Part shown: piece after piece, positions 1 to 64,000 of the stretch
Layout: each line of letters opens with the position of its first letter
How positions within the stretch are numbered: position 1 is the stretch's first letter
From: a virus
UHGV virus genome: UHGV-1374997
Strand: one strand, 5' to 3'
DNA: 64,000 nt
Program-made: the position numbers and the translations under genes
Notes under the pieces: model-generated
Told to the model about the DNA's origin: nothing
What the model saw: only the letters and a program-made list of their open reading frames with translations
Databases searched by the model: none

Positions 1-60
1 CTGTACCGTGCTCAAGCTGTACCGTGCTCAAGCTGTACCGTGCTCAAGCTGTACCATGCC
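1..60. repeat. 16-bp tandem direct repeat CTGTACCGTGCTCAAG, about 3.7 copies, truncated by the window edge
   Basis: Direct reading of positions 1-60; last copy degenerate (CTGTACCATGCC). Confidence 0.9.
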
Positions 61-205
61 TATGCACAAAGACGCCTTTCTCTACACCAACAGATACAAG
101 AATCCCTTTATAGCATATCCGATTGAATACACCAAAAGAACCCTTGCATCATGTGATACAAAGAAAAGATCAATAGGCGAGAGGATTTGTCCCTCTCGCC
201 TTTAA
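56..205 (+). CDS. hypothetical small protein (49 aa from ATG at 56)
   Basis: ORF track 8..205; no clear SD, begins inside the tandem repeat; weak. Confidence 0.2.
   Translation: MPMHKDAFLYTNRYKNPFIAYPIEYTKRTLASCDTKKRSIGERICPSRL
176..204. terminator. hairpin GGCGAGAGG-N7-CCTCTCGCC followed by TTT, between convergent ORFs
   Basis: Inverted repeat seen in sequence. Confidence 0.45.
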
Positions 206-214
206 CTATCTGAA

Positions 215-937
215 TTAATGCATTTTAAACAAAATATGCGGCTTTTCCATGCAAAGCGTGCACTCATCCCCGCAGTGAACCGGGGCATAGCCTTCCCTAC
301 CGTACGGGCATATATGATAGCCAAATATTTGACTTTTCTCCTGAATATAGGCTTCATCCCCAAAGTTGATAGATCCATCCGGCAACACAGACTCAACCAT
401 GTTGACGTTGGGAAGCGCCACAAATTCCGAAAAGTCAAAGATATTTGACACTTTCGTATAAAAATAGAAACGCTTTTCCGGGAATTTATCAGCTATCCGT
501 TTCCACATATTGACATACGCTTGTGAAACAAAATCTCCCGAGGAATGAATGCGCACAAAAGGACGTTCGGACTTTTTCAATGAATCCGATGTGATACGTT
601 CAAGACACGCAAGATCATTGAAGGCGAGATACGTATGGAAAAGCCGTTTGTTATAGGTTGGCGCATATTGCCGTTGCGCCTTCCGAGCATAACAGAACCC
701 CGCACAATCGGCGCAGTTCAAACACGTATCAACAGCAAGCAAGTCAAATATAAGAATATTTTTTTCGAGCTTAGAATTGCCCTTGGCAAAAGGATCTCCG
801 ATAAAAACGCCCAACCCATGAATATAGTTTTTTCTATCATTTGTTTTTTCATGATAAGAACGCATTCCCTTGCATTCTTTGATCATACGCAAGGTGTTGA
901 CAGGGGAGAACCGACGACCGAAAAATCCCTTTTCCAT
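215..937 (-). CDS. conserved phage protein with CX2CX2CX3C cysteine cluster (possible Fe-S/Zn site)
   Basis: 240-aa ORF; motif CLNCADCAGFCY; conserved early TIR AAGAGGTTTTATCATG upstream. Confidence 0.75.
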   Translation of the reverse strand: MEKGFFGRRFSPVNTLRMIKECKGMRSYHEKTNDRKNYIHGLGVFIGDPFAKGNSKLEKNILIFDLLAVDTCLNCADCAGFCYARKAQRQYAPTYNKRLFHTYLAFNDLACLERITSDSLKKSERPFVRIHSSGDFVSQAYVNMWKRIADKFPEKRFYFYTKVSNIFDFSEFVALPNVNMVESVLPDGSINFGDEAYIQEKSQIFGYHICPYGREGYAPVHCGDECTLCMEKPHILFKMH

Positions 938-990
938 GATAAAACCTCTTTTTTCAAAATTTAAAAGGTTATTGATAACGAGTCCAGTTT

Positions 991-1018
991 AAAACGGGAA
1001 ATAGAAATTTCCCGTTTT
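991..1018. terminator. hairpin AAAACGGGAAAT-AGAA-ATTTCCCGTTTT
   Basis: Perfect 12-bp inverted repeat downstream of the minus-strand gene 1030..1308. Confidence 0.45.
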
Positions 1019-1029
1019 ATTAGAATCCG

Positions 1030-1308
1030 TTATATACCGTCAAGCATGGAATCAAGAGCCTCAAGCGCGTCGTCGCGCTCATGGCACGCCGCGTCAAAGT
1101 CTCTTTCTACTTCCCTCAGTTCCGCACGAATCATTGCGGCACGGTCCTTTACACCCTCTACCTTTGCAAGACAGTTTTTATATACGGTATATGCCTCTAC
1201 CACAGCCTTAATTTTTTGAATAGCAAAATCGTTGCTAAAGTTGCCCTTAGCGCAATCCCTCATAACGCCGTCTATGTGCGACATAACAATCTCAGAAGAA
1301 CTTTTCAT
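1030..1308 (-). CDS. hypothetical protein
   Basis: 92-aa ORF in co-oriented early gene block. Confidence 0.55.
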   Translation of the reverse strand: MKSSSEIVMSHIDGVMRDCAKGNFSNDFAIQKIKAVVEAYTVYKNCLAKVEGVKDRAAMIRAELREVERDFDAACHERDDALEALDSMLDGI

Positions 1309-1325
1309 ATTCGCGACCTACCTTT

Positions 1326-1592
1326 TTAATACCAGTCCGGGAAAATGGGCTCGTTTTCGACAAAAACAAAGATACTGTGCCGGCCGTCCCATTGCGCTAC
1401 GTAGCAATCGCACATAGTTTTCCAGCCACGGGGGAGACCCTTAGCTCGGCTAATCTTTACGCTAGTCAAGCCTACGCAAGAGTTACCTTCCACACGATCG
1501 CAAGCATTGACAATATCACCGCCCTTAAACTCCGCAGGAATATCACCCTCAACGCGAAAAACAACGCCGTCCTTCAAATCTTTAATAAACAT
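1326..1592 (-). CDS. hypothetical protein (start refined to MFIKDL...)
   Basis: ORF 1326..1670; conserved TIR AAAAGAGGTTACTATAATG places start at 1592. Confidence 0.6.
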   Translation of the reverse strand: MFIKDLKDGVVFRVEGDIPAEFKGGDIVNACDRVEGNSCVGLTSVKISRAKGLPRGWKTMCDCYVAQWDGRHSIFVFVENEPIFPDWY

Positions 1593-1646
1593 TATAGTAA
1601 CCTCTTTTTTAGTGTTCAAGAAATATTCCCCGTTGCCAACAAAGAC

Positions 1647-1675
1647 ACAATACAGAAATAACGAAACCACGTCAA
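1647..1675 (-). promoter_or_regulatory. early promoter TTGACG-N17-TATTGT (minus strand), embedded in 14-bp inverted repeat 1664-1712
   Basis: Reverse complement read directly; spacing 17. Confidence 0.45.
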
Positions 1676-1748
1676 TACTTTTTCATGTAGAAAATCATAT
1701 TGACGTGGTTTCGTAATTGAATAATTGATTTACTTATTGAAAATTGAA

Positions 1749-2732
1749 TTAATCCACAAGGTTATAAGGGATTGTATCCCCGTCATTCGCTTTAAACAGG
1801 GTAGCCTTGCTGGTTGTGATATAATACTGCGGATATGCAATACCATTTGTCACTTGAATCTTTTTCCTTATAAAATTCTTGGGATTATATCCGCCGTTTC
1901 TCTTTGCCCCTTCCCTGATATAAGCTATATCGCTTGCATTCATCCCTTTAATTTTTCCCGTCCCGGAAAAAGGATTTTCAGGATCTGGCTGGTACGGTAT
2001 TTGTTTCATGATAGTGCACTTCCCAGAGTCCGAAAATCCAACTATCTGGAAAATATGGGGAATTGTCATATTGTAACCCCATGATCCCGCGAAAATGTCG
2101 CCTACGCGTAGATCAGGAAGAACGTCATCAAGACTAGGAACCGTTTCTATATCACTGAATTTATATATAGATTCTACCTTATGCCCATAGTAAACGTCTG
2201 CAATATCCTTAGCGATCTCCTTTTTGCGCTTTTCAAAATACGCTCCAACACCTTGCTTTATCTCGTATTTCATAGCAAGATCAAGAATATCATACAAAAC
2301 ATCAATTGCCCCGGCCTCTTGGCAATTCGGGCATTCGATGTTCAGGAACGGCAAAAGAGGAGCAATCCAGTCATCAAGACAAGCGTCCCCGTCCATGTCG
2401 ATCAGAAAAGTCAAGCGATTCATAAGCTTGTCGGACACGGCTTTTGCCCCTGCCTCATCCCAGAACGCAAAATCAAGAATATCTACAAAAGACACCTTTT
2501 CACTCTTTCGAGTATCATAGCTAAAAACGGTATAGGTTTCCCTATCGTCGCTTGCCTTCTTCACGACGCAAGCACGGTGCAAGTAATAGACAGGGGACCC
2601 GTGCTCAAGAAGAAAATTAACATCCGCATAAACACCACGAAAAAGAAAATCGGCCCCTTTTTCTGTGATCATGCGGTTGTAAAAATCCCGGACGTAAGAC
2701 TTAGGGGCCTTGACGGATACGTAGCTTCTCAT
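1749..2732 (-). CDS. hypothetical protein (327 aa)
   Basis: Long ORF with conserved TIR AAAGAGGTTATCAAAATG. Confidence 0.8.
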   Translation of the reverse strand: MRSYVSVKAPKSYVRDFYNRMITEKGADFLFRGVYADVNFLLEHGSPVYYLHRACVVKKASDDRETYTVFSYDTRKSEKVSFVDILDFAFWDEAGAKAVSDKLMNRLTFLIDMDGDACLDDWIAPLLPFLNIECPNCQEAGAIDVLYDILDLAMKYEIKQGVGAYFEKRKKEIAKDIADVYYGHKVESIYKFSDIETVPSLDDVLPDLRVGDIFAGSWGYNMTIPHIFQIVGFSDSGKCTIMKQIPYQPDPENPFSGTGKIKGMNASDIAYIREGAKRNGGYNPKNFIRKKIQVTNGIAYPQYYITTSKATLFKANDGDTIPYNLVD

Positions 2733-2778
2733 TTTGATAACCTCTTTAAATTTAACAGGATATGAAAAGAATTTTTAG

Positions 2779-3162
2779 TTAGATCCCGTGATACTTGCAA
2801 GCGTTCAAGTACCAGTTCAGAAAGTACTTTTCTTGTACCGTGGGAGGCGTGATCATGTCAAGAAATTTTTTAGGGCAAGCGTAATCAAAAGGCCCCATTT
2901 CCAGCGGGATAAATTTTGTCGTAACTTCTCGCAAGCTACTGTAAAAGCTTTTCTTTGCTGTAGCCTTTACCACGATGCCGCGAACTTCCCCTTTTTCGCA
3001 GTATGCTACGAAAATAGTAGATAAGGCGCAGTTGGATACATAAAGAACCTTGCTTCCACTCATTTGAAATGAGATATCAGCTTTTACGGCCTTAGCTCTG
3101 GTATCCGCTACGATGTTCGATACTGTCCAGCCCATGATAAAACCTCTTTCGTTAAAACTCAT
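2779..3162 (-). CDS. hypothetical protein (127 aa)
   Basis: ORF plus conserved TIR GAAAGAGGTTTTATCATG. Confidence 0.7.
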   Translation of the reverse strand: MSFNERGFIMGWTVSNIVADTRAKAVKADISFQMSGSKVLYVSNCALSTIFVAYCEKGEVRGIVVKATAKKSFYSSLREVTTKFIPLEMGPFDYACPKKFLDMITPPTVQEKYFLNWYLNACKYHGI

Positions 3163-3189
3163 TTTTGAAAAGTTCCTGCATCATTCTAA

Positions 3190-3222
3190 AGAAGGGTATA
3201 TACCCTTCTTTTATCAGAGTCA
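3190..3222 (-). promoter_or_regulatory. putative promoter TTGACT-N17-TATACC overlapping 18-bp perfect palindrome GAAGGGTATATACCCTTC (3190-3207)
   Basis: Read from sequence; -10 weak, palindrome operator-like. Confidence 0.4.
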
Positions 3223-3232
3223 AGAGCTTTTT

Positions 3233-3550
3233 TTAATAATTCTGAATCACGACGCCACCGTTTTTAAGCGGGATAACAATAGTGTGCTCTTGAAGAAGGC
3301 TAATGATATCTTCGGTTTCCATGCCGTCAATATCAAGGAACATATCCTCAGCGCAATCCTGCGGGCTATCATATTCCGTAAAAGAGCAACAGATAGCGAT
3401 AACATCCAGTTCCACCAGTTCCCCAGTTTCATCCTCAAGTTCTTCAAAGAATTCAAACAGGGCTTCAAGAGCGGCAGGGGAAAATTGATCATTGCGCCCG
3501 TGGTCGTCAAAGGCTTCCATGAAGTCGGAAAGATAAATGCGCTTGTGCAT
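3233..3550 (-). CDS. small highly acidic protein (D/E-rich), candidate DNA mimic / anti-restriction-like
   Basis: 105-aa ORF, strongly acidic composition; conserved TIR AAAGAGGTTATTACCATG; family not recognised with certainty. Confidence 0.65.
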   Translation of the reverse strand: MHKRIYLSDFMEAFDDHGRNDQFSPAALEALFEFFEELEDETGELVELDVIAICCSFTEYDSPQDCAEDMFLDIDGMETEDIISLLQEHTIVIPLKNGGVVIQNY

Positions 3551-3596
3551 GGTAATAACCTCTTTATGTGGTTAAAGTGTCGTTGTGTTGAAATTG

Positions 3597-3625
3597 ACCC
3601 TAAACTAAAAAGGGCTTACTGTCAA
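3597..3625 (-). promoter_or_regulatory. early promoter TTGACA-N17-TAGGGT (minus strand)
   Basis: rc of 3597-3625; same architecture as neighbouring early promoters. Confidence 0.4.
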
Positions 3626-4015
3626 GAGAAGTTTTTTACCTGCTTCACGTTGCCCTACAGAAACTATGACCTTGATTGCGGCGGCGGCCTGTCCTACGGC
3701 ACGAGCTTCAACGTCAAGCCAAGATTCGTGTGAGTTAGGTTCAAGTTCCCCGCCGCGTTTCTTGTGAAGCTCGGAAGGCGTGCAAAGCCGTTCGGCTATG
3801 TCAACATCATAGACAAGCCCACATCCGCCATAGGACCATTCCTGCCATGATCCCGCGCCATTAAGAAGCGTTCCACGGCAATTTTCAGGAGTAAGATCCT
3901 GATAATCCGGGATAGCCTCCAGCAGGTCCATAGCATAGCTCCGTACGCCCCTGCGCCATGCGGAGCGTTCGGCGGGAAGGGATTCAATAACCTTTCGAAT
4001 GTCAATAACTTTCAT
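3605..4015 (-). CDS. hypothetical protein (136 aa)
   Basis: ORF plus conserved TIR AAAGAGGTTATCACCATG. Confidence 0.7.
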   Translation of the reverse strand: MKVIDIRKVIESLPAERSAWRRGVRSYAMDLLEAIPDYQDLTPENCRGTLLNGAGSWQEWSYGGCGLVYDVDIAERLCTPSELHKKRGGELEPNSHESWLDVEARAVGQAAAAIKVIVSVGQREAGKKLLLTVSPF

Positions 4016-4036
4016 GGTGATAACCTCTTTGTTGTT

Positions 4037-4065
4037 TCGTTGAAATCAATCTACCGATTTTCTAT
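4037..4065 (-). promoter_or_regulatory. early promoter TTGACA-N17-TAGATT (minus strand)
   Basis: rc of 4037-4065 gives TTGACAgaaaaatagaaaatcggTAGATT. Confidence 0.55.
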
Positions 4066-4249
4066 TTTTCTGTCAACAAAAAATTCTGATTTTTTAGAAA
4101 AAGATTCTAGCGAAAAAAGGGGAGATCACTATGGCAGTAAAGGCGACCGTGAGCACGACACGAGATAGAGCTACGCTTGCGTTACGCTTGAAAGATAGCT
4201 TGCTTATGGCAGATCCTTTATACATGGTAGCCCCTTTTTTCCGCGTGAT

Positions 4250-4579
4250 TTACAGATAGGAGACAGCGTTGTGAAGGGCAGCAAAAGCTACGCACGGCAA
4301 CGCCATGAATCCGCACATATGAATAACGCTGTTCAGGAAGCCAAGGAAATTCGTATTTTCGGACACTCCGATAATACGCCGCATGACTTCCGAAATACTT
4401 TTTCCGGAAATTCCCCTAAGTCCTCCGCCGCCTACTACAACATAAACGCGGGACTTGACGCCTACGCGACGCGATTCAATGCGAACGCCTGTCCTTTTCA
4501 GGGTAAAATTCGCAAAAGAGAGGGACTTAGAGCAAAAAGGAGCGGAAAGGTAAATACGGCAAGCGGTCGTGAGCTTCAT
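4250..4579 (-). CDS. hypothetical protein (109 aa); antisense plus-strand ORFs with SD also exist here
   Basis: Conserved early TIR AAAGAGGTTATTAAAATG and own promoter favour the minus strand; protein low-complexity (GGGG run). Confidence 0.5.
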   Translation of the reverse strand: MKLTTACRIYLSAPFCSKSLSFANFTLKRTGVRIESRRVGVKSRVYVVVGGGGLRGISGKSISEVMRRIIGVSENTNFLGFLNSVIHMCGFMALPCVAFAALHNAVSYL

Positions 4580-4621
4580 TTTAATAACCTCTTTTTGTGG
4601 TTTGTGTGAACCCGTAAGATC

Positions 4622-4650
4622 AATCTATCCTTGCGGGCTCACACTGTCAA
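4622..4650 (-). promoter_or_regulatory. early promoter TTGACA-N17-TAGATT (minus strand)
   Basis: rc of 4622-4650 gives TTGACAgtgtgagcccgcaaggaTAGATT. Confidence 0.55.
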
Positions 4651-4710
4651 GCGATTTTTAGATATTTTTTTTTTGGATTATCCCTTGTACCCCTACCCCC
4701 GCCCAAAAAC

Positions 4711-4806
4711 TTTAGCTCAGGTCAATATCCCCGCGTCGCTTGAAAATGTTAGCTCAGGTCAATATCCCCGCGTCGCTTGAAAATTTTAGCTCAGGTCAAT
4801 ATCCCC
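4711..4806. repeat. 37-bp tandem direct repeat TTAGCTCAGGTCAATATCCCCGCGTCGCTTGAAAAT(G/T), 2.6 copies
   Basis: Direct reading; copies differ only at the junction base; third copy truncated. Confidence 0.9.
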
Positions 4807-4824
4807 ACCACGTGGAAACCGCTA

Positions 4825-5973
4825 TTATTTTTGAAGAATAAAAGAAACTCTTTCAAGTCTGCACTGGTTCTTTCCTTTGTAGTCGTCATGAGCCTTGACT
4901 TTCGCCTTTTTGATAGTGTACGTGCCGCCTTCTTCTACATCGGGGAAGGTAGAGGTCTTCCAGACGAAAGGAACGCCCGCGCTTGACTTCATGATAAAGA
5001 TGTGCTGTTCGCCGTACATGCCTTCAAAAGTGAATATCTTTTCAATGGTGACTTCCTCGTTAGCAACAATCGTGCCAATGGCGGGAAATTCTACGGTGAT
5101 TTTTTCTTCCGTCTTTTCTTCCAGCTTCTTAGTGTCAGAAGCCTTGCGGATATCAGCAAGAGCGCCGCGAATGCCCGCCGCGATAAAGCCGAACACGCGC
5201 TTTTCGCAGCGGCCCGAGCTTATGATCCGGAAAACATTTTCCTGATAGTCTCCCCTACGTTCTGAATTTTTAATAAATTCAATAGCTTTAAGAGCTTGTT
5301 CGGTATGCTCCGCCGTAACTGTGAAGTCGTAATCACGGGGAAAAGAGCGGTAATGATCGTCGACAAAATCCATGATCTTAGCTGCCGTGCTTCCCGGAGT
5401 GTTAGATTTAACGAAACCGAAGTCCGAGATCATCTTAACAGCTATTGCGCAGATCTCCACAGTAGCATAGTGAGGATCGCTTGCATAATGACCGCCATTG
5501 TCAGAATCCCCAAGAATTCCGGAATTTTCCGCGAAAAATTCGAGCGCGCCCGCTTCCTTTCCCAGAAAATCGATAATGCAAGACGTTCCCACCTGAATAA
5601 TCTTTCCGGCGGCGTCGGAAAGCAGGATGGTCTTAGAACGCTTCCTTTTCGTCCCGCAGTGATCGCAGGTCTTGCGGTCGGCAAAAGGAGTCAGATCAAC
5701 GTCTTCCGTAAAGGCGGGGTTACGGAAGATAAGGCCGCCGCTCGCATGGTCGACCACGGCGGCGAAAGTATAACCGGGAATCGCGGGGTATACGCCGTCT
5801 ACATGAAACTCCACAAAATCCTCATATTCGTAAGTGCCCTTTGTCCTTACGGAAAATTCACGTTCGACCGTGATAGAGAAAGCAGGATCCAATCCGCGCT
5901 TTTCGGCGCGGCGGTTCAGGCTTTCGACCTTTTCGACTATCTTGGAGAAAGTTGACTTGTGGCGGATAGGCAT
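4825..5973 (-). CDS. hypothetical protein (382 aa) with CDHCG zinc-finger-like motif
   Basis: Long ORF with conserved TIR TAAGAGGTTATCACTATG. Confidence 0.8.
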   Translation of the reverse strand: MPIRHKSTFSKIVEKVESLNRRAEKRGLDPAFSITVEREFSVRTKGTYEYEDFVEFHVDGVYPAIPGYTFAAVVDHASGGLIFRNPAFTEDVDLTPFADRKTCDHCGTKRKRSKTILLSDAAGKIIQVGTSCIIDFLGKEAGALEFFAENSGILGDSDNGGHYASDPHYATVEICAIAVKMISDFGFVKSNTPGSTAAKIMDFVDDHYRSFPRDYDFTVTAEHTEQALKAIEFIKNSERRGDYQENVFRIISSGRCEKRVFGFIAAGIRGALADIRKASDTKKLEEKTEEKITVEFPAIGTIVANEEVTIEKIFTFEGMYGEQHIFIMKSSAGVPFVWKTSTFPDVEEGGTYTIKKAKVKAHDDYKGKNQCRLERVSFILQK

Positions 5974-5995
5974 AGTGATAACCTCTTATAGTAAG

Positions 5996-6068
5996 ACATT
6001 CCTAGATTCCGATAAACCTTTTCCCTTGCCGTTGAAAAGACTTTATCGGAATCTAGGAATGTCGTCAA
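5996..6068 (-). promoter_or_regulatory. promoter TTGACG-N17-TAAAGT overlapping a 21-bp perfect inverted repeat (5996-6016 / 6042-6062)
   Basis: ACATTCCTAGATTCCGATAAA ... TTTATCGGAATCTAGGAATGT read directly; operator-like. Confidence 0.5.
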
Positions 6069-6083
6069 CAACTTTTTTGATTG

Positions 6084-6458
6084 TTATCTCCGATATTCCA
6101 TGCAGACAACGGGATCTGTCTCAACCGTCTCGAATCCCTCACTAGCGTAAAAGTCAACAAGATCTTCAAGGCTCATGCCATCGAAATCGGGAACCGCCGC
6201 AATCTTCAAGGGAAGGTGCGGAAACTTCCTCTTTACATAAGCTATCGCGGCTCGGAGCAAGACTCTGCCGTGTCCCTTGCGGCGATACTCAGGCCTTACA
6301 TGAAGATCAGAAACAAGTACGATATCCTGTTCTTCATAGCCATATAATGTGCTAGGGGCATCAATAATCTCTACCTCTTGAGAAATCATGCAATGACCAT
6401 ATTCCGACTCAAACACGATATCCCGTCCAGTATGCCCGGTCACAGTGATCTTACTCAT
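6084..6458 (-). CDS. GNAT family N-acetyltransferase
   Basis: Acetyl-CoA-binding motif RRKGHGRVLLRAAIAYV; SD GGAGGG upstream of MSKITV start. Confidence 0.8.
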   Translation of the reverse strand: MSKITVTGHTGRDIVFESEYGHCMISQEVEIIDAPSTLYGYEEQDIVLVSDLHVRPEYRRKGHGRVLLRAAIAYVKRKFPHLPLKIAAVPDFDGMSLEDLVDFYASEGFETVETDPVVCMEYRR

Positions 6459-6490
6459 AAAAATTCCCTCCATGCGATTCGTTTAAAGAG

Positions 6491-6519
6491 ACTCTATGCA
6501 AATACTAAATCACTGTCAA
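6491..6519 (-). promoter_or_regulatory. early promoter TTGACA-N17-TAGAGT (minus strand) for the GNAT gene
   Basis: rc of 6491-6519. Confidence 0.5.
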
Positions 6520-6630
6520 GCGGATCTATGAAAGAATCGAAAAGAAAAAATATTCGTGCATTCATATATTATATAAGGTATTGCAATTACCATGCCATAA
6601 TATTGGGATAGCTATTCTACGATGATCCCA

Positions 6631-6750
6631 AGTCAATGACACCTGATGACCATCAATGACAGTAGTTGACTGTAGATGACGATTACTGACGATCGTTGAC
6701 AGTCTGTGACGCTTGTTGACGGCTGTTTACGGTCGTTGACGACCGTGCAC
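6631..6750. repeat. 12 consecutive 10-bp units of form NNNNNNTGAC (11 of 12 end in TGAC/TTAC), exact 10-bp phasing
   Basis: agtcaaTGAC acctgaTGAC catcaaTGAC agtagtTGAC tgtagaTGAC gattacTGAC gatcgtTGAC agtctgTGAC gcttgtTGAC ggctgtTTAC ggtcgtTGAC gaccgtGCAC. Confidence 0.9.
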
Positions 6751-7010
6751 GGGGATTTTCAACGATTGTTCAAGAAATAACTATTAATATAATCAACTAC
6801 TTATAACTTGGCATAAGTCTTGCATAGATTGAGATTGGTTTGAGATTCTCCAATCATTTCAAGTATATGGGAGGGGGTAGGATCAAAGTGTACCGCATTC
6901 CGGTATATAGTACCGTCGTTGACTCAAAAAAACATTTTTTTCGATTTCTGAGCTTTTATCCGGTTGTAATTATTCATGTAAATTTTTTAAACGAAATTTT
7001 AATAAAACTA

Positions 7011-7039
7011 TTGACAAAAAATCGTTTATGGATTAAGAT
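7011..7039 (+). promoter_or_regulatory. promoter TTGACA-N17-TAAGAT upstream of terS
   Basis: Read directly; followed by SD AAGGAG and a TTG start. Confidence 0.55.
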
Positions 7040-7074
7040 TTTTACTAAATTTAATATAAAAAAGGAGAAAAACA

Positions 7075-7545
7075 TTGCGACGCCAAACAAAATCCATCGA
7101 AGCGCATAAGCAAGATGGTACATACAATTCTACGAAGCATGGAGTGGACGTTCCATTGGCGGAAGGACCGCTGAGGAAAATCAATTGGGACAAGATGTCC
7201 TCGGAAGACATTTATACTACGATTGCTGATGTTATCGCGCAGAAGGGACTTGACCATGCTGAATACTCTCTAGCTTTGGAACTCTTAGTTTATGCGGTGA
7301 ATAGGATGCTTAAACTCCGCAGGGATCTGAAAGCCCAAGGCGGCGAGACGTATATTACCCCGACAGGTATTCGGAAAAACAATCCTACAGCGAAACTTGT
7401 TATGGAAGCAGAGAAGCAAGTTGATACGCTCCTGCAAAGGTTTGGGCTTACGCCGGATTCTCGTAGCCGAGTAGCTAGGAAGAAGGGGGAACTTAATCTA
7501 GGGAGTGAAGATTCTTTCGGATCTCCGGAAGGTTTCTTCAATTAA
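7075..7545 (+). CDS. terS: phage terminase small subunit, P27 family
   Basis: 156 aa; C-terminal GLTPDSRSRV motif typical of P27-family TerS; TTG start with SD. Confidence 0.7.
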   Translation: MRRQTKSIEAHKQDGTYNSTKHGVDVPLAEGPLRKINWDKMSSEDIYTTIADVIAQKGLDHAEYSLALELLVYAVNRMLKLRRDLKAQGGETYITPTGIRKNNPTAKLVMEAEKQVDTLLQRFGLTPDSRSRVARKKGELNLGSEDSFGSPEGFFN

Positions 7546-7577
7546 ACCAATAATTTAAAAATATTTTAAAAAAGTAG

Positions 7578-7606
7578 TTGACAAATCAAAAAAGTTTCAC
7601 TATATT
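7578..7606 (+). promoter_or_regulatory. strong promoter TTGACA-N17-TATATT
   Basis: Read directly at 7578-7583 and 7601-7606. Confidence 0.6.
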
Positions 7607-7612
7607 CCTTTT

Positions 7613-7867
7613 CACGATGAGCGCATGAGCAGATGCAGACAGCATATTAAAGTTAAATACTATGATTATTTAAAACGGCATCTAGTTAAAACTCATACAC
7701 CGCTCATAATCATTTAGGTGCTTACAGCGACAAAAATTACACTTGCCTGTTAAGCAATAATGTAAAAGCACCTAGTTATTTAGATAAAGGTTCTCACAGC
7801 AACAACACAACCATTCATACTGGAAGTAGCGTCCACCAAAGGGCGCAGAACCTTGGAGAAAAAAATC
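7613..7867 (+). promoter_or_regulatory. about 255-nt structured 5' leader (nested helices 7618-7623/7701-7706, 7716-7723/7766-7773, 7788-7794/7847-7853 abutting the SD)
   Basis: Complementary segments identified by eye; function unknown. Confidence 0.35.
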
Positions 7868-16059: not shown

Positions 16060-16631
16060 GATTCTTCCTCCATTTCTTGCTCGACCGTAATTCTTGCATG
16101 TTTAAGGCGACATTGCACGCATTTATATCTTAATGGGCCTATCTCTATACAACCCTCGCCAATCATTTCGCACGGCATGATATTCATTTCGCAAACTTTC
16201 GCCAGCAAAAGAGCTACCCTTGCCTCAAATTCAGCTACATCTTGACTAAAACCAGACAGAGCGTATCGTTTTGGGGTCATAGGATAATTTTCACCCACGC
16301 ATTGAGCGTAATAACAGAATCTATAAATACACTCGGTCTTTTTATCCCTTCCGCACCTAAAACATACGTCTTTTCTGTTTTCCAACCACTCCTTTTCGCT
16401 ATCTTTAAGTTGAAATCTATAGCTTTCTTTGTTGTATAGGTCTTTAATCGGAAATTTAGCGTCCCAATCAGCTTCGGCGGCTTCCTTTGTTTTGAAAAGA
16501 TCCGACTTTTTATTACAGAAAATGCTATTGCAAGTCACATGCCACATTTCGTATGGACCAACAAAAGAGTCGATTAGAACCTTCTTGGCAGTTGCGGCAT
16601 TAGCACAATGAGGACATCTTCTTGTGCTCAT
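16056..16631 (-). CDS. tandem zinc-ribbon protein with Lar-like (restriction alleviation family) N-domain
   Basis: CPHCANA...CNSIFC...EAAEADWDAKF resembles Lar-family CxxC...EAIxAWN; second Cys-rich repeat follows; start at ATG 16631 with G-rich SD. Confidence 0.55.
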   Translation of the reverse strand: MSTRRCPHCANAATAKKVLIDSFVGPYEMWHVTCNSIFCNKKSDLFKTKEAAEADWDAKFPIKDLYNKESYRFQLKDSEKEWLENRKDVCFRCGRDKKTECIYRFCYYAQCVGENYPMTPKRYALSGFSQDVAEFEARVALLLAKVCEMNIMPCEMIGEGCIEIGPLRYKCVQCRLKHARITVEQEMEEES

Positions 16632-16647
16632 ATGAACCCCCATTTCA

Positions 16648-16881
16648 CTACACACTCGTAAGCCTGTACTTTTCATACAGGACGAAGGCTTCTCCACGAT
16701 GGCCCGGAAGTCTCTCCGCTGTATCCGGAAATTTAAGCCTCAAAATAACTTTGCGCCCCGTCTGCTTTGAAAAACGTTCCGCCGAAGGCAAGCTCTCCCA
16801 TGCCCGTACAGGAGGGAGAATGCCTCCGGAGCTTCTGTATCGATTAAGTTTCTTCGCCGTGGTCACATGCCATACGATCAT
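16648..16881 (-). CDS. hypothetical small protein (77 aa)
   Basis: Strong SD AAGGAGG + ATG; stop abuts next gene start. Confidence 0.6.
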   Translation of the reverse strand: MIVWHVTTAKKLNRYRSSGGILPPVRAWESLPSAERFSKQTGRKVILRLKFPDTAERLPGHRGEAFVLYEKYRLTSV

Positions 16882-17219
16882 TTATTTACCTCCTTTCAAT
16901 GTTTCCAACAAACGCAGAATACCCGGATATTCGTAGAGTGTCAACAACTTTTTTACGAAAAAAAAAATACTTGTTTCTGACTCTAGGGAATATCTCCGAA
17001 GAAATATTCCAGAAGGAATATCCGGGTATAGCTCCGATAGCGTGTATGCTACGCGGGAACGTAACCAAATAAAAGAAGAGATTATGGATGATACGGAGGC
17101 TAGAATGGCCTTTTTAGAGCTTGAAATGTGTTTCGTGAGTATTTGTTCGTGTGAGGTTAAAATGGGGCCTTAAAAACGATTTGTATAGGAACTTTTATAA
17201 TTTCATAGTCTTACGTATA

Positions 17220-17735
17220 TTAGACCAAATCATTCAGATAGTCTTCGGTAGTCAGGATAACGTTCTTTAATTGATTTTTCTTATAATCTTGCAGGGCTAC
17301 GTAAGCAAGAAGCAGGGCATCAGAACGATTGTGGTGTTTCTTTAAATGAAGAGGGGCGTCAGGGAACATCTCTCGGGCCATCGGGAGCGACGGTTTGTCT
17401 TTCTTGTCGATTTTGACGAGATTAAGCTCGCGTTGCCAGTACTGAGGAGGGACAAGAGAATACGGAATTTCGAGCGTCCGCAGGATACCTTGCCAAGTCC
17501 CAAAATTCTCTCCGAAGGAAAACGTGGAAACTACTCCCTGTTTCGGCATGGCGTGGACTTTCTCAATGTAGGCGTGATTGACGTGTTTATTGAACTTACG
17601 AAGAAATGAGATTGGGTGATTCGTAAAATCGCAGATTGAACAAAATGATCCATCGTCAGAGATTATAGCTACGGCACCAGTTTTTCCGGGGTCGATGCCG
17701 ATGAAATACGGTTTATCGAATTTTGATTTAGCCAT
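17220..17735 (-). CDS. RuvC-like Holliday junction resolvase
   Basis: N-terminal YFIGIDPGKTGAVAIIS motif. Confidence 0.7.
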   Translation of the reverse strand: MAKSKFDKPYFIGIDPGKTGAVAIISDDGSFCSICDFTNHPISFLRKFNKHVNHAYIEKVHAMPKQGVVSTFSFGENFGTWQGILRTLEIPYSLVPPQYWQRELNLVKIDKKDKPSLPMAREMFPDAPLHLKKHHNRSDALLLAYVALQDYKKNQLKNVILTTEDYLNDLV

Positions 17736-17831
17736 CGGATATTTACTCCTGTGTAACATTTTATACTGTGTAGGTTTTTTGATTATCCAATGTGTGTAGC
17801 AGAAGAGTCGAAGGAAGTCAAGGATGGAGTG

Positions 17832-18232
17832 TGTGGGATCAGTTGGAGCCTGTGATCACTATGTGGTGTGATCAGGACGAAGGCTATAAACTCTTGAAAT
17901 TTTTATTTAAAAAAATTCAACTGATCACAACTGATCACATTTTTCGAAAAAAGATAAACCATATTAATGAGTTGCAATTTTGTGATCAGTTGACACAGCT
18001 CAGGGGTGTCCCAAAGTTTCTTTATATGTGATCTATGGGGGAGGGGTATAGTGTTGCATATATGCAACATGGAAAGAAAGGAACATTTTTTCTTACATAG
18101 ACTTTCTATTTATACTGATCACATGATCACAAAATAAAAATATAGATATAAGTAATTGAAATAATAAAATAAAAAATGTGATCAGTTTGTGATCAGTTAA
18201 ACCGTTTGTGATCACTTCAACCGATCACACAC
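17832..18232. repeat. putative replication origin: about 14 copies of (T)GTGATCA(C/G) iterons in both orientations flanking an AT-rich core (18131-18176) and an 18-bp perfect palindrome TGTTGCATATATGCAACA (18052-18069)
   Basis: Direct reading of an 830-bp non-coding gap next to the primase gene. Confidence 0.6.
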
Positions 18233-18503
18233 CTGTTAAAATCCCATTTTTCGAAGCTCCTCTCCCAATCTGTGGGAAAGCTAAAAACTTAAAGTGTAAC
18301 TCTAAGAATTTCTTTGTAGTTGAAATAACTCGACTTTTTATTTACGGTTTAATTCGTAAAGTTTCCGTTTAAAACTCTTTTAAAAGCCGGAATTTCTTAT
18401 CGACCGATTTAATTGACTTTTTTATTTTGGGTTTCTTTTAGTTTTAATTCGGAAAGTTTTCCGGTTTAAAAGAAACCAAAACTCTTTTAAACGGATCAAA
18501 AGA

Positions 18504-18567
18504 CGAAAAGAAGATCCGAATCTCGGAGCCCGACAGATCGGCAAATGAGATTCGGATCTTCTTTTCG
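18504..18567. terminator. 21-bp perfect inverted repeat CGAAAAGAAGATCCGAATCTC / GAGATTCGGATCTTCTTTTCG, 22-nt loop
   Basis: Immediately 3' of the primase stop on the minus strand; preceded by two related 60-80-bp direct repeats (18331-18492). Confidence 0.55.
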
Positions 18568-18592
18568 TCCGAGTTTAGGTTTTAGGTTTGGA

Positions 18593-21196
18593 TTAATCCA
18601 TATTCAATTCTTCAAATTCAGTTTTTGGGATATTAAGATACTCGCAGAATAATTCGACGCATTTTTCTTTGGAGGGGAAATCCCAGACTCGCATCCTATC
18701 AGTCCTGTCCGAAACGGTGATAACTTTTCGGTGGGAGTCATCCAGACTAAAGATTCTCTTTGTTTCAATCCTGAATTTTTTAAGAGACACAATGTTGTAA
18801 GAGCTTGCGCGAGTCCTAACCATCTTCTGGGTGAACTTATCATGAGCATCAGTCATCGACAAGTAGGTGGGCCAGTTTCTATTTTCTGAATTTTCAAATA
18901 GCTTCGAGGCTCTTTCATCTTCAATTTCTGCCCGAGGATATACTCCATCAGAAATGACATCATACCACCATTGCTGTACGCTATTCAAAGAAAGGAGTTT
19001 CTGTTCCATGAGAGCCTTCGTCTGGGGAGCCTCTCGGATATTCACTCCGCTAAAGTCATAATGTTTCAGATAGACGTAAAGGGCCTCGTCACCGCCATTC
19101 TCAAATTCCTCATTAAGGTCTTTGAAGTATCCTTGAGTGTCCTGCTTATGCTTCGAGGACACATCGAGAACAAAGAATCTGCGGGCGTCCTTACCTGCGG
19201 GGATAACCCAGTCCTCGTTAGAAGACATGATGAACCGGGAGCAGGAATGCACAGAGTATGATTCGAAGCCTTTCCTTTCGATCACCTGAGTACGTTCCGT
19301 GATCTGTGATTTCAGAATGCTTTCGTCCTGTTTGCTTCCGGCCCAGACAGCTTCGTCGAGATAGATAAGGACTTTCCCTTCGGTGGCTCCGTTGAAGTTA
19401 GAAAAGTAATGCTGCCTATTCGCTACGGACAGGCCGTGCTTACCCAACATGCTCATGAACGGGGATACGAAAGAGCCTTTACCAGTACCTTCCTCACCAC
19501 GAAGCACAACGGCTACGCCGGGCTTATCCTCCGGCTTTTGGACCATATGTGCAAGCCAAGCCCACATATACCGTTGGTGGTCTTCATTACCATCACAGAT
19601 TACTTCATTGACATGGCTCCTAAACAATTTGCAGCGTTCAGTGGCCTCGGCAATTCCCATCTCCGAGTTTGCGTATTTAAATCCACGCCAGAGATTGTAA
19701 TAGCCTTTTGGAGCCCCCTGCGGAGCAAATTCAACCCCACGGTATTGACGGCGGTTCTTGCTTTCCATCCACGCTTTGAAGAGGGGCTTTTGCTTCACGT
19801 TTCCTTTTGCATCAAGAAACTCGAATGCGGGAAGATTTGCGGAGAACTCTTCGGCGGCCCTAGGAGTAAGGAATTTGGATTCCCCGTCAGGATCTTCGTA
19901 AATGATTGCCGATTTCCCTCCGATAAAAGTAAAAGCGAAAAGGCCATTCATTTTCTTGATCAGAGGATGTACGTAGTCCTGATCGGAATCTTCTTCCTTT
20001 TCGGCGTTTTTAACAATATCGGATGATGAATCCTCCGAATTTCCGAAAGGATTATCCTCTACACTGGTCGGGGATTCCTTGTTCTCGGTTTTAGGTTCTT
20101 CCGTTCCATAGTCTTTCATAATCATCTCAAACATGCGTTCGGCATAGATTGGGCAGCTTCCACAGACCCTCGAACGCTCTTTTCCCAGAATCGTAATCAT
20201 CGCTCCGCAACCGAAATCGCACGGGGATTTCTCGTCAGTATCCCACACGCTTTCAAGATGGTGCGTCCTGTCCATAGCCGAAGTATAACCTTGAGACTCT
20301 TCGAAGTTTTCGAGAAAGTCGACTACGAGAGGATGGTTAATGGCTTCCGGCTTTGTGAATCCCGCAGATCTGAGAGCGGGGACAATGGCGGAGAAGCACA
20401 TCTGATTGAAGGAATAGTCTCCAGCTTTCTTTGTAAGTCCAAGAATCGCCTTTAGGCAAGGAACGATTTCCTTGTCCTTAATATTAAGCGGGGCTTGCTT
20501 CCTTTCTGAGCGGGCTTTGATGGCCCCTACGACATTCGCTTCACATCTACGGAAAAGATCGCTCAGATAGTCAATTCTGGCGGGTTTCTTCGCTTGTTCG
20601 TCAGGTTGAGGCGATAGAGCTTTGCTCTGGAAATATTCGATGGTATTATTGATAAGCTCGTCCGCGCTAATACGAATTTTGTATCTGCCGTTGGAACGAA
20701 GCCTATTCGCAATTCGGAACATCTTTCCACGCTTCATAGCGAACATGGAATAGTCGAGAGTCTTATAGCCTTCCTCGCTAGGGAAAAGTTCAAGGCACAC
20801 TTCTTTGTAAATCCAAGGAAGGACGCGATGCCCATTTTCCGCGCCAAAAGCCTCCGCAGGAACGACGATATGAAAACCCTTCTGCCCCGAATAATAAATT
20901 TTAAGAGACTCCGAATCCAATCCCAAAAGAACCAATTTATTCAAAGCATTTACTGTATCGATACGGCTCTCCTCAGCATCTTTTGAGTCGAAATCGAGAG
21001 TCAAATCCCCATATCGTACTACAGCCAAATTAAGGATATCCTTATTTTCATCCTTATAATTGGGCTCCGTTTCAAAAGACATTGACGTAGAGAACATAGC
21101 GATATTCGGCACTTTGTCGATTTTACAAATCTTCCAAGCGCTTTCCCTTTCTTCAACTTTCCAATATACAAAGCGTTGCATATATGCCACCCTCAT
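18593..21196 (-). CDS. bifunctional primase-polymerase (AEP PrimPol N-domain) + P4/D5-type SF3 helicase
   Basis: SGQKGFHIVV primpol motif; Walker A GEEGTGKGSFV, Walker B IYLDEA. Confidence 0.85.
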   Translation of the reverse strand: MRVAYMQRFVYWKVEERESAWKICKIDKVPNIAMFSTSMSFETEPNYKDENKDILNLAVVRYGDLTLDFDSKDAEESRIDTVNALNKLVLLGLDSESLKIYYSGQKGFHIVVPAEAFGAENGHRVLPWIYKEVCLELFPSEEGYKTLDYSMFAMKRGKMFRIANRLRSNGRYKIRISADELINNTIEYFQSKALSPQPDEQAKKPARIDYLSDLFRRCEANVVGAIKARSERKQAPLNIKDKEIVPCLKAILGLTKKAGDYSFNQMCFSAIVPALRSAGFTKPEAINHPLVVDFLENFEESQGYTSAMDRTHHLESVWDTDEKSPCDFGCGAMITILGKERSRVCGSCPIYAERMFEMIMKDYGTEEPKTENKESPTSVEDNPFGNSEDSSSDIVKNAEKEEDSDQDYVHPLIKKMNGLFAFTFIGGKSAIIYEDPDGESKFLTPRAAEEFSANLPAFEFLDAKGNVKQKPLFKAWMESKNRRQYRGVEFAPQGAPKGYYNLWRGFKYANSEMGIAEATERCKLFRSHVNEVICDGNEDHQRYMWAWLAHMVQKPEDKPGVAVVLRGEEGTGKGSFVSPFMSMLGKHGLSVANRQHYFSNFNGATEGKVLIYLDEAVWAGSKQDESILKSQITERTQVIERKGFESYSVHSCSRFIMSSNEDWVIPAGKDARRFFVLDVSSKHKQDTQGYFKDLNEEFENGGDEALYVYLKHYDFSGVNIREAPQTKALMEQKLLSLNSVQQWWYDVISDGVYPRAEIEDERASKLFENSENRNWPTYLSMTDAHDKFTQKMVRTRASSYNIVSLKKFRIETKRIFSLDDSHRKVITVSDRTDRMRVWDFPSKEKCVELFCEYLNIPKTEFEELNMD

Positions 21197-21207
21197 CTCC
21201 TTATTTT

Positions 21208-22434
21208 CTATTTATTTCTAGGCTTTACGATATGCACTTTTTCTTTTGCCCGAGTAATCGACGTATACATCCAGTGCTTTCTGTTTTGAATATCGTTTTT
21301 TCTCATTTCATCATCAAATATAATAACGTAAGGCCATTCGCTTCCTTGAGATGCGTGTGCGGTAATTGCATAGGCAAAGTCGACGACGATAGACCCCCAC
21401 TTCGGCTTATTGCTTTCAGGAAGTTCAAATGCCGCCCGAAGAAGGGAATCATTCACTTTTATAGTGTGATGCGTGTCTCCATCTTCCTTATAGTCAAAAT
21501 ATAAAGTAATTTTATTTTGACTTTCGTGAGATCCTACAACACTTCCGATATCTCCATTGACCAATATCAGCTTATTATATTTTTTTGAAACAGATTCCCG
21601 GATATTCTGCTTGACGATTATTTTATCGCCAACAACCGGAAATACCTGATTTTTTTCTTCACGAAGCCAACGATTGAGCTTCATTCTGGTAGAGTTCTGG
21701 CCCGTAATGACCTGATCCGCGATAGTATACTCTTCTTTAGGCAACCCATAGGAGAATCCTATTCCTTCGTTTTTCCAATATTCCCATCCTTGGAAGCCTC
21801 CCATACGAATTTCCGTGGCTAGACGAGTAATCGGGGATTCCAATGCGGCACGATGCACCTCCGACAGGAACGCATCGAAATCCGAGGGATTGGAAGGAAG
21901 GACTTGAGCGGATTTTACAGGTTGCAGTTGGAAAGGGTCCCCAACAAGAATGAGTTTCTTGCAGATCTGTTTCAGGGCCTTAAACTCTTTATACCCCAAC
22001 ATGGAGGATTCGTCAATGACAACAACCCTCGAAAAGAGTTCCGGGCACGGAGAATATGTGAACTCTATGCCTAAATTATTTTTTGCCTCCAGCAAATACG
22101 TGTATCTTACGATGTCTTGGTCTTCACCGGACTCATCAGCTATTTTTCTTGCTTCCTCCAGTTCTTCATCGCTGATTTCTCTAACGGAATAGAGCGCAGA
22201 ATGCACCGTCTTTATGAGCGTCCCCGCTGGCATTTTTCGAGAAAGTACTTGACAGGCTTTTCCCGTAGGAGCGAGCATGATCAATTCATCTTTATAGTAT
22301 TCAGCCAAGGCGTAAAGCAGCGTAGTCTTGCCTGTACCCGCACAGCCCCCTAGCATAAAGGGCTCCCAATCCTTTTTATGCCGAATGATTTTTTCAATTG
22401 CCTCATTTTGATGAGGAGTTAGGATGACTCCCAT
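21208..22434 (-). CDS. SF1 DNA helicase, Dda/RecD-like
   Basis: GGCAGTGKTT, LAPTGKA, DESSM, GDPFQLQPV, YAITAHASQGSEW. Confidence 0.85.
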   Translation of the reverse strand: MGVILTPHQNEAIEKIIRHKKDWEPFMLGGCAGTGKTTLLYALAEYYKDELIMLAPTGKACQVLSRKMPAGTLIKTVHSALYSVREISDEELEEARKIADESGEDQDIVRYTYLLEAKNNLGIEFTYSPCPELFSRVVVIDESSMLGYKEFKALKQICKKLILVGDPFQLQPVKSAQVLPSNPSDFDAFLSEVHRAALESPITRLATEIRMGGFQGWEYWKNEGIGFSYGLPKEEYTIADQVITGQNSTRMKLNRWLREEKNQVFPVVGDKIIVKQNIRESVSKKYNKLILVNGDIGSVVGSHESQNKITLYFDYKEDGDTHHTIKVNDSLLRAAFELPESNKPKWGSIVVDFAYAITAHASQGSEWPYVIIFDDEMRKNDIQNRKHWMYTSITRAKEKVHIVKPRNK

Positions 22435-22554
22435 GTATAAAACCTCCTTTGAAAAAAAAATACTTTGAAAAACATCCTATTTAAAACACACAAAATCCGA
22501 AATACCCAAGAATGATAGATCGGATTTTGTGGGGAGTCAATAGAAAAATTTAAG

Positions 22555-22785
22555 TTATTCTTCGATATTAAGTTTTTTCTTTACAGTAAGAAGTACAGAA
22601 CAGGCTTCATTAATCCACATTTTAAGATTATCGAGGTCTTGACGCATTTTTTGATTTTCCGTAAAAGCGGAATTGAGGGCAACTTCTTTACTTTTAAGTT
22701 TTGCTTCCAATGCTGAATTAGTACGTTTGAGGTCTTCTACTTGTTTGTATAAATCTGATGAATCTTTAGAATTGAACAACCACAT
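22555..22785 (-). CDS. hypothetical coiled-coil protein (76 aa)
   Basis: ORF; hairpin CACAAAATCCGA..TCGGATTTTGTG downstream (22490-22540). Confidence 0.5.
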   Translation of the reverse strand: MWLFNSKDSSDLYKQVEDLKRTNSALEAKLKSKEVALNSAFTENQKMRQDLDNLKMWINEACSVLLTVKKKLNIEE

Positions 22786-22807
22786 ACTTTATTTCCTTTT
22801 TTTATTA

Positions 22808-23026
22808 TTATTTTATAAGATACAGAGCGATTTGCCCCGCCTGATAGGGGATAAAAAAGCAAGTGCAAACCATAATGTAAAATACAATATTTTTTGTTTC
22901 CTCAGTGTCGTATTCTTCATCATATGCAAGATGAAAAGAAAGCGCATGAATGAGAAATCCCCAAATCACCGCCGAGCATATGAACAATATGTCGAAGAAC
23001 CATTTTGTGGAAAACATAAATTCCAT
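22808..23026 (-). CDS. small membrane protein (72 aa)
   Basis: Two hydrophobic segments. Confidence 0.5.
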   Translation of the reverse strand: MEFMFSTKWFFDILFICSAVIWGFLIHALSFHLAYDEEYDTEETKNIVFYIMVCTCFFIPYQAGQIALYLIK

Positions 23027-23043
23027 AATATTACCTTTGCTTA

Positions 23044-23589
23044 TTAGATTTCATTTCCCCAACAATCCCAACCATTGTATTCCTGTCTAGCGAACAACTC
23101 TATTTTCCTACAATCCGGGCCGACAAGCTGTTCTATCCTTTGGCGGGCTTCATCTGGTTTTTTAGAGTGTTTCTCAATCTCAGACATTATGACTTGATGT
23201 ACTCCAGCGCAATTCCGAGCCATCTTGCCTTTCACTCCTATAAAGCAAGGCTCCGAATTTCCGCGAGTCCAATTGCCCAATCCGAAGAAAGGCTTTTTGT
23301 TAATGCGGTTCAGCTTAATCCACTGAAAACCGATTGTCTTATATTTGAATCCCCATTTTTCCATCAACCAAAGACCTTCCTTGATTAATGGATATGTCAT
23401 CCACATGAAAAGCACACAGTTGTCTTTACTAATGGATTCTACGGGAAGCTCCCCAATATCTTTTATGTTCATAGTAGAATAATGTTTTTCTGCCGAGCCA
23501 TTAAGACCTTTATTGGAATAGCTCCAAGGCGGGTCTGCGTAAATGACATCGTATTTTTCAGGGCAATGCCACAGGTCTTTTATAATCAT
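23044..23589 (-). CDS. DNA N6-adenine methyltransferase, MT-A70 family
   Basis: Catalytic motif YDVIYADPPWSY (DPPW). Confidence 0.8.
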   Translation of the reverse strand: MIIKDLWHCPEKYDVIYADPPWSYSNKGLNGSAEKHYSTMNIKDIGELPVESISKDNCVLFMWMTYPLIKEGLWLMEKWGFKYKTIGFQWIKLNRINKKPFFGLGNWTRGNSEPCFIGVKGKMARNCAGVHQVIMSEIEKHSKKPDEARQRIEQLVGPDCRKIELFARQEYNGWDCWGNEI

Positions 23590-23600
23590 GAAGTATCCTA

Positions 23601-23831
23601 TTAAAGTGTTTCAAATTCAATTTCGGAATCATCGGTATTTTCAGTATCTTCAATGAAAGGCTCATATTCTTTACAAACGGAGCATACCTCGCCAGAAGTG
23701 ATAGGCGCGATTACTTCATCTTCATTTTCAGGATTTTTGTAAACAAATCTTACGCATCGTACAACAAGCCTATTTTCATTTTCAGGAATATCCACATAGG
23801 CGCACTTACACGTTCCAATTTTTGAATCCAT
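23601..23831 (-). CDS. small Cys-rich protein (76 aa; CKC...CSVC)
   Basis: ORF 23601..23918 with likely start MDSKIGTCKC. Confidence 0.5.
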   Translation of the reverse strand: MDSKIGTCKCAYVDIPENENRLVVRCVRFVYKNPENEDEVIAPITSGEVCSVCKEYEPFIEDTENTDDSEIEFETL

Positions 23832-23961
23832 TTTTAAGAGCCTCCTCTTCCCATTCTTTTTCGAGTTTTTCTTTATTAGGTACAGGGATGATAAAAACAC
23901 AAATGATGACCGTAGCAAAAGAAATCAGGCCACCATACAAAAGTGTCATAATAGTTTCCAT
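23806..23961 (-). CDS. possible 51-aa single-TM peptide
   Basis: GGAGAACACAG-ATG; METIMTLLYGGLISFATVIICVFII...; below ORF-track cutoff. Confidence 0.3.
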   Translation of the reverse strand: METIMTLLYGGLISFATVIICVFIIPVPNKEKLEKEWEEEALKNGFKNWNV

Positions 23962-23972
23962 CTGTGTTCTCC

Positions 23973-24293
23973 TTACATATGAAACATAGATTTCAGTTTT
24001 TCGATAGTAGAGAGATATGGATTCTCTTCATCATCGATAGAGACATTTTCCGTTGGAGTAAGTTCATCTAAAAGAGACTTTAACTCCGAGCGGATAAGTT
24101 TTTCGCAATTTTGCATCGCTCTGTATTTAGTTACATATCTTGAACTCGACAGAAATGTCCTACCAAATGCTGTAAATCCCCAATTTCCTTTGTCATCTTT
24201 AAAAACAGTTGCGCCCGGGTCTATTACGCTTTTCGTACAAAGGAGATATCTTTCTTGTTCGAGTGTCGATATATCTGCCCAATGATAATCCAT
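23973..24293 (-). CDS. hypothetical protein (106 aa)
   Basis: ORF at the strand-switch point. Confidence 0.6.
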   Translation of the reverse strand: MDYHWADISTLEQERYLLCTKSVIDPGATVFKDDKGNWGFTAFGRTFLSSSRYVTKYRAMQNCEKLIRSELKSLLDELTPTENVSIDDEENPYLSTIEKLKSMFHM

Positions 24294-24413
24294 AATTCAT
24301 CCTCCTCAATTTTTTCCCATACTATTTCACGAAGAAGTTTTTGTCAAGGGAAAAGTCTTGAATTTTTTGGTTGGATAGGTTACTTTGAAAAAATCACAGA
24401 TTTGGAGGGAATT

Positions 24414-26015
24414 ATGAGGTTGAGGTATAACGGAAAACTTTTTCAAATACGGGCACATACACAGGAAGAACGGAGTGCCCTTAGTAAAATGAAACACGTA
24501 ACATATAATAAGGAAGAAGATTGGTTCGAGACAAAGCTATTCAGGATTGCGAAGGAATTTATAGAAAGTTCTCACGATTACAGGACTAGAAGCATTCTTG
24601 AGAGTTTTTCAGAAAAATGGGATTTTTCTTGGGCCACAGCTCCGTCGAAAGGATTTTCCGTACCATCTAATGAAGGTTTGCAGTATTTAGATTATCAGTT
24701 GGCAGGTATAGAATATATGATGAGGAACCCCGGAGTCTTACTTGCTGATGAACCGGGAACGGGGAAAACCATTCAGATTGCCGGATATCTGAACAGCCTT
24801 CCGGAAATAAAGAGAGCTTTGATTATATGTCCATCATCCCTCCGGCTGAATTGGAAAAGGGAATTGGATAAATGGCTTGTCGATAAATCCCGTAAAGTAA
24901 CTTTGGACCCTAAAGACGATGAGGCTTTCGCGCATATCGTAAGCTTTTCGAGTGTATGGAGGCCGAACGTATTTCCTTTCCTCGACAAGAGAAAATACGA
25001 TGTTGTGGCTATTGACGAAGCTCATAACTGCAAAAATGACGAAGCGAAAAGGACTATTCAATCGCTTCATCTCGCAAAAAAAGCATTTCGGAAAGTCTTG
25101 ATGACCGGAACTCCTTTGGTGAATAGGCCCATAGAATTATTCCCGCTTCTGAACTGTCTTGACGAAAAAAGATGGCCTAATAAATTCGCGTTTGCATTCG
25201 AGTATTGTTCCGCGCATTATGAAGATATATACGTATATGATAAGCAAAAAGGACATGCGGTAAAAAAATCCGTACTCAATATGAGTGGAGCTAGCAATCT
25301 TCCATCCTTATCTGAGAAGCTCCGTGGATCGATGATGATTCGAAGATTGAAATCAGATGTGCTTCCGCAGCTTCCCAAGAAAAGAAGACAAGTTATCGAA
25401 ATACCTTTGGAGACGAAAGATTGTAAGGCCGCTATCAAAGAAGAAGCCAAACGATGGGCTAAATTATGTGATCTTTATGGATACGAAGAATGCGTGCGCC
25501 AGATGGAGTTTGGTGAGGGAGTCGCGTTTACCGAGATGGCGGCAAAGCGCAAGGAAGTTGCATTGAGCAAAATACCATTTTGTGTAGAATATTTAAAAGA
25601 TTTGCTTGAGGGGGTTGACAAAGTCGTCGTTTTCGCGCATCATAGGGCTGTTGTTGATTTACTAACTGACGAGCTTAAAGAGTACAATCCCGTAAAAGTT
25701 ATAGGAGGAATGTCGGACAAACAAAAGCAGGAAAGTGTTGATTCATTTCAAGAAAACGATAATGTGCATCTTTTTATCGGAAATATCCAAGCTGCTGGTG
25801 TCGGATACACCTTGACAAAAAGCTCAATAGTGATATTTGTAGAATTGGCATTTGTGCCCGGTCTTATGAGTCAAGCTGAGGATCGTTGTGTACGAATAGG
25901 GGCTACAGCGGATTATGTGCTTGTTCAGCATTTAGTCTTAGAAAAATCCCTTGACAAAGAACTTTGTTCCATGCTTATTCATAAACAGGAAATTGCAGAT
26001 AAAATTTTAAATTAA
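24414..26015 (+). CDS. SNF2-family DEAD/DEAH-box helicase
   Basis: LLADEPGTGKT, DEAHNCKN, LMTGTPLVN, QAEDRCVRIG; start refined to ATG 24414 after GGAGGG. Confidence 0.85.
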   Translation: MRLRYNGKLFQIRAHTQEERSALSKMKHVTYNKEEDWFETKLFRIAKEFIESSHDYRTRSILESFSEKWDFSWATAPSKGFSVPSNEGLQYLDYQLAGIEYMMRNPGVLLADEPGTGKTIQIAGYLNSLPEIKRALIICPSSLRLNWKRELDKWLVDKSRKVTLDPKDDEAFAHIVSFSSVWRPNVFPFLDKRKYDVVAIDEAHNCKNDEAKRTIQSLHLAKKAFRKVLMTGTPLVNRPIELFPLLNCLDEKRWPNKFAFAFEYCSAHYEDIYVYDKQKGHAVKKSVLNMSGASNLPSLSEKLRGSMMIRRLKSDVLPQLPKKRRQVIEIPLETKDCKAAIKEEAKRWAKLCDLYGYEECVRQMEFGEGVAFTEMAAKRKEVALSKIPFCVEYLKDLLEGVDKVVVFAHHRAVVDLLTDELKEYNPVKVIGGMSDKQKQESVDSFQENDNVHLFIGNIQAAGVGYTLTKSSIVIFVELAFVPGLMSQAEDRCVRIGATADYVLVQHLVLEKSLDKELCSMLIHKQEIADKILN

Positions 26016-26029
26016 TAAATAGGGATAAT

Positions 26030-26527
26030 ATGAAGCTTAATTTTGATAGTATCGTAGGTGTGGAGCTAGGTGAATTTCGTGATATCCTAACCTCTGTTCT
26101 TGATGGAAATTCATGTTTTATGGAAGAGATTTCTTTGAAAGCTCGTAGGGAATTGGGGTTTGCATTAGTGAAAGAAGAAGATTGTCATGGCAGGTCATAT
26201 CTTCCTCTTATTAAAAAGTACGTTAAACTTATTAAATGTCAAGAAAGCTCCGAATATGAAAGATTGGTTTTGCATGGCGCAAAATTTATGGGCCTTGAAA
26301 GAGAAATTGGTTCCTATGCCATGCGAAATAAGGAAGAACTTATTTTCAGAGATCCGAGTAAACTAGCCATAATTTCCGTTTATGTGAAAGAAGTTCTTAT
26401 CCCTGAAATTTTAGATTCTTTGGAAAATATTCCTGTGGAGGAAAGAAAGTCTTTAGCTATTCTTATAAAAAGTATGTCGGAATCGGAGTTTGCAGACCTT
26501 ATTTTTGAAAATTTTTTTAATAAATAA
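26030..26527 (+). CDS. hypothetical protein (165 aa)
   Basis: ORF. Confidence 0.6.
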   Translation: MKLNFDSIVGVELGEFRDILTSVLDGNSCFMEEISLKARRELGFALVKEEDCHGRSYLPLIKKYVKLIKCQESSEYERLVLHGAKFMGLEREIGSYAMRNKEELIFRDPSKLAIISVYVKEVLIPEILDSLENIPVEERKSLAILIKSMSESEFADLIFENFFNK

Positions 26528-26546
26528 TTAAAGGAGATAGAACTTA

Positions 26547-27350
26547 ATGTGGGCATCTGATAATATCCGAGTAAATGTGGAAGGTTCCCCCGAAGCGGTT
26601 GCCGAGTTTTTCTTGCGTCTTGGAGGAATGAAGTCCGGATTTAATGAAGCAGTAGAATCGCCTATTTCTTCCGAGCCACATAAACACGAATCAGTGGTAG
26701 AAAAGATTGATACGAAAGATGAAAAGAACACGTCTTCCATCGAAGATAAGCCCGTTGAAAATGAAGAAGAGGCACCTGACGTAGAAAACAAGCCTACGAA
26801 TAGTGACGAAGAACGTGAGCATTTGAAGTCTATTCTTACCGAACGCGGCATCGAGTTCTCTCCTCGTGCACGTCTTGCCACATTGAAGAAGCTCGTAGAA
26901 GATTCCGATAACACTGTCGAAGAAACCACCAAAGAACCTGAACCCGAAATTATCGAAAATGACGATGTTCCTCCCGTCATGGAAGACCCTGCGGCGACTA
27001 TTTTGCAGAAGACCGGGCAGGAAGAATATAACGGCGAGAAAAGCTGTGCCCCCGAAGAAGAGGGCTATGAGGATGTTCCTTCCGCTCCGCTCAAGTTTGA
27101 GGAAGAGCCCGAAAGAAATTATACTCCCGCAGAATTTCTGGATGAGTGCAAGCGGTATTGCAGTCGGGTAATGCGGACTGGCAGAGATCTTGATACGTCC
27201 CATAGAATGCTTGCCGATATTCTTCAAAATGTGACGGGTGTAACTCGCAAAGTCATTGAAGTTGAGGAGAAATATTACAATACGATTGTGACGAAACTTC
27301 ATAATCACATAGATCTTTTGCGAGAAGACCACAATTCAACCAATGAATAA
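26547..27350 (+). CDS. acidic hypothetical protein (267 aa)
   Basis: ORF with SD AAGGAG; E/D-rich centre. Confidence 0.6.
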   Translation: MWASDNIRVNVEGSPEAVAEFFLRLGGMKSGFNEAVESPISSEPHKHESVVEKIDTKDEKNTSSIEDKPVENEEEAPDVENKPTNSDEEREHLKSILTERGIEFSPRARLATLKKLVEDSDNTVEETTKEPEPEIIENDDVPPVMEDPAATILQKTGQEEYNGEKSCAPEEEGYEDVPSAPLKFEEEPERNYTPAEFLDECKRYCSRVMRTGRDLDTSHRMLADILQNVTGVTRKVIEVEEKYYNTIVTKLHNHIDLLREDHNSTNE

Positions 27351-27370
27351 AAAAATGAAAGGTAAGTATA

Positions 27371-28633
27371 TTGGGAAAACATAGCAGGATAGGAGCTTCT
27401 TCCTCAGAAAGATGGATGGCGTGTCCCGCTTCCGTCAGGATGAGCGTTGGGCTCAAAAACGAAGGCAGCCCCGCAGCAAAAGAGGGCACGGCGGCCCATG
27501 CTCTCGCAGAGTTCTGCCTTAAAAATGAGATGTATCCCGCATGTAAGAAAGGAAAAAAGATCTACGTAAAGGGAGATTCCTTTGAGATAGAAGAAGAGAT
27601 GATAAAAAGCGTCTCTCTTTACGTAGGTCACATTCTTTACGTAGTTCATAATCAAAAATTGTGGATGGACGAGAATGGCGACCTTGTTCAAATCGACACC
27701 GAAAATGCCCATTTTGAAAAGTTTGAGAAAGGGGATAGCAAGAAGCTGTCCGTCGAGGAAAAATTCGCTCTTACTTGGATAAAGGAAGGGATGTTCGGTA
27801 CATGCGACTGTAATTACAAAGATTATAAGAATAGGAGACTATATGTATTCGACCTAAAATATGGAAAGAGCACGCCAGTAACAGCCGTTGACAATTCTCA
27901 AATGAAATACTACGCTTTGGGTATTGTAGGAGAGCCATTATCGAATGACGACTTTGATGAAGTAGTAATGGTTATTGTCCAGCCGAGAAACGATTGTTTT
28001 GGAGTAAGTTCGTATAGTCTAAAGATCGATGATCTCTATCTCTGGGCTGAAACGGAGTTACGCCCTGCGGCAGAAAAGACAGAAGATCCTGATGCCGAAT
28101 TTTCATCAGGAGATCATTGTAAATGGTGCCCGGCCTTTGGAGTTTGTCCTCAGATCGAAAAAGATCTTGGATATTTAGTAAATTATAACAATTATATAGA
28201 AGAAAAGAAAAAAAATATTGAACTTCCAGACCCAAGACACTTGACAAGTGAAGAAAAGTCTCGTATATTGCATCTATCGATTGTGTACGCACCTTGGATC
28301 GAAGCGGTGGCAAAATCAGCTTATGAAGACGCTGTCGCGGGAAGATTAGTTCCGGGGTTTAAGCTAGTTAAAAAAAGAAAATCGAGACGAGTTTGGAGGG
28401 ACAATGCGCTCACCGCCCAAGAGCTAAGTTTGAAGTATGGAGATGAAATTTTTGAGGAGAGAAAGTTAAAATCGCCTTCTAAATTAGAAGGTATTTTGAC
28501 AGGAGAGGAAATTGATCTCTACTCATTTAGACCGGAATCCGGTACGGAATTAAAACCAGAAAACGATAAACGTAAATCCGTAAATCCATTAACATCTATC
28601 GACGAATTTTATTCGCAACAAGAGGAAAACTAA
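27371..28633 (+). CDS. PD-(D/E)XK nuclease, DUF2800 / Cas4-like exonuclease with C-terminal Cys cluster
   Basis: N-terminal SSSERWMACPAS, C-terminal CKWCPAFGVCP; typical DUF2800-DUF2815-PolA synteny. Confidence 0.7.
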   Translation: MGKHSRIGASSSERWMACPASVRMSVGLKNEGSPAAKEGTAAHALAEFCLKNEMYPACKKGKKIYVKGDSFEIEEEMIKSVSLYVGHILYVVHNQKLWMDENGDLVQIDTENAHFEKFEKGDSKKLSVEEKFALTWIKEGMFGTCDCNYKDYKNRRLYVFDLKYGKSTPVTAVDNSQMKYYALGIVGEPLSNDDFDEVVMVIVQPRNDCFGVSSYSLKIDDLYLWAETELRPAAEKTEDPDAEFSSGDHCKWCPAFGVCPQIEKDLGYLVNYNNYIEEKKKNIELPDPRHLTSEEKSRILHLSIVYAPWIEAVAKSAYEDAVAGRLVPGFKLVKKRKSRRVWRDNALTAQELSLKYGDEIFEERKLKSPSKLEGILTGEEIDLYSFRPESGTELKPENDKRKSVNPLTSIDEFYSQQEEN

Positions 28634-28634
28634 A

Positions 28635-29294
28635 ATGGCAAGAGTTACTAAGCGCGTTATTTTCAAGGCTTCTATTTCTTATCCTCATCTTTCTGCGCCC
28701 GTAGTCAATCCCAATGATAAGAACAAAGACCCCCAGTATAGCATTGAAGCGCGCATTCCCAAGAGCGACGTAGACACGATTAAGAAAGTGCGCTCCGTGC
28801 TTGAGGAAGTTTATACCGAGGGTGCTGGCCCGGATAAGAAGAAGTGGAAAGTTGATTTTCGTGAGCCCGGCTTTTTTGATACGTATCTGTCGAAGCAAGG
28901 CAAGGATGGTTTCCCTCTTCGAGACGGCAAGTATAAGCCGAGCGGCGATTGCGACGATATTGTTTTCATGAGCGTCAAAAACAAGTATCCTATTGCTCTG
29001 GGCGTAAAGACTGGCCCCACGACTTATCGGAAGCTCGAATCGAAAGAAGAAATCGAAAAGGAACTTTACGCTGGTTGTATCGCCGATGTCATCATGGACG
29101 TTTACTATAATGACAGGCCCGGCACTGAACCCGGATGCTTCCTTTCCCTCAAGGGTGTCGTAAAGACTGGTGAAGGACAGCGTCTTGCCGGAAGCTCTCC
29201 CGTCGACCTTGGCGAACTCTATGGCACCGAAGAAAATAACGATGTAACCTACGGTGGCTCGGAAGATTCTTCCTCCGATGATTTGCCGTTCTAA
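28635..29294 (+). CDS. DUF2815 phage ssDNA-binding protein
   Basis: Position between DUF2800 and PolA; acidic C-terminal tail DDLPF. Confidence 0.65.
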   Translation: MARVTKRVIFKASISYPHLSAPVVNPNDKNKDPQYSIEARIPKSDVDTIKKVRSVLEEVYTEGAGPDKKKWKVDFREPGFFDTYLSKQGKDGFPLRDGKYKPSGDCDDIVFMSVKNKYPIALGVKTGPTTYRKLESKEEIEKELYAGCIADVIMDVYYNDRPGTEPGCFLSLKGVVKTGEGQRLAGSSPVDLGELYGTEENNDVTYGGSEDSSSDDLPF

Positions 29295-29316
29295 TAAAAA
29301 ATAAGGAAATAAAATA

Positions 29317-29619
29317 ATGTCAGAGAATGAAAAGACCAACAATGTTTGCCGCCGCGACTTGACGAATGCCGTCATGCGTATTACCGGATTCCGCCGTGCT
29401 GATATCGAAAAGGTTATCAATGCGTATACCGAGGTGATTTATGCCAATCTTAAAGCAGGGCGTAGCGTGAAGCTGCATCGGCTTTGTACTTTCAAGGTCG
29501 TAGACTTGGCCCCTCGTGAGTTCCGTTCGAACCTTACCGGAGAAATTGTTCGTAAGCCCGCACGAAAACGTGTTCGTGTGAAGCTTTCCTCCCGACTCCA
29601 GATTAATGAGAAGAACTAA
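29317..29619 (+). CDS. HU/IHF-family DNA-binding protein
   Basis: REFRSNLTGEIVRKPARKRV arm motif. Confidence 0.8.
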   Translation: MSENEKTNNVCRRDLTNAVMRITGFRRADIEKVINAYTEVIYANLKAGRSVKLHRLCTFKVVDLAPREFRSNLTGEIVRKPARKRVRVKLSSRLQINEKN

Positions 29620-29633
29620 AACCCTATAACAAA

Positions 29634-29673
29634 AGTCCCCGCATCCGAGCTAAAAAAGCAAAGAGCGGGGACT
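29634..29673 (+). terminator. hairpin AGTCCCCGC..GCGGGGACT
   Basis: 9-bp inverted repeat after the HU gene. Confidence 0.45.
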
Positions 29674-29697
29674 CTACGTTTATATTGAGAGACCGTC

Positions 29698-29886
29698 ATG
29701 ACCATATCAAACTGTTTGTACTGTGGAGGTAGAGGAAAACTTCTGATTCGGTCGTCATTAAAGAAATACAGGAAAATAGATCTGTATCAGGTTAAATGTA
29801 ATAAGTGCCATGCTAGAGGCCCTATTTCCGATAGTGAAATCAATGCGATACGTCATTGGAACGGAAAAGGGTATCCTTCCTCCTAA
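29698..29886 (+). CDS. Lar-family restriction-alleviation-like zinc-ribbon protein (62 aa)
   Basis: CLYCGG...CNKCHARGP...EINAIRHWNGKG matches Lar-family layout. Confidence 0.6.
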   Translation: MTISNCLYCGGRGKLLIRSSLKKYRKIDLYQVKCNKCHARGPISDSEINAIRHWNGKGYPSS

Positions 29887-29951
29887 AAAGTTCTTGACAT
29901 GGAAAGCATAATTTAATAGGTTGTAAAAAAACATCAACAAGGAGAGAAAAT

Positions 29952-31001
29952 ATGTCTATTCTCAAGTCCAAAGTTTCCGTTATCCGTTTTATCACCGAAG
30001 TTGAAGATAATCTTGAAACTATCATCAATGGGCTTAACGCCGCACGTTTTCAGGAGAAGTGGGAAGCCGGGATGGATTCCATGCAAGGCTTCTGTCCTCT
30101 TAACGACCGTTGGGGCTGCTCTGATTTCCACGAAGGCAACATCAAGGCGAATGGGTTTATTGCATTCTTTTTCCGTACTGACACTAAGCGGGTAGATCCC
30201 AATCTTCTCAAGCGTGAAATTTCTGACCGGATTGAGCGTTTCTCTGAAACTCATGGAAAGAAGCCCAACCGTGAAGAACGTAAGGACATTCAGGTCACTG
30301 TGAAGAACAAATTGCTCAATGAAGAAAAAGCCAAGCCTTCTTTCTATCCGGTCATGTTTAATCCCGAGACGGGGGAAGGGTATCTTTTCGCTACTTCCAA
30401 TAGTGTCTTTGAGAAGTTCCGGGCATCGTTCAAGTTGGTTGCCGGGATTCCGAATGTCAAGAATCTCGAAGAAATCGTGGAATCCAGAAACCTTGATTTT
30501 ATGGTCTATAGCCAGACGTTCCTGACGTGGTTCTGGTGGCGCATGGAGAATGATCCCACCAAACCTGTCACTACCGAGAATACTTCCTACGAATGCTCCA
30601 TGAGCGGCATTGTAACGGTAAGTTCGGCGGAAACCGGGGAAAAGGTCACGGAGAAGTCGGATCAGCTTCATGAGGCTCGTATGGCCCTTCTGCGGGGTCT
30701 TCGTGCGGAAAAGGCGGCGGTTACTTGCTGCGCTGGTTCTGGTGTCAATATTGAGTTTACTTTGGATAATGAAAGCCTCAATATTTCCGGGCTCCCTATT
30801 CCTAAGATGGAAGAAAAGCCGAGCGACGTGTTTGAAGAATTTGAACATGCGAAGATTCATATTGATGAAGCTTTTGCTCTTATTGATTCTTTGATGGAGG
30901 AATATATTGAGCTTAATGCAGTAGGCGACCCGCTGCCTCCTACGCCGCTTATTCATTGGGGCCGTGGAGATTTTTGTTCCGGAAGCATTGAAATTCTGTA
31001 A
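29952..31001 (+). CDS. RdgC-like recombination-associated protein
   Basis: Recalled similarity to RdgC; 349 aa. Confidence 0.55.
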   Translation: MSILKSKVSVIRFITEVEDNLETIINGLNAARFQEKWEAGMDSMQGFCPLNDRWGCSDFHEGNIKANGFIAFFFRTDTKRVDPNLLKREISDRIERFSETHGKKPNREERKDIQVTVKNKLLNEEKAKPSFYPVMFNPETGEGYLFATSNSVFEKFRASFKLVAGIPNVKNLEEIVESRNLDFMVYSQTFLTWFWWRMENDPTKPVTTENTSYECSMSGIVTVSSAETGEKVTEKSDQLHEARMALLRGLRAEKAAVTCCAGSGVNIEFTLDNESLNISGLPIPKMEEKPSDVFEEFEHAKIHIDEAFALIDSLMEEYIELNAVGDPLPPTPLIHWGRGDFCSGSIEIL

Positions 31002-31015
31002 GCACGGAGGATATA

Positions 31016-31207
31016 ATGGCAAAAGGAACTTTCAGGGTAGTAGAAAAAATTTGTCCTTTCTTGAATGCGCCGTGTAAGGAAAAGAGGTGTATGATGTGGG
31101 ATGAAAAATATCTAGTCTGCCAATTGGCATATCCAGCGAAACGTAGGGTGAAAGGCGAAAGTATACAGCCGCTTTATCTAAATCACATAAACATGGAAAC
31201 GAAATAA
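31016..31207 (+). CDS. small Cys-containing protein (63 aa)
   Basis: SD GGAGG + ATG. Confidence 0.5.
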   Translation: MAKGTFRVVEKICPFLNAPCKEKRCMMWDEKYLVCQLAYPAKRRVKGESIQPLYLNHINMETK

Positions 31208-31216
31208 ATAAAAAAA

Positions 31217-31255
31217 AGATACCAGCGTTTGTTAAAAATTCTGGTATCTTTTTTA
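31217..31255 (+). terminator. rho-independent terminator AGATACCAG-N15-CTGGTATCT + TTTTTT
   Basis: Read directly. Confidence 0.7.
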
Positions 31256-31266
31256 ATAAAGGAGGC

Positions 31267-33393
31267 ATGATGAAATCCGTAATTGACTTTGAAACAAGAT
31301 CCCCTGTAGATATTAAAACTTGCGGAGCTTACGCATATGCTGCGCACCCTGATACTGAGGTGATGATGCTTGCCGTCCGTATATGTGGACAGGAGGCTCG
31401 TGTATGGGTAGCTCCGGCATATAGGCATTTTCTTGATACTGAATTGAGCGACGATGAATTGCAGGATATTATTAATAATTGTGAAGAGATTGCAGCACAT
31501 AACGCCCCTTTCGAAAGAGCCATTTGGAAGTTCAAGATGGAGCCTCTCTGGTTTAAGCCATTGCCATTAGAGAAAATTCGATGCACGATGTCTCAGGCCC
31601 TTATGTGCAACCTTCCCCGTAAACTGGAACAAGCGGTAAAGGTTTGGCGAAAAGACGCCCCTCAGAAGGATAATGAAGGGCATAAGCTGATGATGAAAAT
31701 GTCAAAGCCTAGGAAGTTCCGTAAAGCCGAACTTTCCGCATTCCCAGACCCCGAAAAGGCTAAGGCTACTCAAGAGTACGTCTATGCCGTGCTTTCAAAA
31801 GGTGGCATTCCTACCATTAAAAACTACCATCAATATATTGTCTATCCTTGTGACGAGCCAATGTTTAAACGATATGTTGAATATTGTCGACAGGACGTGG
31901 TTGCGGAAGAAGTTCTTTTTACGGAGCTTCCTCCTATCCCTGAGCGGGAGCTTAAAGTGTGGCGTCTCGACCAGACGATCAATGACCGTGGAGTAGGAAT
32001 TGACAGGTTTCACGCGGTCAAAATTATGGATATGGTTAATAAAGTAGAAGATATTTTGACGGAGGAAGCTTCCGAGATTACGTATGGTGCTGTATCTACC
32101 ATGAAGTCTTCCAAGTCTATTATTGAATGGCTTCAATCTCGTGGGGTTGATACTGATTCGGCAAGCAAGCAAGCTATCTCCGACCTTCTTGAACGGACTG
32201 ATCTCCCCTCCGATGTTCGTAGATTCCTTGAGATTCGTCAGACTATTGCCATGTCTTCTACGGCAAAATATCAGACTATGCTCTGTACTTCGTGCTATGA
32301 TGGCAGGGCGCATGGAACGATGATATATCATGGAGCCTCTACGGGAAGATTTGCTGGTGCTCTTATTCAACCGCAAAATTTGACTAGACCTTCAACAAAT
32401 AATATGAATATACCCGAAGGTTCCAAGCCTTTGGATAATTATGATATCAGTGAAATGGATATCGAACTTGCAGCTAGCGGGGATTTAGATCTTATCCAGC
32501 AGTATTGGAAAGACCCTAAAGTCCTTGCCTCCGATTGCCTTCGCGCAATGATTCACGCTAGAAAAGGATACGATTTTATCTGTGCCGACTATAGTGGGAT
32601 TGAAGCCCGAGCATTGGCATATCTCGCTGGCGAAGAGTATGTTCTTCAAGGTTTTAGGGATGGCCTCGACCCGTATAAAGTTGCAGCTACGACTATCTAT
32701 GGAGTGAAATATGAAGATGTGGATAAGAAGCAGCGTCAAGTAGGTAAGACGGCTACGTTGGCTTGCGGATACGGAGGTGGTTATGGCGCGTTCCTTCGCT
32801 TTGGAGCCGATAGAATGGGCATTGATGAAGAGGAGGGAAAGAAGATTATTGCTGCATGGAGAGATGGCCACCCAATGACGGTTAAGCTTTGGCACAAACT
32901 CGTTGAAGCTGCTGTCATGGCTATGACGAATAAGGGCGGAATTTATTCTTATCGTGGAGTATCATTCCAATACTATAAGAGATTCCTCCTTATGAAGCTC
33001 CCTAGTGGCAGGTTCCTCTTCTACTTCGAGCCTAAACTTGAAGATGTGGAGATGGCATGGTCTACGCCAGAAAAGCCAGCGTTCAAGAAGCTTGTTACGG
33101 CGATGACCTTGACGCCAGAAAAACAATTTGTGAGAAGGCCGCTTAACCATCTCATACTTTCAGAAAATGTTACACAAGCTTTCTGTAGAGATCTGATGGT
33201 GAATGCGATGTTCAATCTCGAAGAAGCTAATTATCCGGTAGTGTTTCATGTTCATGATGAGATCATTGCGGAAGTTCTTAAAGGGTTTGGGTCTGTCGAG
33301 GAATTTGAAAGTATCATGTGCAAACTTCCTCAATGGGCGGAAGGTCTGCCAGTAAAGGCCGAAGGATGGAGGGGAGAATTTTATAGGAAATAA
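31267..33393 (+). CDS. family-A DNA polymerase
   Basis: Motif B VGKTATLACGYGGGYGAF, motif C VFHVHDEII. Confidence 0.9.
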   Translation: MMKSVIDFETRSPVDIKTCGAYAYAAHPDTEVMMLAVRICGQEARVWVAPAYRHFLDTELSDDELQDIINNCEEIAAHNAPFERAIWKFKMEPLWFKPLPLEKIRCTMSQALMCNLPRKLEQAVKVWRKDAPQKDNEGHKLMMKMSKPRKFRKAELSAFPDPEKAKATQEYVYAVLSKGGIPTIKNYHQYIVYPCDEPMFKRYVEYCRQDVVAEEVLFTELPPIPERELKVWRLDQTINDRGVGIDRFHAVKIMDMVNKVEDILTEEASEITYGAVSTMKSSKSIIEWLQSRGVDTDSASKQAISDLLERTDLPSDVRRFLEIRQTIAMSSTAKYQTMLCTSCYDGRAHGTMIYHGASTGRFAGALIQPQNLTRPSTNNMNIPEGSKPLDNYDISEMDIELAASGDLDLIQQYWKDPKVLASDCLRAMIHARKGYDFICADYSGIEARALAYLAGEEYVLQGFRDGLDPYKVAATTIYGVKYEDVDKKQRQVGKTATLACGYGGGYGAFLRFGADRMGIDEEEGKKIIAAWRDGHPMTVKLWHKLVEAAVMAMTNKGGIYSYRGVSFQYYKRFLLMKLPSGRFLFYFEPKLEDVEMAWSTPEKPAFKKLVTAMTLTPEKQFVRRPLNHLILSENVTQAFCRDLMVNAMFNLEEANYPVVFHVHDEIIAEVLKGFGSVEEFESIMCKLPQWAEGLPVKAEGWRGEFYRK

Positions 33394-33480
33394 TCTAAAA
33401 AATCTATTGACATTTGCTTCCGGTTAAAGAATACTCCATTCATCGGAAGCAAACATTTTAGAAAGAAGGAGTGTAAGAGA

Positions 33481-34662
33481 ATGTTTGAGGTAAAAGGATC
33501 AGTAAGTACAGCTAAGGTTTTCACAGATTATGTGGAGCCGACCGCGTTATCTCAGATTATTGAATTATGTAATCAGGAGTTCACCGAAGGAAGTAAAATC
33601 CGTATCATGCCTGATGTACATGCTGGCGCTGGATGTGTTATCGGAACGACGATGACCATTGAAAACAAGAAAATCGTTCCTAATCTTGTCGGAGTTGATA
33701 TCGGATGCGGGTTGACATCAGCGCGATATGGTGGTTATGAATTGGGTTTCCTGCAAGAATATGAAAAAGAAGAAGGCGTATGGGTAAATGATTTTTTAAA
33801 AGAATTTGATAGGTTGATTCGGGCAAATATTCCTATGGGCACGAATGTTTGCGAAAAGTTAATGTACCATCCATTTAGGACACGAATAAAAGAATTGATT
33901 TGCGCTAAAAATGTAAATATTGAAAGGGGATATCATAGTATTGGGACTCTTGGTGGTGGAAATCATTTTATTGAAGTTGGATGCGATATCTTCTCTGAAA
34001 ATAAAGGGCCTATAGGAGAATTGCGTAGAGATTTTTATATCACGGTTCATTCCGGATCTCGTGGTATCGGAAAAGAAGTAGCTACTTATTATCAAAAAAT
34101 TGCGGAAGAACAATGTAAGGGTGTACCCAAGCATTTAGCGTATTTATCCGGGCAAGCATTTGAAGACTATATTCACGATATGCAGATTATGCAGGAATAC
34201 GCTTCTATCAACCGTGATTGTATAATCGAAAAAGTAACTATGGATTGCGCTTTAATCGCTCCCTTTCCGGATAGTTACGAAGAAACAATTCATAATTATG
34301 TAGAGATTGGAGAAAAGATTATTCTTCGCAAAGGTGCAATTTCCGCGAAAAAAGATGAAAAAGTTATGATCCCATTAAACATGCGGGATGGTATCATAAT
34401 CGGAAAAGGTAAGGGCCTTGAGGATTGGAATGAATCCGCGCCTCATGGTGCCGGGCGCGTACTTAGTCGAGGACAAGCTAAACGGCAATTGTCTGTAGAT
34501 ATTTTCAAGGATCAAATGGAAGGAATCTATTCAACCTGCATAAACGACTCGACGTTGGATGAAAGCCCTTCCGCATATAAGAGTTCCGATGAGATTTGTA
34601 ATCATCTCGATTCCGTAGAAATTGTCGGAAGGACTAAACCTATCTATAACATTAAAGCATAA
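33481..34662 (+). CDS. rtcB: RtcB-family RNA 3'-phosphate/5'-OH ligase
   Basis: MPDVHAGAGCVIGTT, VDIGCGL, GGGNHFIEVG, PHGAGRVLSRGQA. Confidence 0.8.
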   Translation: MFEVKGSVSTAKVFTDYVEPTALSQIIELCNQEFTEGSKIRIMPDVHAGAGCVIGTTMTIENKKIVPNLVGVDIGCGLTSARYGGYELGFLQEYEKEEGVWVNDFLKEFDRLIRANIPMGTNVCEKLMYHPFRTRIKELICAKNVNIERGYHSIGTLGGGNHFIEVGCDIFSENKGPIGELRRDFYITVHSGSRGIGKEVATYYQKIAEEQCKGVPKHLAYLSGQAFEDYIHDMQIMQEYASINRDCIIEKVTMDCALIAPFPDSYEETIHNYVEIGEKIILRKGAISAKKDEKVMIPLNMRDGIIIGKGKGLEDWNESAPHGAGRVLSRGQAKRQLSVDIFKDQMEGIYSTCINDSTLDESPSAYKSSDEICNHLDSVEIVGRTKPIYNIKA

Positions 34663-34675
34663 GAAGGAAAAACAA

Positions 34676-35308
34676 ATGACTAATTTTCGTTTTACAGTTT
34701 TGGAAGAATCCGGTTTAGCTAGTGCTATTCTTGGGACAGGGCTTTCTTTTGGCGTTACGTCTGATTACGAGTTAACTGAAAGTGGAAGTTTAGCTTTAAT
34801 TTACGGCAAAGACCAATCTAAGAAAACTCCAGATGAAATCGCGAATAGAATGAAAATCGTTATGGAAAAATTGGCTCCTCTTGAAAAAGGAAATAATAAA
34901 TTTTTAGAATTTTTAATCGTGCATATGGATATTAACGCCCCCCGTTATTGGTGGAGTCAATTTGACACATACAGAATTGGGGTGACGAGATTGTCCGAAT
35001 CTACTATGCACACTCTCATGAAAGGTGGCCTGACTAGAGCTAATTTTTCTGAGGACACGCCCCAAAGAGCCATTGATACCGTAAATTCCTGTATTCAAGA
35101 AGGAGCTTTTGAAGCTGCTAAAGCATCTTTGCCAGAAGGTTTCATGCAAAGAAGAATAGTGTGCACGAATGCAAAAGCTATCAGGAATATGTATATTCAA
35201 AGAAGAAATCATCGTTTGAAAGAGTGGAAGATTTTTTGGGAGAATGTGGAATGTGACGTGGAAAAATATTATACATTCTCCTATGCGCTTAAAGGGTTAT
35301 TTTATTAG
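34676..35308 (+). CDS. ThyX-family (flavin-dependent thymidylate synthase-like) protein with RHR motif replaced by TYR
   Basis: NAPRYWWSQFDTYRIGVTRLSES and NAKAIRNMYIQRRNHRLKEW parallel ThyX conserved blocks (recalled alignment). Confidence 0.5.
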   Translation: MTNFRFTVLEESGLASAILGTGLSFGVTSDYELTESGSLALIYGKDQSKKTPDEIANRMKIVMEKLAPLEKGNNKFLEFLIVHMDINAPRYWWSQFDTYRIGVTRLSESTMHTLMKGGLTRANFSEDTPQRAIDTVNSCIQEGAFEAAKASLPEGFMQRRIVCTNAKAIRNMYIQRRNHRLKEWKIFWENVECDVEKYYTFSYALKGLFY

Positions 35309-35327
35309 AAAATTTTAGGTAAAATAT

Positions 35328-36083
35328 ATGTATGGATATGTTTATTGTACAACAAATTTAATAACAGGTTGTATGTATATAGGTAGACACGCATCTAGCG
35401 TATTCGATGAAAAGTATTTTGGTTCGGGAAAGATACTAAAACGAGCTATAAAAAAATATGGAGAGAATAATTTTTCTATAGAGATACTTTGCGAAGCGGA
35501 GTCTTACGAAGATTTAGCTGAGAAAGAACGATATTATATAGCGCTATCAGATGCAGTAAACCGTAAAGATTTTTATAATATAGGCAGGGGAGGAGAAGGG
35601 TTTCCGTCCGGAGAAAATCACCCAAACTATGGTAAAAAAGGTAAGGACGCTTTTAGGTGGGGAAAAGTTCATACTGATAAATTTAAAGAATATATGTCGA
35701 GAATACGAAAAGGTATGAAATTTTCTTTTGACCATAAGCAAAAATTATCTCAAAAGAAATTAGGGGATGCTACATTAAATAAAGGAAGGCGTGTATCAGA
35801 AGATACAAAGGCCAAATTATCTCAAATAAATAAAGATGCTCAATTAAATAGGAAAATGGGTATTAAGCAAAATGGTAGAATAAGGACTTTTCATGAATTT
35901 TTACATGGCTTTAAAGTTGCTATTTACTTTACCGATGGGTCGATTAAGACTTTTGATAGCATGAAAGCGTGCGCGAGGTATACTTCATTGAAACATAGGG
36001 TGCGCCACATAAATACTATAAAAAGGATTATTAATGGAGAGACATTACCTCCAGAAGGAATAATAAAAATATGCTATATTTAA
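35328..36083 (+). CDS. GIY-YIG homing endonuclease (free-standing, I-TevI/Seg-like)
   Basis: YGYVYCTTNLITGCMYIGR GIY-YIG motif plus repeated NUMOD3-like GxxHPNYGKKG motifs. Confidence 0.85.
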   Translation: MYGYVYCTTNLITGCMYIGRHASSVFDEKYFGSGKILKRAIKKYGENNFSIEILCEAESYEDLAEKERYYIALSDAVNRKDFYNIGRGGEGFPSGENHPNYGKKGKDAFRWGKVHTDKFKEYMSRIRKGMKFSFDHKQKLSQKKLGDATLNKGRRVSEDTKAKLSQINKDAQLNRKMGIKQNGRIRTFHEFLHGFKVAIYFTDGSIKTFDSMKACARYTSLKHRVRHINTIKRIINGETLPPEGIIKICYI

Positions 36084-36104
36084 AAAATATTAAGGAAGGG
36101 GTGG

Positions 36105-36758
36105 ATGTTTAAATTCAATTATTTGGATAGGATTCTTATAGCTCTTTTAATTAGCGTATTTATTGCTAATTCAGTACATAATTATGTAACACTTACAAAT
36201 TTTAGAAAAAGTAAGAATGTTCAGATAGAGGAACTTCATCATAAGATAGAATTTTTAAGTACAGCGTTAGGAAGTATGGCCTCTGAAAATGCTATTATGA
36301 AGCAGAAGTTGGAAGCCCCTTATCAAAAAAAGGAAAATACGTCTCAAGATAAAAAAGAGACATACGGAGATACTAGAGGATTGCGGAATAACAATCCTTG
36401 TAATCTCAAAAGCTCGAAGAATACGAAATGGGACGGTCAAGTCGGAAGTGATGGCAAGTTCATTATTTTTGAGTCCCCTGAATATGGTATCCGTGCTTGT
36501 GCAAAAAATCTAAAGAATTATCAGCAGAAAAATGGCCTTGACACATTGCGGAGCATGGTGTATAGAATGGGACCTCCTCACGAAAACGATACAAAAAAAT
36601 ATGTTCGTAATTTATCTAATATCGTAGGAGTATCCCCGGATGAAAAAATTAATGTTCTTAAACATCTCCCCGAGATTATAAAGGGAATCATTTTTCTTGA
36701 AAATGGGAAAATGCCCTATCCTGAGAAGATGTTTATCGGATATACAATCTTTAACTAA
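36105..36758 (+). CDS. membrane-anchored protein with conserved RGLRNNNPCNL motif
   Basis: N-terminal TM, coiled coil; family not recognised. Confidence 0.6.
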   Translation: MFKFNYLDRILIALLISVFIANSVHNYVTLTNFRKSKNVQIEELHHKIEFLSTALGSMASENAIMKQKLEAPYQKKENTSQDKKETYGDTRGLRNNNPCNLKSSKNTKWDGQVGSDGKFIIFESPEYGIRACAKNLKNYQQKNGLDTLRSMVYRMGPPHENDTKKYVRNLSNIVGVSPDEKINVLKHLPEIIKGIIFLENGKMPYPEKMFIGYTIFN

Positions 36759-36772
36759 CAAGGAGAATCTAC

Positions 36773-37228
36773 ATGAGCAATCACATTATCAACTTCAAGC
36801 GTTTTCATGAAAATGCCAGTATGCCCCTCCGTGGAACCGATTGGTCCGCTGGATATGACCTCCATGCAGTCACCTGCGATATTGATTGGGATAAAGGGCT
36901 TGTTACCTATGGAACCGGAATCGGTATGGAAATCCCTGCGGGGTACGTGGGCCTCGTGTTTCCTCGGTCTTCCGTATTCAAGAAGGAAATGACGCTCTCT
37001 AATTGCGTAGGCGTCATTGACTCCGATTATCGCGGAGAGATCAAGGCTGTCTTCCGCATTCCTAAGAATTACTTCCAAGATCCTAGCCTTGCGAATAAAA
37101 TTTATGTAACTGGCGACCGGATTTGCCAGATTGTCATTGTTCCGTACCTCCCTGTCGATTGGGTGGAGACTGAGGAGCTTTCCACAACCGTTCGAGGCAC
37201 TGGCGGGTTTGGCAGCACTGGTGTGTAA
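36773..37228 (+). CDS. dut: dUTP diphosphatase
   Basis: AGYDL, GLVFPRSS, GVIDSDYRGE, RGTGGFGSTG. Confidence 0.9.
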   Translation: MSNHIINFKRFHENASMPLRGTDWSAGYDLHAVTCDIDWDKGLVTYGTGIGMEIPAGYVGLVFPRSSVFKKEMTLSNCVGVIDSDYRGEIKAVFRIPKNYFQDPSLANKIYVTGDRICQIVIVPYLPVDWVETEELSTTVRGTGGFGSTGV

Positions 37229-37239
37229 ATAATAAAAAA

Positions 37240-37277
37240 TTTTCAATGGCTAGGTATTGACGCCTAGCCATTGAAAA
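37240..37277 (+). terminator. 15-bp perfect hairpin TTTTCAATGGCTAGG-N8-CCTAGCCATTGAAAA
   Basis: Read directly after dut. Confidence 0.6.
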
Positions 37278-37317
37278 TGTATAAAAATATAAATAAATAA
37301 AAAAAAGAGGAAAGCAC

Positions 37318-39216
37318 ATGCACATTAAGATTACTTGGGATCAAGAATTCTACGACCTTATGATGTATCTTATCGCTAAATACGGCAGGGATTTTTTGAC
37401 CTTGGATGGAATTGGCGATCAGATGGATATCAATAAATTTTCAAAGGATTTTTTCAATACGGACACTACTACGGCGGACGTTTCCGTAGATTCCAACGCC
37501 AATGTATGTGCGCGGACATCCATCGAGTATAATCATGAAATGCCGAAGCCTGTCAAAAAGTACAATAGCTATTTCCTTCTCTGGAAACAAATTAAGAAGG
37601 ATTATGGGCTCCTTGAAGCTAATACTGTCGTTGAAAAAGTGCTTCGTGGGGACCTTTATGTAAATGATTCCACAGATGTAGCACTCCCCTACTGCTTTAA
37701 CTATTCTACTTATGATATTGCTCTTAATGGATTGGAAGGCGTATCTAAGAGAGTCCGTGTGTGTGCCCCTAAATCTTTGGAAACATTTGTGCGCCAAGTG
37801 GAACAATTCATGGTTGTTGCCGCAAATTCAACCTTGGGAGCTACCGGATTTGCAGACTTTCTTATTGTGGCTTCTTTGTTTGTGGAAAAAATGAAAAGCA
37901 CAGGATATGACGGTCGGATTAAGGTTGACGACTATAAAATATATGTGAAGGAAAAACTTATTAATTTTATCTATACGGTAAATTGGGAGTTCCGGGGAAA
38001 CCAGAGCCCGTTTTCTAATCTCTCTGTATTCGACCGTAATTTTCTTGAGTCTCTTTGTCCTGATTATACGATGGATGGAAAAGCTGCTAATCCTGAAACT
38101 GTTCATGAATTGCAGAGTCTTTTCCTCGACGCCATGAATGAAGAGATGCGGAGAACGCCTCTTACGTTTCCCGTAACGACAGCTTGCTTCTCTATTGATG
38201 ACGACCGAAATATCGTAGATAAGGACTTTGTAAAATTCATTGCTGAGAAAAACAAAGAGTTCGGATTTATCAATATGTATAATGGCAAGATGTCAACTTT
38301 GAGTTCGTGCTGTCGGCTTAGATCAGACAGGAAGAATGAATATTTTAATTCTTTCGGCTCCGGAAGCACAAAAATTGGATCTCTTGGTGTTGTGACGGCA
38401 AACTTCCCTCGCCTTGCAATGCAGTCGGGGGGAGATGAGGGCGTGTTTATTGATAAGCTTAGGGATGCGTTTTTTACCGCAGCGAAAATCAATAACGCTA
38501 AACGCAAAATCGTACAGCGTCGAATTGATCTGGGGGCCGCGCCTTTGTACACGCATGGGTATATGGATATTACTAAACAGTATTCCACCTTTGGAGTCAC
38601 CGGACTGTATGAAGCAGTGAGCATCCTCGGAAAGGACATTTTGGATGAGGATGGGCAAGATCTTGTGATGCGGACTCTTGAACAGATTAACCTTTGGATT
38701 GATGAAGCTCAAGAATTGTATCAAGCTCCTCATAATTGTGAACAGGTTCCCGCCGAGTCGTCCTCTGTGAAACTCGCAAAGAAAGATAAAGTCCTTGGTT
38801 ACGATTGTGGAGTATCCTTCTATTCCAATCAGTTTATTCCGCTTATCGCTAAAGCCAACATGCTCGACCGTATTAGACTCCAAGGAAAATTCGATGGATT
38901 GTTTTCGGGGGGAGCGATTTGCCATGTCAATGTTGGTGAGAGGATCGAAGATACGAAAAATATCGAAGACCTTATTTTCTATGCAGCAAAATCCGGTGTT
39001 GTTTATTGGGCGGTAAACTATCTTCTTCGAATCTGTAATGACAACCATACTTGGGTGGGTTCTGACAGATGCCCTATCTGTGGCAAAGAATGGTCTGAGG
39101 AGATTACCCGTGTTGTAGGGTTCTTTACCAATGTAAAAAATTGGAACAAGGTTCGTAGAGAAGAAGACCGACCCAATCGTCAGTTCTATAGTAAGGAAGA
39201 AATGAAATGCGAGTAG
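37318..39216 (+). CDS. nrdD: anaerobic ribonucleoside-triphosphate reductase (class III)
   Basis: C-terminal CPICGKEW zinc ribbon and glycyl-radical motif RVVGFFTNVKNWNKVRREE. Confidence 0.9.
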   Translation: MHIKITWDQEFYDLMMYLIAKYGRDFLTLDGIGDQMDINKFSKDFFNTDTTTADVSVDSNANVCARTSIEYNHEMPKPVKKYNSYFLLWKQIKKDYGLLEANTVVEKVLRGDLYVNDSTDVALPYCFNYSTYDIALNGLEGVSKRVRVCAPKSLETFVRQVEQFMVVAANSTLGATGFADFLIVASLFVEKMKSTGYDGRIKVDDYKIYVKEKLINFIYTVNWEFRGNQSPFSNLSVFDRNFLESLCPDYTMDGKAANPETVHELQSLFLDAMNEEMRRTPLTFPVTTACFSIDDDRNIVDKDFVKFIAEKNKEFGFINMYNGKMSTLSSCCRLRSDRKNEYFNSFGSGSTKIGSLGVVTANFPRLAMQSGGDEGVFIDKLRDAFFTAAKINNAKRKIVQRRIDLGAAPLYTHGYMDITKQYSTFGVTGLYEAVSILGKDILDEDGQDLVMRTLEQINLWIDEAQELYQAPHNCEQVPAESSSVKLAKKDKVLGYDCGVSFYSNQFIPLIAKANMLDRIRLQGKFDGLFSGGAICHVNVGERIEDTKNIEDLIFYAAKSGVVYWAVNYLLRICNDNHTWVGSDRCPICGKEWSEEITRVVGFFTNVKNWNKVRREEDRPNRQFYSKEEMKCE

Positions 39217-39650
39217 CGGGCACGGAGTTTAATTTGGCTCATCGAGCATTGGAAATATATCTTTCCGGATGCAAAGCCCCCCATTGCGAAGGGTGCCACA
39301 ATAAAGAGCTTTGGGAATTTAATCAGGGGATTCCGTATCAAGAATGGATTAAAACCCAAGAAAATTCTGGACTTTTTAAAGATAGTCAGATATTAATAAA
39401 AAGGGTCTGGATTTTGGGGGGTGAGCCTCTTGACCAGAATTTGATTTCCCTTCAAAACTTCATTACCCAGTTGTATGTGTATTTTCCAGAGATTTGGTTG
39501 TGGACAAGGTATGAAAAAATCCCTAGGCCACTCCACCATCTACTAAGATATGCTAAACTCGGAATGTATGATAAGACAAAACCATCTTATACGGAGCCTT
39601 TGTTCGAGATAAAGCTGGCGTCGAATAACCAAAGAATCATAGAGTTGTAG
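39207..39650 (+). CDS. nrdG: anaerobic RNR activating protein (radical SAM, phage-type short form)
   Basis: GCKAPHCEGCHN cluster like T4 NrdG GCLHKCEGCYN; overlaps nrdD end. Confidence 0.8.
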   Translation: MRVAGTEFNLAHRALEIYLSGCKAPHCEGCHNKELWEFNQGIPYQEWIKTQENSGLFKDSQILIKRVWILGGEPLDQNLISLQNFITQLYVYFPEIWLWTRYEKIPRPLHHLLRYAKLGMYDKTKPSYTEPLFEIKLASNNQRIIEL

Positions 39651-39651
39651 C

Positions 39652-39699
39652 TTAATCTGAGGTACGTAATCGTATTTAGTTTTACGTACCTCAGATTAA
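39652..39699 (+). terminator. 18-bp perfect hairpin TTAATCTGAGGTACGTAA-N12-TTACGTACCTCAGATTAA
   Basis: Read directly after nrdG. Confidence 0.6.
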
Positions 39700-39713
39700 A
39701 TAAAGGAGGATCT

Positions 39714-39959
39714 ATGGAGTTTACGAATCGAGAAGGTGCGGTAGTTTCCGCATTTACTGGATTTCTGATGGGTGCATGGAGCGAATATCATTCTTATGTT
39801 GAGGAACTTTTTGGGCGGCCCGTAACCCACGTAGAAATGTGCGACCCTGATTTTAGAAAGGAGCTTAGAGAAAAAGCCCGTCCAGACTTTGTGGGTATAT
39901 GCGATATTCTTTATGAGGAATGGCTTAATAGTGGAAAAGAAAATACTAAGGAGGCATAA
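39714..39959 (+). CDS. hypothetical protein (81 aa)
   Basis: SD AAGGAGG. Confidence 0.6.
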   Translation: MEFTNREGAVVSAFTGFLMGAWSEYHSYVEELFGRPVTHVEMCDPDFRKELREKARPDFVGICDILYEEWLNSGKENTKEA

Positions 39960-39961
39960 AG

Positions 39962-40432
39962 ATGAGCGAGTTATATCAAACTATTATAGAAATACCTAAA
40001 TTCACACTGTTCATCCCTACCGAAGAACGCCCCATCCATAGAATTGTTCTTGGAACTCATAGATGCAGAATTGTGGGTATTGGGGATGACGCCTTTCCTA
40101 TCGAGGATGGAACTCTCTCTTTTGCAAATGGTCTTAACCTTTTTCGGGTTAAGGGACGCTATTCTCAATATGATCTTCTTTTTAAGGAGCAAATACCAGA
40201 AGAAGAAATTGATAAATACGATAAGGACGATTCTGAAATCTATTATGCTCGTAAGCATTGGTTTTCAAATAAGAAAGTGGCGTATGGGGATGGATGGTGC
40301 AAGTTAAAAGAAAAAAGGGAAATTGATATAATTTTCAAAGCTCCTTTGCATCTTAGTATAGCCCTCATCCCTTTGGAGCAGCGAGAAGAGCTTTGGGAAG
40401 ATTTGATTAAGAAAGGAGCCGTATGTATATGA
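39962..40432 (+). CDS. hypothetical protein (156 aa)
   Basis: SD AAGGAGG. Confidence 0.6.
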   Translation: MSELYQTIIEIPKFTLFIPTEERPIHRIVLGTHRCRIVGIGDDAFPIEDGTLSFANGLNLFRVKGRYSQYDLLFKEQIPEEEIDKYDKDDSEIYYARKHWFSNKKVAYGDGWCKLKEKREIDIIFKAPLHLSIALIPLEQREELWEDLIKKGAVCI

Positions 40433-41004
40433 AGGATACTAAAGTTATCAATCTTTATGGAGGCCCCGGATGTGGGAAAAGTACCGGAGCCGCCCATATA
40501 TTCTCGGAGCTAAAGCTGTGTGGGATTTCTTGCGAGCTTGTAACTGAGTTTGCTAAAGATTGTGTATGGGACAATAGCGTCGACCTACTGAATGATCAAT
40601 TGCTCGTTACCGCGCAGCAATGGCATCGAGTAGATAGGCTTCTTGGGAAAGTCGATTATGTTATTACGGACTCGCCTATCCTGATTGGACTGGCATATAT
40701 CGCTCCTAAGTCGTATTATTACACACCTTTATTCGAATTGATCCTCAATCTGCATCGCTCCGTAAAGACAATGGATGTTTTTGTTAAAAGGGTGAAAAAA
40801 TATTCTATGGTAGGTAGAATCCAAACGGAAACGGAAGCAAAAGAGAAAGACATAATTCTTAAAGAAATTTTTGAAAAACATACTAATTTGTCTTCTCAAT
40901 TCTATATCATTGGAGATGAAGATGGATACAACGCCGTGATTGATGAAATTCTTCTAAATCATAAAGGGAGCCATCATAGACAACAATCCATTTATGAGTG
41001 GTAA
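40423..41004 (+). CDS. P-loop NTPase, putative (deoxy)nucleotide/polynucleotide kinase
   Basis: Walker A LYGGPGCGKST; Walker-B-like VDYVITDSP. Confidence 0.6.
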   Translation: MYMKDTKVINLYGGPGCGKSTGAAHIFSELKLCGISCELVTEFAKDCVWDNSVDLLNDQLLVTAQQWHRVDRLLGKVDYVITDSPILIGLAYIAPKSYYYTPLFELILNLHRSVKTMDVFVKRVKKYSMVGRIQTETEAKEKDIILKEIFEKHTNLSSQFYIIGDEDGYNAVIDEILLNHKGSHHRQQSIYEW

Positions 41005-41102
41005 GGAGCAATTTTAGGCCCTTAGTGTTCTATAAAGAGCGATTATACTTCGTTTTTATAATATGTACTTTGATTATTTTTGATATAAATAAAAATTAAT
41101 AA

Positions 41103-41130
41103 TGGGGCGTATTTACGCCCCATATTTTTC
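41103..41130 (+). terminator. rho-independent terminator GGGGCGTA..TACGCCCC + TTTTT
   Basis: Read directly. Confidence 0.6.
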
Positions 41131-41132
41131 CT

Positions 41133-41187
41133 ATTTTACAATTTTGTCAATTTTTTACTTGACAAAGGAAAATATATGTCGTATAGG
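41133..41187 (+). promoter_or_regulatory. third copy of dyad element ATTTTACAATTTTGTCAA followed by promoter TTGACA-N17-TATAGG for the virion operon
   Basis: Read directly; TTGACA 41159-41164, -10 41182-41187. Confidence 0.5.
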
Positions 41188-41222
41188 ACGTAGTAGTAAA
41201 TTTTTACCGTAGGGCAGGTACT

Positions 41223-42551
41223 ATGGGTTTTTTAAATATTTTCGATAACTTCCGAAAAAAGGACTCAGAATATAAATCGAATATGGATGATTCGTTCTTA
41301 AATTCGATTTCTGTTTCCGATTCCGGTACTCCCGTTACCACACGGACAGCACTTGATTGTTCTGTCGTCTTGGCTTGTGTTTCCGTTATTTCCAATGGTA
41401 TCGCTCAGGTTCCTTTTCGTTTGTATCAAAAAAAGGGAAATACTAGAAAGCCAGCGGAAAATCACCCATTGTATTGGCTTTTTGAGGAAGGCCCAAACCC
41501 ATATCAAAGCCAATTTGAATTTCGGGAGACTCTCGGCTTGCATCTCGCGCTGACTGGAGAGGCTTTCGTTTGGCTTGTAAGAGTACGTGGAGAGATTAAG
41601 GAGATGTATCCTTTCCCTCCCGGCATGGTTAATGTTCAGATGGATGAATCTGATTCTCTTGGGCTTCGGTCAAAATATTTTGTAACGACCGAAAACGGAC
41701 GATATATTGAAATCCCTGAAAAGGATATGTGGCATTTGAAGTGGAGAGGATACGATGTTATTCGTGGCCTGTCCCCTGTCAAACTGGCTAAAAATGCTAT
41801 TGGTCTTTCTTTGTCTTCGGATAAATATCTTGGAACATCTTTAAAGAATGGAGTTAAACCTTCCGGAATTCTTACCGCAGTAAATGACTTGACAGAGGAA
41901 CAGAGAAAGCGTATTCGTGAGACGTGGGAGAGAGAATATAGCGGTTCAAGAAATGCCAATAAGACAATTATCTTGAGCAACGATTTTCGATATCAGCAGA
42001 TGTCCATGACTAATCAGGACGCTCAGTTTGTTGAGAATCGTCAATTCCAAGTTGCGGATCTTTGTCGAAATTGGGGAGTGATGCCAATCATGGTCTTTGA
42101 TTATATGAAGACCACAACGTACGCATCTTCCGAACAGCTTTTCTTGCAGCATAAAATTCATACGCTTGATCCGTGGTATCGGCGTATTGAAACGAGTGCC
42201 AATAAATTCTTGCTCACAGAAGAACAGCGTAGAAAGGAAGGTCTGTATTTCAAGTTCATGGATGATGGATTGCTTCGTGGCGACGCGAAAAGCCGTGCCG
42301 AAGTTTACCGCACTGCCATCAATTCCGGGTATATGACTCCTAATGAAGTTCGAGCCCTGTCTGAAATGAATCCCGTCAAGGGCGGCGATGAGCTATTTAT
42401 GCAGGGGGCTATGAGGACTGTAGAATCCATTGTTAAGGAAGCGGACGTAATGGACGCACAGATTCCTCAATCAGGTAGTACAATTCCGAAAAAACCTAAA
42501 AACGGAGAGACGAACAATGACGATCAACGGAATGACGAAAACAATGAGTAA
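41223..42551 (+). CDS. portal protein (HK97 family)
   Basis: 442 aa, position ahead of protease and capsid; HK97-portal-like blocks. Confidence 0.85.
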   Translation: MGFLNIFDNFRKKDSEYKSNMDDSFLNSISVSDSGTPVTTRTALDCSVVLACVSVISNGIAQVPFRLYQKKGNTRKPAENHPLYWLFEEGPNPYQSQFEFRETLGLHLALTGEAFVWLVRVRGEIKEMYPFPPGMVNVQMDESDSLGLRSKYFVTTENGRYIEIPEKDMWHLKWRGYDVIRGLSPVKLAKNAIGLSLSSDKYLGTSLKNGVKPSGILTAVNDLTEEQRKRIRETWEREYSGSRNANKTIILSNDFRYQQMSMTNQDAQFVENRQFQVADLCRNWGVMPIMVFDYMKTTTYASSEQLFLQHKIHTLDPWYRRIETSANKFLLTEEQRRKEGLYFKFMDDGLLRGDAKSRAEVYRTAINSGYMTPNEVRALSEMNPVKGGDELFMQGAMRTVESIVKEADVMDAQIPQSGSTIPKKPKNGETNNDDQRNDENNE

Positions 42552-42720
42552 AGATCAAGCCACCCTTTCTAAGCTTATTTATTTCAAGAAACGTGATTTG
42601 GATTGGGTAGAGGAGCTTTTGCGGCAAGGCGTCGACCCAACCTGTACTGAATATGAACTCATTAAAAAAGAGTTGGCGGAACTGGAGAGCGAATTTAAAG
42701 GAAATTCGGAGAAAAAATAA
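42544..42720 (+). CDS. small hypothetical protein between portal and protease
   Basis: ORF 42517..42720; ATG overlapping portal stop. Confidence 0.4.
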   Translation: MSKDQATLSKLIYFKKRDLDWVEELLRQGVDPTCTEYELIKKELAELESEFKGNSEKK

Positions 42721-43646
42721 TGACAGTTGAAACGAAACAATTTTATGCTTTCAATGATCTTGAATGTAAAAGCGATGATGGAGATCAATATACGTTTTCC
42801 GGCTATCTCGCGGTTTATAATAATGTTGATCAAGGACTCGATGTTATTATGCCGGGCGCATTCAAAGACTCTCTTCGAGAATGGAAAAAGAAAGGATACT
42901 ATCCTCCGATGTTAAAGCAGCATGGAGGATTTAAGATCAATGCTGATGACCTTGAGCCTATCGGAAAATGGACGCTCATGCGTGAAGATGATAAGGGGCT
43001 TTATGTTGAAGGAAAGCTCTTTAGCACCACGTCTGGAAGAAATATATGGACGGTCCTGAAAGAATCTGATCCCGGCTCAATGGGTATGAGTATTGGATAT
43101 CAAGCCAGAGATTATAAATACGTTGAAGGGAAGAAATACGGTAAACAATATTCTGGTTATACTATTCGAGAATTAAATAAAATTAATCTTAGCGAAGGGT
43201 CAGTGGTGACATTTCCCATGAATACGGAAGCTACTATTGACGCGGTGAAAAATATCGGCACCCTGCGAGATGCCGAACAATTCCTCCGTGAAAAAGGTTT
43301 TTCCAATAAGGAAGCCAAAGATATCGTTGTCCAGCTTAAATCCATTATCTCCGCTGATATTGATGCGGAAATTAAGGGAATTAAACAGCCGGAAGAATCT
43401 AAGGAAGCTCATGAGGAACCTAAAGAAACTCAAGAGGAATCTGTAAGTATTTCCGAAAAGTCGAATGAGTCTGAAAGCAAAGCCCCCGAAAACATTGCTG
43501 AGGATAAAACGAAAGACGAAAATACGGAAGAAGCTAAAATGGACGAAGAACTTTCTGCATGGCTTGATGAGGCTATTGCTACCAAGCGTAAAGAAAATGC
43601 GGAAAGGGAAACTCTGGAAGCACTGGAAGCGTTGCTCCGAAAATAA
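42720..43646 (+). CDS. prohead protease (HK97 gp4 / S78) with C-terminal acidic scaffold-like extension
   Basis: N-terminal protease fold blocks; C-terminal E/K-rich coiled coil. Confidence 0.8.
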   Translation: MTVETKQFYAFNDLECKSDDGDQYTFSGYLAVYNNVDQGLDVIMPGAFKDSLREWKKKGYYPPMLKQHGGFKINADDLEPIGKWTLMREDDKGLYVEGKLFSTTSGRNIWTVLKESDPGSMGMSIGYQARDYKYVEGKKYGKQYSGYTIRELNKINLSEGSVVTFPMNTEATIDAVKNIGTLRDAEQFLREKGFSNKEAKDIVVQLKSIISADIDAEIKGIKQPEESKEAHEEPKETQEESVSISEKSNESESKAPENIAEDKTKDENTEEAKMDEELSAWLDEAIATKRKENAERETLEALEALLRK

Positions 43647-43673
43647 TTTTTAATAAAAAAAATATGACTGATT

Positions 43674-43712
43674 ATTACGCCGTTTTCTTAATTGAGACGG
43701 CGTAATTTTTTT
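43674..43712 (+). terminator. rho-independent terminator TTACGCCGT..ACGGCGTAA + TTTTTTT
   Basis: Read directly. Confidence 0.7.
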
Positions 43713-43858
43713 GTTCTTTTTAAAAAAGGGGTTGACAAAAATGTAAAAATATGATTTACACTATCAAAGTCAATATTGGCAATGCCTCAGTTCGGGATGA
43801 ATGGGAGGTGCTTTTTACTTTATCTATTTTAAAAATCTCGAAAAGAGGAAGTATTTTT

Positions 43859-45160
43859 ATGGCTGAAAATCCTATTGTAGAAAAGATTAATGCTCTCTGG
43901 GAAGAACAGAAGGCTACTCTTGACAAGCGTGACGAGGCTTTGAAGAAAGATCATACCGCAGCTATCTCCGACCTCAAGGAAATGCTTGCTAAACAGGATG
44001 AGGACTTTAAGAAGTATAAGGCCGAAGCGGACGAAGAGATTAAGCGTCTCAAGATTTCGAGTGCCCCTTCTGGTGATCCTAAGACCCGTGAAGATATGGT
44101 TAAGTCCGCTTTCTTCCGTACCGTCCATAAGACCAACTATCAGGATCTTCCCGAGGAATCAAAGTCAGCCCTTATTGAAGCTGAAATGCGTGCCGCGAAA
44201 GCTTATGGCCTTCCCAAGTCAGAAATGGAAATGAAGACTCTCCTGTCAGGTATTGATACCTACGGTGGCATCTTCGTTCCGGTCGAAGTTGAACAGGATA
44301 TTCTGAAACTCGCCCGTGATGACTCTGCGATTTATCGTCTTGCTGAAAAGAAGACTACGGGTACGTCCAGTTATGAACGCCCCGTCCGTCTCTCCGAATC
44401 ATCCGCTGTGTGGACTGGTGAAGTCGAAACCCGCCGCGAAACCAAGACCCCGGATTACGGTCAGCTCAAGTTGGATGTTCATACGCTCATGGCGAAGCCC
44501 ACCTTGTCCTCCGAACTCATCGAAGACTCTTATGTCGACATCGAAGCCGAACTCATGGACAGCACCCGTATTGCCTTTGGCGAAACGATTGCTCATGCTC
44601 ATGTGTGGGGCAATGGCGTGAAGAAGCCTTTCGGCATTCTTGCCTATCCCGTTGCCGAACAGACTGGCAAGGCTGGTGTTGATTGGGGCAAGCTCGGTTT
44701 TGCTAAGACTGGCAAGGCTGGCGCGTTCCTCCCTTATGACCCTGCCTCTAAGGATAAAGGCCCCGCCGATTGCCTTATCGATATGACCACCTTCCTGAAA
44801 CGCGGCTATCGTCAGGGTGCTAACTGGCTGATGAACTCCTTTACCGAGTCCTCCGTGCGTAAGCTCAAGGATAACGATGGTAACTATCTGTGGCAGCCGT
44901 CCTTGCAGATGGGTAAGCCGAATACCCTGCTCGGCTATAACATCGAAATTGACGAAAATATGCCCGACATTGAAGCCAATGCTTTCTCTGTAGCCTTCGG
45001 CAACTTCCGTAAGGGGTATCTTGTTGTCGAACGTCGCGGTATGCGTATCCAGCGCGACACCGTGACCAAGGCTCCTCTCGTTATCTTCAACATTGACCTG
45101 CGTACTGGCGGCGGCATTCAGAACTTTGAAGCTATTAAGCTGCTCAAGTTCGCGGCCTAA
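43859..45160 (+). CDS. major capsid protein (HK97 fold)
   Basis: Start refined to MAENPIVEK after AAGAGGAAG; 433 aa. Confidence 0.85.
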   Translation: MAENPIVEKINALWEEQKATLDKRDEALKKDHTAAISDLKEMLAKQDEDFKKYKAEADEEIKRLKISSAPSGDPKTREDMVKSAFFRTVHKTNYQDLPEESKSALIEAEMRAAKAYGLPKSEMEMKTLLSGIDTYGGIFVPVEVEQDILKLARDDSAIYRLAEKKTTGTSSYERPVRLSESSAVWTGEVETRRETKTPDYGQLKLDVHTLMAKPTLSSELIEDSYVDIEAELMDSTRIAFGETIAHAHVWGNGVKKPFGILAYPVAEQTGKAGVDWGKLGFAKTGKAGAFLPYDPASKDKGPADCLIDMTTFLKRGYRQGANWLMNSFTESSVRKLKDNDGNYLWQPSLQMGKPNTLLGYNIEIDENMPDIEANAFSVAFGNFRKGYLVVERRGMRIQRDTVTKAPLVIFNIDLRTGGGIQNFEAIKLLKFAA

Positions 45161-45180
45161 GCAAAAAAGGAGAAATCATT

Positions 45181-45531
45181 ATGGCTATGAAAGATCTTGC
45201 ATCTCATATGAAGGTGGTCCCGGTTACTTCGGGAACTCCTATTGACATTCAGGGGTTTAACTCCGTCACCTTTATTCTTGAAGGTGACGGCACCAACGAT
45301 GCTTCGCTTGCTATCACGCATGGCGACACGTCTTCCGGCGCTACGGAAGCTCTTGAACCTCTGGACCTCACTAAACCTATTGCGGACGTGAAAGTCACTG
45401 CGTCAGTAACTAGTGCTAAAGTCGGTTACATCGGTAGCCGCCAGTTCGTGAAGGTTGAAGTTACTAAGTCCACTGGCACCCCGACCGTTCATGCGGTTCT
45501 GATGCGCGCTGACCTTGTTCCGGTGGAGTAA
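45181..45531 (+). CDS. putative head decoration / accessory protein
   Basis: 116 aa, Thr/Val-rich beta-like, follows the capsid gene. Confidence 0.5.
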   Translation: MAMKDLASHMKVVPVTSGTPIDIQGFNSVTFILEGDGTNDASLAITHGDTSSGATEALEPLDLTKPIADVKVTASVTSAKVGYIGSRQFVKVEVTKSTGTPTVHAVLMRADLVPVE

Positions 45532-45537
45532 TTCCCT

Positions 45538-45849
45538 ATGGCTATCAACGAAGCGATTACCAGCGTAGCATCTCCTGTAGAAGCCGCCGCTGATGAAACC
45601 CCGAAGTCTTCCGCGAAGCCTAAATCATCAAAAGAAATTGTGAGTGGGGCGGATACCGCCCCCTCCGTTTCAGAAGATGTTATGGGTATCGTAGAAGACC
45701 TGAAAAAGGCCGGGCTTGATGAACGACTTAAAAGGGAAAATCTGACTATCGTTGCTTTTGTCGGTGGTCGTTCCGGTTTCGGTTCCGCCGAGATTGTTCT
45801 TACCGAGCTTGCCGATAAAGTAAAGCATAAAATCAACGAAGGGAAATAG
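45538..45849 (+). CDS. hypothetical head-module protein
   Basis: ORF. Confidence 0.55.
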   Translation: MAINEAITSVASPVEAAADETPKSSAKPKSSKEIVSGADTAPSVSEDVMGIVEDLKKAGLDERLKRENLTIVAFVGGRSGFGSAEIVLTELADKVKHKINEGK

Positions 45850-45854
45850 ACGAT

Positions 45855-46817
45855 ATGAGTCTTGACATGACCATTGCCCCTAAATGCTATCCTGTTTCTG
45901 TGGAAGAGGTCAAGCAGCATTTGAGGCTGAATACCACAACTGCGGAAGAAGATTTTTATATTGAAAATCTTATAGCTTCCGCTACGACTCACGCGGAACA
46001 GAAAACCGGGCGAGTTTTTGTAGATTCAGAATGGTCGTGGACTCCCTCCGAAAAAGAGATGAATGGATCTGCGGTTCCTCTCCCCGTGGTTCCCGTTACA
46101 TCCGTAGAAGTGTTTGACTCTTCGGGCCAGCCTGTCTCTCCTGACCTGTATACTGTTGAATACCCTGCGTTGTCGCCGCAAGGAAATCCGCTTATTGGAT
46201 CTCTCTCCCCTTTGAGCGGATTTCCTCTCAATCCAAAAATTGTTCTTCGTGCCGGATATACGGTAGAAGAAAAATCCGAAAAAATCGTAACTAACGAATC
46301 TCCTTTCGTCGAACCCACTAAGGCCGGATTTACCGAATCTAGCGTTACTCTCGTATTCAATCGACCCATTATGGGTGATGCAAAACCAGAAAATTTTCAA
46401 ATCTATGATTCCGTTGGAAACAACGTACCTGTGCTTGCCGTCTTTGTCAAGGATGATGTTGTAAAAATTCAGACTACGGAAGCATCAATTGTGAAAGGCG
46501 CGTCCCTCATCATAAATTATGCTGGCGGTTTCCTTCACGATGAATTTCATAATTATGTAGATGCCCAATCTGTAAAGATTCCTCCTATCGCGGAAATTCC
46601 GAAATTACATATTGCTCCGGATGCAATTCCAACTCAAAAAGTTTTTGTAAGCAATTGTCCTCATCCTTTGAAACAATGGATTATGGTTCGTACAGGAACG
46701 CTCTTTCAGCAAAGATCCGAGATAGCTTTGAGAGCAGGAAAATCTAACGACGCACTATTTCCAAGCAATTTTATAGATAATATATTGGACACATTTAAAA
46801 TTATAGGATTTGTTTGA
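45855..46817 (+). CDS. head-tail connector (gp6-like N-domain) with extended C-terminus
   Basis: VSVEEVKQHLRLNTTTAEEDFYIENLIASATTHAEQKTGR. Confidence 0.65.
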   Translation: MSLDMTIAPKCYPVSVEEVKQHLRLNTTTAEEDFYIENLIASATTHAEQKTGRVFVDSEWSWTPSEKEMNGSAVPLPVVPVTSVEVFDSSGQPVSPDLYTVEYPALSPQGNPLIGSLSPLSGFPLNPKIVLRAGYTVEEKSEKIVTNESPFVEPTKAGFTESSVTLVFNRPIMGDAKPENFQIYDSVGNNVPVLAVFVKDDVVKIQTTEASIVKGASLIINYAGGFLHDEFHNYVDAQSVKIPPIAEIPKLHIAPDAIPTQKVFVSNCPHPLKQWIMVRTGTLFQQRSEIALRAGKSNDALFPSNFIDNILDTFKIIGFV

Positions 46818-47169
46818 TATGCTTGATTATACTTCAAATCCTGCCGTATTAAATAAAAGAGCGACATTGCTTAAAGAAGTTCGATCAAGAGACGTTACTG
46901 GCTCACCGACAAGTTTATATCATCCTGTAGCTGACATCTATGTTGGCATTGAATATATGTCTGGGAGAGAATATTGGATTGCTTCTCAGTCTCAAGGCGA
47001 AGGGACGATACGAATTTCCATGAGATTTCGTTCGGATGTTTCAGACAGAAGTAGATTCATATTACATTCGGATCATGAAGGCGATATTGTTTTGGAAGTA
47101 AAGTCACCTCCTATAAATAAAGAAAATACTTATCTTGAAGTTATGTGTAGGAGACTTTCCGATGCTTAA
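46810..47169 (+). CDS. head closure / adaptor protein
   Basis: Position and size. Confidence 0.5.
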   Translation: MFDMLDYTSNPAVLNKRATLLKEVRSRDVTGSPTSLYHPVADIYVGIEYMSGREYWIASQSQGEGTIRISMRFRSDVSDRSRFILHSDHEGDIVLEVKSPPINKENTYLEVMCRRLSDA

Positions 47170-47572
47170 TACGCCGCTAAAGCTTGTCCAAAGAGCAGAA
47201 ACAAAACTTTTTCAACTTTTCATAAAGTCTCAAGAAGTAAAAAAATTTTTTGGTGAAAATATCTTTCAGGGGATCGTCGAAGCGAACACCGTAGCTAATA
47301 CTAAACGCTTCGTTCTAATTCATAGAATTTCCGGAGATCCCTTGGATAAAACACTTTCTGATAGGGGAGACTTATTGCGGTCAGTCCGTGTTCAGGTTGA
47401 CGTAATGAGTACCAATTATGCGGAGGCCACAGAGGGCTCTGAAATTATCAGAAGTTTAGCGGAAACGGAGTTTCCATCCTGCGTAGATGGAGATCATTAT
47501 GGAACAACGCAGATTGGACAAAATATTTGGCATATTCAATCTGTAGATTTTATCCTTGAAGAAGGAGCTTAA
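47135..47572 (+). CDS. tail completion / neck protein
   Basis: Position and size. Confidence 0.5.
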   Translation: MKLCVGDFPMLNTPLKLVQRAETKLFQLFIKSQEVKKFFGENIFQGIVEANTVANTKRFVLIHRISGDPLDKTLSDRGDLLRSVRVQVDVMSTNYAEATEGSEIIRSLAETEFPSCVDGDHYGTTQIGQNIWHIQSVDFILEEGA

Positions 47573-47574
47573 CA

Positions 47575-48378
47575 ATGGCTGTATCTTATCAAGCCAGAAC
47601 GAGTAAAGGACTGAAATTCTATCGTGGTACGGGAAATTCCTTTGCTACGGCAGTGTGGGAGCATGTTCCGGGAATTTCAGCTTGGAATGGACCTAATATT
47701 TCCAAGCCCACAATTACCGTTACGACCACTCAATCGGAAGCCGTAGAAAAAATCTCGGATATTCCTGATAACGGTACTATCACTTTTAACGGTTATGTTG
47801 ATGACCTTTGCGAAACGCATCAGAATTTGCTGACGCAAGATTTGTACTCTCGTGATTATCGTCCGTGTAAGGTAGAGTTCCCCACGGGTACGGTTATGTA
47901 CTTCATGGGCCAGCTTACCGGGATGCCGCTTTCTGGTGGCGTCGGTGCTGCGAATACGACCACGTATACTTTCGACGTTTCTGGTAAGATTGAATGGGTT
48001 TTTGGTGGTAAACGCGCCACTCTGAGTTGGGATAGCACACTCGCTGGTACTGAATCGACTGGCGCTGTGACTGGTAAAGTCACTGTAACGCTTATCCCGG
48101 GCAAGGAATCAACCGCTAAATTTACTACGAGCGTTACTAACGACGCGAACTTTACTGCAAATACGCATTATAAATTGGCTAATGTCCCGGCTGGACTTGT
48201 TGGTGCCCTCAAGAAAGTTAGTGATACGGTTGCCGAGTTGTCTTTCACCGGAGCCGCTACTACTAAGGTGGATGTTTCTAACGTCGCCTTGACTTTCATG
48301 GATAGCGCCTTTACTAACGCTGACGCTAACCTCATTTCCGGCAGCACGAAGACCGACATTGCTATTACTTTCGTCTAA
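47575..48378 (+). CDS. major tail protein with C-terminal Ig-like extension
   Basis: Position before the G/GT chaperones; 267 aa. Confidence 0.65.
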   Translation: MAVSYQARTSKGLKFYRGTGNSFATAVWEHVPGISAWNGPNISKPTITVTTTQSEAVEKISDIPDNGTITFNGYVDDLCETHQNLLTQDLYSRDYRPCKVEFPTGTVMYFMGQLTGMPLSGGVGAANTTTYTFDVSGKIEWVFGGKRATLSWDSTLAGTESTGAVTGKVTVTLIPGKESTAKFTTSVTNDANFTANTHYKLANVPAGLVGALKKVSDTVAELSFTGAATTKVDVSNVALTFMDSAFTNADANLISGSTKTDIAITFV

Positions 48379-48449
48379 TCTATAACAACCAAATAAAAGA
48401 GAGGGAGAATTGTCTCCCTCTCGAAAAAAAAATTCAGGAGAGGAATTAT

Positions 48450-48821
48450 ATGGCTATTCTTACTATCGAAAAGTTTGCGGAACTGCGTAACAGTCTTACT
48501 GTTGTGAAAGACAAGTTTTACATCCCCGTGTGGGACGCGGAAGTTTACATGCGTAGACTGAGCGCCGGGGAAGCAATGAAAATTTATAGTCGCGCCGAGA
48601 AAGTTCAAGACGAGGATAAAAAGGTCGAAGAATATAACTTTGCGATGTATCGTATGGTTATTGCTTGCCTTGTCGATGAGAACGGCAACCAGATGCTTAC
48701 CGAGAATGACATTAACTGGCTTTTGAGTCAGGATGTTCAGGTTGTTACTGCCTTGGTCGAAGCCGCGTCCAAAATGAATACCATCAATGAAAAGGCTCAG
48801 GAAGAGGCTGAAAAAAACTAA
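48450..48821 (+). CDS. tail assembly chaperone (gpG-like)
   Basis: Ends at slippery A_AAA_AAC (48811-48817). Confidence 0.7.
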   Translation: MAILTIEKFAELRNSLTVVKDKFYIPVWDAEVYMRRLSAGEAMKIYSRAEKVQDEDKKVEEYNFAMYRMVIACLVDENGNQMLTENDINWLLSQDVQVVTALVEAASKMNTINEKAQEEAEKN

Positions 48822-49060
48822 CAACTGGCTGGCTTTGGATGTTCGCGTATTCTCTTGCGCGTGATCTTCATATGACGGTAAATCAGCTTTTAGAAAATAT
48901 GGACGTAGAAGAGTTCATGGGATGGGTTGCTTACCATAAGATTAAAAATGAAGAACAAGAGAATGAAGAAGGGGGTCAATCTCCTAGAAAAAGAGAAATG
49001 ACCCCCGAAGAACAAGAAAAGGCGATGTTCGCTCTTTATGGCGGAAAAGTTATTGAATAA
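48812..49060 (+). CDS. -1 frameshift extension producing a gpGT-like fusion
   Basis: -1 frame open from 48812; heptamer AAAAAAC in correct register. Confidence 0.6.
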   Translation, partial: KKLTTGWLWMFAYSLARDLHMTVNQLLENMDVEEFMGWVAYHKIKNEEQENEEGGQSPRKREMTPEEQEKAMFALYGGKVIE

Positions 49061-49069
49061 AAAAGTCGT

Positions 49070-49330
49070 CTACTTCTTCACAGCGTTTTCTTTATCCAGC
49101 CGTTTGCGTGCTTCCCATTCTTTACGCATTGAAACAATCTGATTGATGCCCGGAATAATTGCGCTTTTGACTAACGCATGGCAACTCAATGCCACATACA
49201 AACCGATTATGCCTAACTTTGTACCATAAGGTTTTCCGTTCACGTCCGCAAAAACGCCAAAGGCAAAAATCAAGGCACCAATGATTTCAACAGAAACAAA
49301 GACCCTAAGCAAAACGTAAAATTTTTTCAT
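49070..49330 (-). CDS. small membrane protein (86 aa, 2 TM), opposite-strand moron inside the tail module
   Basis: Strong SD AAGGGAGA + ATG. Confidence 0.6.
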   Translation of the reverse strand: MKKFYVLLRVFVSVEIIGALIFAFGVFADVNGKPYGTKLGIIGLYVALSCHALVKSAIIPGINQIVSMRKEWEARKRLDKENAVKK

Positions 49331-49373
49331 TTTTATTCTCCCTTAAAAAGCCCGTAATGGATTGGAGGTGTAC

Positions 49374-49949
49374 ATGGCTTTTAATGTACAACAACTCCCG
49401 CTCAAACTTCTCTCTGAAATTTCATTTCAAATAGAGACGGAGGGTGCGAAAGTCCTTACGGGCTTTTCTAATGCGCTCCGTCTTGAGATGATAAAAAATG
49501 CTAAAAGTGTCCCCCTTTCCAAGAACCCTTGGTACGTAACGCCCAATGAAAATTTTAGAGAAACGCCATTTGTCCGTCCATCAAAAAGAATACCGAAAAA
49601 AGCCAAACTTGTTGACGCTGGAGCTTGGTATGCACACTTTCTTGAATACGGTACGGAGCCCCATGTTGTCAAGGGAAAAAGAAGTCCTAAAAAATGGATG
49701 CGATATGAAGACAAACTTGGCGTACCTCCCGGTATAGTATTCAGAGATCCAGCTACGAAAGAAATTATCAGATTTACGGAAAGAAGTAAAGTAGACGGAA
49801 AAGTCTACGTTTTTTCAAAAAAAGAAGAGCATGGCATTCCCGGTAAATCCACGCCAAACCCTTTTCAACCTGCGGGATATGTGCGTAAAACTGCGGACTC
49901 AGCCGAAAAAGTGCTTGAAAAATATTTGTCCACGGAAGAGGGATCTTAA
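49374..49949 (+). CDS. HK97 gp10-family tail component
   Basis: AGAWYAHFLEYGTEPH motif; start refined to ATG 49374 after GGAGGTG. Confidence 0.6.
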   Translation: MAFNVQQLPLKLLSEISFQIETEGAKVLTGFSNALRLEMIKNAKSVPLSKNPWYVTPNENFRETPFVRPSKRIPKKAKLVDAGAWYAHFLEYGTEPHVVKGKRSPKKWMRYEDKLGVPPGIVFRDPATKEIIRFTERSKVDGKVYVFSKKEEHGIPGKSTPNPFQPAGYVRKTADSAEKVLEKYLSTEEGS

Positions 49950-52900
49950 TGGCGACTAAAAGACTCACACGGCTAGTTATTCCGGTGGAGCTTGACGATA
50001 GTAAAACAGCAAGCACTCTCACCAATCTTAAAGAAGTAATCACTCAAACAAGCCAGCAAATTTCTCGGAGCATGGAGAAAGCCCTGCCCGTTGCTGATAT
50101 TACTAATGCTTCTATAAATATTATCAGGTCAATCGGAAGTATTCAAGCGTCCGCCAAAACCGCCGCCGCAGGAATTAAAAGTGAGACTGATAAAATTGGG
50201 AACGCTCTGCAAGGTGCTTTCGGCGTAGATGCGACGAAAGCGTCTTCTATGATGCAAAAATTCCTTGAGATGCGCGGTGTTGAAAGGGCGGTAACTCAGT
50301 TAAAACGGATGCAGCGTGAGTATGGGCTTACATCCGCCGAAGCTATTGAGTTTGCGAAAAGCATCAATGCGTCTGACGAGGTTCTTCGTCGATTTGCTGA
50401 CACTCAGGAACGCACAAAACAGGGTGGTAGAGGCGTTTCCGGGCTTCTTACGCCGTATTCCCTTACTTCTGGTGTTCAAGCCGCAGCGGGCGCTGTAGGT
50501 GTTTCTTTCGGTATGTACGGAATGGTCGAGCTTACCAAGTCCGTATTTAACGCTACCACCGCTCTTGATAGCTTACAGCTTTCTTTCAAGTCGATTTACG
50601 GAGAATCCGCAGTAGCCGAGCAATCCCTCGGATTTGTACGTAAAGTAAGTGATGAACTTGGATTGTCTTTTATCGACACTGCGCAAGCTGCAAAAGCTCT
50701 GTTCGCTTCCGCGAAAGGCACTGTCTTAGAAAACGACGCTCAGATGATTTTTAAAAGCTTCTCCCAGATGGGCGTTGCGCTTAAACTCACTGGCGAACAG
50801 ATGGATTCCGTGTTCCTCGCTATCTCTCAGATGATTTCTAAGGGTAAGGTCAGCGCGGAAGAACTTAGATTACAGCTTTCTGAAAGAATGCCCGGTGCAG
50901 TGAATCTTTTTGCGAAAGCTATTGGAGTGACCACAAAACAACTTGACGATATGCTCCAAAAAGGCGAAGTTGGACTTGAACATCTTCGTACCTTTGCGGA
51001 AGAAGTCGGAAAGACGTATGCTAAGGGAGCGGAAGAAGCTTCTCACGGTTTACAAGCCGAGCTTAACAGGTTGGCTACTGCATGGTTTGACCTCAAATCC
51101 GCAATGATGGATTCCGAGGGCGCGGCAGCTTTTATTCGTGTACTTACGGAAATTACGAAATTCATTGGGCAGAACATTGATTCAATAATGAATTTCGTAA
51201 AGTGGCTTGGAATCGTATATGCGACGCTTAAAGTCACTACGGCTTTCGGTGTTGCGGTAGATGCGCTCAAGAATCTCAGAACTGCTTTCACGCTGACAGG
51301 AGTAGCCGCAGCAGAAGCGTCCGGCATAATGAAAGCCGCGCAAGCCGTAATCGCTAAATTCGCACTTGCTTTTAACGCCAATCCTATCGCACTTACTGTC
51401 ACCGCGCTAGTCGCTGTAGGTACTGCGGCATACGCTCTTAGCAACCAGATGTCTGACTCCGAAAAGTTTATTTCCGGATATGCCAAGAGCTTCGACGAGA
51501 TTGCCAGTAAGTCTGAAAAGGCTGCGGCAAGCCAGAACAATCTTTCAAATTCCAATAAACGACTCCAAGAACAATATCTTAGCGGTGAATACGTAAAGCG
51601 CCAGATGGACTTTATCCAAGCCCTTCAAGAGCTTCCTAACGTATTCTCTTCTACTAAGGTGATTAGTTTTTTTGATTCCATACTCGGGCCTCTTTCCGAT
51701 ACTGATTCAGAAGCTCTCTTTACATTAAGAAGTCAAGCCGTTAAGCTTGCTAAAGAGACTCGTGATGCTATTGATAAAGCATTAAACGAAGAAACCGACC
51801 CGAAAGCCAGAGATGAAATGATTAAGAACACTCTTGATCGTTTCAAGATCATGTTCCGTACTATCAAAGATGGCATGAAAGAAGCTGGTGCATCTGACGA
51901 AGTTATTAAGCAATGGGACAATTTCGGTGGGGCCATTCTCAATGCGAAAGATACCGCAGATGCAGCTAAAGCGGCGTTGGAAGCGCTCACCGGAGAAGCG
52001 AACAAAAGCGGAAACAGCATAGCTAAATTCGCGGAAGCCTATGAAGCTATTCGTAAAGGAACAAAGACCACAGAATTTGGCAAGCAGCTTGCCGGGCAGG
52101 AAGACTTCGAGGCTCAGATTCGCGGACTTCTCCAGATGTCCGAAGCTCAAGAGCAACTAGAGAGCAAGACTCGGAATCTCCTCGCAGCATATACCGAACA
52201 GCAGAACGCCAATACTTTGACCGAAGAAAAGATGAGAGAGCTTGAATCAGCTTTTGATTCTATGTCTAGTCAGTCCGGTCAACTTGACAATGCTTTCCGG
52301 CTTGTAGCTGAGGCGGCAGTATCCTCTGGAGCGGACGCTTCTACTCTCGATTCAATTATTGAAAAACTTGGGGAGACTTTCCATCTTTCATCTCAGGATA
52401 TTGACGAGTTTAGAACAAAACTAAATTCTGCGTTGTCTGTTGCGGCACTCCAATCTGCGGAACAAAAACTCGCTGCTATTGAAGGTAAATTAGCAACAGT
52501 AGGGAGTAAGACCTCTCGTGCTGCTTTGACTACCCTTTCATCAATGAAAGAACTTCAAAAAGGGCAGGAGAAACAGATATTAGAAGCTATAGAATCCGGC
52601 GATTTTACGAATCTCCTTAATGCACAAGGAAATAAAATAGCCGAAGATGTAGCTAAAGTTTATAAAGAAATTGCGGAAAAATCCGAAGCTCTTGTTACTG
52701 CGGAAGAGGCTAATCGCAAAGCAAAAAGAGACGCAAATAAAAAGCCAAAGAAAATCCCTGAATTTGATATTGAAGGATTTGATGTTCGCGTACAGAAGTT
52801 ATTTGGAACCGAAACGAACTTCGCAAAAATTGTTGAAGCCGAAATTGAAAAATTAAACGCTTCACTGGCTACACATAAACTTGATATTAAAAAAGTCGCG

Positions 52901-54049
52901 GAAATCTATAAAGACGAGCTTCCTGATGGATTACATTCCGTTGCCGAGGCGCAAGAGTTCCTGAGCAACAAGCTCAAAGAAGGATTGTTCGCCAAGCAAG
53001 CGGAAAAAGAAAAGAAAGCCGTCGATGATCTTCGTGAAAAATTGATGGACTTTGAAAGGGCTTATTCTGAAATCGTTTCGGGCGATAAGGGTGAAGCCGC
53101 ACTTAAATCCTATGAAAAGCAATCTAAGCAATGGAAAGACACTGCTGAGAAGCTCTATAGGTCTATATCTAATTCCGCATTTTCTTCCGCAGAAGAAAGA
53201 ATTGCTGCTGAACAAGAATATGCTGATACGGTTGCCCGTATTGATGAATGGATGGCGGAACAGAGAATCCGTACTTCTGGTGGTGTTTTAGATAATCTGA
53301 AACTCGGTATCAAAGACTACTATGATCAGCACAAGAACTATGCTCTTGGATTGGGTGAAGTAGTAACATCTACCACAGATAGTATGGCAGCCGCCTTATC
53401 TGATTTTGTGGTAGGAGGTATGCGAGACTTTAAGTCCTTCGGAGAGGCATTTGATAGCTTGGTCAATGACATGATCAGAAGCCTGTCAAAATTGCTTGCG
53501 CAACAGCTTATGTCCGGCATTCTCCAATCTGCGCTTGGCCTCTTCACCGGAGGTATTGGCGGTGGAGGCGGTGCCGATAATGCGGTTTCATTCTCGTCTT
53601 GGTTCGGCGGTATTAATAGAAAAGCCAATGGTGGCGTGATGACTGGAATTTCTGGTCATAGCAATTCGATAGTAACTTCACCGACTCTTTTCTCTTACGG
53701 AAAAGAAATCAGCCAGTATGCCAATGGTGCTGGATTGATGGGAGAAGCTGGACCCGAAGCTATTATGCCTTTGACGAGAACAAGCTCAGGTAAACTCGGC
53801 GTCATTTCTAAACGAGAAAATGAGTCGAGCCGACCCACATCTTCTTCATCTTCCGAGGTGTTTGTAAATGTTTATAACTCTACTGGTCAAAAGGCACAAA
53901 CCAAACAAACTCAGAATGCAAATGGGTCAAAAAGCATAGATGTTATAATTGGTGATGTCGCCGCACAGCAGATGCTTACTCCCGGCACCAAAGCCAATTA
54001 TGCTATCAGAACTCAAACCGGGGCTACTCCCCCGACGATTAAGCGGTGA
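49949..54049 (+). CDS. tail tape measure protein (1366 aa)
   Basis: Size, alpha-helical repeats, glycine-rich region, position. Confidence 0.9.
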   Translation: MATKRLTRLVIPVELDDSKTASTLTNLKEVITQTSQQISRSMEKALPVADITNASINIIRSIGSIQASAKTAAAGIKSETDKIGNALQGAFGVDATKASSMMQKFLEMRGVERAVTQLKRMQREYGLTSAEAIEFAKSINASDEVLRRFADTQERTKQGGRGVSGLLTPYSLTSGVQAAAGAVGVSFGMYGMVELTKSVFNATTALDSLQLSFKSIYGESAVAEQSLGFVRKVSDELGLSFIDTAQAAKALFASAKGTVLENDAQMIFKSFSQMGVALKLTGEQMDSVFLAISQMISKGKVSAEELRLQLSERMPGAVNLFAKAIGVTTKQLDDMLQKGEVGLEHLRTFAEEVGKTYAKGAEEASHGLQAELNRLATAWFDLKSAMMDSEGAAAFIRVLTEITKFIGQNIDSIMNFVKWLGIVYATLKVTTAFGVAVDALKNLRTAFTLTGVAAAEASGIMKAAQAVIAKFALAFNANPIALTVTALVAVGTAAYALSNQMSDSEKFISGYAKSFDEIASKSEKAAASQNNLSNSNKRLQEQYLSGEYVKRQMDFIQALQELPNVFSSTKVISFFDSILGPLSDTDSEALFTLRSQAVKLAKETRDAIDKALNEETDPKARDEMIKNTLDRFKIMFRTIKDGMKEAGASDEVIKQWDNFGGAILNAKDTADAAKAALEALTGEANKSGNSIAKFAEAYEAIRKGTKTTEFGKQLAGQEDFEAQIRGLLQMSEAQEQLESKTRNLLAAYTEQQNANTLTEEKMRELESAFDSMSSQSGQLDNAFRLVAEAAVSSGADASTLDSIIEKLGETFHLSSQDIDEFRTKLNSALSVAALQSAEQKLAAIEGKLATVGSKTSRAALTTLSSMKELQKGQEKQILEAIESGDFTNLLNAQGNKIAEDVAKVYKEIAEKSEALVTAEEANRKAKRDANKKPKKIPEFDIEGFDVRVQKLFGTETNFAKIVEAEIEKLNASLATHKLDIKKVAEIYKDELPDGLHSVAEAQEFLSNKLKEGLFAKQAEKEKKAVDDLREKLMDFERAYSEIVSGDKGEAALKSYEKQSKQWKDTAEKLYRSISNSAFSSAEERIAAEQEYADTVARIDEWMAEQRIRTSGGVLDNLKLGIKDYYDQHKNYALGLGEVVTSTTDSMAAALSDFVVGGMRDFKSFGEAFDSLVNDMIRSLSKLLAQQLMSGILQSALGLFTGGIGGGGGADNAVSFSSWFGGINRKANGGVMTGISGHSNSIVTSPTLFSYGKEISQYANGAGLMGEAGPEAIMPLTRTSSGKLGVISKRENESSRPTSSSSSEVFVNVYNSTGQKAQTKQTQNANGSKSIDVIIGDVAAQQMLTPGTKANYAIRTQTGATPPTIKR

Positions 54050-54053
54050 TTAT

Positions 54054-54440
54054 ATGAGTATTACTTGGCCCGCAGATCTTCCTCAAGTACCCTTCGCAGA
54101 CGGAGGGTACTCCGAATCAATGCCGTCCAACCTTCTTGTGTCTACTATGGATACAGGTCCGAGTAAAGTTAGACGGAGGGGAAGCGCGACTCCCGGAAAA
54201 ATGAATGTATCTTTTAAAATGACTACGGCAGCTACTAAAAAATTAGAAACCTTTATCCGAACAATTCTTGGCGGTGGGGCAAAAGCCTTTGAATTTCCTC
54301 ATCCTAGACTTGACAAAAATGTAAAAGTACGTATAATGCCGAAGTCGGACACGGAATTGTATGAAATAAATTTCATCGCTCCCGGCCTATGGAAAGTAGA
54401 TTTTACCTTTGAGGTTTTTTACGATGCCCCTCTCGCCTAG
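54054..54440 (+). CDS. minor tail protein, lambda gpM-like
   Basis: VPFADGGYSESMPS and FEFPHPRLDKNVKV parallel gpM blocks. Confidence 0.65.
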   Translation: MSITWPADLPQVPFADGGYSESMPSNLLVSTMDTGPSKVRRRGSATPGKMNVSFKMTTAATKKLETFIRTILGGGAKAFEFPHPRLDKNVKVRIMPKSDTELYEINFIAPGLWKVDFTFEVFYDAPLA

Positions 54441-54945
54441 TACGGTGGCGTCGATGATGGCGCAGGAAACGGATAACGCCGACATAGTTCTTTTGACAAT
54501 TACGCATCCAAGCTGGACGGAACCTATTTATCTATCGTCCGACCCTACGGTTTTTCTTAGGAATGATACGGAAACTAATCTTCCTATCTACGGAACGATA
54601 TCCCGTGGCAAAGAATTTCTTTATATTCCCATGAGAGCTATTGCCCCGGACTCCAGACAAGAGACACCTCCTGAATGCAAAATTTCAATCGACAATGTTT
54701 CTCGGTATATAGCACCGTATCTTGTTAAAACAGATCGACGCACTCCTAAAGTAACTTTTGAAATAGTTACCACCGCTTTTCCGGATATTGTTGATACTGT
54801 GTATCCGGAATTTGATTTATCTTCCGTAACAATCAACGCCCAAACTGTAGATGCCAGCATTTCCTTGAATACGGCTTCTCAAGAGCCCGTGCCGTGGCTT
54901 AGATTTGTGCAAGCATACTTTTACAGTCTTTTTTATAATGGATAA
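54409..54945 (+). CDS. minor tail protein, lambda gpL-like (no C-terminal Cys cluster)
   Basis: ADIVLLTITHPSWTEPIYLSS block like the gpL N-domain; ends exactly where the IS element begins. Confidence 0.6.
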   Translation: MRFFTMPLSPSTVASMMAQETDNADIVLLTITHPSWTEPIYLSSDPTVFLRNDTETNLPIYGTISRGKEFLYIPMRAIAPDSRQETPPECKISIDNVSRYIAPYLVKTDRRTPKVTFEIVTTAFPDIVDTVYPEFDLSSVTINAQTVDASISLNTASQEPVPWLRFVQAYFYSLFYNG

Positions 54946-56208
54946 GGCGCACCTTGACCGGAATTTTTACTCTGAAAGTATCTCTTAACATTTCCCTATA
55001 AACTGAGTATAATTTAATCATGAAAAGAATGCAAGCATATAAATTCCAGTTACGTCCTAAAGCCAAGCAAGCAAATCTCATGTTGGGTTTTGCCGGATGC
55101 TGTCGCTTTGTATGGAATAAGGCGCTTGCATTAGAGAAAGAAACCTATCAAGAGGAGGGCAAACGTCTTGGGTATTATAAACTTGCTGGTTTGCTCAAAG
55201 ATTGGAAAAAGGAAGAAGAAACATCTTTTCTTGCTAGAGCACACTCTCAGATATTGCAGCAGGTACTAAAAGATCTTGATCGGGCTTACAAAAATTTTTT
55301 TGAGAAGCGTGCGGATTTTCCACGATTCAAGAAGAAGGGTGCCCACAATACCTTTCGATATCCGCAAGGCTTCAAGTTGGATGAAGGAAATAGTCGCGTT
55401 TATCTTCCCAAAATAGGTTGGGTGCGTTACAGAAAAAGCAGGGCTATAGAAGGGACGCTAAAGCAAGTAGCGGTTTCTCTTTCTGCCGGAGAGTGGTATG
55501 TCTCCATCCTGACTGAGAGGGAAGTAGTTGAACATATCCATCCCTCTCAAAGCTCTATTGGTATTGATATGGGTGTTGCCCATTTTGCAATGCTCTCTGA
55601 TGGAAGCACAATTGAACCGTTGAACAGCTTTCGCAAATATGAAAAGAAGTTGGCAAAACTGCAACGCAAACAAGCGAGATGCAAAAAGTTTTCCGCCAAC
55701 TGGCAAAAGGTCAAATCACGCATTCAACGCTTGCACCTCCACATAGCTAATGCTCGCAAGGACTTTTTGCACAAGGCAAGCACAATGATTAGCAAAAACC
55801 ACGCTGTTGTTGTACTTGAAGACTTGAAAGTGCGGAATATGTCCAGCTCAAAGACCGGAGGAAAACGCAAGTCAGGATTGAATAAATCTATATTGGATCA
55901 AGGGTGGTTTGAGTTCCGGCGGCAACTGTCTTACAAGCTGGCATGGATGGGTGGATCTTTGACCGCAATTCCTCCTCAGTATACCAGCCAGACCTGTAGC
56001 CGTTGCGGATGTGTAGATAAACAAAACAGACAAACGCAAGCCAAGTTTAAATGTATAGCTTGCGGATTTGAGATTAACGCCGATCACAATGCGGCGTTGA
56101 ATATCTTGGCGGCAGGGCTTGCCGTTACAGCCTGTGGAGCGGGAAAGGCTCAAGCGCCCGCGTTGAATCAGGAACCCGCCTATAGTTTGGCCTAATTGGG
56201 CTTTACTG
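54946..56208 (+). mobile_element. IS200/IS605-family TnpB-only insertion element (boundaries approximate)
   Basis: 74-bp left end, tnpB, about 13-bp right end before the triplicated target segment. Confidence 0.55.
55020..56195 (+). CDS. tnpB: TnpB (OrfB) RNA-guided nuclease, IS605 family
   Basis: RuvC-like motifs and C-terminal zinc finger CSRCGCVDKQNRQTQAKFKCIACGFEINADHNAALNI. Confidence 0.85.
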   Translation: MKRMQAYKFQLRPKAKQANLMLGFAGCCRFVWNKALALEKETYQEEGKRLGYYKLAGLLKDWKKEEETSFLARAHSQILQQVLKDLDRAYKNFFEKRADFPRFKKKGAHNTFRYPQGFKLDEGNSRVYLPKIGWVRYRKSRAIEGTLKQVAVSLSAGEWYVSILTEREVVEHIHPSQSSIGIDMGVAHFAMLSDGSTIEPLNSFRKYEKKLAKLQRKQARCKKFSANWQKVKSRIQRLHLHIANARKDFLHKASTMISKNHAVVVLEDLKVRNMSSSKTGGKRKSGLNKSILDQGWFEFRRQLSYKLAWMGGSLTAIPPQYTSQTCSRCGCVDKQNRQTQAKFKCIACGFEINADHNAALNILAAGLAVTACGAGKAQAPALNQEPAYSLA

Positions 56209-56383
56209 ATAGGAATCCCTTGTTTGTAAGAATAAGGGAGGATGCCAAAACGGATAAAATATGAAAATGAGAGACAAATTTTCAAAATACACAGTAATCC
56301 TCCAACTTTAGGCTGGACAGGATGCCAAAACGGATAAAACATGAAAATGAGAGACAAGTTTTCAAAATACATAGGAATCCCTT
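56209..56383 (+). repeat. rearranged target segment: ATAGGAATCCCTT x2 (56209, 56371) and 51-bp RBS+start-codon block x2 (56240-56290, 56320-56370; 2 mismatches)
   Basis: Direct reading; first copy encodes decoy MKMRDKFSKYTVILQL*. Confidence 0.8.
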
Positions 56384-56760
56384 TTGTGGATCACGGAATA
56401 ACTTCCGAAGGCTGTGATTGCTACGGCCTTGTGCTTCTCGTGTATAAAGAGGAGCTTGGCATTGATCTTCCGTGGCTCGGGGATTCCTATTCTCATGCGT
56501 ATCGTAGAAAAGACGTAAACTCCACGGTAAAAAAGAACATTGATCTTGGTTGCTATATAGACGTTACGAATGAGCCTCGCAAACCTCTTGATATTATTAT
56601 TTTTAGGACTGGAGGTCTTGAAACACATATCGGACTTTGGGTTGAGGATGGATGGCTTTTGGACATACTTGAAGGGGCGCATAGTACGATTCGTAGGTAC
56701 GATACGTCCGAATGGAAAAACAGAATTACGAGAATTTTGAGGCACGTAGATGCGCGGTAA
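56341..56760 (+). CDS. NlpC/P60 (C40) peptidase, lambda gpK-like tail tip protein
   Basis: Catalytic Cys motif EGCDCYGLV and downstream His. Confidence 0.7.
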   Translation: MKMRDKFSKYIGIPFVDHGITSEGCDCYGLVLLVYKEELGIDLPWLGDSYSHAYRRKDVNSTVKKNIDLGCYIDVTNEPRKPLDIIIFRTGGLETHIGLWVEDGWLLDILEGAHSTIRRYDTSEWKNRITRILRHVDAR

Positions 56761-59700
56761 AGCAATGAAAAAGCGAGCCTCTCGTAAAAGAGGGGAAATC
56801 ACAGTTCTTGGTCGGCATTGGGCAAGTTCGTCTCGTGTCTCGCTCACAGTCCAAGAAGGACAATCCCTTGAAAACATCATCACAGACTCCGTAAAAATTC
56901 TTCGGGCTAACCAAGCTATTACTCCTGCATATGCTGAATATCTAAAGAAGCATTGTGTTTGCCGTGTGGATTTTATCAATATCCCTAAAGAAAAATGGGC
57001 CGTCACCTATCCTGTGGATGGTCAGCGTGTCGAATTTTTCATTAAGCCCGGTAAAGGTGGCGGTAAAAATCCTTTTGCTACAATCCTTAACATTGTTGTA
57101 GCTGTCGCTGCTATCGCAGTGCCCGTACTTGCTCCGGCTTCATGGGGGTTGATGACAGCGGCGGGAGCCTTGACTTGGACTGGTGCCGCAGTAAGTTTTG
57201 GTATCTTAACGGTTGGCTCACTCGCTGTCAATATGCTTTGCCCTCCTGCAACGCCTAAACTTAGCGGACCTAAATCTTCCGAAAAAGAATCTCCTACCTA
57301 TTCAATCTCCGGAGCAAGAAATGGAGCGAATCCCTATGGTTTTGTTCCGCTTATCTTCGGAAGGAATAAGGTCACTCCTCCTTTGGCAGCGAAATCTTGG
57401 ACAAATATTGAATCGGATAAAACCTATTTCAATATGTGCGTTATCTGGGGGCACCCAGATATGTCCGTAAGAGATTTTAAAATTGGGGATACGCCTTTAG
57501 AAAACTTTAAAAATATTGACCACAGATTCCATCCTTCTACCACTGGTGAAGGGCTTGTCTATTTTGGCAAATCCTTTAATGAAGAAACCGTGGGGACTTT
57601 AATCTCGAAAGAAGCTGGATATATTACTCGGACAATGGGAGAATGCGATACAATCAGCTTAGACATTACGTTCTCCAAAGGGCTGACTTCCATCAATGAA
57701 AAAAATGGAGATAACTATGATCGTACCGTTGAGTTTGAAGCTGAATATAAATTAAAGAATGATACGGTATGGAAAGGACTTGTCGGGGGGTCATTCCCTA
57801 TTCGTGGGACATCTATCGAGCTTAAAAGAAAAACTGGCTTTTATTTAAACGCCGGAAGAAACTCTATTGTCTATAGTGATTTTTCTGGTAATATCAATAT
57901 GGCTGATGGAGAAACAGCTCCAGTTAATACCGTTCCATTAGCAAAAGTTATTCTTGTATCAACTCCTCATTATGAATTTGATGATGATGGAAGACAGCGG
58001 GTAACATATACATATTCATATACTTGCGAAGACTTGCGGGTAAGTTCTGTATCCGGTGCCGCTCCATATATTAATGAAGTAAAACATTATACGAAAAAAT
58101 GCGGATATGGACTTGGAAGCAGATGGGGATATACTTGCGTCGAAGTTTATGATTATTCGACTTATGAAATTGTCATTCCTGACCAATATGTGAATGGCAT
58201 TAACAAATTTGCCATCTCTGGACAGCAATTAAAGCCCTTGACCCGTACTTATACTGTGAATGTTCCTCACGGAGATTACGATGTTCGTATTCGAAGACTT
58301 ACTGATGATAATTCAAATAAGTATATCTATGATGAAGCTACGTGGGCGACGAAAAGGGCTATTGTAAATCGTCAATCTTTTTCAACTCCTGTTCCCGTAT
58401 GTGTTTCTGAATTGCGTATTCAGGCATCGGAACAGCTTTCTGGATACGTCGATAACTTTAATGCTATTTGCACGGCATTGATTCCAGACTTTAACACTAG
58501 CAATAATACGTGGGAATGGAGAGAAACGAGAAATCCCGCATCCGCTTATAGATACGCATTGACCTCCCGTCACGCTTTGAATACGCCCTATACGGAAGAT
58601 AAACTCGACGAACCGACATTGCGGGAGTTCCATAAATATTGTACCCGAATGGGTTGGACTTTCGACTTTGTTTGTGATACAGAAGAAAATCTGTGGTCAC
58701 GTCTTACCCAGATAGCTGCGGCAGCACGCGCTTCCGTAAGTACGGAGATAGATGGAAAGTATGGTGTAGTAATCGACGATAAGGATAAGGTACCTGTGCA
58801 GCAGTTCAACCAGCGTAATAGTTGGGGGTTCAGCATGGAAAAACTTTTCCCTAACGTCCCTCACGCGCTCAGAATCAAATTTGTTAACAGTGAAAATAAT
58901 TTCCTGCAATCGGAGGATTTCTGCTATGCGGACGGATTTGATAAAAACAATGCCACGGATATTCAAGAAATTGATTTTCCCGGCATTACTACGTGGACAA
59001 ACAACTGGAAGCAAGGAAGATATCATTTAGCCTCACAGCTTCTTCGTCCTTTAAGCGTTACAATCAATGCTGATTGGGAGCACAGAATGTGTCATCGCGG
59101 AGACGTTATTGAAATTTTCCATGACGTTCTCATGAACACTTTCGGGGCGGCTCGTGTTGTAGGGTTGATTTATCAGGATACGGAAGGGGCGGAATACATT
59201 GTTTATGAAAACTCCGAAAGGCCCATTGATACTCCTGCTGTAGGCGTCGTTCTTGACGATTCCATTGTTTTTAGTGAACGAGATGTACTTTATGGTATTG
59301 CAATCAGAAATCCATATGGAAAGACGGTCACATATCAAATTAGACCCGAATTTGGAGAAGAGCATTCCTATATCTATTTCACTTTTGCAATATCATATGC
59401 TACTACTCCCTATATTGGAGATTTAGCTAGCGTATCATTAATGGGCGAGGCGAATGATAAATACCTCGTAACTCAGATTGCCCCCGCTGAAAATTCCTCG
59501 GCGGAAATTAAGGCGATTCCATATTCTCCCGAAGTCCTCGACGCGGATAAAGGAGAAATTCCTCCTTGGAATCCTCCTATTATCATTGATAAATTGCCTA
59601 CCTATACTATCCCCAATCCTACTATTATACAGATAATTTCCGATGAGTCCATGCTCGTTAAGATTGGGCAGAATATCATTCCTCAAGTCGGTATCTGGTT

Positions 59701-61990
59701 TAAAGTTGGGGATGGAACCTCGTTAGATTGTGTGGTTTATGCTCGTGCAAAGAAAACACAAGAAACAGCTTGGGGCAATACTGTCCGAACTTCCGTATCC
59801 GAAGGATATGTAGTCATCTCGAATATGGAGTCTGGCGAGCTATATGACTTGTCTATCCAAGTTACCGATCCTGTACGGGGAATTAGCAGTGATTGGATAA
59901 CTCAAACCGGATATTTCGTTATTGGAAAAACCGCGCCGCCTCCTGATGTGGACGGCGTTACCGCTGAGCTTCTTCCTCCGTCCGGGGTAAAAATCAGTTG
60001 GAATCCCGTAGCCACTCTTGATATAGATTACTATGCTGTTCAAGGGGACATTACAGGGAAAACGATTGACACGAGTATCATACTTCCCGTCCCAAATAAA
60101 TTCGGCACATTGAATATGACAGTTAGCGCAGTGGATACGCTTGGAAATTTTTCCTTGCAACCTGCCCCCGTTTCTGTTACTATTCAAAAACCTAAAAACC
60201 CTGTCATTAAAACGGAAGTCACTATCGATGGCCTTAAATTGAGTTGGACAGATTGTACAACTTCTTGGCCTATCAAGAATTATGAAGTTCATGATGAATA
60301 TATGTCAAGAACGGAATTTTCTAATGTGACTTCAATATATGTGTCGCCAAGACCTGTGGGTAATTATAAATTCACAGTGAAAGCTATAGACATTTTTGGA
60401 AATGAATCTGGTACTGTTCCTGCATTTATTGAAGTGGATCTTCTCGGGAGGGTCCAGCCGACAGCAAGAATTGATGGCGCTGATATTCTGTTAGAATGGC
60501 CTATTGTATCGTCGGCGTTTCCGATAGATGAATTCGAAATCGTTGAAGGGGATTTCACTCCGGTAGGTAGGGCTAAAGTCAACTATTTCCGAGTTCCTGC
60601 GGGAGCTGTCGGGTTTCATGAATGGAAAATCCGAGCACGAGATATCGTCGGTAACTATGGAGATTGGGGTGAAGTTTCTATCGAGATTAAAGCCGCCGCA
60701 GCACCAACTGTAAAAGCGACAATTCAAGAAGATAAAATCCTTATTTCTTGGGTAGCGCCTTCAACAATCAATTTACCAATAACTGAATACGAGATAGAAA
60801 ATAGTACGACAGGAGAATCTTTCGGAAGGATTAATGCGACACAGATAGTCGTACCTCCTGAAAAAACCGGAAACCACATTTTCAGGGTTCGTAGTTGGGA
60901 TACTGGAGGAAATGCTGGAGCATGGGGTCAAACGAGTTTCCGAGTCGAAGCTCCCGGCAGAGTTTATATAACTCCTACCGTCATCGACAATAACGCGCTT
61001 CTTGTTTGGACTGAACCTTCCACGGTATTCTTTCCAATTCATCATTATGAGGTACTTCGTGGGGATGAATTGGAATACGCGGAACTTATTTTCAATGTCA
61101 ACGCTTTGATTGTCAATATCTTTGAAGCTGTATCCGGTAATTATACATATTGGGTTGTTCCGGTAGACGTAGCAGGTAACAAAGGCACCGCAACTCCCAT
61201 TACTTGCGTAATTTCTCAGCCTCCGGATTATGTTCTTTTCTATGATTGGGATTCCGTTTTCTCTGGAACACGCCATAATTTTGTTCTTGATGGCATTGGA
61301 GGGATGATTGGCCCTATCGTAGATGAGAATGAAACGTGGGCACAGAATATTGCACGATTCGGTGGAACGACAGCGAACTCTACATGGAAAAACAAGGTGG
61401 ATATTGCCGGACCTACTTGGATGGAACCAGCAGGTACAGAGGGGTGGTATCAAGAAGAATTTGATTATGGACAAATCATGCAGTCCATCAGACTTGTGGT
61501 CACACCTACGGTTCAAATTCTTTCCGGCACGCCTCTGTATTATGTTAAAGTTGAATTTAAAGTGGATGTGAATGACCCGTGGGAATTAGCCGCAGAAAAT
61601 GCTACGCCGGTGTTTTTACAGCGATTCCGGTATATCCGATTTACACTTGGAATGCTTCCGGACTCCACGGGACTTATCCGAGTGTCCGAACTGAACCTTA
61701 AATTCGACGTTAAAATTCGAAATGACTCTGGTGTCGCTTTGGCTGAGGCAAATACGAACGGTCCAGAATGGCCCGGAAACGCAAATGATACTGGAAATCT
61801 GGTAAACTTTTCTATGCCGTATCTCGATGTATGGGAAGTTACGGCTGCACCTGAAAGTGAAGATGCGGGATTGGTCGCCTTGGTTTCTTTCCAAGACATT
61901 CCTTCCCCCAAGTTTTTCAGAGTATCTCTTTTCAATAATAAGGGCGAACGCACTACGGGGAACGTAGTGTGGAAAGCAGTAGGAATATAA
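56750..61990 (+). CDS. fused gpI-like tail assembly domain + gpJ-like central tail fibre with about 8 FN3-like repeats (1746 aa)
   Basis: N-terminal hydrophobic GKGGGKNPFATILNIVVAVAAIAV... like gpI; repeated W-x-P/EY-E-V FN3-like segments. Confidence 0.8.
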   Translation: MRGKAMKKRASRKRGEITVLGRHWASSSRVSLTVQEGQSLENIITDSVKILRANQAITPAYAEYLKKHCVCRVDFINIPKEKWAVTYPVDGQRVEFFIKPGKGGGKNPFATILNIVVAVAAIAVPVLAPASWGLMTAAGALTWTGAAVSFGILTVGSLAVNMLCPPATPKLSGPKSSEKESPTYSISGARNGANPYGFVPLIFGRNKVTPPLAAKSWTNIESDKTYFNMCVIWGHPDMSVRDFKIGDTPLENFKNIDHRFHPSTTGEGLVYFGKSFNEETVGTLISKEAGYITRTMGECDTISLDITFSKGLTSINEKNGDNYDRTVEFEAEYKLKNDTVWKGLVGGSFPIRGTSIELKRKTGFYLNAGRNSIVYSDFSGNINMADGETAPVNTVPLAKVILVSTPHYEFDDDGRQRVTYTYSYTCEDLRVSSVSGAAPYINEVKHYTKKCGYGLGSRWGYTCVEVYDYSTYEIVIPDQYVNGINKFAISGQQLKPLTRTYTVNVPHGDYDVRIRRLTDDNSNKYIYDEATWATKRAIVNRQSFSTPVPVCVSELRIQASEQLSGYVDNFNAICTALIPDFNTSNNTWEWRETRNPASAYRYALTSRHALNTPYTEDKLDEPTLREFHKYCTRMGWTFDFVCDTEENLWSRLTQIAAAARASVSTEIDGKYGVVIDDKDKVPVQQFNQRNSWGFSMEKLFPNVPHALRIKFVNSENNFLQSEDFCYADGFDKNNATDIQEIDFPGITTWTNNWKQGRYHLASQLLRPLSVTINADWEHRMCHRGDVIEIFHDVLMNTFGAARVVGLIYQDTEGAEYIVYENSERPIDTPAVGVVLDDSIVFSERDVLYGIAIRNPYGKTVTYQIRPEFGEEHSYIYFTFAISYATTPYIGDLASVSLMGEANDKYLVTQIAPAENSSAEIKAIPYSPEVLDADKGEIPPWNPPIIIDKLPTYTIPNPTIIQIISDESMLVKIGQNIIPQVGIWFKVGDGTSLDCVVYARAKKTQETAWGNTVRTSVSEGYVVISNMESGELYDLSIQVTDPVRGISSDWITQTGYFVIGKTAPPPDVDGVTAELLPPSGVKISWNPVATLDIDYYAVQGDITGKTIDTSIILPVPNKFGTLNMTVSAVDTLGNFSLQPAPVSVTIQKPKNPVIKTEVTIDGLKLSWTDCTTSWPIKNYEVHDEYMSRTEFSNVTSIYVSPRPVGNYKFTVKAIDIFGNESGTVPAFIEVDLLGRVQPTARIDGADILLEWPIVSSAFPIDEFEIVEGDFTPVGRAKVNYFRVPAGAVGFHEWKIRARDIVGNYGDWGEVSIEIKAAAAPTVKATIQEDKILISWVAPSTINLPITEYEIENSTTGESFGRINATQIVVPPEKTGNHIFRVRSWDTGGNAGAWGQTSFRVEAPGRVYITPTVIDNNALLVWTEPSTVFFPIHHYEVLRGDELEYAELIFNVNALIVNIFEAVSGNYTYWVVPVDVAGNKGTATPITCVISQPPDYVLFYDWDSVFSGTRHNFVLDGIGGMIGPIVDENETWAQNIARFGGTTANSTWKNKVDIAGPTWMEPAGTEGWYQEEFDYGQIMQSIRLVVTPTVQILSGTPLYYVKVEFKVDVNDPWELAAENATPVFLQRFRYIRFTLGMLPDSTGLIRVSELNLKFDVKIRNDSGVALAEANTNGPEWPGNANDTGNLVNFSMPYLDVWEVTAAPESEDAGLVALVSFQDIPSPKFFRVSLFNNKGERTTGNVVWKAVGI

Positions 61991-62009
61991 TATATGGAGA
62001 ACCCCCGAA

Positions 62010-63980
62010 ATGGCAGAAGTACCTTCTAAAGTTGACGTTATTGTCGGCATGAAATCCGCATTTAGGTCTAATTTGAGTACGGATTGCGTAAGATGGAATT
62101 ATTCAAAACGCAATTTTGAGTACTGGAATGGAACTGAATGGGTGCTTGTCGGGGGTTCCTCTACCGGGGAAGGACGGTCAATTCAAGACAGCTTGTCTCT
62201 GTTCAATGTCCTTCCTCGGAATCCCTCCCTCAATCTTTTCGCGGACGAATATGAATACTCGTGGGGAAAGATTCCTCCGCAAATTGCATTCACCCGTAAT
62301 TCGTCAGCTACGTATTGGGGGCCTGACGGCGTATCTCATATCGCTGCGGCAGGAGAACCTCGTATTGATCATAATCCTGTTACGGGTGAATGCCTTGGCT
62401 GGCTTAGGGAGCCTCAAAGAACAAATTTTATAGATAATGTTGTTGTTAAAGGCGTAGGAACAGACGGAGCGCACTATGTAGAACCTTCTGCTAGCTTTAA
62501 TTTTAAATTTAGATCCAAAGTATATAAATATCGGGCGGGTACGCCTACGAATACTCAATTTGGTATTTATACCACAGGGATTATTCCAAAAGAAAATCAA
62601 ACGTATTTTAGTTCAATATTTTTTAGATGCGATAAAAATAACCCACTATCTATTATAAATATCGACACTCCGAATTATGTTGTTATCCAAGGCGGTGGGT
62701 TATCCGTAGATTTTAATTTCAAAACCAATACTATTATTAGAAAATCTGCCGCTATAACTGAAAATAATTTTGGTCTTGAGGATGTCGGGGATGGATGGTT
62801 TAGAGCATGGTTCCGTTTTAAAGGAGCAGAAAACGCAAATCTAAAAACGGGTATACGTATATATTTTAAAGACTCTACGGGGCTTGTTACAACTTTTGAC
62901 GGAGATGGTAAGTCCACCTTCTGGTATGCTTGCCCCCAAATGGAAGAATCCGAAGATTTTGATACTAAACCAACATCCCCGATTCCTACGGAAGGAACCG
63001 CCCAAGTTACAAGAGCCGAAGACAAGTTTTCTATAAATAACGGGATTACGTTTACTAGAGCATCACAAGCTACGTATTTTGATGCGGAAGGATACATGAG
63101 AACTGTCGGAAATGATGTTGAACGGCCTTTATATGATAATAAAACGGGTAAATTCATTTCTACGCTCACTGAAAAACAAAGAACGAATTATGCGACAACT
63201 TTCCGGCTTGGTCAAATTACAAAAGAAGAAACCCAAGATAAGTTCATTGGTCCGGCATATATCTTAAAACTTGATTCAAGTTCGAGTGCATCCCATTATT
63301 TAGAGCATAAATTGTACGCACCTACTGATATTCCAAATCACATAGGTGAGGACATAACCTTTTCGGCAGTAGTAAAACCTATAAACCATAATTATATTTG
63401 GCTTAGAATAGGCTCAGATATTTCGGGAATGGTAGGTCGTTATTCTGCTTTATATGATCTAGAAACAAGCTCTATCATAAAAGTTAGTAAACCAACATCC
63501 CCAAATGTAGTGTGGAGAGCTACCATAGAAAAGATGCGGAATGGATGGACCCAAGTTTCTATTGGAGCAAGAATATTAGAAGAATACTCTGAGGTAACAG
63601 ATTGGAAGGGGTTTTTTTCCGCTTTAATTTTTGCTGATGCTACAGGAAATATCATAATCGATGGAGATTCATTTTCGTCTATTTTAGTTGGAAATATTCA
63701 AACTGAGATCGGAATTGGATACTCATCTTATATCCCTATTGTCAATAATACCGCAACTACTCGTGCTATGGATAACTATACTAACGTATTTCCGACAAAG
63801 GACTCTCCATTTTTATTTAACCCGGTAAAACAAGCATTCTTCTTTAATGAGGGTGATGGAAAACGGGCATATAACTTAAAAACTACTAGAACAATCGAAT
63901 TTTCTATGGGCACCACGAAACAGTGCGTCGTTTTCCCCGCGCATTTAACAAATAGCCAACTTTCAGATTTAATTAGATAA
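62010..63980 (+). CDS. tail fibre / receptor-binding protein (656 aa)
   Basis: Position after the J-like gene; beta-rich. Confidence 0.6.
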   Translation: MAEVPSKVDVIVGMKSAFRSNLSTDCVRWNYSKRNFEYWNGTEWVLVGGSSTGEGRSIQDSLSLFNVLPRNPSLNLFADEYEYSWGKIPPQIAFTRNSSATYWGPDGVSHIAAAGEPRIDHNPVTGECLGWLREPQRTNFIDNVVVKGVGTDGAHYVEPSASFNFKFRSKVYKYRAGTPTNTQFGIYTTGIIPKENQTYFSSIFFRCDKNNPLSIINIDTPNYVVIQGGGLSVDFNFKTNTIIRKSAAITENNFGLEDVGDGWFRAWFRFKGAENANLKTGIRIYFKDSTGLVTTFDGDGKSTFWYACPQMEESEDFDTKPTSPIPTEGTAQVTRAEDKFSINNGITFTRASQATYFDAEGYMRTVGNDVERPLYDNKTGKFISTLTEKQRTNYATTFRLGQITKEETQDKFIGPAYILKLDSSSSASHYLEHKLYAPTDIPNHIGEDITFSAVVKPINHNYIWLRIGSDISGMVGRYSALYDLETSSIIKVSKPTSPNVVWRATIEKMRNGWTQVSIGARILEEYSEVTDWKGFFSALIFADATGNIIIDGDSFSSILVGNIQTEIGIGYSSYIPIVNNTATTRAMDNYTNVFPTKDSPFLFNPVKQAFFFNEGDGKRAYNLKTTRTIEFSMGTTKQCVVFPAHLTNSQLSDLIR

Positions 63981-64000
63981 AGGAAAAATCTCATTATGAA

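Follow-up and report, generated by a model that had tools for sequence, protein, structure and literature searches.

Probable composite linkers of promoter, stem-loop and ribosome-binding site in a variable gene block of an HK97-capsid phage unrelated to T4

The window, i.e., the whole 64-kb (64,000-nt) stretch of DNA analysed, is a phage genome with Phage_portal and Phage_capsid (HK97-family) Pfam matches, DNA_pol_A and a long ORF of tape-measure size. Positions 215-6519 on the minus strand are a variable accessory-gene block, probably early, of this uncultured tailed phage. No Pfam function was found for the variable-region ORFs (ORFans) in front of which the elements described below sit. 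The features are listed here in leftward order, all promoters being predicted ones, followed by the motif-linked starts and the phage's recombination genes.

6491-6519, minus strand: GNAT promoter-like site, TTGACA-N17-TAGAGT; first leftward unit of the block, conserved in relatives
6084-6458, minus strand: GNAT acetyltransferase gene (Pfam PF13508/PF00583); SD GGAGGG, not the shared motif
6040-6068, minus strand: alpha promoter, TTGACG-N17-TAAAGT, then CTTTTCAACGG
5995-6016/6042-6063, minus strand: alpha hairpin, perfect 22-nt inverted repeat
5971-5987, minus strand: RBS block and ATG of cassette A, AAGAGGTTATCACT; crossover site
4825-5973, minus strand: cassette A, 382 aa, phrog_2319
4706-4816, minus strand: tandem repeat, 37 nt x2.6, between the A stop and the beta promoter
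4622-4650, minus strand: beta promoter, TTGACA-N17-TAGATT; before B here, before cassette I in relatives
4604-4618/4630-4644, minus strand: beta hairpin, 15-nt imperfect inverted repeat GTGTGAGCCCGCAAG / CTTACGGGTTCACAC bracketing the beta -10
4577-4593, minus strand: RBS block and ATG of B, AAGAGGTTATTAAA; junction of the I-cassette absence
4250-4579, minus strand: gene B, 109 aa
4094-4225, minus strand: gene b2, 43 aa, different SD
4048-4076, minus strand: C promoter, TTGACA-N17-TAGATT plus GATTTCAAC
3605-4029, minus strand: gene C with RBS block (4013-4029), 136 aa
3597-3625, minus strand: D promoter, TTGACA-N17-TAGGGT plus CAATTTCAAC
3233-3564, minus strand: gene D with RBS block (3548-3564), 105 aa
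3191-3208, minus strand: D/E palindrome, perfect 18-nt GAAGGGTATATACCCTTC, then TTT
2779-3148, minus strand: gene E with RBS block, AAGAGGTTTTATC, ATG at 3135; 118 aa
1749-2746, minus strand: gene F with RBS block (2730-2746), 327 aa
1657-1677/1698-1718, minus strand: G hairpin, 21-nt arms, after F, T-rich run behind
1647-1675, minus strand: G promoter, TTGACG-N17-TATTGT
1326-1606, minus strand: gene G with RBS block (1590-1606), 88 aa
1030-1308, minus strand: gene X, 92 aa, translationally coupled to G; different SD
991-1018, minus strand: terminator-like hairpin before H, AAAACGGGAAAT..ATTTCCCGTTTT, fold z -4.7
215-950, minus strand: gene H with RBS block (938-950), AAGAGGTTTTATC; 240 aa, Pfam GP88; final motif-bearing gene of the block
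175-201: terminator-like hairpin past gene H
5973, 4579, 4015, 3550, 3135, 2732, 1592 and 937, minus strand: motif-linked gene starts, AAGAGGTT before the ATG
17220-17735: Holliday-junction resolvase
27371-28633 and 29952-31001: exonucleases
28635-29294: Gp2.5-like SSB/annealing protein

The window has 10 copies of the motif AAGAGGTT where 2.7 would be expected, and eight of them lie 5-6 nt before the ATG of consecutive minus-strand genes (span 943-5987). The original prediction was that all eight starts share a longer degenerate motif. AAGAGGTT was indeed found at 8/8 genes, but the degenerate pattern, AAGAGGTTWTYAHHATG, matched exactly at five of them (5973, 4579, 4015, 3550, 2732) and, allowing one mismatch, at 1592, which makes 6 matches against 0.07 expected; the starts at 937 and 3135 have AAGAGGTTTTATCATG, which is 1 nt shorter and hence falls outside the pattern as written. 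Position 3162, given there as a gene start, is just the first in-frame ATG of gene E, whose motif-linked start is 3135. The conservation itself stood up to permutation: an identical 8-mer is present in 8/8 early genes, the commonest 8-mer is present in 5/47 other window genes, and 0/20000 random 8-gene subsets were as uniform as the early set, i.e., none reached eight genes sharing one 8-mer (maximum 5). The remaining window genes have varied AAGGAG-type SD sites. The AAGGAGG of late genes is a better anti-SD match than the early-gene motif. The GAGGT core of the motif pairs with the anti-SD in the usual way and stands at the usual distance from the ATG, and conservation reaches TT(A/T)T, past this core. 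The motif is found in a single contiguous class of genes only, and 16/16 relatives have kept it; among these the bases between RBS block and ATG vary freely. Repeated blocks of 9-19 nt recur in direct orientation every 0.4-1.4 kb; direct-repeat families D1, D3, D4 (AAAAAA..TCTTGACA) and D6 span the RBS block, the upstream leader and the A-tract/-35.

The promoter pattern TTGACR-N17-TADRDT has 11 matches in the window, against 0.48 expected, clustered at 3.6-9.7 kb. Five lie on the minus strand at 3597-6519, and 1647-1675 (TTGACG..TATTGT) is a sixth promoter-like site. Predicted TTGAC(A/G)-N17-TAnnnT promoters stand behind A-tracts in five or six motif-gene units, with A5-A10 runs 3-10 nt upstream of the -35 at 6/7 sites. 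A weak promoter-like site, TTGACT-N17-TATACC, is found at the D/E boundary, where the palindrome at 3191-3208 overlaps it. The view of the block as a set of autonomous cassettes holds for GNAT, A, B(+b2), C, D and G, each with its own consensus promoter, but not for E, F, X and H, for which no convincing promoter of their own was found; F has 46 nt of upstream intergenic DNA. Partly against autonomy, the relatives' variable cassettes K, L, M and I2 would be co-transcribed, and have other SDs. A promoter placed earlier at 4037-4065 lies at 4048-4076, and the sequence thought to follow several promoters was overstated, since exact GATTTCAAC stands behind the 4048-4076 promoter only. The shorter TTTCAAC stands behind three promoters (3597, 4048, 6040), and this 7-mer is not enriched.

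Stable hairpins mark four unit boundaries, with compensatory changes in relatives at two of them. Stem-loops are linked to promoters at 4/7 elements (alpha, beta, the E palindrome and G), and none was found at the C, D and GNAT promoters. The two palindromes predicted to overlap promoters are real, but their coordinates needed correction (the palindrome by 1 nt; the repeat is of 22 nt, not 21); the beta and G hairpins had been overlooked. The alpha hairpin has its 5' arm in the promoter spacer and -10 and its 3' arm in the leader, its RNA folds at -47.7 kcal/mol (z -7.2), and in relatives it is 99% paired with three compensatory pairs. The beta hairpin (z -4.2) has a G.U position that is G-C or A-U in relatives, and the D/E palindrome stays perfect through an A/T to G/C double change in L008, L009, L022 and L024. 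The G hairpin (z -6.6; four haplotypes, all paired) overlaps the -35 of the 1647-1675 promoter, and since its 3' arm contains that -35, terminator and promoter are one composite. In the covariation analysis of the G and alpha hairpins, each was 99% paired with three doubly changed pairs; 0/500 shuffles reached the score, and slid controls gave 22-48%. At 991-1018, relatives have unrelated G/C hairpins within the same flanks. U-runs behind the hairpins before G and H, and partly behind that before E, make these terminator-like; the alpha and beta hairpins lack a U-run and so are not canonical terminators. The compensatory changes show that the palindromes are conserved nucleic-acid hairpins at unit boundaries, and because the sequence differs in each they are not a common operator.

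Sixteen related metagenomic genomes were compared with the window (17 in all). The suggestion of cassette shuffling was supported, in that whole genes have been gained, lost or exchanged, with junctions inside RBS or -10/start blocks. Present/absent units are cassettes A, I+I2 and D and the A+I pair. Cassette A, to which the 37-nt tandem repeat belongs, is found in 6/17 genomes (truncated in L009, which has also lost the repeat), two contigs not covering the slot. The slot between GNAT and B is either empty or filled by varying combinations of K, L, M, A and I+I2. L004 lacks gene D and has a fusion, within the RBS block, of the D leader to the E ORF; a cassette N, only in L005, is inserted at the -10 of the D promoter. 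In L004, L005 and L008, the C spacer/-10/leader segment has been replaced by a different one (leader versions TTGACAG and AAAGAGGTTATCACC). For G, all four combinations of leader variants and ORF alleles occur; leaders and ORF alleles reassort across the RBS block.

These junctions are in register within AAGAGGTTAT-type RBS blocks (9-18 nt) or the -10/start block GATAAAGTCTTTTCAACGG (18-19 nt), the latter being the alpha promoter block and a crossover site in relatives. The I+I2 absence (window and L009) has the 12-nt crossover interval AAAAGAGGTTAT, with about 710 nt removed; the D absence in L004 has AAAGAGGTT, with 417 nt removed; the A+I absence in L007/L026 has GATAAAGTCTTTTCAACGG, 19 nt, with 1945 nt removed; and for L021/L028 compared with L003 the crossover interval is 18 nt, with 736 nt removed. 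For the A absence of the L003 type, AAGAGGTTATACGTCATG (18 nt) is common to the alpha-A and beta-I junctions. In an unbiased test, breakpoints were enriched near blocks relative to all positions (P 1e-4 to 7e-3), but not relative to an intergenic-only null (P about 0.9), so that selection for intact genes alone could put many junctions near signals. The K/L/M insertions, between the GNAT stop and an A-tract, are not block-mediated, and deletions within A (L009), within E (L006) and in L029 have 3-8-nt microhomology or none. Because the relatives share ancestry, the block-mediated events that can be counted as independent are about five to eight, rather than dozens.

We think it likely that composite promoter/stem-loop/RBS linkers both drive early expression and serve as short-homology recombination sites. 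The signals reused are an A-tract; a host sigma70-type promoter, TTGAC(A/G)-N17-TA(G/A)(A/G)(T/G)T, in many cases with (C/T)TTTCAAC behind it; a long hairpin on or beside the promoter, present in some units only; and the uniform (A)AAGAGGTT(A/T)T 5-6 nt before the ATG. From the sequence we infer the early timing of the block, promoter use, transcription termination and RNA processing. Host RNA polymerase would initiate at each promoter, and the hairpins would lie where the preceding unit ends; the ones ahead of G and H, and in part that ahead of E, look like terminators. Since the 5' arms of the alpha and beta hairpins lie within the promoter spacer, these two would fold only in RNA read through from upstream (or in single-stranded DNA); their probable effect is attenuation, processing or stabilisation of that RNA, and thereby insulation of the units. 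The uniform RBS would give all units the same initiation signal. On the comparative evidence, the blocks of 9-19 nt that recur in direct orientation every 0.4-1.4 kb act as short-homology crossover sites, and every exchange product retains a complete promoter-leader-RBS-ORF unit. These exchanges are probably carried out by enzymes that the phage itself encodes, namely the Gp2.5-like single-strand annealing protein, the exonucleases and the resolvase. Recurrent exchange would in addition keep the blocks alike, and so account for a conservation that goes past what an SD requires.

It is rather unlikely that these are just ordinary strong early promoters with a favoured SD, selected for expression, whose repeats have no role in recombination, and that junctions fall at gene boundaries because gene-breaking illegitimate recombinants get lost. 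The normal GAGGT complementarity and spacing, the intergenic-only null and the insertion of K, L and M without a repeated block all fit that account. It does less well with 8/8 identical 8-mers, against at most 5/47 elsewhere, although AAGGAGG pairs better with the anti-SD, and with at least four whole-cassette differences whose two ends fall in register within one and the same 9-19-nt repeat; for random end-joining of two ~70-100-nt spacers, such register is estimated at about 1 in thousands per event. Further, the gene-destroying deletions in L009, L006 and L029 survive, so selection has not purged every out-of-register product. Operators of a dimeric repressor shutting off the early promoters are a disfavoured and very improbable reading of the inverted repeats, which do overlap the -35, spacer or -10 at four promoter-like sites, but are unrelated in sequence (arms 15-22 nt, loops 2-25 nt), change in both arms so as to keep pairing and not a recognition sequence, and are missing from the C and D promoters.

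Conservation of TT(A/T)T past GAGGT, in a single contiguous gene class and in 16/16 relatives, would also be consistent with AAGAGGTT(A/T)T being the target of a trans-acting factor that co-regulates translation of the class, such as a phage translational repressor or activator like T4 RegA, or a small RNA, with cassette exchange a by-product. There is a precedent in the Start-Associated Sequences (SAS) of Cluster K mycobacteriophages, for which such a factor has been proposed (PMC3203893). We consider this quite unlikely, given that no candidate regulator was found, that an Rfam search of the leaders gave no family match, and that relatives vary freely between block and ATG; it is compatible with the linker explanation, not exclusive of it. 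Equally doubtful is a bolder proposal that AAGAGGTT(A/T)T and the hairpin-embedded promoters form a dedicated gene-capture and control platform. There a phage factor would recognise the block, either the annealing/recombination machinery or a translational regulator specific to the class; units running from RBS to RBS would be cut out as mini-circles, each with its promoter, and exchanged among co-infecting phages, in analogy to an integron but free of integrase; and the hairpins would be DNA- or RNA-level switches tying promoter activity to upstream read-through.

The linker explanation has a close parallel in the PeSLs (promoter-early stem-loops) of T4-like myoviruses (Arbiol et al. 2010, PMC2839356; Comeau et al. 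2014, PMC4122927). A PeSL consists of an AT-rich tract, a sigma70 promoter, a stem-loop within, overlapping or adjoining the -35/-10, and SD plus ATG; PeSLs are repeated before small ORFans in a hyperplastic region, crossovers of ORFan indels lie between -10 and SD/ATG, and the proposed role is that of a homologous-recombination linker keeping each unit expressed (PMC2839356). The match is feature by feature: composite element, repetition before ORFans, ORFan indels and proposed linker role (PMC2839356). The intergenic elements here have a sequence-predicted sigma70-consensus promoter, an AT-rich tract upstream of the -35, a stable stem-loop at the promoter (4/7 elements) and, at the 3' end, the SD and start codon of the next gene, and they lie in a hyperplastic ORFan region with indel crossovers inside elements, the intergenic-null test for these not being significant. 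The genome is not that of a T4-like myovirus, having an HK97-family capsid, DNA_pol_A and a Gp2.5-like protein. Further, the stems here are long, A/T-rich and all different, whereas PeSL stems are usually GGGG..CCCC, and unlike in PeSLs the sharpest shared block is the RBS itself. In PeSLs the promoter is strong, the stem-loop terminates or attenuates transcription and mini-circles form; the promoters and terminators here are predicted ones. Given the T4-unrelated genome and unique A/T-rich stems, the block works like a PeSL and is not a homologous member; by analogy, it may be called a functionally PeSL-type 'mobile regulatory cassette' in a phage unrelated to T4.

The host-takeover module of Bacillus phage SPO1 resembles this block in its dense small early genes, host-type promoters and strong similar RBSs; to our knowledge, cassette exchange has not been described at its promoters and RBSs. 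Integron cassettes have an attC site and a tyrosine-recombinase integrase. No integrase match was found among the ORFs scanned (a subset of window ORFs), and the repeats here are RBS/promoter blocks, not attC-like imperfect palindromes at cassette 3' ends. The moron and linker ideas for lambdoid phages are attributed to Hendrix/Juhala and Susskind-Botstein. Morons and linker-mediated modular evolution of lambdoid phages are discussed in PMC2839356. Both systems have independent promoter-gene-terminator units between genes and exchange at short conserved boundary sequences, but morons are not thought to move via their own regulatory sequences, whereas here the regulatory blocks are the junctions. 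The SAS/ESAS elements of Cluster K mycobacteriophages (Pope et al. 2011, PMC3203893) are also comparable: the SAS is asymmetric, includes the SD core, lies a few nt before the ATG, is conserved beyond 16S pairing and is found at a subset of non-structural genes in one orientation, often with inverted repeats just upstream. The SAS is a 13-bp GGGATAGGAGCCC 3-7 bp before the start, as against AAGAGGTT(A/T)T or AAGAGGTTAT here, so the analogy is of position and gene-class restriction only, and no link of SAS to cassette junctions was found in the passages of PMC3203893 consulted. The 17-bp ESAS repeats have a common consensus and no co-variation, and hence were interpreted as protein sites, whereas the repeats here are all different and show compensatory changes.

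Cassette exchange at shared signals had already been described for T4-like phages, and here it is found in an unrelated HK97-capsid phage. This suggests that 'mobile regulatory cassettes' are not confined to T4-like phages: the same design is found in an unrelated lineage of gut or anaerobe phages, whose natural variants document the exchange directly. With eight identical RBS blocks, three interchangeable leaders, co-varying hairpins and natural recombinants, the locus is a compact test system that bears on the minimum homology length usable by phage annealing proteins, and on whether regulatory repeats stay uniform through selection for expression or through recombination itself. The motif also flags swap sites of accessory, possibly host-takeover or anti-defence, genes, and for annotation it marks the true starts of these ORFans, e.g., 3135 rather than 3162.

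The leftward, probably early block of the window runs from 6519 down to 215 and holds the genes listed here; apart from GNAT and H, none was given a function by Pfam.

6084-6458, minus: GNAT, acetyltransferase
4825-5973, minus: A, 382 aa, phrog_2319
4250-4579, minus: B
4094-4225, minus: b2
3605-4015, minus: C
3233-3550, minus: D
2779-3135, minus: E
1749-2732, minus: F
1326-1592, minus: G
1030-1308, minus: X
215-937, minus: H, Pfam GP88

The original prediction held that genes of this block share an initiation context conserved well beyond the Shine-Dalgarno (SD) sequence. A shared ribosome-binding sequence (the RBS block) lies just before the start codon of eight of these genes. Within the window, AAGAGGTT occurs 10 times against 2.7 expected, and eight of the copies are 5-6 nt ahead of an ATG, in the genes A, B, C, D, E, F, G and H. 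The 17-nt start pattern first proposed was found at five exact sites and at one with a single mismatch (6 versus 0.07 expected), but E and H carry a version one nt shorter, AAGAGGTTTTATCATG, and the start that goes with the motif is 3135, the proposed 3162 being another ATG further upstream in the same frame. By permutation test, conservation exceeded that of the SD consensus: one 8-mer was common to all eight early genes, the commonest 8-mer in the 47 other genes, AAAAGGAG, was present in five, and none of 20000 random 8-gene sets had more than five genes sharing one 8-mer. SD sites elsewhere in the genome are varied AAGGAG/GGAGG sequences, so the early-block RBS is more uniform than the SD consensus; it is also a weaker anti-SD match than the sites of the late genes. 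The motif-bearing class is limited to A through H, and genes past H in relatives use varied SDs again. Outside the block, only the SF1 helicase gene (21208-22434; observation at 22418-22437, minus), whose start follows AGGAGGTTTTATACATG, has a context resembling the E/H version.

Across genomes, RBS blocks have a column conservation of 0.957; codon position 2 reaches 0.939 and the remaining intergenic columns 0.885. This difference adds little among such close relatives, and what is informative is the identity of paralogous sites within one genome. A standard 16S tail (textbook sequence 3'-CUCCA-C-UAG-5') could pair with GAGGT-T-ATC, and extended anti-SD pairing was considered as the cause of the conserved TTAT(C). 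Relatives, however, freely replace the ATC (with TATTAAA, TATACGTC or TTCTACT), and extended pairing therefore fails to explain the invariant part. The TT(A/T)T extension might serve a trans-acting factor.

The promoter-like sequence TTGACR-N17-TADRDT was found 11 times in the window against 0.48 expected. Five of these matches are on the minus strand of the block and are listed here with a sixth promoter-like site:

6491-6519, minus: promoter-like match
6040-6068, minus: promoter-like match
4622-4650, minus: promoter-like match
4048-4076, minus: promoter-like match
3597-3625, minus: promoter-like match
1647-1675, minus: sixth promoter-like site, additional to the five matches

Promoter-like sites are present where the original prediction put them, except that the one placed at 4037-4065 was 11 nt off, the real site being 4048-4076, and that GATTTCAAC, said to follow several of them, is exact after 4048-4076 only. 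An A5-A10 tract (repeat family D4) is directly upstream of most of the promoter-like sites. TTTCAAC is found downstream of three promoters, and this 7-mer is not in itself enriched. A phased repeat of about 11-14 units of 10 bp occupies 6620-6780, within the 550 nt of divergent sequence that separate the leftward block from the promoters facing right (7011-7039 and 7578-7606). Its minus-strand reading is GTCAnnnnnn, and several plus-strand units are GTTGACGRY, thereby presenting TTGAC -35-like hexamers once per helical turn. The repeat is 92-94% conserved in relatives, with a length difference of roughly 90 nt in L008, and could be a set of origin iterons, a binding array for terminase or a regulator, or a sigma-factor decoy. 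Beside it, the first rightward ORF (7075-7545, plus) has a weak small-terminase-like PHROG match (phrog_83, E 3e-12). The scanned ORFs around the portal gene (41223-42551), a set without the small ORFs directly before it, included no large terminase.

Both palindromes noticed originally were confirmed, one as an 18-nt perfect palindrome at 3191-3208 and the other as a 22-nt perfect repeat at 5995-6016/6042-6063. Two further inverted repeats were found, one of 21 nt (1657-1677/1698-1718) that overlaps the G-promoter -35 and one of 15 nt, imperfect (4604-4618/4630-4644), around the -10 of the B promoter. RNA folding gave the following structures:

5995-6063: alpha hairpin, -47.7 kcal/mol, z -7.2
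1657-1718: G-boundary hairpin, z -6.6
991-1018: terminator-like hairpin before H, z -4.7
4604-4644: beta hairpin, z -4.2
3191-3208: E palindrome, 10-bp stem, z -2.3

Folding of the C, D and GNAT leaders was not unusual, and no Rfam family was found in the leaders. In relatives the G hairpin has four haplotypes, each perfectly paired, with changes among G-C, U-A and A-U at one position and among C-G, U-A and A-U at another; 99.1% of cells are paired, slid registers are 30-48% paired, and none of 500 shuffles reached the covariation score. In the alpha hairpin, three pairs are changed on both sides and pairing is 99%, its score also being reached by none of 500 shuffles, and the E palindrome is still perfect in four relatives in which A/T has become G/C on both sides. 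Palindromes overlapping promoters might be read as operators. That reading was rejected because the repeats are so diverse and their changes are compensatory; as each repeat has a sequence of its own, the repeats are selected nucleic-acid hairpins rather than copies of one operator. In each case the hairpin is at the end of the preceding unit. U-runs follow the G and H hairpins, and in part the E hairpin, as in intrinsic terminators. The alpha and beta hairpins have no U-run, and their 5' arm is inside the promoter spacer, so that a transcript from that promoter lacks the arm and the hairpin would form only in upstream read-through RNA or in single-stranded DNA. RNase III could plausibly act on a perfect 22-bp stem, and we infer that the alpha and beta hairpins may attenuate, process or stabilise upstream RNA.

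INPHARED phages gave no nucleotide match to window 1-8000 by blastn, leaving no annotated relative to lean on. Protein-guided scans yielded seven IMG/VR contigs and nine ENA metagenome contigs with about 80-95% nucleotide identity. Four IMG/VR contigs from other metagenomes (L013, L015, L017 and L020) matched the 17-mer TAAAGTCTTTTCAACGG without AAGAGGTTWT and were set aside as chance or unrelated. On the gene-order map of 17 genomes (the window and 16 relatives), B to H form a conserved backbone and the slot between GNAT and B is hypervariable. D is absent from L004 and decayed in four further genomes, and an extra gene, N, is present between C and D in L005 only.

Table. Contents of the GNAT-B slot; the contigs of L022, L027 and L029 do not cover the whole slot.
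A alone: window; L009, with an internally deleted A
I+I2 alone: L003
M, then I+I2: L006
K, then I+I2: L008, L024
A, then I+I2: L023
K or L, then A, then I+I2: L004, L005
Empty: L007, L021, L025, L026, L028

All of the variable cassettes are ORFans, and neither Pfam nor PHROGs gave a function for B, C, E, G, X, I, I2, K, L, M or N. K and L (L004 569-, L005 832-) are alternative insertions downstream of GNAT; they have an N-terminal ELxxxERNFL motif in common and may be divergent alleles of one gene. Between the A stop and the beta promoter is a 37-nt tandem repeat (4706-4816, 2.6 copies, 98% identity), which L009 has lost and which is shorter in other relatives.

The cassette shuffling suggested by the original prediction is supported by these genomes, in which several cassette junctions fall in register in the repeated blocks. 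Three leader types are interchangeable: alpha (promoter 6040-6068 with the 22-nt hairpin) stands before A or, in other genomes, before I; beta (promoter 4622-4650) stands before I or B; and gamma, absent from the window, stands before B. In three-way alignments, crossovers were located in register inside repeated blocks.

Table. Cassette junctions.
I+I2 absent (window, L009): crossover AAAAGAGGTTAT, 12 nt; 710-712 nt removed
D absent (L004): crossover AAAGAGGTT, D leader straight into TTATC-ATG of E; 417 nt removed
A+I absent (L007, L026): crossover GATAAAGTCTTTTCAACGG, 19 nt; 1945 nt removed
L021/L028 versus L003: 18 nt of the A+I-absence block, different gamma allele; 736 nt removed
A absent (L003 type): AAGAGGTTATACGTCATG, 18 nt, common to the L027 alpha-A and L023 beta-I junctions

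Ahead of C, the segment between TTGACAG and AAAGAGGTTATCACC has two unrelated versions with identical flanks. For G, two leader variants and two ORF alleles are present in all four combinations, so that a crossover must have taken place in the roughly 12 nt surrounding AAGAGGTT; H is similarly reassorted. N in L005 is flanked by two promoter -10 elements (TAGAG), and L007 is a triple mosaic, its upstream tract being beta, its core promoter alpha and its leader gamma.

An unbiased breakpoint test took the ends of blastn HSPs in five reference genomes; 6-9 of 19-32 breakpoint clusters were within 6 nt of a block, versus 8-10% of all positions (P 1e-4 to 7e-3). Because 35-52% of intergenic positions are this close to a block, there was no enrichment against an intergenic-only null (P about 0.9), and for this reason the test is not used as proof; the case rests on the in-register three-way junctions. 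By our own rough estimate, two spacers of 70-100 nt joined at random would meet in register within one repeat about once in thousands of products. In-register junctions account for at least four or five whole-cassette events, the independent events being few since the genomes share ancestry. The K, L and M insertions are without a block, lying after the GNAT stop and before the alpha promoter's A-tract, and L009, L006 and L029 have deletions inside ORFs that are not block-based (3-8-nt overlaps for L009).

The window encodes proteins of the kind found in T7-style toolkits, which work on short homologies:

28635-29294: Gp2.5-like SSB/annealing protein
27371-28633 and 29952-31001: two exonucleases
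17220-17735: Holliday-junction resolvase

In our model, direct repeats (9-19 nt) that recur at intervals of 0.4-1.4 kb could be annealed after resection or during replication, which would delete, duplicate or exchange the RBS-to-RBS (or promoter-to-promoter) unit between them. Since the last part of each such unit would be the next gene's promoter and leader, the product would always retain a complete expression signal, and a circularised excision product would set that promoter before its own ORF. The blocks would also become uniform through repeated exchange; this would account for an unchanged AAGAGGTT in eight genes, with drift in the bases that separate it from the ATG.

PeSLs of T4-like phages combine an AT-rich tract, a sigma70 promoter, a stem-loop (in one of five positions relative to -35/-10), an SD and an ATG; copies of the element stand ahead of ORFans in hyperplastic regions, and crossovers have been mapped between the -10 and the SD or ATG (PMC2839356, PMC4122927). 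Every sequence-level feature of PeSLs is found in the early block, although the phage lineage differs, the stems are A/T-rich, individually unique and co-varying, and the RBS block is sharp. Judged from its sequence, the region appears to work like a PeSL array, adding a further case of this known kind from an uncultured phage unrelated to the T4-like ones. For a motif tied to start codons and conserved past 16S pairing within a single gene class, the nearest precedent is the SAS/ESAS of Cluster K mycobacteriophages (PMC3203893), which differ from the early block in motif sequence and inverted-repeat behaviour. Cassette A (4825-5973, minus; phrog_2319) has full-length homologues, 28-30% identical in amino acids, in the T4-like Aeromonas phage Aeh1 and in many KVP40-like Vibrio phages, lineages for which PeSL or PeSL-like sequences are reported (PMC2839356, PMC4122927).

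The 64-kb window is part of an uncultured tailed phage, with Pfam matches to Phage_portal and Phage_capsid (HK97-family), a family A DNA polymerase, helicases, anaerobic NrdD and RtcB, and a tape-measure-sized ORF of 1366 aa. Its portal protein is at most 39% identical to that of any deposited phage and weakly resembles those of various gut phages. Among the tail genes is a TnpB/IS605 OrfB gene (55020-56195, plus; Pfam OrfB_IS605 and a Cas12f1-like TNB domain), the nearest genomic copies of which are in gut Desulfovibrionaceae MAGs (74-76% aa). TnpB is the only hint of a host, and the TnpB and portal similarities are too weak a signal to name one. At the very start of the window, 1-59, is a 16-nt tandem repeat (CTGTACCGTGCTCAAG x3.7); two IMG/VR contigs end there and others read through, so that it is probably an assembly break point. 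The six tRNA genes of the window, one called as tRNA-Phe with the unusual anticodon AAA, are accompanied by an RNA ligase and an RtcB ligase (9400-10744, 13258-14202 and 33481-34662), a set that looks like a tRNA-repair kit against host anticodon nucleases.

Follow-up and report, generated by a model that had tools for sequence, protein, structure and literature searches.

The stretch of DNA analysed in this study, hereafter the window, comprises 64,000 nucleotides of the virus genome UHGV-1374997 and belongs to a tailed phage. It carries six tRNA genes and genes for a portal, a major head protein, a DNA polymerase A and a small terminase, together with those for an NrS-1-like primase-helicase, a Dda-like helicase, RtcB, an RNA ligase and NrdD. 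The portal is about 35% identical to portals of Ruminococcus, Oscillospirales and Christensenellales phages from human faeces, and the phage group is uncultured and appears to have gut Clostridia as its hosts. The phage itself looks virulent, and integrase and partition genes were not seen in the 64 kb. Close relatives, with 85-95% DNA identity and genomes of about 86-90 kb, come from IMG/VR sample 3300045988 and from ENA/Logan assemblies, and no close relative of the window genome was found in the 50,697 phage records that we searched. We also observed two adjacent open reading frames, at 7853-9389 (plus strand) and 9400-10744, with DUF2828/DUF7788 (VWA-like) domains. This pair resembles one gene split by a frameshift (overlap 8391-8437) and is followed by the cluster of six tRNA genes.

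The locus of interest is a 37-bp tandem repeat array in the early region of this phage, and all genes around it are on the minus strand (Table 1). A preliminary description of this DNA had claimed that a real 37-bp tandem repeat lies between a 382-aa gene and the next early cassette, and that it is non-coding and not CRISPR-like. All of this is borne out by our analysis. Tandem Repeats Finder (TRF) detects 2.6 copies of period 37 at 4712-4806, with 98% matches and a score of 183, and the array extends from 15 nt past the stop codon of this gene to about 50 nt upstream of the -35 hexamer in the promoter of the 109-aa ORF. The period is no multiple of 3, the single ORF inside the array is unconserved, and the units are contiguous, without any spacer sequence between them. 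The 382-aa gene and the array are not separated by any predicted terminator, nor is one predicted elsewhere within 4580-4830. Between array and promoter there is a G-run that matches the canonical G-quadruplex pattern, and two relatives, L001 and L002, keep just three of its four G-tracts. The A/T tract is also conserved before other early promoters in relatives, and the imperfect inverted repeat around the -10 hexamer looks like an operator or a PeSL-like stem-loop. It is also observed that the early promoters each sit inside their own long inverted repeat, with arms that are perfect up to 22 nt (window 4604-4644, 5995-6063 and 1657-1718; L003 10770-10864). When the 109-aa ORF is compared with its relatives, 83 of the 130 substitutions fall at third codon positions (83, 25 and 22 by phase), and because substitutions concentrate at these positions this minus-strand ORF is the real gene. 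A public gene call for the same sequence (L054 9365-9703) places a 112-aa ORF on the opposite strand (window 4250-4609). Searches of Pfam, PHROGs and NCBIfam gave no annotation for the small early proteins that flank the array. Mosaic breakpoints among relatives occur at promoters and RBSs (window 4595 and 5978) and not in the array, so that the recombination site once proposed for the repeat finds no direct support.

Table 1. Features at the array site (site A) and at the start of the second locus (site B), in window coordinates
Feature	Position	Strand	Basis or remark
382-aa early gene, upstream of array	4825..5973	-	phrog_2319
Unit 1	4774..4810	-	TGGTGGGGATATTGACCTGAGCTAAAATTTTCAAGCG; 31.7 bits, relatives-only matrix
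Unit 2	4737..4773	-	ACGCGGGGATATTGACCTGAGCTAACATTTTCAAGCG; 28.6 bits, relatives-only matrix; TRF
Unit 3	4700..4736	-	ACGCGGGGATATTGACCTGAGCTAAAGTTTTTGGGCG; 27.9 bits, relatives-only matrix
G-run GGGCGGGGGTAGGGGTACAAGGG, between array and promoter	4682..4704	-	read from sequence
A/T tract CAAAAAAAAAATATCTAAAAATCGC, directly 5' of -35, UP-element-like	4651..4675	-	read from sequence
Early promoter TTGACA-17-TAGATT, sigma-70/sigma-A type, for 109-aa gene	4622..4650	-	promoter scan
Imperfect inverted repeat GTGTGAGCCCGCAAGGA / TCTTACGGGTTCACAC around -10	4604..4644	-	kept in L002 and L009
109-aa early gene, downstream of array, strong RBS	4250..4579	-	codon-position analysis
5' part of site-B module	1..201	-	rest past window start; full module read in relatives and L054
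Module terminator hairpin	201..175	-	prediction
Module promoter TTGGTG-17-TATAAA	135..107	-	promoter scan, relatives
16-bp array GCTTGAGCACGGTACA, first copies	59..1	-	TRF

Read in gene orientation, the array unit is GGGGATATTGACCTGAGCTAA(A/C)ATTTTCAAGCGACGC, and its 21-mer core, GGGGATATTGACCTGAGCTAA, occurs three times against 0.01 occurrences expected in shuffled sequence. A position matrix from the relatives resolves three full 37-bp units that lie head to tail across 4700-4810, a span slightly wider than that given by TRF. Unit 1 has the canonical box 1, GGTGGGGA, at its start and GAGCTAA as box 2, whereas units 2 and 3 both start with CGCGGGGA. The tail (3' half) of unit 3 is orthologous to the last unit at site A of L001 and L002. 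Because the 21-nt core that is identical in all three window units takes in a normally variable spacer, ATATTGACCTG, the window units are judged to derive from an existing unit by recent duplication or homogenisation, with local amplification to three copies. Two independent assemblies, L054 (ERZ28597954) and L056 (ERZ18683141), share this array down to its single A/C difference, and in a third sample the short-read contigs end within the array. Since the array is identical in independent assemblies, it is not an assembly artefact and is stable in the window lineage. The copy number of three is equal in L054 and L056, which is a weak test with just two complete instances.

Taken together, the window and its relatives provide 35 distinct units, and these yield one asymmetric two-box consensus, which on the early-gene strand reads A-G-G-T-G-G-G-G-R-n-y-k-C-r-A-n-C-C-r-A-G-C-T-A-A-C-A-T-T-T-T-y-g-r-r-n-n. 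The two boxes, AGGTGGGG and RAGCTAAC-ATTTT, are about 19 bp apart, with variable spacers. With a scoring matrix built from the units of the relatives alone, the window being left out, the window units score 28-32 bits and the best other position in the 64 kb scores 0.9 bits. Because no position outside the array exceeds this value, the motif is site-specific rather than dispersed. It occurs solely as tandem arrays, at one or two loci that each precede an early promoter, and all units are oriented along early transcription. The second of these loci, site B, lies downstream of a GP88-like gene (215..937), just past window position 1, and contains 4-5 diverged units with 67-71% identity. This array is found in every relative that reaches site B and also in the window lineage (L054). 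In the site-B alignment of all nine genomes, 61 of the 75 box columns (those of AGGTGGGG and AGCTAAC) are invariant, versus 30 of the 99 spacer columns (Fisher p ~2e-11). When L013, which is without unit 5, is omitted, the corresponding counts in eight genomes are 71 of 75 and 57 of 99 (Fisher p ~1e-8). Because box and spacer columns have the same phylogeny, this difference points to a sequence-specific constraint on the boxes. The alignments show purifying selection on both boxes, and the unit is an old, conserved element. As a side observation, an 18-bp tandem repeat, GAAGCTAACATCCAGAGA, is present in 2.3-4.3 copies within an ORF of about 324 aa downstream of site B (L009 11099-11176, L008 13473-13532, L003 13489-13530). 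The 9-mer AGCTAACAT is common to this repeat and to box 2 of the 37-bp unit, which may be coincidence.

A non-coding module of about 750 bp has the site-B array at its 3' end. The module opens with a terminator hairpin, followed by a promoter that lies within a long inverted repeat, by a 16-bp array and by a micro-ORF with a Shine-Dalgarno (SD) sequence. After a stretch rich in G+C come direct and inverted repeats of CAATCAA and a conserved GGTCGCGTGCGCTCTA element, then the 37-bp units and lastly AT-rich DNA, which contains a TTGCAT-17-TAGnnn promoter. In relatives the hexamers TTGnnn...TATAAA of the module promoter are conserved and the 17-18-nt spacer between them is variable. The 16-bp array is hypervariable, with 1.5 to at least 8 copies among relatives, and many contigs end there. 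It is located just downstream of the conserved promoter, within a 9-bp stem formed by GGCGTCTTT...AAAGACGCT (examples are L004 7545-7665 and L009 8459-8585). The micro-ORF, which is conserved and has its own SD, occurs in the variants MKETKRPHNRFMKEQRDRQ, MKEKKRPQKRFMWEQSTRQ, MKEKKRPQKRFMRE and MKDAKRSQNLFM (L003 10954-11031; L054 ~14186-14245; L002 ~2434-2478; L016 128-166) and may encode a leader peptide or a micro-protein. The gene after the site-B promoter varies among relatives and the array is kept. The arrays at sites A and B end 27-67 bp upstream of the -35 hexamer of a TTGACA/TTGCAT-17-TAGnnn promoter, the distances from the last unit being 27, 33, 36/50, about 55 and 67 bp. In the 50,697 phage records, DNA searches for near and distant similarity gave no match to the array, its flanks or the whole module. 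Exact two-unit patterns searched against IMG/VR, GTDB genomes and JGI/ENA metagenomes recovered just one narrow phage group (85-95% identity), and the remaining pattern matches (L019-L028, L024, L058, L059) are single chance matches or unrelated coding repeats. Homologues of the GP88-like protein at 45-54% identity are located in unrelated phage contexts, without module or array.

Comparison among the relatives reveals that site A is polymorphic. The window lineage has three near-identical units at this site, while L001/L005 and L002/L004 have two diverged units that are 43 bp apart. In L003, L006, L007 and L008 other cassettes replace both the 382-aa gene and the array, and in L009 the 382-aa gene is truncated by a deletion that brings it directly up to the promoter. 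Ahead of the units in L001/L005 and L002/L004 stands a shortened module copy, which in L001 and L002 has a terminator, promoter and micro-ORF, and the window keeps the units alone. The five relatives without an array at site A keep the same or an equivalent early promoter, and because of this the site-A array is dispensable and is not needed for promoter function. The copy-number comparison proposed in the preliminary description, which gives three, two or no units at site A, finds variation among relatives but constancy between L054 and L056. The same description had named an absent or variable repeat, explained by recent slippage, as what would speak against a function. It is true that the array is absent from most relatives at site A and that its copies appear recently duplicated, but the unit itself is old and has a second conserved locus.

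We examined a number of other classes to which such an array might belong. Neither strand of the array folds better than shuffled sequence (z-scores of +0.9 and +1.3, and +0.2 for a further fold), which also answers the earlier proposal to predict the structure of transcripts in both orientations. Among Rfam 15 families only tRNAs reach the gathering score, and low-score miRNA-type matches elsewhere reflect hairpins, none of them over the array. An intrinsic terminator or attenuator, the latter once suggested for this repeat, was rejected on the two z-scores of +0.9 and +1.3 and on the empty terminator prediction. A CRISPR array was rejected with the contiguous units of period 37, the conservation of two short boxes alone across the 35 units and the lack of a stable fold. 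A tRNA-like reading of plus-strand TAGCTCAGG / GGTTCGAACC was likewise discarded, as neither ARAGORN nor Rfam gives a match there and the putative stems fail to pair. A sigma-70/sigma-A promoter in each unit does not fit either, since the promoter scan is empty across 4700-4810 and TTGACC and TAAAAT lie 5 bp apart. Look-alikes of sigma-54, ECF, sigma-B, Spo0A, CodY, LexA and DnaA box sites were checked by eye, and none of them fits all units. The recognition site of the NrS-1 primase is GTGG (PMC8718748), and its occurrence within box 1 is a 4-mer match that carries no weight. Scanning of about 40 proteins with Pfam, PHROGs or NCBIfam revealed no HTH, RHH, sigma factor or ParB domain and no match to ParA or ParM. 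With no partition genes among these proteins, and with downstream genes at site B that vary among relatives, the earlier idea of a centromere-like array is not sustained. The near-identity of the copies (98%) might suggest a neutral minisatellite, but this two-box unit is also conserved at site B, where boxes exceed spacers in conservation.

Two other repeat regions of the window are relevant to the role of the array. The first is a non-coding gap of 830 bp at 17760-18592, directly downstream of the NrS-1-like primase-helicase gene (18593..21196, minus strand). It holds at least 13 TGTGATCA(G/C)TT motifs in both orientations, which flank very AT-rich DNA (18125-18175), as well as a perfect hairpin with a 23-bp stem at 18502-18569, and is the best candidate for a replication origin in the window. 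The other region, at 6630-6750, contains about 13 TTGACR, or more broadly (A/T)TGAC(A/G), hexamers with a 10-bp phase, and it separates the leftward early operon from the divergent Terminase_4 small-terminase gene (7075-7545, plus strand). Its copy number varies among relatives, and contigs of two relatives break there. This is a likely pac or TerS-binding region. Because better candidates for both functions exist, the 37-bp array is probably neither an origin nor a packaging site, and for the same reason transcriptional control is the simplest role to consider for it.

We tentatively suggest that the array is a cooperative protein-binding array that controls the adjacent early promoter, a reading that is the best of those considered and to which we give clearly less than an even chance. 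A sequence-specific DNA-binding protein, encoded by the phage or by the host, would recognise the 37-bp units, load cooperatively along the array and act on the strong sigma-A-type early promoter directly downstream. Possible effects would be the timing or shut-off of early transcription, or its insulation from upstream read-through. Three steps of this reading are inferred, namely a protein as the ligand, DNA as the level at which it acts and the adjacent promoter as its target. A duplex-DNA binding array is suggested because the unit is long, asymmetric and two-boxed, the units form tandem arrays of fixed orientation, an early promoter is adjacent and there is no RNA structure. The operator or binding array of the preliminary description is thus upheld as far as boxes under purifying selection and arrays that always stand before early promoters can support it, but no DNA-binding protein came out of the roughly 40 proteins scanned. 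Other observations also argue against the binding array. The variable distance to the -35 hexamer (27-67 bp) is hard to reconcile with an activator whose action depends on the face of the helix, the 37-bp spacing corresponds to 3.5 helical turns and is unusual for cooperative binding on the same face, and site A is dispensable. In addition, transcription probably runs through the array, since no terminator precedes it in the window and a conserved promoter of the full module is directed into it, and a role at the RNA level is therefore conceivable.

Several other explanations have to be weighed against a protein-binding array. The array at site A could be a functionless remnant of a module copy that was mostly deleted, with the unit left behind then duplicated through replication slippage or unequal crossing-over and with function at site B alone. 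This is somewhat unlikely in our judgement. The shortened full module at site A of L001 and L002, of which the window has just the units, the five relatives entirely without the array and the recent duplication marked by the shared 21-nt core and its normally variable spacer are all consistent with a remnant. However, both boxes are intact in all three window units and in the old, diverged site-A units of L001 and L002, the array is unchanged in two independent samples while the neighbouring 16-bp array varies from 1.5 to at least 8 copies, and an amplification from one or two units to three is not decay. It is also conceivable, though unlikely, that the units act as RNA. As single-stranded repeated motifs of a long untranslated leader or of a 3' UTR, they would then be contacted by an RNA-binding protein or, via the SD-like AGGUGG, by the 30S subunit, with mRNA stabilisation, antitermination or titration of a factor as possible effects. 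Such a role would agree with the orientation of all units along early transcription, with the absence of a terminator between the 382-aa gene and the array, with the conserved promoter TTGnnn-17/18-TATAAA that reads into the array in the full module, and with an unstructured array, as expected for a platform for single-strand binding. Moreover, box 1 at site B pairs with the anti-SD at -8.5 to -12.7 kcal/mol, like real RBSs of this phage, and in the module a boxA-like element, GYGCTCTAA, stands ahead of the arrays. In the window, however, units 2 and 3, which start with CGCGGGGA, pair only weakly with the anti-SD (-5.7 kcal/mol), so that SD mimicry is lost there and is not a conserved feature, nor does it account for box 2 (AGCTAAC). 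The boxA-like element is absent from the window site, a 7/8 match to the lambda boxA is expected by chance about 0.3 times per 750 bp by our estimate, and no RNA-binding protein was found among the proteins scanned. A further, distinctly unlikely reading is that the units are read-out sites of a factor that defines a new self-contained, duplicable control module of the early region, moving between cassette boundaries. Such a module would comprise the terminator, the promoter in its long inverted repeat, the 16-bp array, a micro-ORF of 12-19 aa, CAATCAA, the 37-bp array and the early promoter. Through the leader RNA it might serve as a sponge for proteins or a platform for antitermination, or else it might be a checkpoint on the stepwise entry of the genome and the takeover of the host.

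The remaining explanations assign the units to replication or to transcription start. We consider it very unlikely that the arrays are iterons of an origin or accessory replication site, of the SPP1 oriL/oriR or P4 ori/crr type, bound by the primase-helicase as initiator, with transcription from adjacent promoters helping to open the DNA. The repeats are direct and asymmetric, three in the window and four to five at site B, and are found at one or two unique loci. The site-B array leads into an AT-rich stretch and three repeat classes are clustered in its module. There is also a precedent in SPP1, which has two distant origins made of direct repeats plus an AT-rich unwinding element (PMC6316719). 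Against iterons stands the far more origin-like region at 17760-18592. The primase-helicase gene lies 14 kb from the array and has this iteron-like, AT-rich region of its own directly downstream. In addition, a G-rich run and not an evident unwinding element directly follows the window array, the 37-bp spacing is atypical for iterons, and the site-A array is absent from most relatives. Near site A the G-rich run is succeeded by the 25-bp A/T tract, which is the upstream region of a promoter, and the AT-rich DNA at site B likewise contains a promoter. Finally, a phage-specific sigma factor or RNA polymerase might use each unit as its promoter, and the array would then represent tandem middle promoters upstream of a host-type early promoter. 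Promoters of single-subunit RNA polymerases resemble in form a long, asymmetric, conserved unit with a start site in a G-run. The unit has this shape, its G-run could be such a start site, and its orientation matches the downstream genes. Nevertheless, this explanation is highly improbable. The motif is upstream of no other gene in the 64 kb, where the best score outside the array is 0.9 bits versus 28-32 bits, and a phage-specific promoter class was rejected on these scores. Furthermore, no sigma factor or phage RNA polymerase was detected among the proteins scanned, and the unit contains no -35/-10 pair at a spacing of 16-18 bp.

If the units are binding sites, they would mark a regulator-operator pair that controls early expression in a phage group without annotation of its early region. 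The two-box consensus provides a concrete bait for seeking the regulator, for example by DAP-seq, pull-down or screening of protein-DNA structures. Similar genomes with three copies, two copies or no array at one promoter also constitute a natural experiment on promoter tuning. The finding has no bearing on any long-standing open question.

The array shares features with several known systems. Like the oriL/oriR iterons of SPP1, which are bound by gp38, it consists of several direct, asymmetric repeats at two loci of one genome that lie far apart, in non-coding or boundary DNA, with AT-rich DNA and transcription signals adjacent, and one sequence-specific protein is presumed to bind (PMC6316719). 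It differs from them in its 37-bp period, in the two boxes per unit, in having no linked initiator and in the dispensability of site A. The window site also has no evident unwinding element directly beside the array, and a better origin candidate lies beside the primase-helicase gene. Centromere-operator arrays are known from parC of R1 and pSK41 and from sopC of F, which has 12 repeats of 43 bp, and in arrays of this type a small adaptor protein binds cooperatively and also represses a promoter. The present array resembles them in that tandem direct repeats of tens of bp stand just upstream of a promoter. In contrast to them, neither ParA/ParM nor adaptor genes were found nearby, and the downstream genes differ among relatives. 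In its non-coding location and in a unit length within the range of CRISPR repeats, the array is also similar to CRISPR arrays and to the solitary repeat units of phages. Unlike those, it is without spacers, conserves 15-20 of 37 positions between units, and has neither cas genes nor a hairpin. The pre-early DNA of phage T5 contains a non-coding, repeat-rich 'injection stop' region. Our phage has a comparable long non-coding stretch in its early region with several classes of direct and inverted repeats, a likeness of form alone, and it gives no evidence of the two-step DNA transfer or terminal repeats of T5. The PeSL cassettes of T4-type phages (PMC2839356, PMC4122927) are similar in their small mosaic early cassettes, in boundaries made of a promoter plus an inverted repeat and in the breakpoints that fall there. 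PeSLs, however, are single promoter-terminator motifs, whereas the two-box tandem array is an extra element on two promoters here. The features tested did not place the array in any of these specific families, and it appears to be a tandem direct-repeat cis element of a phage control region that is specific, in the collections searched, to one narrow phage group.

Follow-up and report, generated by a model that had tools for sequence, protein, structure and literature searches.

A phased TGAC array of variable copy number beside the cos site of an uncultured gut phage lineage: a putative control cassette

Why does a large tailed phage carry TGAC at every tenth position over 120 bp of intergenic DNA next to its small terminase gene? 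The array lies within the window analyzed here, i.e., the whole stretch of 64,000 nucleotides, which corresponds to positions 1–64000 of an 88,380-bp human-gut metagenome contig from a phage without a close isolate (best capsid match 34% identity). The preliminary description of this DNA offered three candidates, namely a pac site wrapped around a ring of the adjacent TerS, an initiator-binding array, and a -35-like sponge for RNA polymerase or sigma factor. The first of these is probably wrong, and in what we consider the best explanation the array is not the primary recognition site of TerS. The reading that we favor, tentatively, is a putative phased binding platform, i.e., a cassette that would have an upstream control or architectural role for a divergent pair of promoter-like elements in a control region at the cos end.

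Sequence and predicted shape of the array

The units (Table 1) are, in order, AGTCAATGAC, ACCTGATGAC, CATCAATGAC, AGTAGTTGAC, TGTAGATGAC, GATTACTGAC, GATCGTTGAC, AGTCTGTGAC, GCTTGTTGAC, GGCTGTTTAC, GGTCGTTGAC, and GACCGTGCAC. TGAC starts at nine consecutive positions 10 bp apart (6637, 6647 and so on to 6717), followed by a TTAC, another TGAC (6737) and a GCAC. Read from the sequence, the unit endings are TGAC in 10 of the 12, TTAC in one and GCAC in one, a recount that agrees with the 11 of 12 decamers previously reported to end in TGAC or TTAC. The five gtTGAC units counted in the same description are four; a fifth GTTGAC (6918–6923) is located at the cos site. The tetramer TGAC occurs 215 times in the 64 kb (0.0034 per position), with 10 copies in the array vs. 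a maximum of three in any other 120-bp window; no second chain (at least two TGAC at exact 10-bp spacing) was found elsewhere on the plus strand of the window, and the chance expectation for chains of nine or more is ~3.5e−18. TRF reported periods of 10 and 20 bp for the array, in agreement with the repeat finder, and the period-10 power was no outlier in the Fourier spectrum of base composition, i.e., the signal resides specifically in the TGAC core.

Table 1 Coordinates of the array, the cos site and neighboring features (positions refer to the window)
Feature	Position	Strand	Description
GNAT acetyltransferase gene	6084..6473	-	First gene of the leftward operon
Sigma70-like promoter, leftward GNAT operon	6491..6519	-	TTGACA, 17-nt spacer, TAGAGT; conserved in L237
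Sigma54-type -24/-12 element, left	6582..6597	-	TGGCATGGTAATTGCA; faces left, toward the GNAT operon; left edge of the replaceable cassette
TGAC array	6631..6750	+	12 head-to-tail 10-bp units, logo RnYYRW-TGAC
Inverted array-unit copy	6759..6769	-	Reverse complement ACAATCGTTGA, cf. unit 7 GATCGTTGAC; from a find_repeats-type repeat search and alignment
Second inverted copy	6788..6801	-	Reverse complement AGTAGTTGATTATA; 9/9 bases identical to unit 4
IHF-consensus match	6791..6803		AATCAACTACTTA; the sole one in the gap; overlapped by the second inverted copy
Sigma54-type -24/-12 element, right	6809..6824	+	TGGCATAAGTCTTGCA; faces right, toward cos and terS; right edge of the cassette
G-rich conserved block	6869..6881	+	GGGAGGGGGTAGG; 33–45 bp left of the bottom-strand cut; kept even in L232
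Inferred cohesive end	6914..6922	.	CGTCGTTGA; 9 nt, 3′ overhang, from contig ends
A7-CA-T7 tract	6926..6941	+	Directly right of the cut (+4 to +19); nearly invariant in relatives
Sigma70-like promoter, terS	7011..7039	+	TTGACA, 17-nt spacer, TAAGAT
terS	7075..7545	+	Terminase_4 (P27-type), 156 aa; Pfam E = 3.6e−13; phrog_83

As stated before, no ORF explains the array (none of at least 40 aa overlaps 6612–6839). The AT-rich character ascribed to the gap between the GNAT gene and terS applies to the gap as a whole (34% GC) and to the flanks of the array (33–36%), but not to the array itself, which forms an island of 48% GC. Rfam searches of the window and of 3900–7100 returned tRNAs only, and a DNA search of 6000–8000 against 50,697 phage records gave no match.

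An exact 10-bp phase had been taken to put all sites on one face of the DNA. On DNA of 10.5 bp per turn, however, a 10.0-bp repeat rotates the sites by a computed –189 degrees or so over 11 intervals, and a one-face alignment therefore requires bound DNA that is either overwound or coiled along a left-handed superhelix. A wedge model places the array within the top 0.2% of 120-bp windows for predicted curvature.

Genome ends and packaging genes

At least seven contigs from six datasets (L003, L004, L005, and L239–L242) start exactly at position 6923 (CTCAAAAAAAC...). In L238 an Illumina adapter (...CTCTTCCGATCT) is joined to CAAAAAAAC at window position 6925, and the chimeric contig L001 switches to unrelated high-GC DNA exactly at 6923. 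On the other side, L141 and L042 (the other end of contig 141352) stop at 6913 (...GGTATATAGTAC), and L140 and L143 stop at 6908, five bases short of this point. The continuous sequence TAGTAC-CGTCGTTGA-CTCAAAAAAAC is read through in more than 10 contigs, the window included. The bases 6914–6922 are missing at both ends of contig 141352 (assembly ends, not read termini), and since end repair removes 3′ overhangs, we infer 3′ cohesive ends from their absence at both linear ends. The cuts would fall at 6922/6923 on the top strand and at 6913/6914 on the bottom strand, giving a cos site with 3′ ends of about 9 nt. The physical genome ends occupy one unique sequence position, in keeping with a cos site. 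The suggestion that the array is a pac site of TerS was right in so far as the array adjoins the packaging site, with contig ends mapping 163–172 bp to its right (163 bp to the bottom-strand cut), but this site is a cos and not a headful pac. The array is located left of the cut and terS starts 152 bp to the right of it, on the opposite side; in the mature chromosome the array belongs to the right end and terS to the left end.

Several short sequences surround the cuts. Of 13 bases, 12 are shared between the array segment TACGGTCGTTGAC (6728–6740) and the cos core TACCGTCGTTGAC (6911–6923), and the top strand is cut inside a TGAC. The G-rich block is followed after 6–8 nt by a start codon (within 6869–6900), and the short ORF that begins there crosses the cos cut in a frame that is unconserved in relatives.

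The P27-type assignment of the adjacent TerS stands, with 50.2 bits against PF05119 (gathering cut-off 24.7 bits); its nearest relatives outside the lineage share 33–37% identity. A TerL (PF03354/PF20441) and an HNH nuclease are encoded in the relatives L147 and L156, roughly 9–11 kb past the window end, and on the linear contig 141352 they are found at ~66 kb (TerL) and ~68 kb (HNH), not adjacent to cos, which means that the packaging genes are scattered; the contig of the window itself was read up to 74 kb. The TerL-HNH segment is inverted in one of these two relatives compared with the other. The lineage as a whole encodes TerS (in the window) together with TerL and the HNH nuclease (in L147 and L156), and 3′ cos ends fit such a TerS/TerL/HNH system. 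The cos site and the probable end structure are hereby located for an uncultured gut phage lineage of ~88 kb, with an unusual layout in which terS stands alone at one end and the genes for TerL, HNH, and the portal protein are at a great distance from it.

One close comparison is HK97, which also combines a PF03354/PF20441 TerL and an HNH nuclease with an A-tract just downstream of the cut, and whose 9–10-nt 3′ cohesive ends are of the kind that is putative here. Unlike here, its HNH and TerL genes flank cos (vs. ~66–68 kb away), and it has one 15-bp site and no repeat array. The HK97 TerS binds this single A-tract site 15–29 bp from the cut on the terS side, and it threads DNA through its ring instead of wrapping it (PMC11331095). 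An AlphaFold model of our TerS (pLDDT 87) contains no helix-turn-helix DNA-binding domain, and its top PDB matches are HK97 TerS chains, albeit weak ones (E about 0.5, TM 0.66 on target). We rejected the HK97 protein as a homologue from the same Pfam family, as HK97 gp1 (8POP) has no Terminase_4 match and an hhalign probability of 0.1; with no profile similarity between the two proteins, HK97 serves for this TerS as an analogy only, in which a weak fold resemblance remains. By analogy with the HK97 A-tract site alone, the A7-CA-T7 tract is a candidate TerS site.

Array alleles, an array-less variant and flanking elements

Related metagenome contigs contain 14 array alleles of 8–21 units (81–209 bp in total, in steps of 10). 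Across their 41 distinct units, information amounts to 1.0–1.7 bits per TGAC position vs. 0.2–0.8 bits in the spacer, and between the window and L007 ~4% of core positions differ vs. ~19% of spacer positions. Phase is maintained by compensation, a 9-bp unit always being followed by an 11-bp unit within two units. Copy number changes by block duplication; L139, for example, has a 30-bp block in triplicate, as L008 has one of 50 bp. The array is confined to one narrow lineage, in which near-identical phages hold 0, 8–13 or 21 phased units beside one cos. The expectation that close relatives share the phased array was borne out by the 14 alleles, all in phase, but not by L237, where it is missing.

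L237 is homologous to the window up to 6609 and again from 6808 onward, i.e., 6610–6807 are exactly replaced. Both -24/-12 elements, the right cos flank and the A/T tract are retained, and the cos core differs by 3 nt. The TerS of L237 is identical to the cluster representative P0001, which is 99% identical to the TerS of the window and is the exact TerS of the array-bearing contigs L233–L236. The loss of the array is accompanied by the loss of a 382-aa gene and of the GNAT gene, the latter being present in every array-bearing relative examined. Between these two genes, a long inverted repeat or hairpin (5978–6081) aligns both ways in relatives. A second phage, L232 (87% TerS), has the same cos core and no array in the 199 bp that its sequence covers left of cos. 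The array is thus not found wherever the same TerS and cos occur. These alleles amount to a natural experiment, with 0, 8–13 and 21 phased units at one cos and an array-less phage that shares its TerS with array-bearing relatives, and they make packaging, transcription, and replication roles separable by simple comparisons.

L234 keeps the array next to a different cos core, CGTCATGGA, which shows that the resemblance between cos and array units does not co-vary. A binding protein shared by the cos core and the array unit, argued from this resemblance, was considered and rejected for the same reason.

The order of the surrounding elements is a sigma70-like promoter (left), a sigma54-type element (left), the array, a sigma54-type element (right), cos, and the sigma70-like promoter of terS. 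The two -24/-12 elements match the degenerate consensus TGGCAY-N5-TTGCW with correct spacing and in divergent orientation. Both are retained in all relatives, where the two blocks are conserved and the 5-nt spacer between them varies; additional copies are present in L237, including an inverted one, and a single inverted copy in L232. Perfect matches number four in the window vs. ~0.1 expected (an expectation derived from a shuffle figure), and since two of the four fall in coding sequence, the pattern can arise without promoter function. From both predicted start points of these elements the array extends over about –60 to –205. The IHF-consensus match is located between the array and the right element, and both inverted unit copies are inside a block kept in every array-bearing relative. 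When the conserved block on the right-hand side, TTTTCAACGATTGTTCAA, was sought in other contexts, all matches were chance ones in unrelated coding DNA.

Candidate functions of the array

As the exact swap of 6610–6807 in L237 took place between the -24/-12 elements, the cassette behaves as a regulatory module. In the control reading, the array would consist of weak protein-binding units in helical phase whose copy number varies. They would form a replaceable cassette in the central, promoter-free part of the control region, at the right end of the mature chromosome. A DNA-binding protein of phage or host origin might bind cooperatively, with one subunit on each 10-bp unit, and because the repeat measures 10.0 bp and not 10.5 bp, DNA in this complex would be overwound or wrapped left-handed, resulting in a bent or wrapped nucleoprotein structure. 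Such a structure could act as a shared enhancer- or operator-like element for both outward-facing promoter-like elements and would, as a by-product, shape the DNA ~165 bp from cos. The constrained core, the kept phase, the divergent -24/-12 pair, the exact swap in L237, the IHF match, and the predicted curvature all argue for this account. The extra and inverted -24/-12 copies of L237 are odd for promoters, on the other hand, and the proximity of cos and the 12/13 match between TACGGTCGTTGAC and TACCGTCGTTGAC point to packaging. No enrichment of sigma54-like elements was seen near TGAC arrays of other phages.

The layout resembles a sigma54 enhancer with IHF and -24/-12 elements, in that TGGCAY-N5-TTGCW elements lie 60–200 bp off and one IHF match precedes the right element. 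The sigma54 enhancers known so far consist of inverted repeats that bind dimers of an AAA+ activator, and not of 12 direct repeats; the units here are direct repeats, with just two inverted copies, both outside the array, and the annotated phage genes include neither a DNA-binding regulator nor a sigma54 activator (PF00158). A weak hint in favor of the sigma54 view comes from the host side, as the closest relatives of a TnpB gene in the tail region (70–76% identity) occur in gut Desulfovibrio and Mailhella, which points weakly to Desulfovibrionaceae, a group that makes heavy use of sigma54. The phage tRNAs read AT-rich codons. Type II ParR-parC systems (R1, pSK41) and ribbon-helix-helix operators have arrays of about ten direct 10–11-bp repeats bound cooperatively, with one dimer per repeat, to form a superhelical filament that also controls flanking promoters; unlike these, the present array comes with no par genes in the annotated parts of the genome and stands in a phage cos/control region. 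Literature searches on phased repeats at cos sites and on the use of sigma54 by phages yielded no direct parallel. If the -24/-12 elements are active, the locus would represent a rare phage control region of sigma54-type promoters straddling cos.

A less likely alternative is that the array is an accessory packaging element that belongs to an extended cos, placed like cosQ or cosB. It would be bound or wrapped by TerS, terminase, or the HNH nuclease, or would act as a brake of curved DNA or bound protein that the motor encounters right before the cut, and it would improve cos recognition without being strictly required. The distance of 163–172 bp to the mapped cuts speaks for such a role, but the array is across the cut from terS, and the sole mapped analogous site, that of HK97, is 15–29 bp away on the terS side (PMC11331095). 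The 12/13 resemblance to the cos core and the top-strand cut within a TGAC are further points in its favor, although L234 keeps the array beside another cos core. The lineage has the TerS, the PF03354/PF20441 TerL, and the HNH nuclease typical of 3′-cos packaging, and curvature is predicted for the array; L237, however, has the same TerS and right cos flank and no array. The wrapping around a TerS ring that had been proposed was not supported, as 8–21 copies are at odds with a ring of fixed stoichiometry, the same TerS occurs without an array, and the TerS model has no helix-turn-helix domain. Some TGAC arrays with 10-bp spacing in IMG/VR adjoin terminase genes, but the surroundings of 74 related TerL genes, 631 kb in all, contained no phased 4-mer arrays.

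The cos region of lambda (cosQ-cosN-cosB plus R sites and an IHF site) offers a parallel for repeated protein-binding sites and a bend that flank a staggered cut next to a terminase gene. It differs in that its R sites, three in number and 16 bp long, are located on the terS (Nu1) side in mixed orientation and its ends are 5′ and 12 nt long, vs. 8–21 direct units of 10 bp across the cut from terS, putative 3′ ends, and an array that is dispensable in a natural variant. The SRL and SRR regions of T7 consist of about ten short direct repeats by the genome termini, upstream of early promoters, and their function is unclear; unlike the exact 10-bp units beside cos described here, these heptamers are irregularly spaced and flank a direct terminal repeat.

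A rather unlikely variant is that the array forms a sequence track read by the packaging machinery, presenting TGAC every 10 bp over the last 170–290 bp before cos to terminase, TerS, or the HNH nuclease. Such a track might slow or register the motor for the staggered cut, or nucleate a wrapped terminase-DNA complex at initiation. If so, no earlier case of a natural, periodic DNA signal addressed to a terminase would precede it, and the alleles of 0, 8, 12, and 21 units would constitute a dose series for wrapping vs. threading. That the array has some function outside the explanations listed in this section is unlikely.

The initiator array proposed earlier would make the units replication-origin iterons, bound by an initiator such as the 867-aa primase-helicase, which would melt the AT-rich flanks. 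Phased direct repeats with flanks of 33–36% GC are typical origin anatomy, and iteron-type origins (lambda ori and the arrays next to DnaB in IMG/VR) share with this locus phased direct repeats, curved DNA (predicted here), and AT-rich flanks; an origin function for such arrays has precedent. What makes it quite unlikely here is that the array is neither in nor next to a replication gene (the primase, helicases, and polymerase are at 18–33 kb, 12–26 kb off), that it is missing from the close relative L237, and that GC skew tracks transcription and leaves no mark at the array. A better origin candidate is the repeat-rich 830-bp gap by the primase gene: a cluster of direct repeats containing TGATCA (17918–18223) lies in this gap, upstream of the primase-helicase gene, and is a candidate origin or operator.

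In IMG/VR, at least 120 stretches contain five TGAC spaced by 10 bp, most of them simple tandem repeats. The variable-spacer arrays (35 loci) have mixed neighbors that include DnaB and terminase genes; DnaB_C was found in 6 of the 150 neighboring ORFs scanned at these loci, with L019 and L092 confirmed individually. Given such heterogeneous neighbors, the TGAC/10-bp motif alone is not diagnostic. Among the IMG/VR sequences, six high-GC ones (L019, L047, L063, L077, L092, and L113) carry TGACnnnnCG arrays of 10-bp period with variable spacers and a recurrent TCACGTTTTG unit; those of L019 and L092, which adjoin DnaB-type helicase genes, look like origin iterons.

It is improbable that the array is an essentially neutral minisatellite, i.e., a stretch prone to slippage and recombination, perhaps derived from a duplication of the cos flank, with no dedicated binding partner. 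The rapid copy-number change by block duplication (L139 and L008), the complete loss in L237, and the restriction to one narrow lineage would suit such an origin, but the TGAC core is conserved while the spacers diverge within and between alleles, and this constraint makes neutrality unlikely; the compensated 9-bp and 11-bp phase slips and the inverted unit copies in a conserved block also speak against it. Very improbable are the -35-like sponge of the preliminary description, which has nothing in its favor except TTGAC in 4 of the 12 units (the other 8 read differently, and the units lack accompanying -10 elements), and a ParR-parC- or TubR-tubC-type centromere, which would share the parC-type anatomy of 10–11-bp direct-repeat arrays but for which no ParM, ParA, TubZ, or ParR-like gene was detected with Pfam and PHROG in the annotated parts of the genome.

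Past terS, the genome encodes a Ro/TROVE-like protein, six tRNAs, an RNA ligase, RtcB, a primase, helicases, and PolA, followed by structural genes (portal at 41223, protease at 42720, capsid at 43751, then tail genes). The Ro/TROVE-like gene (DUF2828/DUF7788, phrog_850; 7853–9389) is split into overlapping ORFs of 194 aa and 332 aa; L233, L235, and L238 have it undivided, with 475–506 aa, and the split in the window could reflect a frameshift, gene decay to a pseudogene, or an error of sequencing. Located by the tRNAs, RtcB, and the RNA ligase, it forms with them what resembles an RNA-repair set. At 9400–9475, ARAGORN predicts a tRNA-Phe with the unusual anticodon AAA, whereas the Rfam tRNA model (gathering score) reports the other five tRNAs and not this one. 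Two TnpB (IS605-type OrfB) genes are present in and after the tail module (55020–56195; L145 17611–18786). Left of the array, a stretch at 4250–4609 that is conserved in relatives, including L237, has ORFs of 109 aa and 112 aa on opposite strands and no Pfam or Rfam match, and beside it is a 37-bp tandem repeat (4712–4806, 2.6 copies, 98% identity). The contig itself begins inside a 16-bp tandem repeat (window 1–59; CTGTACCGTGCTCAAG, 3.7 copies, 4.7 in the relative L149), and in L149 a 37-bp repeat of 4.2 copies follows ~500 bp further (the two repeats of L149 at 10879–10953 and 11432–11588), both repeats being downstream of a GP88-like gene.

Follow-up and report, generated by a model that had tools for sequence, protein, structure and literature searches.

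How did a tnpB gene come to stand between two tail genes of this phage, and what do the repeated sequences at its right end record? In the window, as we call the whole 64,000-nucleotide (64-kb) stretch of virus DNA analysed here, the gene separates a gpL-like from a gpK-like minor tail gene (Table 1). The first-pass annotation had already placed it there, and the open reading frame and its neighbours were verified against Pfam and phrog profiles; its description of an IS605-family TnpB element inserted in the tail operon likewise agrees with the domain matches and with 13 empty sites. We read the locus as an IS200/IS605-family (IS608-like) TnpB-omega-RNA element and give this reading, with the proposed origin and the homing or cleavage role taken together, a probability of roughly 0.6.

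Table 1. Features of the tnpB element and its surroundings (positions in the window; empty cells where no entry applies)
Feature	Position	Strand	Remarks
gpL-like minor tail protein, 178 aa	54409-54945		5' neighbour of tnpB
TTAT, predicted TAM / left cleavage site CL; native gpL codons	54933-54936	+	13 empty sites, family left ends
AATGGATAA, last two gpL codons and stop	54937-54945	+	first 9 nt of native target, left of element
5'-truncated left end	54946-55019	+	starts ...ATAA / GGCGCACC; contains tnpB promoter
tnpB, RNA-guided nuclease, 391 aa	55020-56195	+	Pfam, PDB match to ISDra2 TnpB
omega-RNA scaffold and right end	56110-56248	+	alignments, alifold, 94 loci
RAGATH-18-like helix	56131-56174	+	sub-threshold Rfam match
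ATAGGAATCCCTT, the '13-nt guide' of the first-pass annotation	56209-56221	+	(G/A)TAGGAATC plus 5' arm of terminal hairpin
GAAT box	56213-56216	+	right-end alignment
Terminal hairpin	56216-56239	+	covariation
Right-end terminus GGATGCCAA	56240-56248	+	family form is TCAA
Predicted 16-nt guide AACGGATAAAATATGA	56249-56264	+	spans gpL stop/gpK start; starts right after terminus
Unit 1: right-end tail, target, gpK'	56209-56290		L005-type hairpin, L078 flank allele
First target copy and gpK' (13 codons, L078-like allele)	56249-56290	+	decoy ORF begins inside
Unit 2: right-end tail, target, gpK'	56291-56370		canonical-type loop ACTTTAGGC, majority flank allele
Second, decayed right-end tail ACAGTAATCC...ACTTTAGGC...GGATGCCAA	56291-56328	+	aligns with canonical-loop tails
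Second target copy AACGGATAAAACATGA, majority allele	56329-56344	+	CCAA upstream
gpK-like NlpC/P60 minor tail protein, 139 aa, intact	56341-56760	+	3' neighbour of tnpB
Unit 3 (partial)	from 56371		start of remaining gpK
Native gpK ATAGGAATCCC (I-G-I-P)	56371-56381	+	in 13/13 IS-free relatives; proposed crossover point

The gpL/gpK junction is uninterrupted in all 13 IS-free relatives, where ...TTTTTTAT runs directly into AAYGGATAAAAYATG... Nine of these are phage contigs from IMG/VR metagenome 3300045988, found with the gpL-like protein as query (gpL 98-99% identical), and the window comes from the same metagenome; a DNA search with the gpK start added four more sites, all empty, from other metagenomes. 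The consensus of the 13 reads ...CTTTTTTAT AA(C/T) GGA TAA AA(C/T) ATG AAA ATG AGA GAC AA(G/A) TTT TCA AAA TA(C/T) ATA GGA ATC CCT TTT... Relative to it the window has 1392 nt added (54946-56337), and both the insertion and the duplication are absent from every IS-free relative. The alignment to IS-free phages that the first-pass annotation recommended has thus confined the duplication to the IS-bearing genome.

The element occupies the junction in one of the 14 sampled genomes, and the exact TnpB of the window is on record in a single contig, Ga0495776_018387 (88,380 bp) of metagenome 3300045988, which is the window's own contig. An exact search of viral and metagenome contigs with the right-end/target junction found no second occupied site. 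The gpK'/right-end-tail junction had no exact match in viral contigs, and GenBank phages yielded no close relative of the locus, with distant tnpB matches only. Target escape mutations were also considered, since four of the 16 target positions vary among the relatives, as against about 11% in the flanks; we dropped this signal as evidence because the sample is too small for significance.

Truncation of gpL by the insertion, which had been raised as a possibility, did not occur: in IS-free relatives too the gene product is this 178-aa protein with YNG* at its end, and the protein covers phrog_396 almost completely (profile positions 11-163 of 164), with a weak DUF1833 match besides. It belongs to a family other than that of lambda gpL. 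The native ...YNG* end is kept because the TAM and nine target nucleotides are retained to the left of the element.

The TnpB protein carries OrfB_IS605, Cas12f1-like_TNB and HTH_OrfB_IS605 domains (Pfam E = 1.8e-25, 5.2e-23 and 7.7e-16), matches phrog_506 (E = 1e-127) and aligns with the solved ISDra2 TnpB structures in the PDB (E = 2e-58). Read by eye in the top PDB alignment, its RuvC motifs GIDMG, LEDL and NADHNAA line up with the D/E/D segments of the ISDra2-like chain, and a CxxC...CxxC zinc finger is present. Six related phage contigs carry a tnpB that is 92-94% identical, at two other sites that the window holds as empty (site A at about 29900/29915, site B at 33393/33511). The gene is intact in 6/6 phage copies, with dN/dS of 0.13-0.23, and the window gene compared with its siblings gives 0.16-0.23; tnpB is intact and under purifying selection, with dN/dS of about 0.2. 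A promoter scan found TTAACA-17-TATAAT at 54985-55013, ending 7 nt before the ATG and agreeing with the consensus at 11 of 12 positions. Between 55185 and 55365 the gene differs from the sibling copies by about 17-20%, compared with 2-10% elsewhere, and dS is 0.42-0.47 there vs 0.10-0.18 elsewhere, a pattern which suggests that this patch may be an imported segment. A genome-wide search supplied 80 more family loci; the nearest of these, from Desulfovibrio and Mailhella, share 74-76% protein identity.

Three other identities for the element were rejected. In the case of an autonomous IS605 (tnpA plus tnpB), no Y1 (HUH) transposase TnpA was found in the window: tblastn with the 138-aa ORF adjoining tnpB in the family copy L082, taken as TnpA from its HUH-like HVH motifs alone, returned nothing (best E = 0.26). 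For an IStron, there was no group I intron match at E up to 10, and only 74 nt lie upstream of tnpB. TldRs are nuclease-dead, TnpB-derived repressors encoded by phages. The gene here resembles them in being a TnpB-family gene on a phage, and differs in its intact RuvC motifs, its intact zinc finger and its full length of 391 aa.

The right end of the element lies further downstream than the first-pass annotation supposed. Across 94 family loci the sequence is conserved to ...GGATG(T/C)CAA, in the form (G/A)TAGGAATC-hairpin-G(A/G)GGATGTCAA, and from the first flanking base onwards the loci diverge, so that by alignment the IS right end is 56248, not 56208. A consensus structure derived from 32 diverse copies contains 23 pairs, and compensatory changes are seen in 15 of these; in the terminal hairpin one pair is altered on both sides in 18 sequences, and the window copy forms 23 of the 23 pairs. 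The covariance-model search proposed earlier for the scaffold recovered no Rfam family at the gathering threshold in this region and only a sub-threshold match to RAGATH-18 (33.6 bits vs gathering 44.9; E = 4e-4), and the covariation was found by alignment instead. RAGATH-18 RNAs are known to serve IS607 TnpBs as guides (PMC11061315). Homology to the site-B copy likewise runs to 56248 (...AAGGGAGGATGCCAA), and homology to the site-A copies runs to 56219 and resumes at ...GGGAGGATG(T/C)CAA past a hairpin with a different loop. The hairpin and the GAAT box are present in the window, and the right cleavage site reads CCAA where the family has TCAA, a change also seen in the family copy L005.

Because the right end is at 56248, ATAGGAATCCCTT lies within the element. 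The 13-mer had been taken for the guide; conservation and covariation extend past it to 56248, which makes it part of the scaffold. A right end mapping elsewhere is one of the two outcomes that the first-pass annotation had itself named as refuting its reading. The guide is predicted to start at 56249, directly after the terminus, and by analogy with ISDra2 would be 16 nt long. It matches the empty site of one relative (L078) at 16 of 16 positions and those of the other siblings with 1-3 mismatches, among positions 2, 3, 10 and 12. On its own this match is no proof of function, because it is automatic for any IS605 insertion.

The site immediately 5' of the target can be read from the relatives. 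TTAT stands directly 5' of the guide-matching AACGGATAAAA... in 13 of 13 empty sites; it is followed there by AACGGATAA..., which is the sequence 3' of the right end in the window, and the right-end junction is unambiguous because the right end finishes in CCAA and the window reads CCAAAACGG. Full left ends, present in L007, L082, L083, L086, L087 and L088, have TTAT, the cleavage point, then CCAACGCGCCGTAAAACC-hairpin-ATATAAGGCGCACC; the part between TTAT and the hairpin has the form C...GCGCCGTAAAACC. Within the family, TTAT is paired with a left-end box AAAA, TTAC with AAAG and a single TTAA with AAAT. The pairing is exactly that of IS608, which has CL TTAC with GL AAAG and CR TCAA with GR GAAT (PMC5934647). 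The protein adds a further line of evidence: residues 3-92 of the window TnpB can be aligned gap-free with ISDra2 TnpB, in which Y52 and S56 contact TAM base -1 (PMC10097598). Where the left end could be mapped, the TAM is TTAC in 11 of 11 loci with Cys56 and ends in T in about 27 of 28 with Ala or Ser56; the window TnpB has Y52/A56 (GYYKLAGL), and the sibling phage copies have F52/C56, a difference that falls within the divergent patch at 55185-55365. Empty sites, family left ends and residues 52/56 agree and point to TTAT as the probable TAM.

The left end of the window copy is truncated. It lacks the LE hairpin and the guide box, starting downstream of the position that the hairpin holds in full copies, and its left junction reads TTAT-AATGGATAAGGCGCAC. 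Junctions of a similar kind occur at the other two sites: the site-B element starts at the same ATAA, with 117 nt replaced, and the left junction at site A falls inside TTCTTGACAT, 10 nt that a phage promoter and the tnpB promoter have in common. Canonical IS608 makes no target duplication. Unlike a canonical IS200/IS605 insertion, the window shows one as a 9-nt repeat: the 9-mer AA(T/C)GGATAA occurs at 54937-45, 56249-57 and 56329-37, with C at position 3 after both right-end termini, and it stands on both sides of the element because the left flank retains TTAT and AATGGATAA. Of the flanking GGATAA copies noted earlier, the one at 54940-54945 is where it was placed, the downstream one is at 56332-56337 rather than 56333-56338, and a third lies at 56252-56257.

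What had been described as a triplicated target is an 80-82-nt tandem unit made of right-end tail, target and gpK'. Each unit starts A(T/C)AG(G/T)AATCC. A repeat search aligned 56239-56300 with 56319-56380 (62 nt, 94% identity) and recovered the recurrence of ATAGGAATCCCTT at 56209-21 and 56371-83; extended to 18-mers, these two copies are 89% identical. Perfect matches to ATAGGAATCCC number three in the 64 kb, all within 56209-56490, a clustering that is non-random. The copy in gpK is identical to the conserved right-end motif, and its codons I-G-I-P are part of the conserved NlpC/P60 motif. The 51-bp gpK block reported in the first-pass annotation is indeed duplicated, with the correction that its first 9-10 nt (AGGATGCCAA) are the IS terminus and not the gpK RBS; the decoy 16-codon ORF can be read directly from the sequence at 56261-56311. 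Tandem Repeats Finder reported no repeat in the region: there are not enough units for it, and their hairpin parts have diverged too far. The units emerge from the pairwise repeat search and manual alignment. The two hairpins differ in predicted stability, with -13.9 kcal/mol (z = -3.2) in unit 1 and -7.0 kcal/mol (z = -0.09) in unit 2. The second target copy is without a TAM because CCAA stands where TTAT would; both target copies follow CCAA, and a TTAT-plus-target site no longer exists in the window.

We propose that a full element was originally inserted after TTAT, an event which in canonical form would exchange the last two codons of gpL for 13 foreign ones. A crossover with an IS-free genome, at gpL GGATAA and LE GGATATAA, would have restored YNG* at the cost of the 5' part of the LE. 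The tandem unit would then have come from unequal crossing-over of two IS-bearing genomes with different variants of the element at this site, the exchange presumably falling where the right-end motif ATAGGAATCC and gpK codons 11-14 are identical over 10-11 nt. At the proposed crossover point of unit 2, ACAGTAATCC carries two changes from either parent. The outcome would be a decayed second right-end tail and a TAM-less second target directly before an intact gpK. As far as the alignments allow, a single unequal crossover is the best explanation for all features of the tandem unit; its two IS-bearing parents are unsampled, since the element is found in one of 14 genomes and no second occupied site was detected.

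In its proposed activity, TnpB would be made from its own promoter or by read-through from the tail operon, would bind the omega-RNA with the guide at 56249-56264 and would cut TTAT-AACGGATAAAA(T/C)ATGA in IS-free siblings sharing the cell. Repair from the IS-bearing genome could then copy the element into the cut site (TnpA-independent, non-restorative homing), or the cut may simply harm a competitor. The phage's own target copies would be immune because CCAA replaces TTAT. By analogy with characterised TnpB systems, RNA-guided cutting of IS-free siblings during co-infection is the most likely activity.

Homing was also part of the first-pass reading, and in that respect it is reasonable; what does not hold is retargeting guided by ATAGGAATCCCTT. 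That model takes the 13-mer as a guide directed at gpK position 56371 and the repeats as the footprint of retargeting, prompted by the recurrence of the 13-mer within gpK. We find it hardly tenable, given that about 94 elements of unrelated hosts conserve 56209-56221, that this stretch forms part of a covarying hairpin, that flanks diverge only past 56248, that the gpK copy is native coding sequence in 13 of 13 IS-free relatives, and that ATAC rather than TTAT precedes it. Alternatively, the tandem units might be an incipient array of two repeat-guide units, guide 1 (56249-64) being a perfect match to the L078 allele and guide 2 (56329-44) to the majority allele. If the array were real, one TnpB would cover two target alleles, and the locus would be a natural halfway stage from a single omega-RNA to an array like that of CRISPR. 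We largely reject this very improbable reading because the unit-2 hairpin is weak; the bases of unit 2 that would pair with the upstream scaffold are mutated as well.

An assembly artefact, in which two metagenome strain variants were joined in series to give the 80-nt duplication, is improbable. The contig does derive from a strain mixture, the unit alleles differ and are both found in sibling strains of the same sample, and identical stretches of 17-21 nt are common to both units. Against this, the junction at 56290/56291 has substitutions of its own and no more than 10 nt in common with either 'parent', so a mis-join in a k-mer graph could not have produced it and reads must contain it; there must be a real molecule with gpK', a right-end tail and then a target. 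It is harder to dismiss, though still unlikely, that the element is a neutral relic, an immobilised and inactive IS whose truncated left end and 80-nt duplication are scars of neutral recombination and whose guide match is automatic. The lost LE hairpin, the absence of tnpA, the CCAA change at the right cleavage site and the occupation of the site in one of 14 genomes would all be expected of such a relic, as would the observation that the guides of the site-A and site-B copies have native sites without a clear matching TAM. An inactive element is less easily squared with a tnpB that is intact in every phage copy at the low dN/dS given above, with the retention of catalytic and zinc-finger motifs and of all consensus omega-RNA pairs, or with the near-consensus promoter.

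The proposed TnpB-omega-RNA element can be set beside several known systems. Like IS608 of Helicobacter pylori, its family has a 4-nt box 5' of the LE hairpin that reads CL/TAM, inserts 3' of the TAM, and has a right end with a GAAT box, a hairpin and a TCAA terminus (PMC5934647). The IS608 TAM and box are TTAC and AAAG (PMC5934647), and the family here uses TTAT, TTAC or TTAA with AAAA, AAAG or AAAT. The window copy departs from IS608 in lacking the LE hairpin, the box and TnpA, in its CCAA terminus and in its 9-nt target repeat. With ISDra2 of Deinococcus radiodurans it shares a homologous TnpB, aligned without gaps over the TAM-reading helix, a predicted omega-RNA that overlaps the 3' end of tnpB, and a guide predicted to begin at the right-end boundary; it differs in the TAM (TTGAT in ISDra2, TTAT in the window) and in scaffold sequence. 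The closest parallel to the proposed activity is the TnpA-independent ('non-restorative') homing of plasmid IS605 elements, in which the orthologous empty site of a co-resident replicon is cut and the element is then copied into it by recombination. This mode has been demonstrated in plasmids; in phages it is described as theoretical (PMC11870625; PMC13565253). Similarly, SegF, SegB and Mob of T4 are selfish nuclease genes between conserved phage genes, expected to cut siblings that do not carry them (PMC13565253), although they read DNA through protein contacts rather than an RNA guide and are not homologous to TnpB.

Finally, the element is in itself fairly ordinary, though it might act as a gene drive that passes from phage to phage. 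Homing by TnpB has been demonstrated in chromosomes and plasmids; in the literature searched it was only theoretical for phages. The IS-bearing phage, together with its IS-free siblings (at least 13, of which nine come from the metagenome of the window), forms a natural test case, and the locus provides what such a case calls for: a predicted TTAT TAM, a predicted 16-nt guide, natural target alleles with 0-3 mismatches, and an element that has lost the use of TnpA. It also suggests that short homologies of 4-11 nt may reshape IS ends within phage genomes. Across the family, residue 56 of TnpB tracks the last base of the TAM, a correspondence that may aid the prediction of TAMs from sequence.

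The part of the window tnpB that reads the transposon-adjacent motif (TAM), the REC segment at 55185-55365, appears to have a different history from the rest of the gene. It diverges by approximately 17-20% from the copies in sibling phage contigs, dS reaches 0.42-0.47 there versus 0.10-0.18 in the rest of tnpB, and it carries Y52/A56 instead of F52/C56 at the residues aligned with contacts to the last TAM base. On this comparison of sequences, the TAM-reading part of the window tnpB is a mosaic. A full-ended, TTAT-type copy in L007, a phage contig from the same metagenome (79% protein identity), has a canonical TTAT|LE (left end) junction and no duplication, and the 12-mer GGATAAAACATG found at the gpL/gpK junction recurs in its right flank.

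Coordinates of element copies, insertion sites and the right-end reading frame
Feature	Window	Related contigs	Description
Site A	29890-29915 (empty)	L001-L004 2963-4227 (occupied)	tnpB flanked by HU-like and RdgC-like genes
Site B	33394-33510 (empty)	L005/L006 2926-4229 (occupied)	tnpB flanked by family-A DNA polymerase gene and RtcB
Full-ended copy		L007 2900-4270 (IMGVR_UViG_3300045988_140378)	TTAT-type element; phage contig, metagenome shared with window
31-codon ORF	56242-56337		starts at ATG within right-end terminus GGGAGGATG

The sibling copies occupy two sites that are empty in the window. At site A, a phage promoter and the tnpB promoter share an identical 10 nt, TTCTTGACAT, and the left junction falls within this stretch. 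When the site is empty, TTTAA precedes the sequence found after the right end of the sibling copies, and this motif could be a TAM for their Cys56-type protein. At site B, the start codon of RtcB (33481) lies within the 117 nt that the element replaced; the truncated left end of the element, ATAA|AGCG, is common to the window copy, as is a left flank of TTTTAT plus 9 nt. The native site offers no clear TAM for the site-B guide, and despite this the site-B tnpB is under purifying selection. The window also contains five clustered tRNA genes (9477-10741; Rfam), which together with RtcB suggest a phage tRNA-repair or supply module.

Across 13 empty sites (L072-L080 and L162-L165), positions 2, 3, 10 and 12 of the 16-nt target are variable. 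This variation (4/16) fits escape from targeting, yet it is not statistically distinguishable from the background of ~11% variable positions in an 840-nt flank alignment. Besides the direct copy of the motif ATAGGAATCCC, gpK contains its exact reverse complement, GGGATTCCTAT, 98 nt further downstream at 56480-56490. This inverted copy is also native in the relatives, one of which, L072, has a variant of it; that a single 11-mer should match twice within the 420-nt gpK is unlikely by chance.

At the right end, the 31-codon ORF closes in the frame of gpL with ...QNG-TAA, leaving 3 nt before the gpK ATG, and so restores the native stop-AAC-ATG coupling geometry; its use is doubtful because Shine-Dalgarno spacing is poor. 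At the start of tnpB itself (55007-55022), the promoter -10 box ends 7 nt upstream of the ATG, and this interval contains no Shine-Dalgarno sequence. Since relatives repeat this arrangement, it suggests that tnpB mRNA is leaderless in this IS family.
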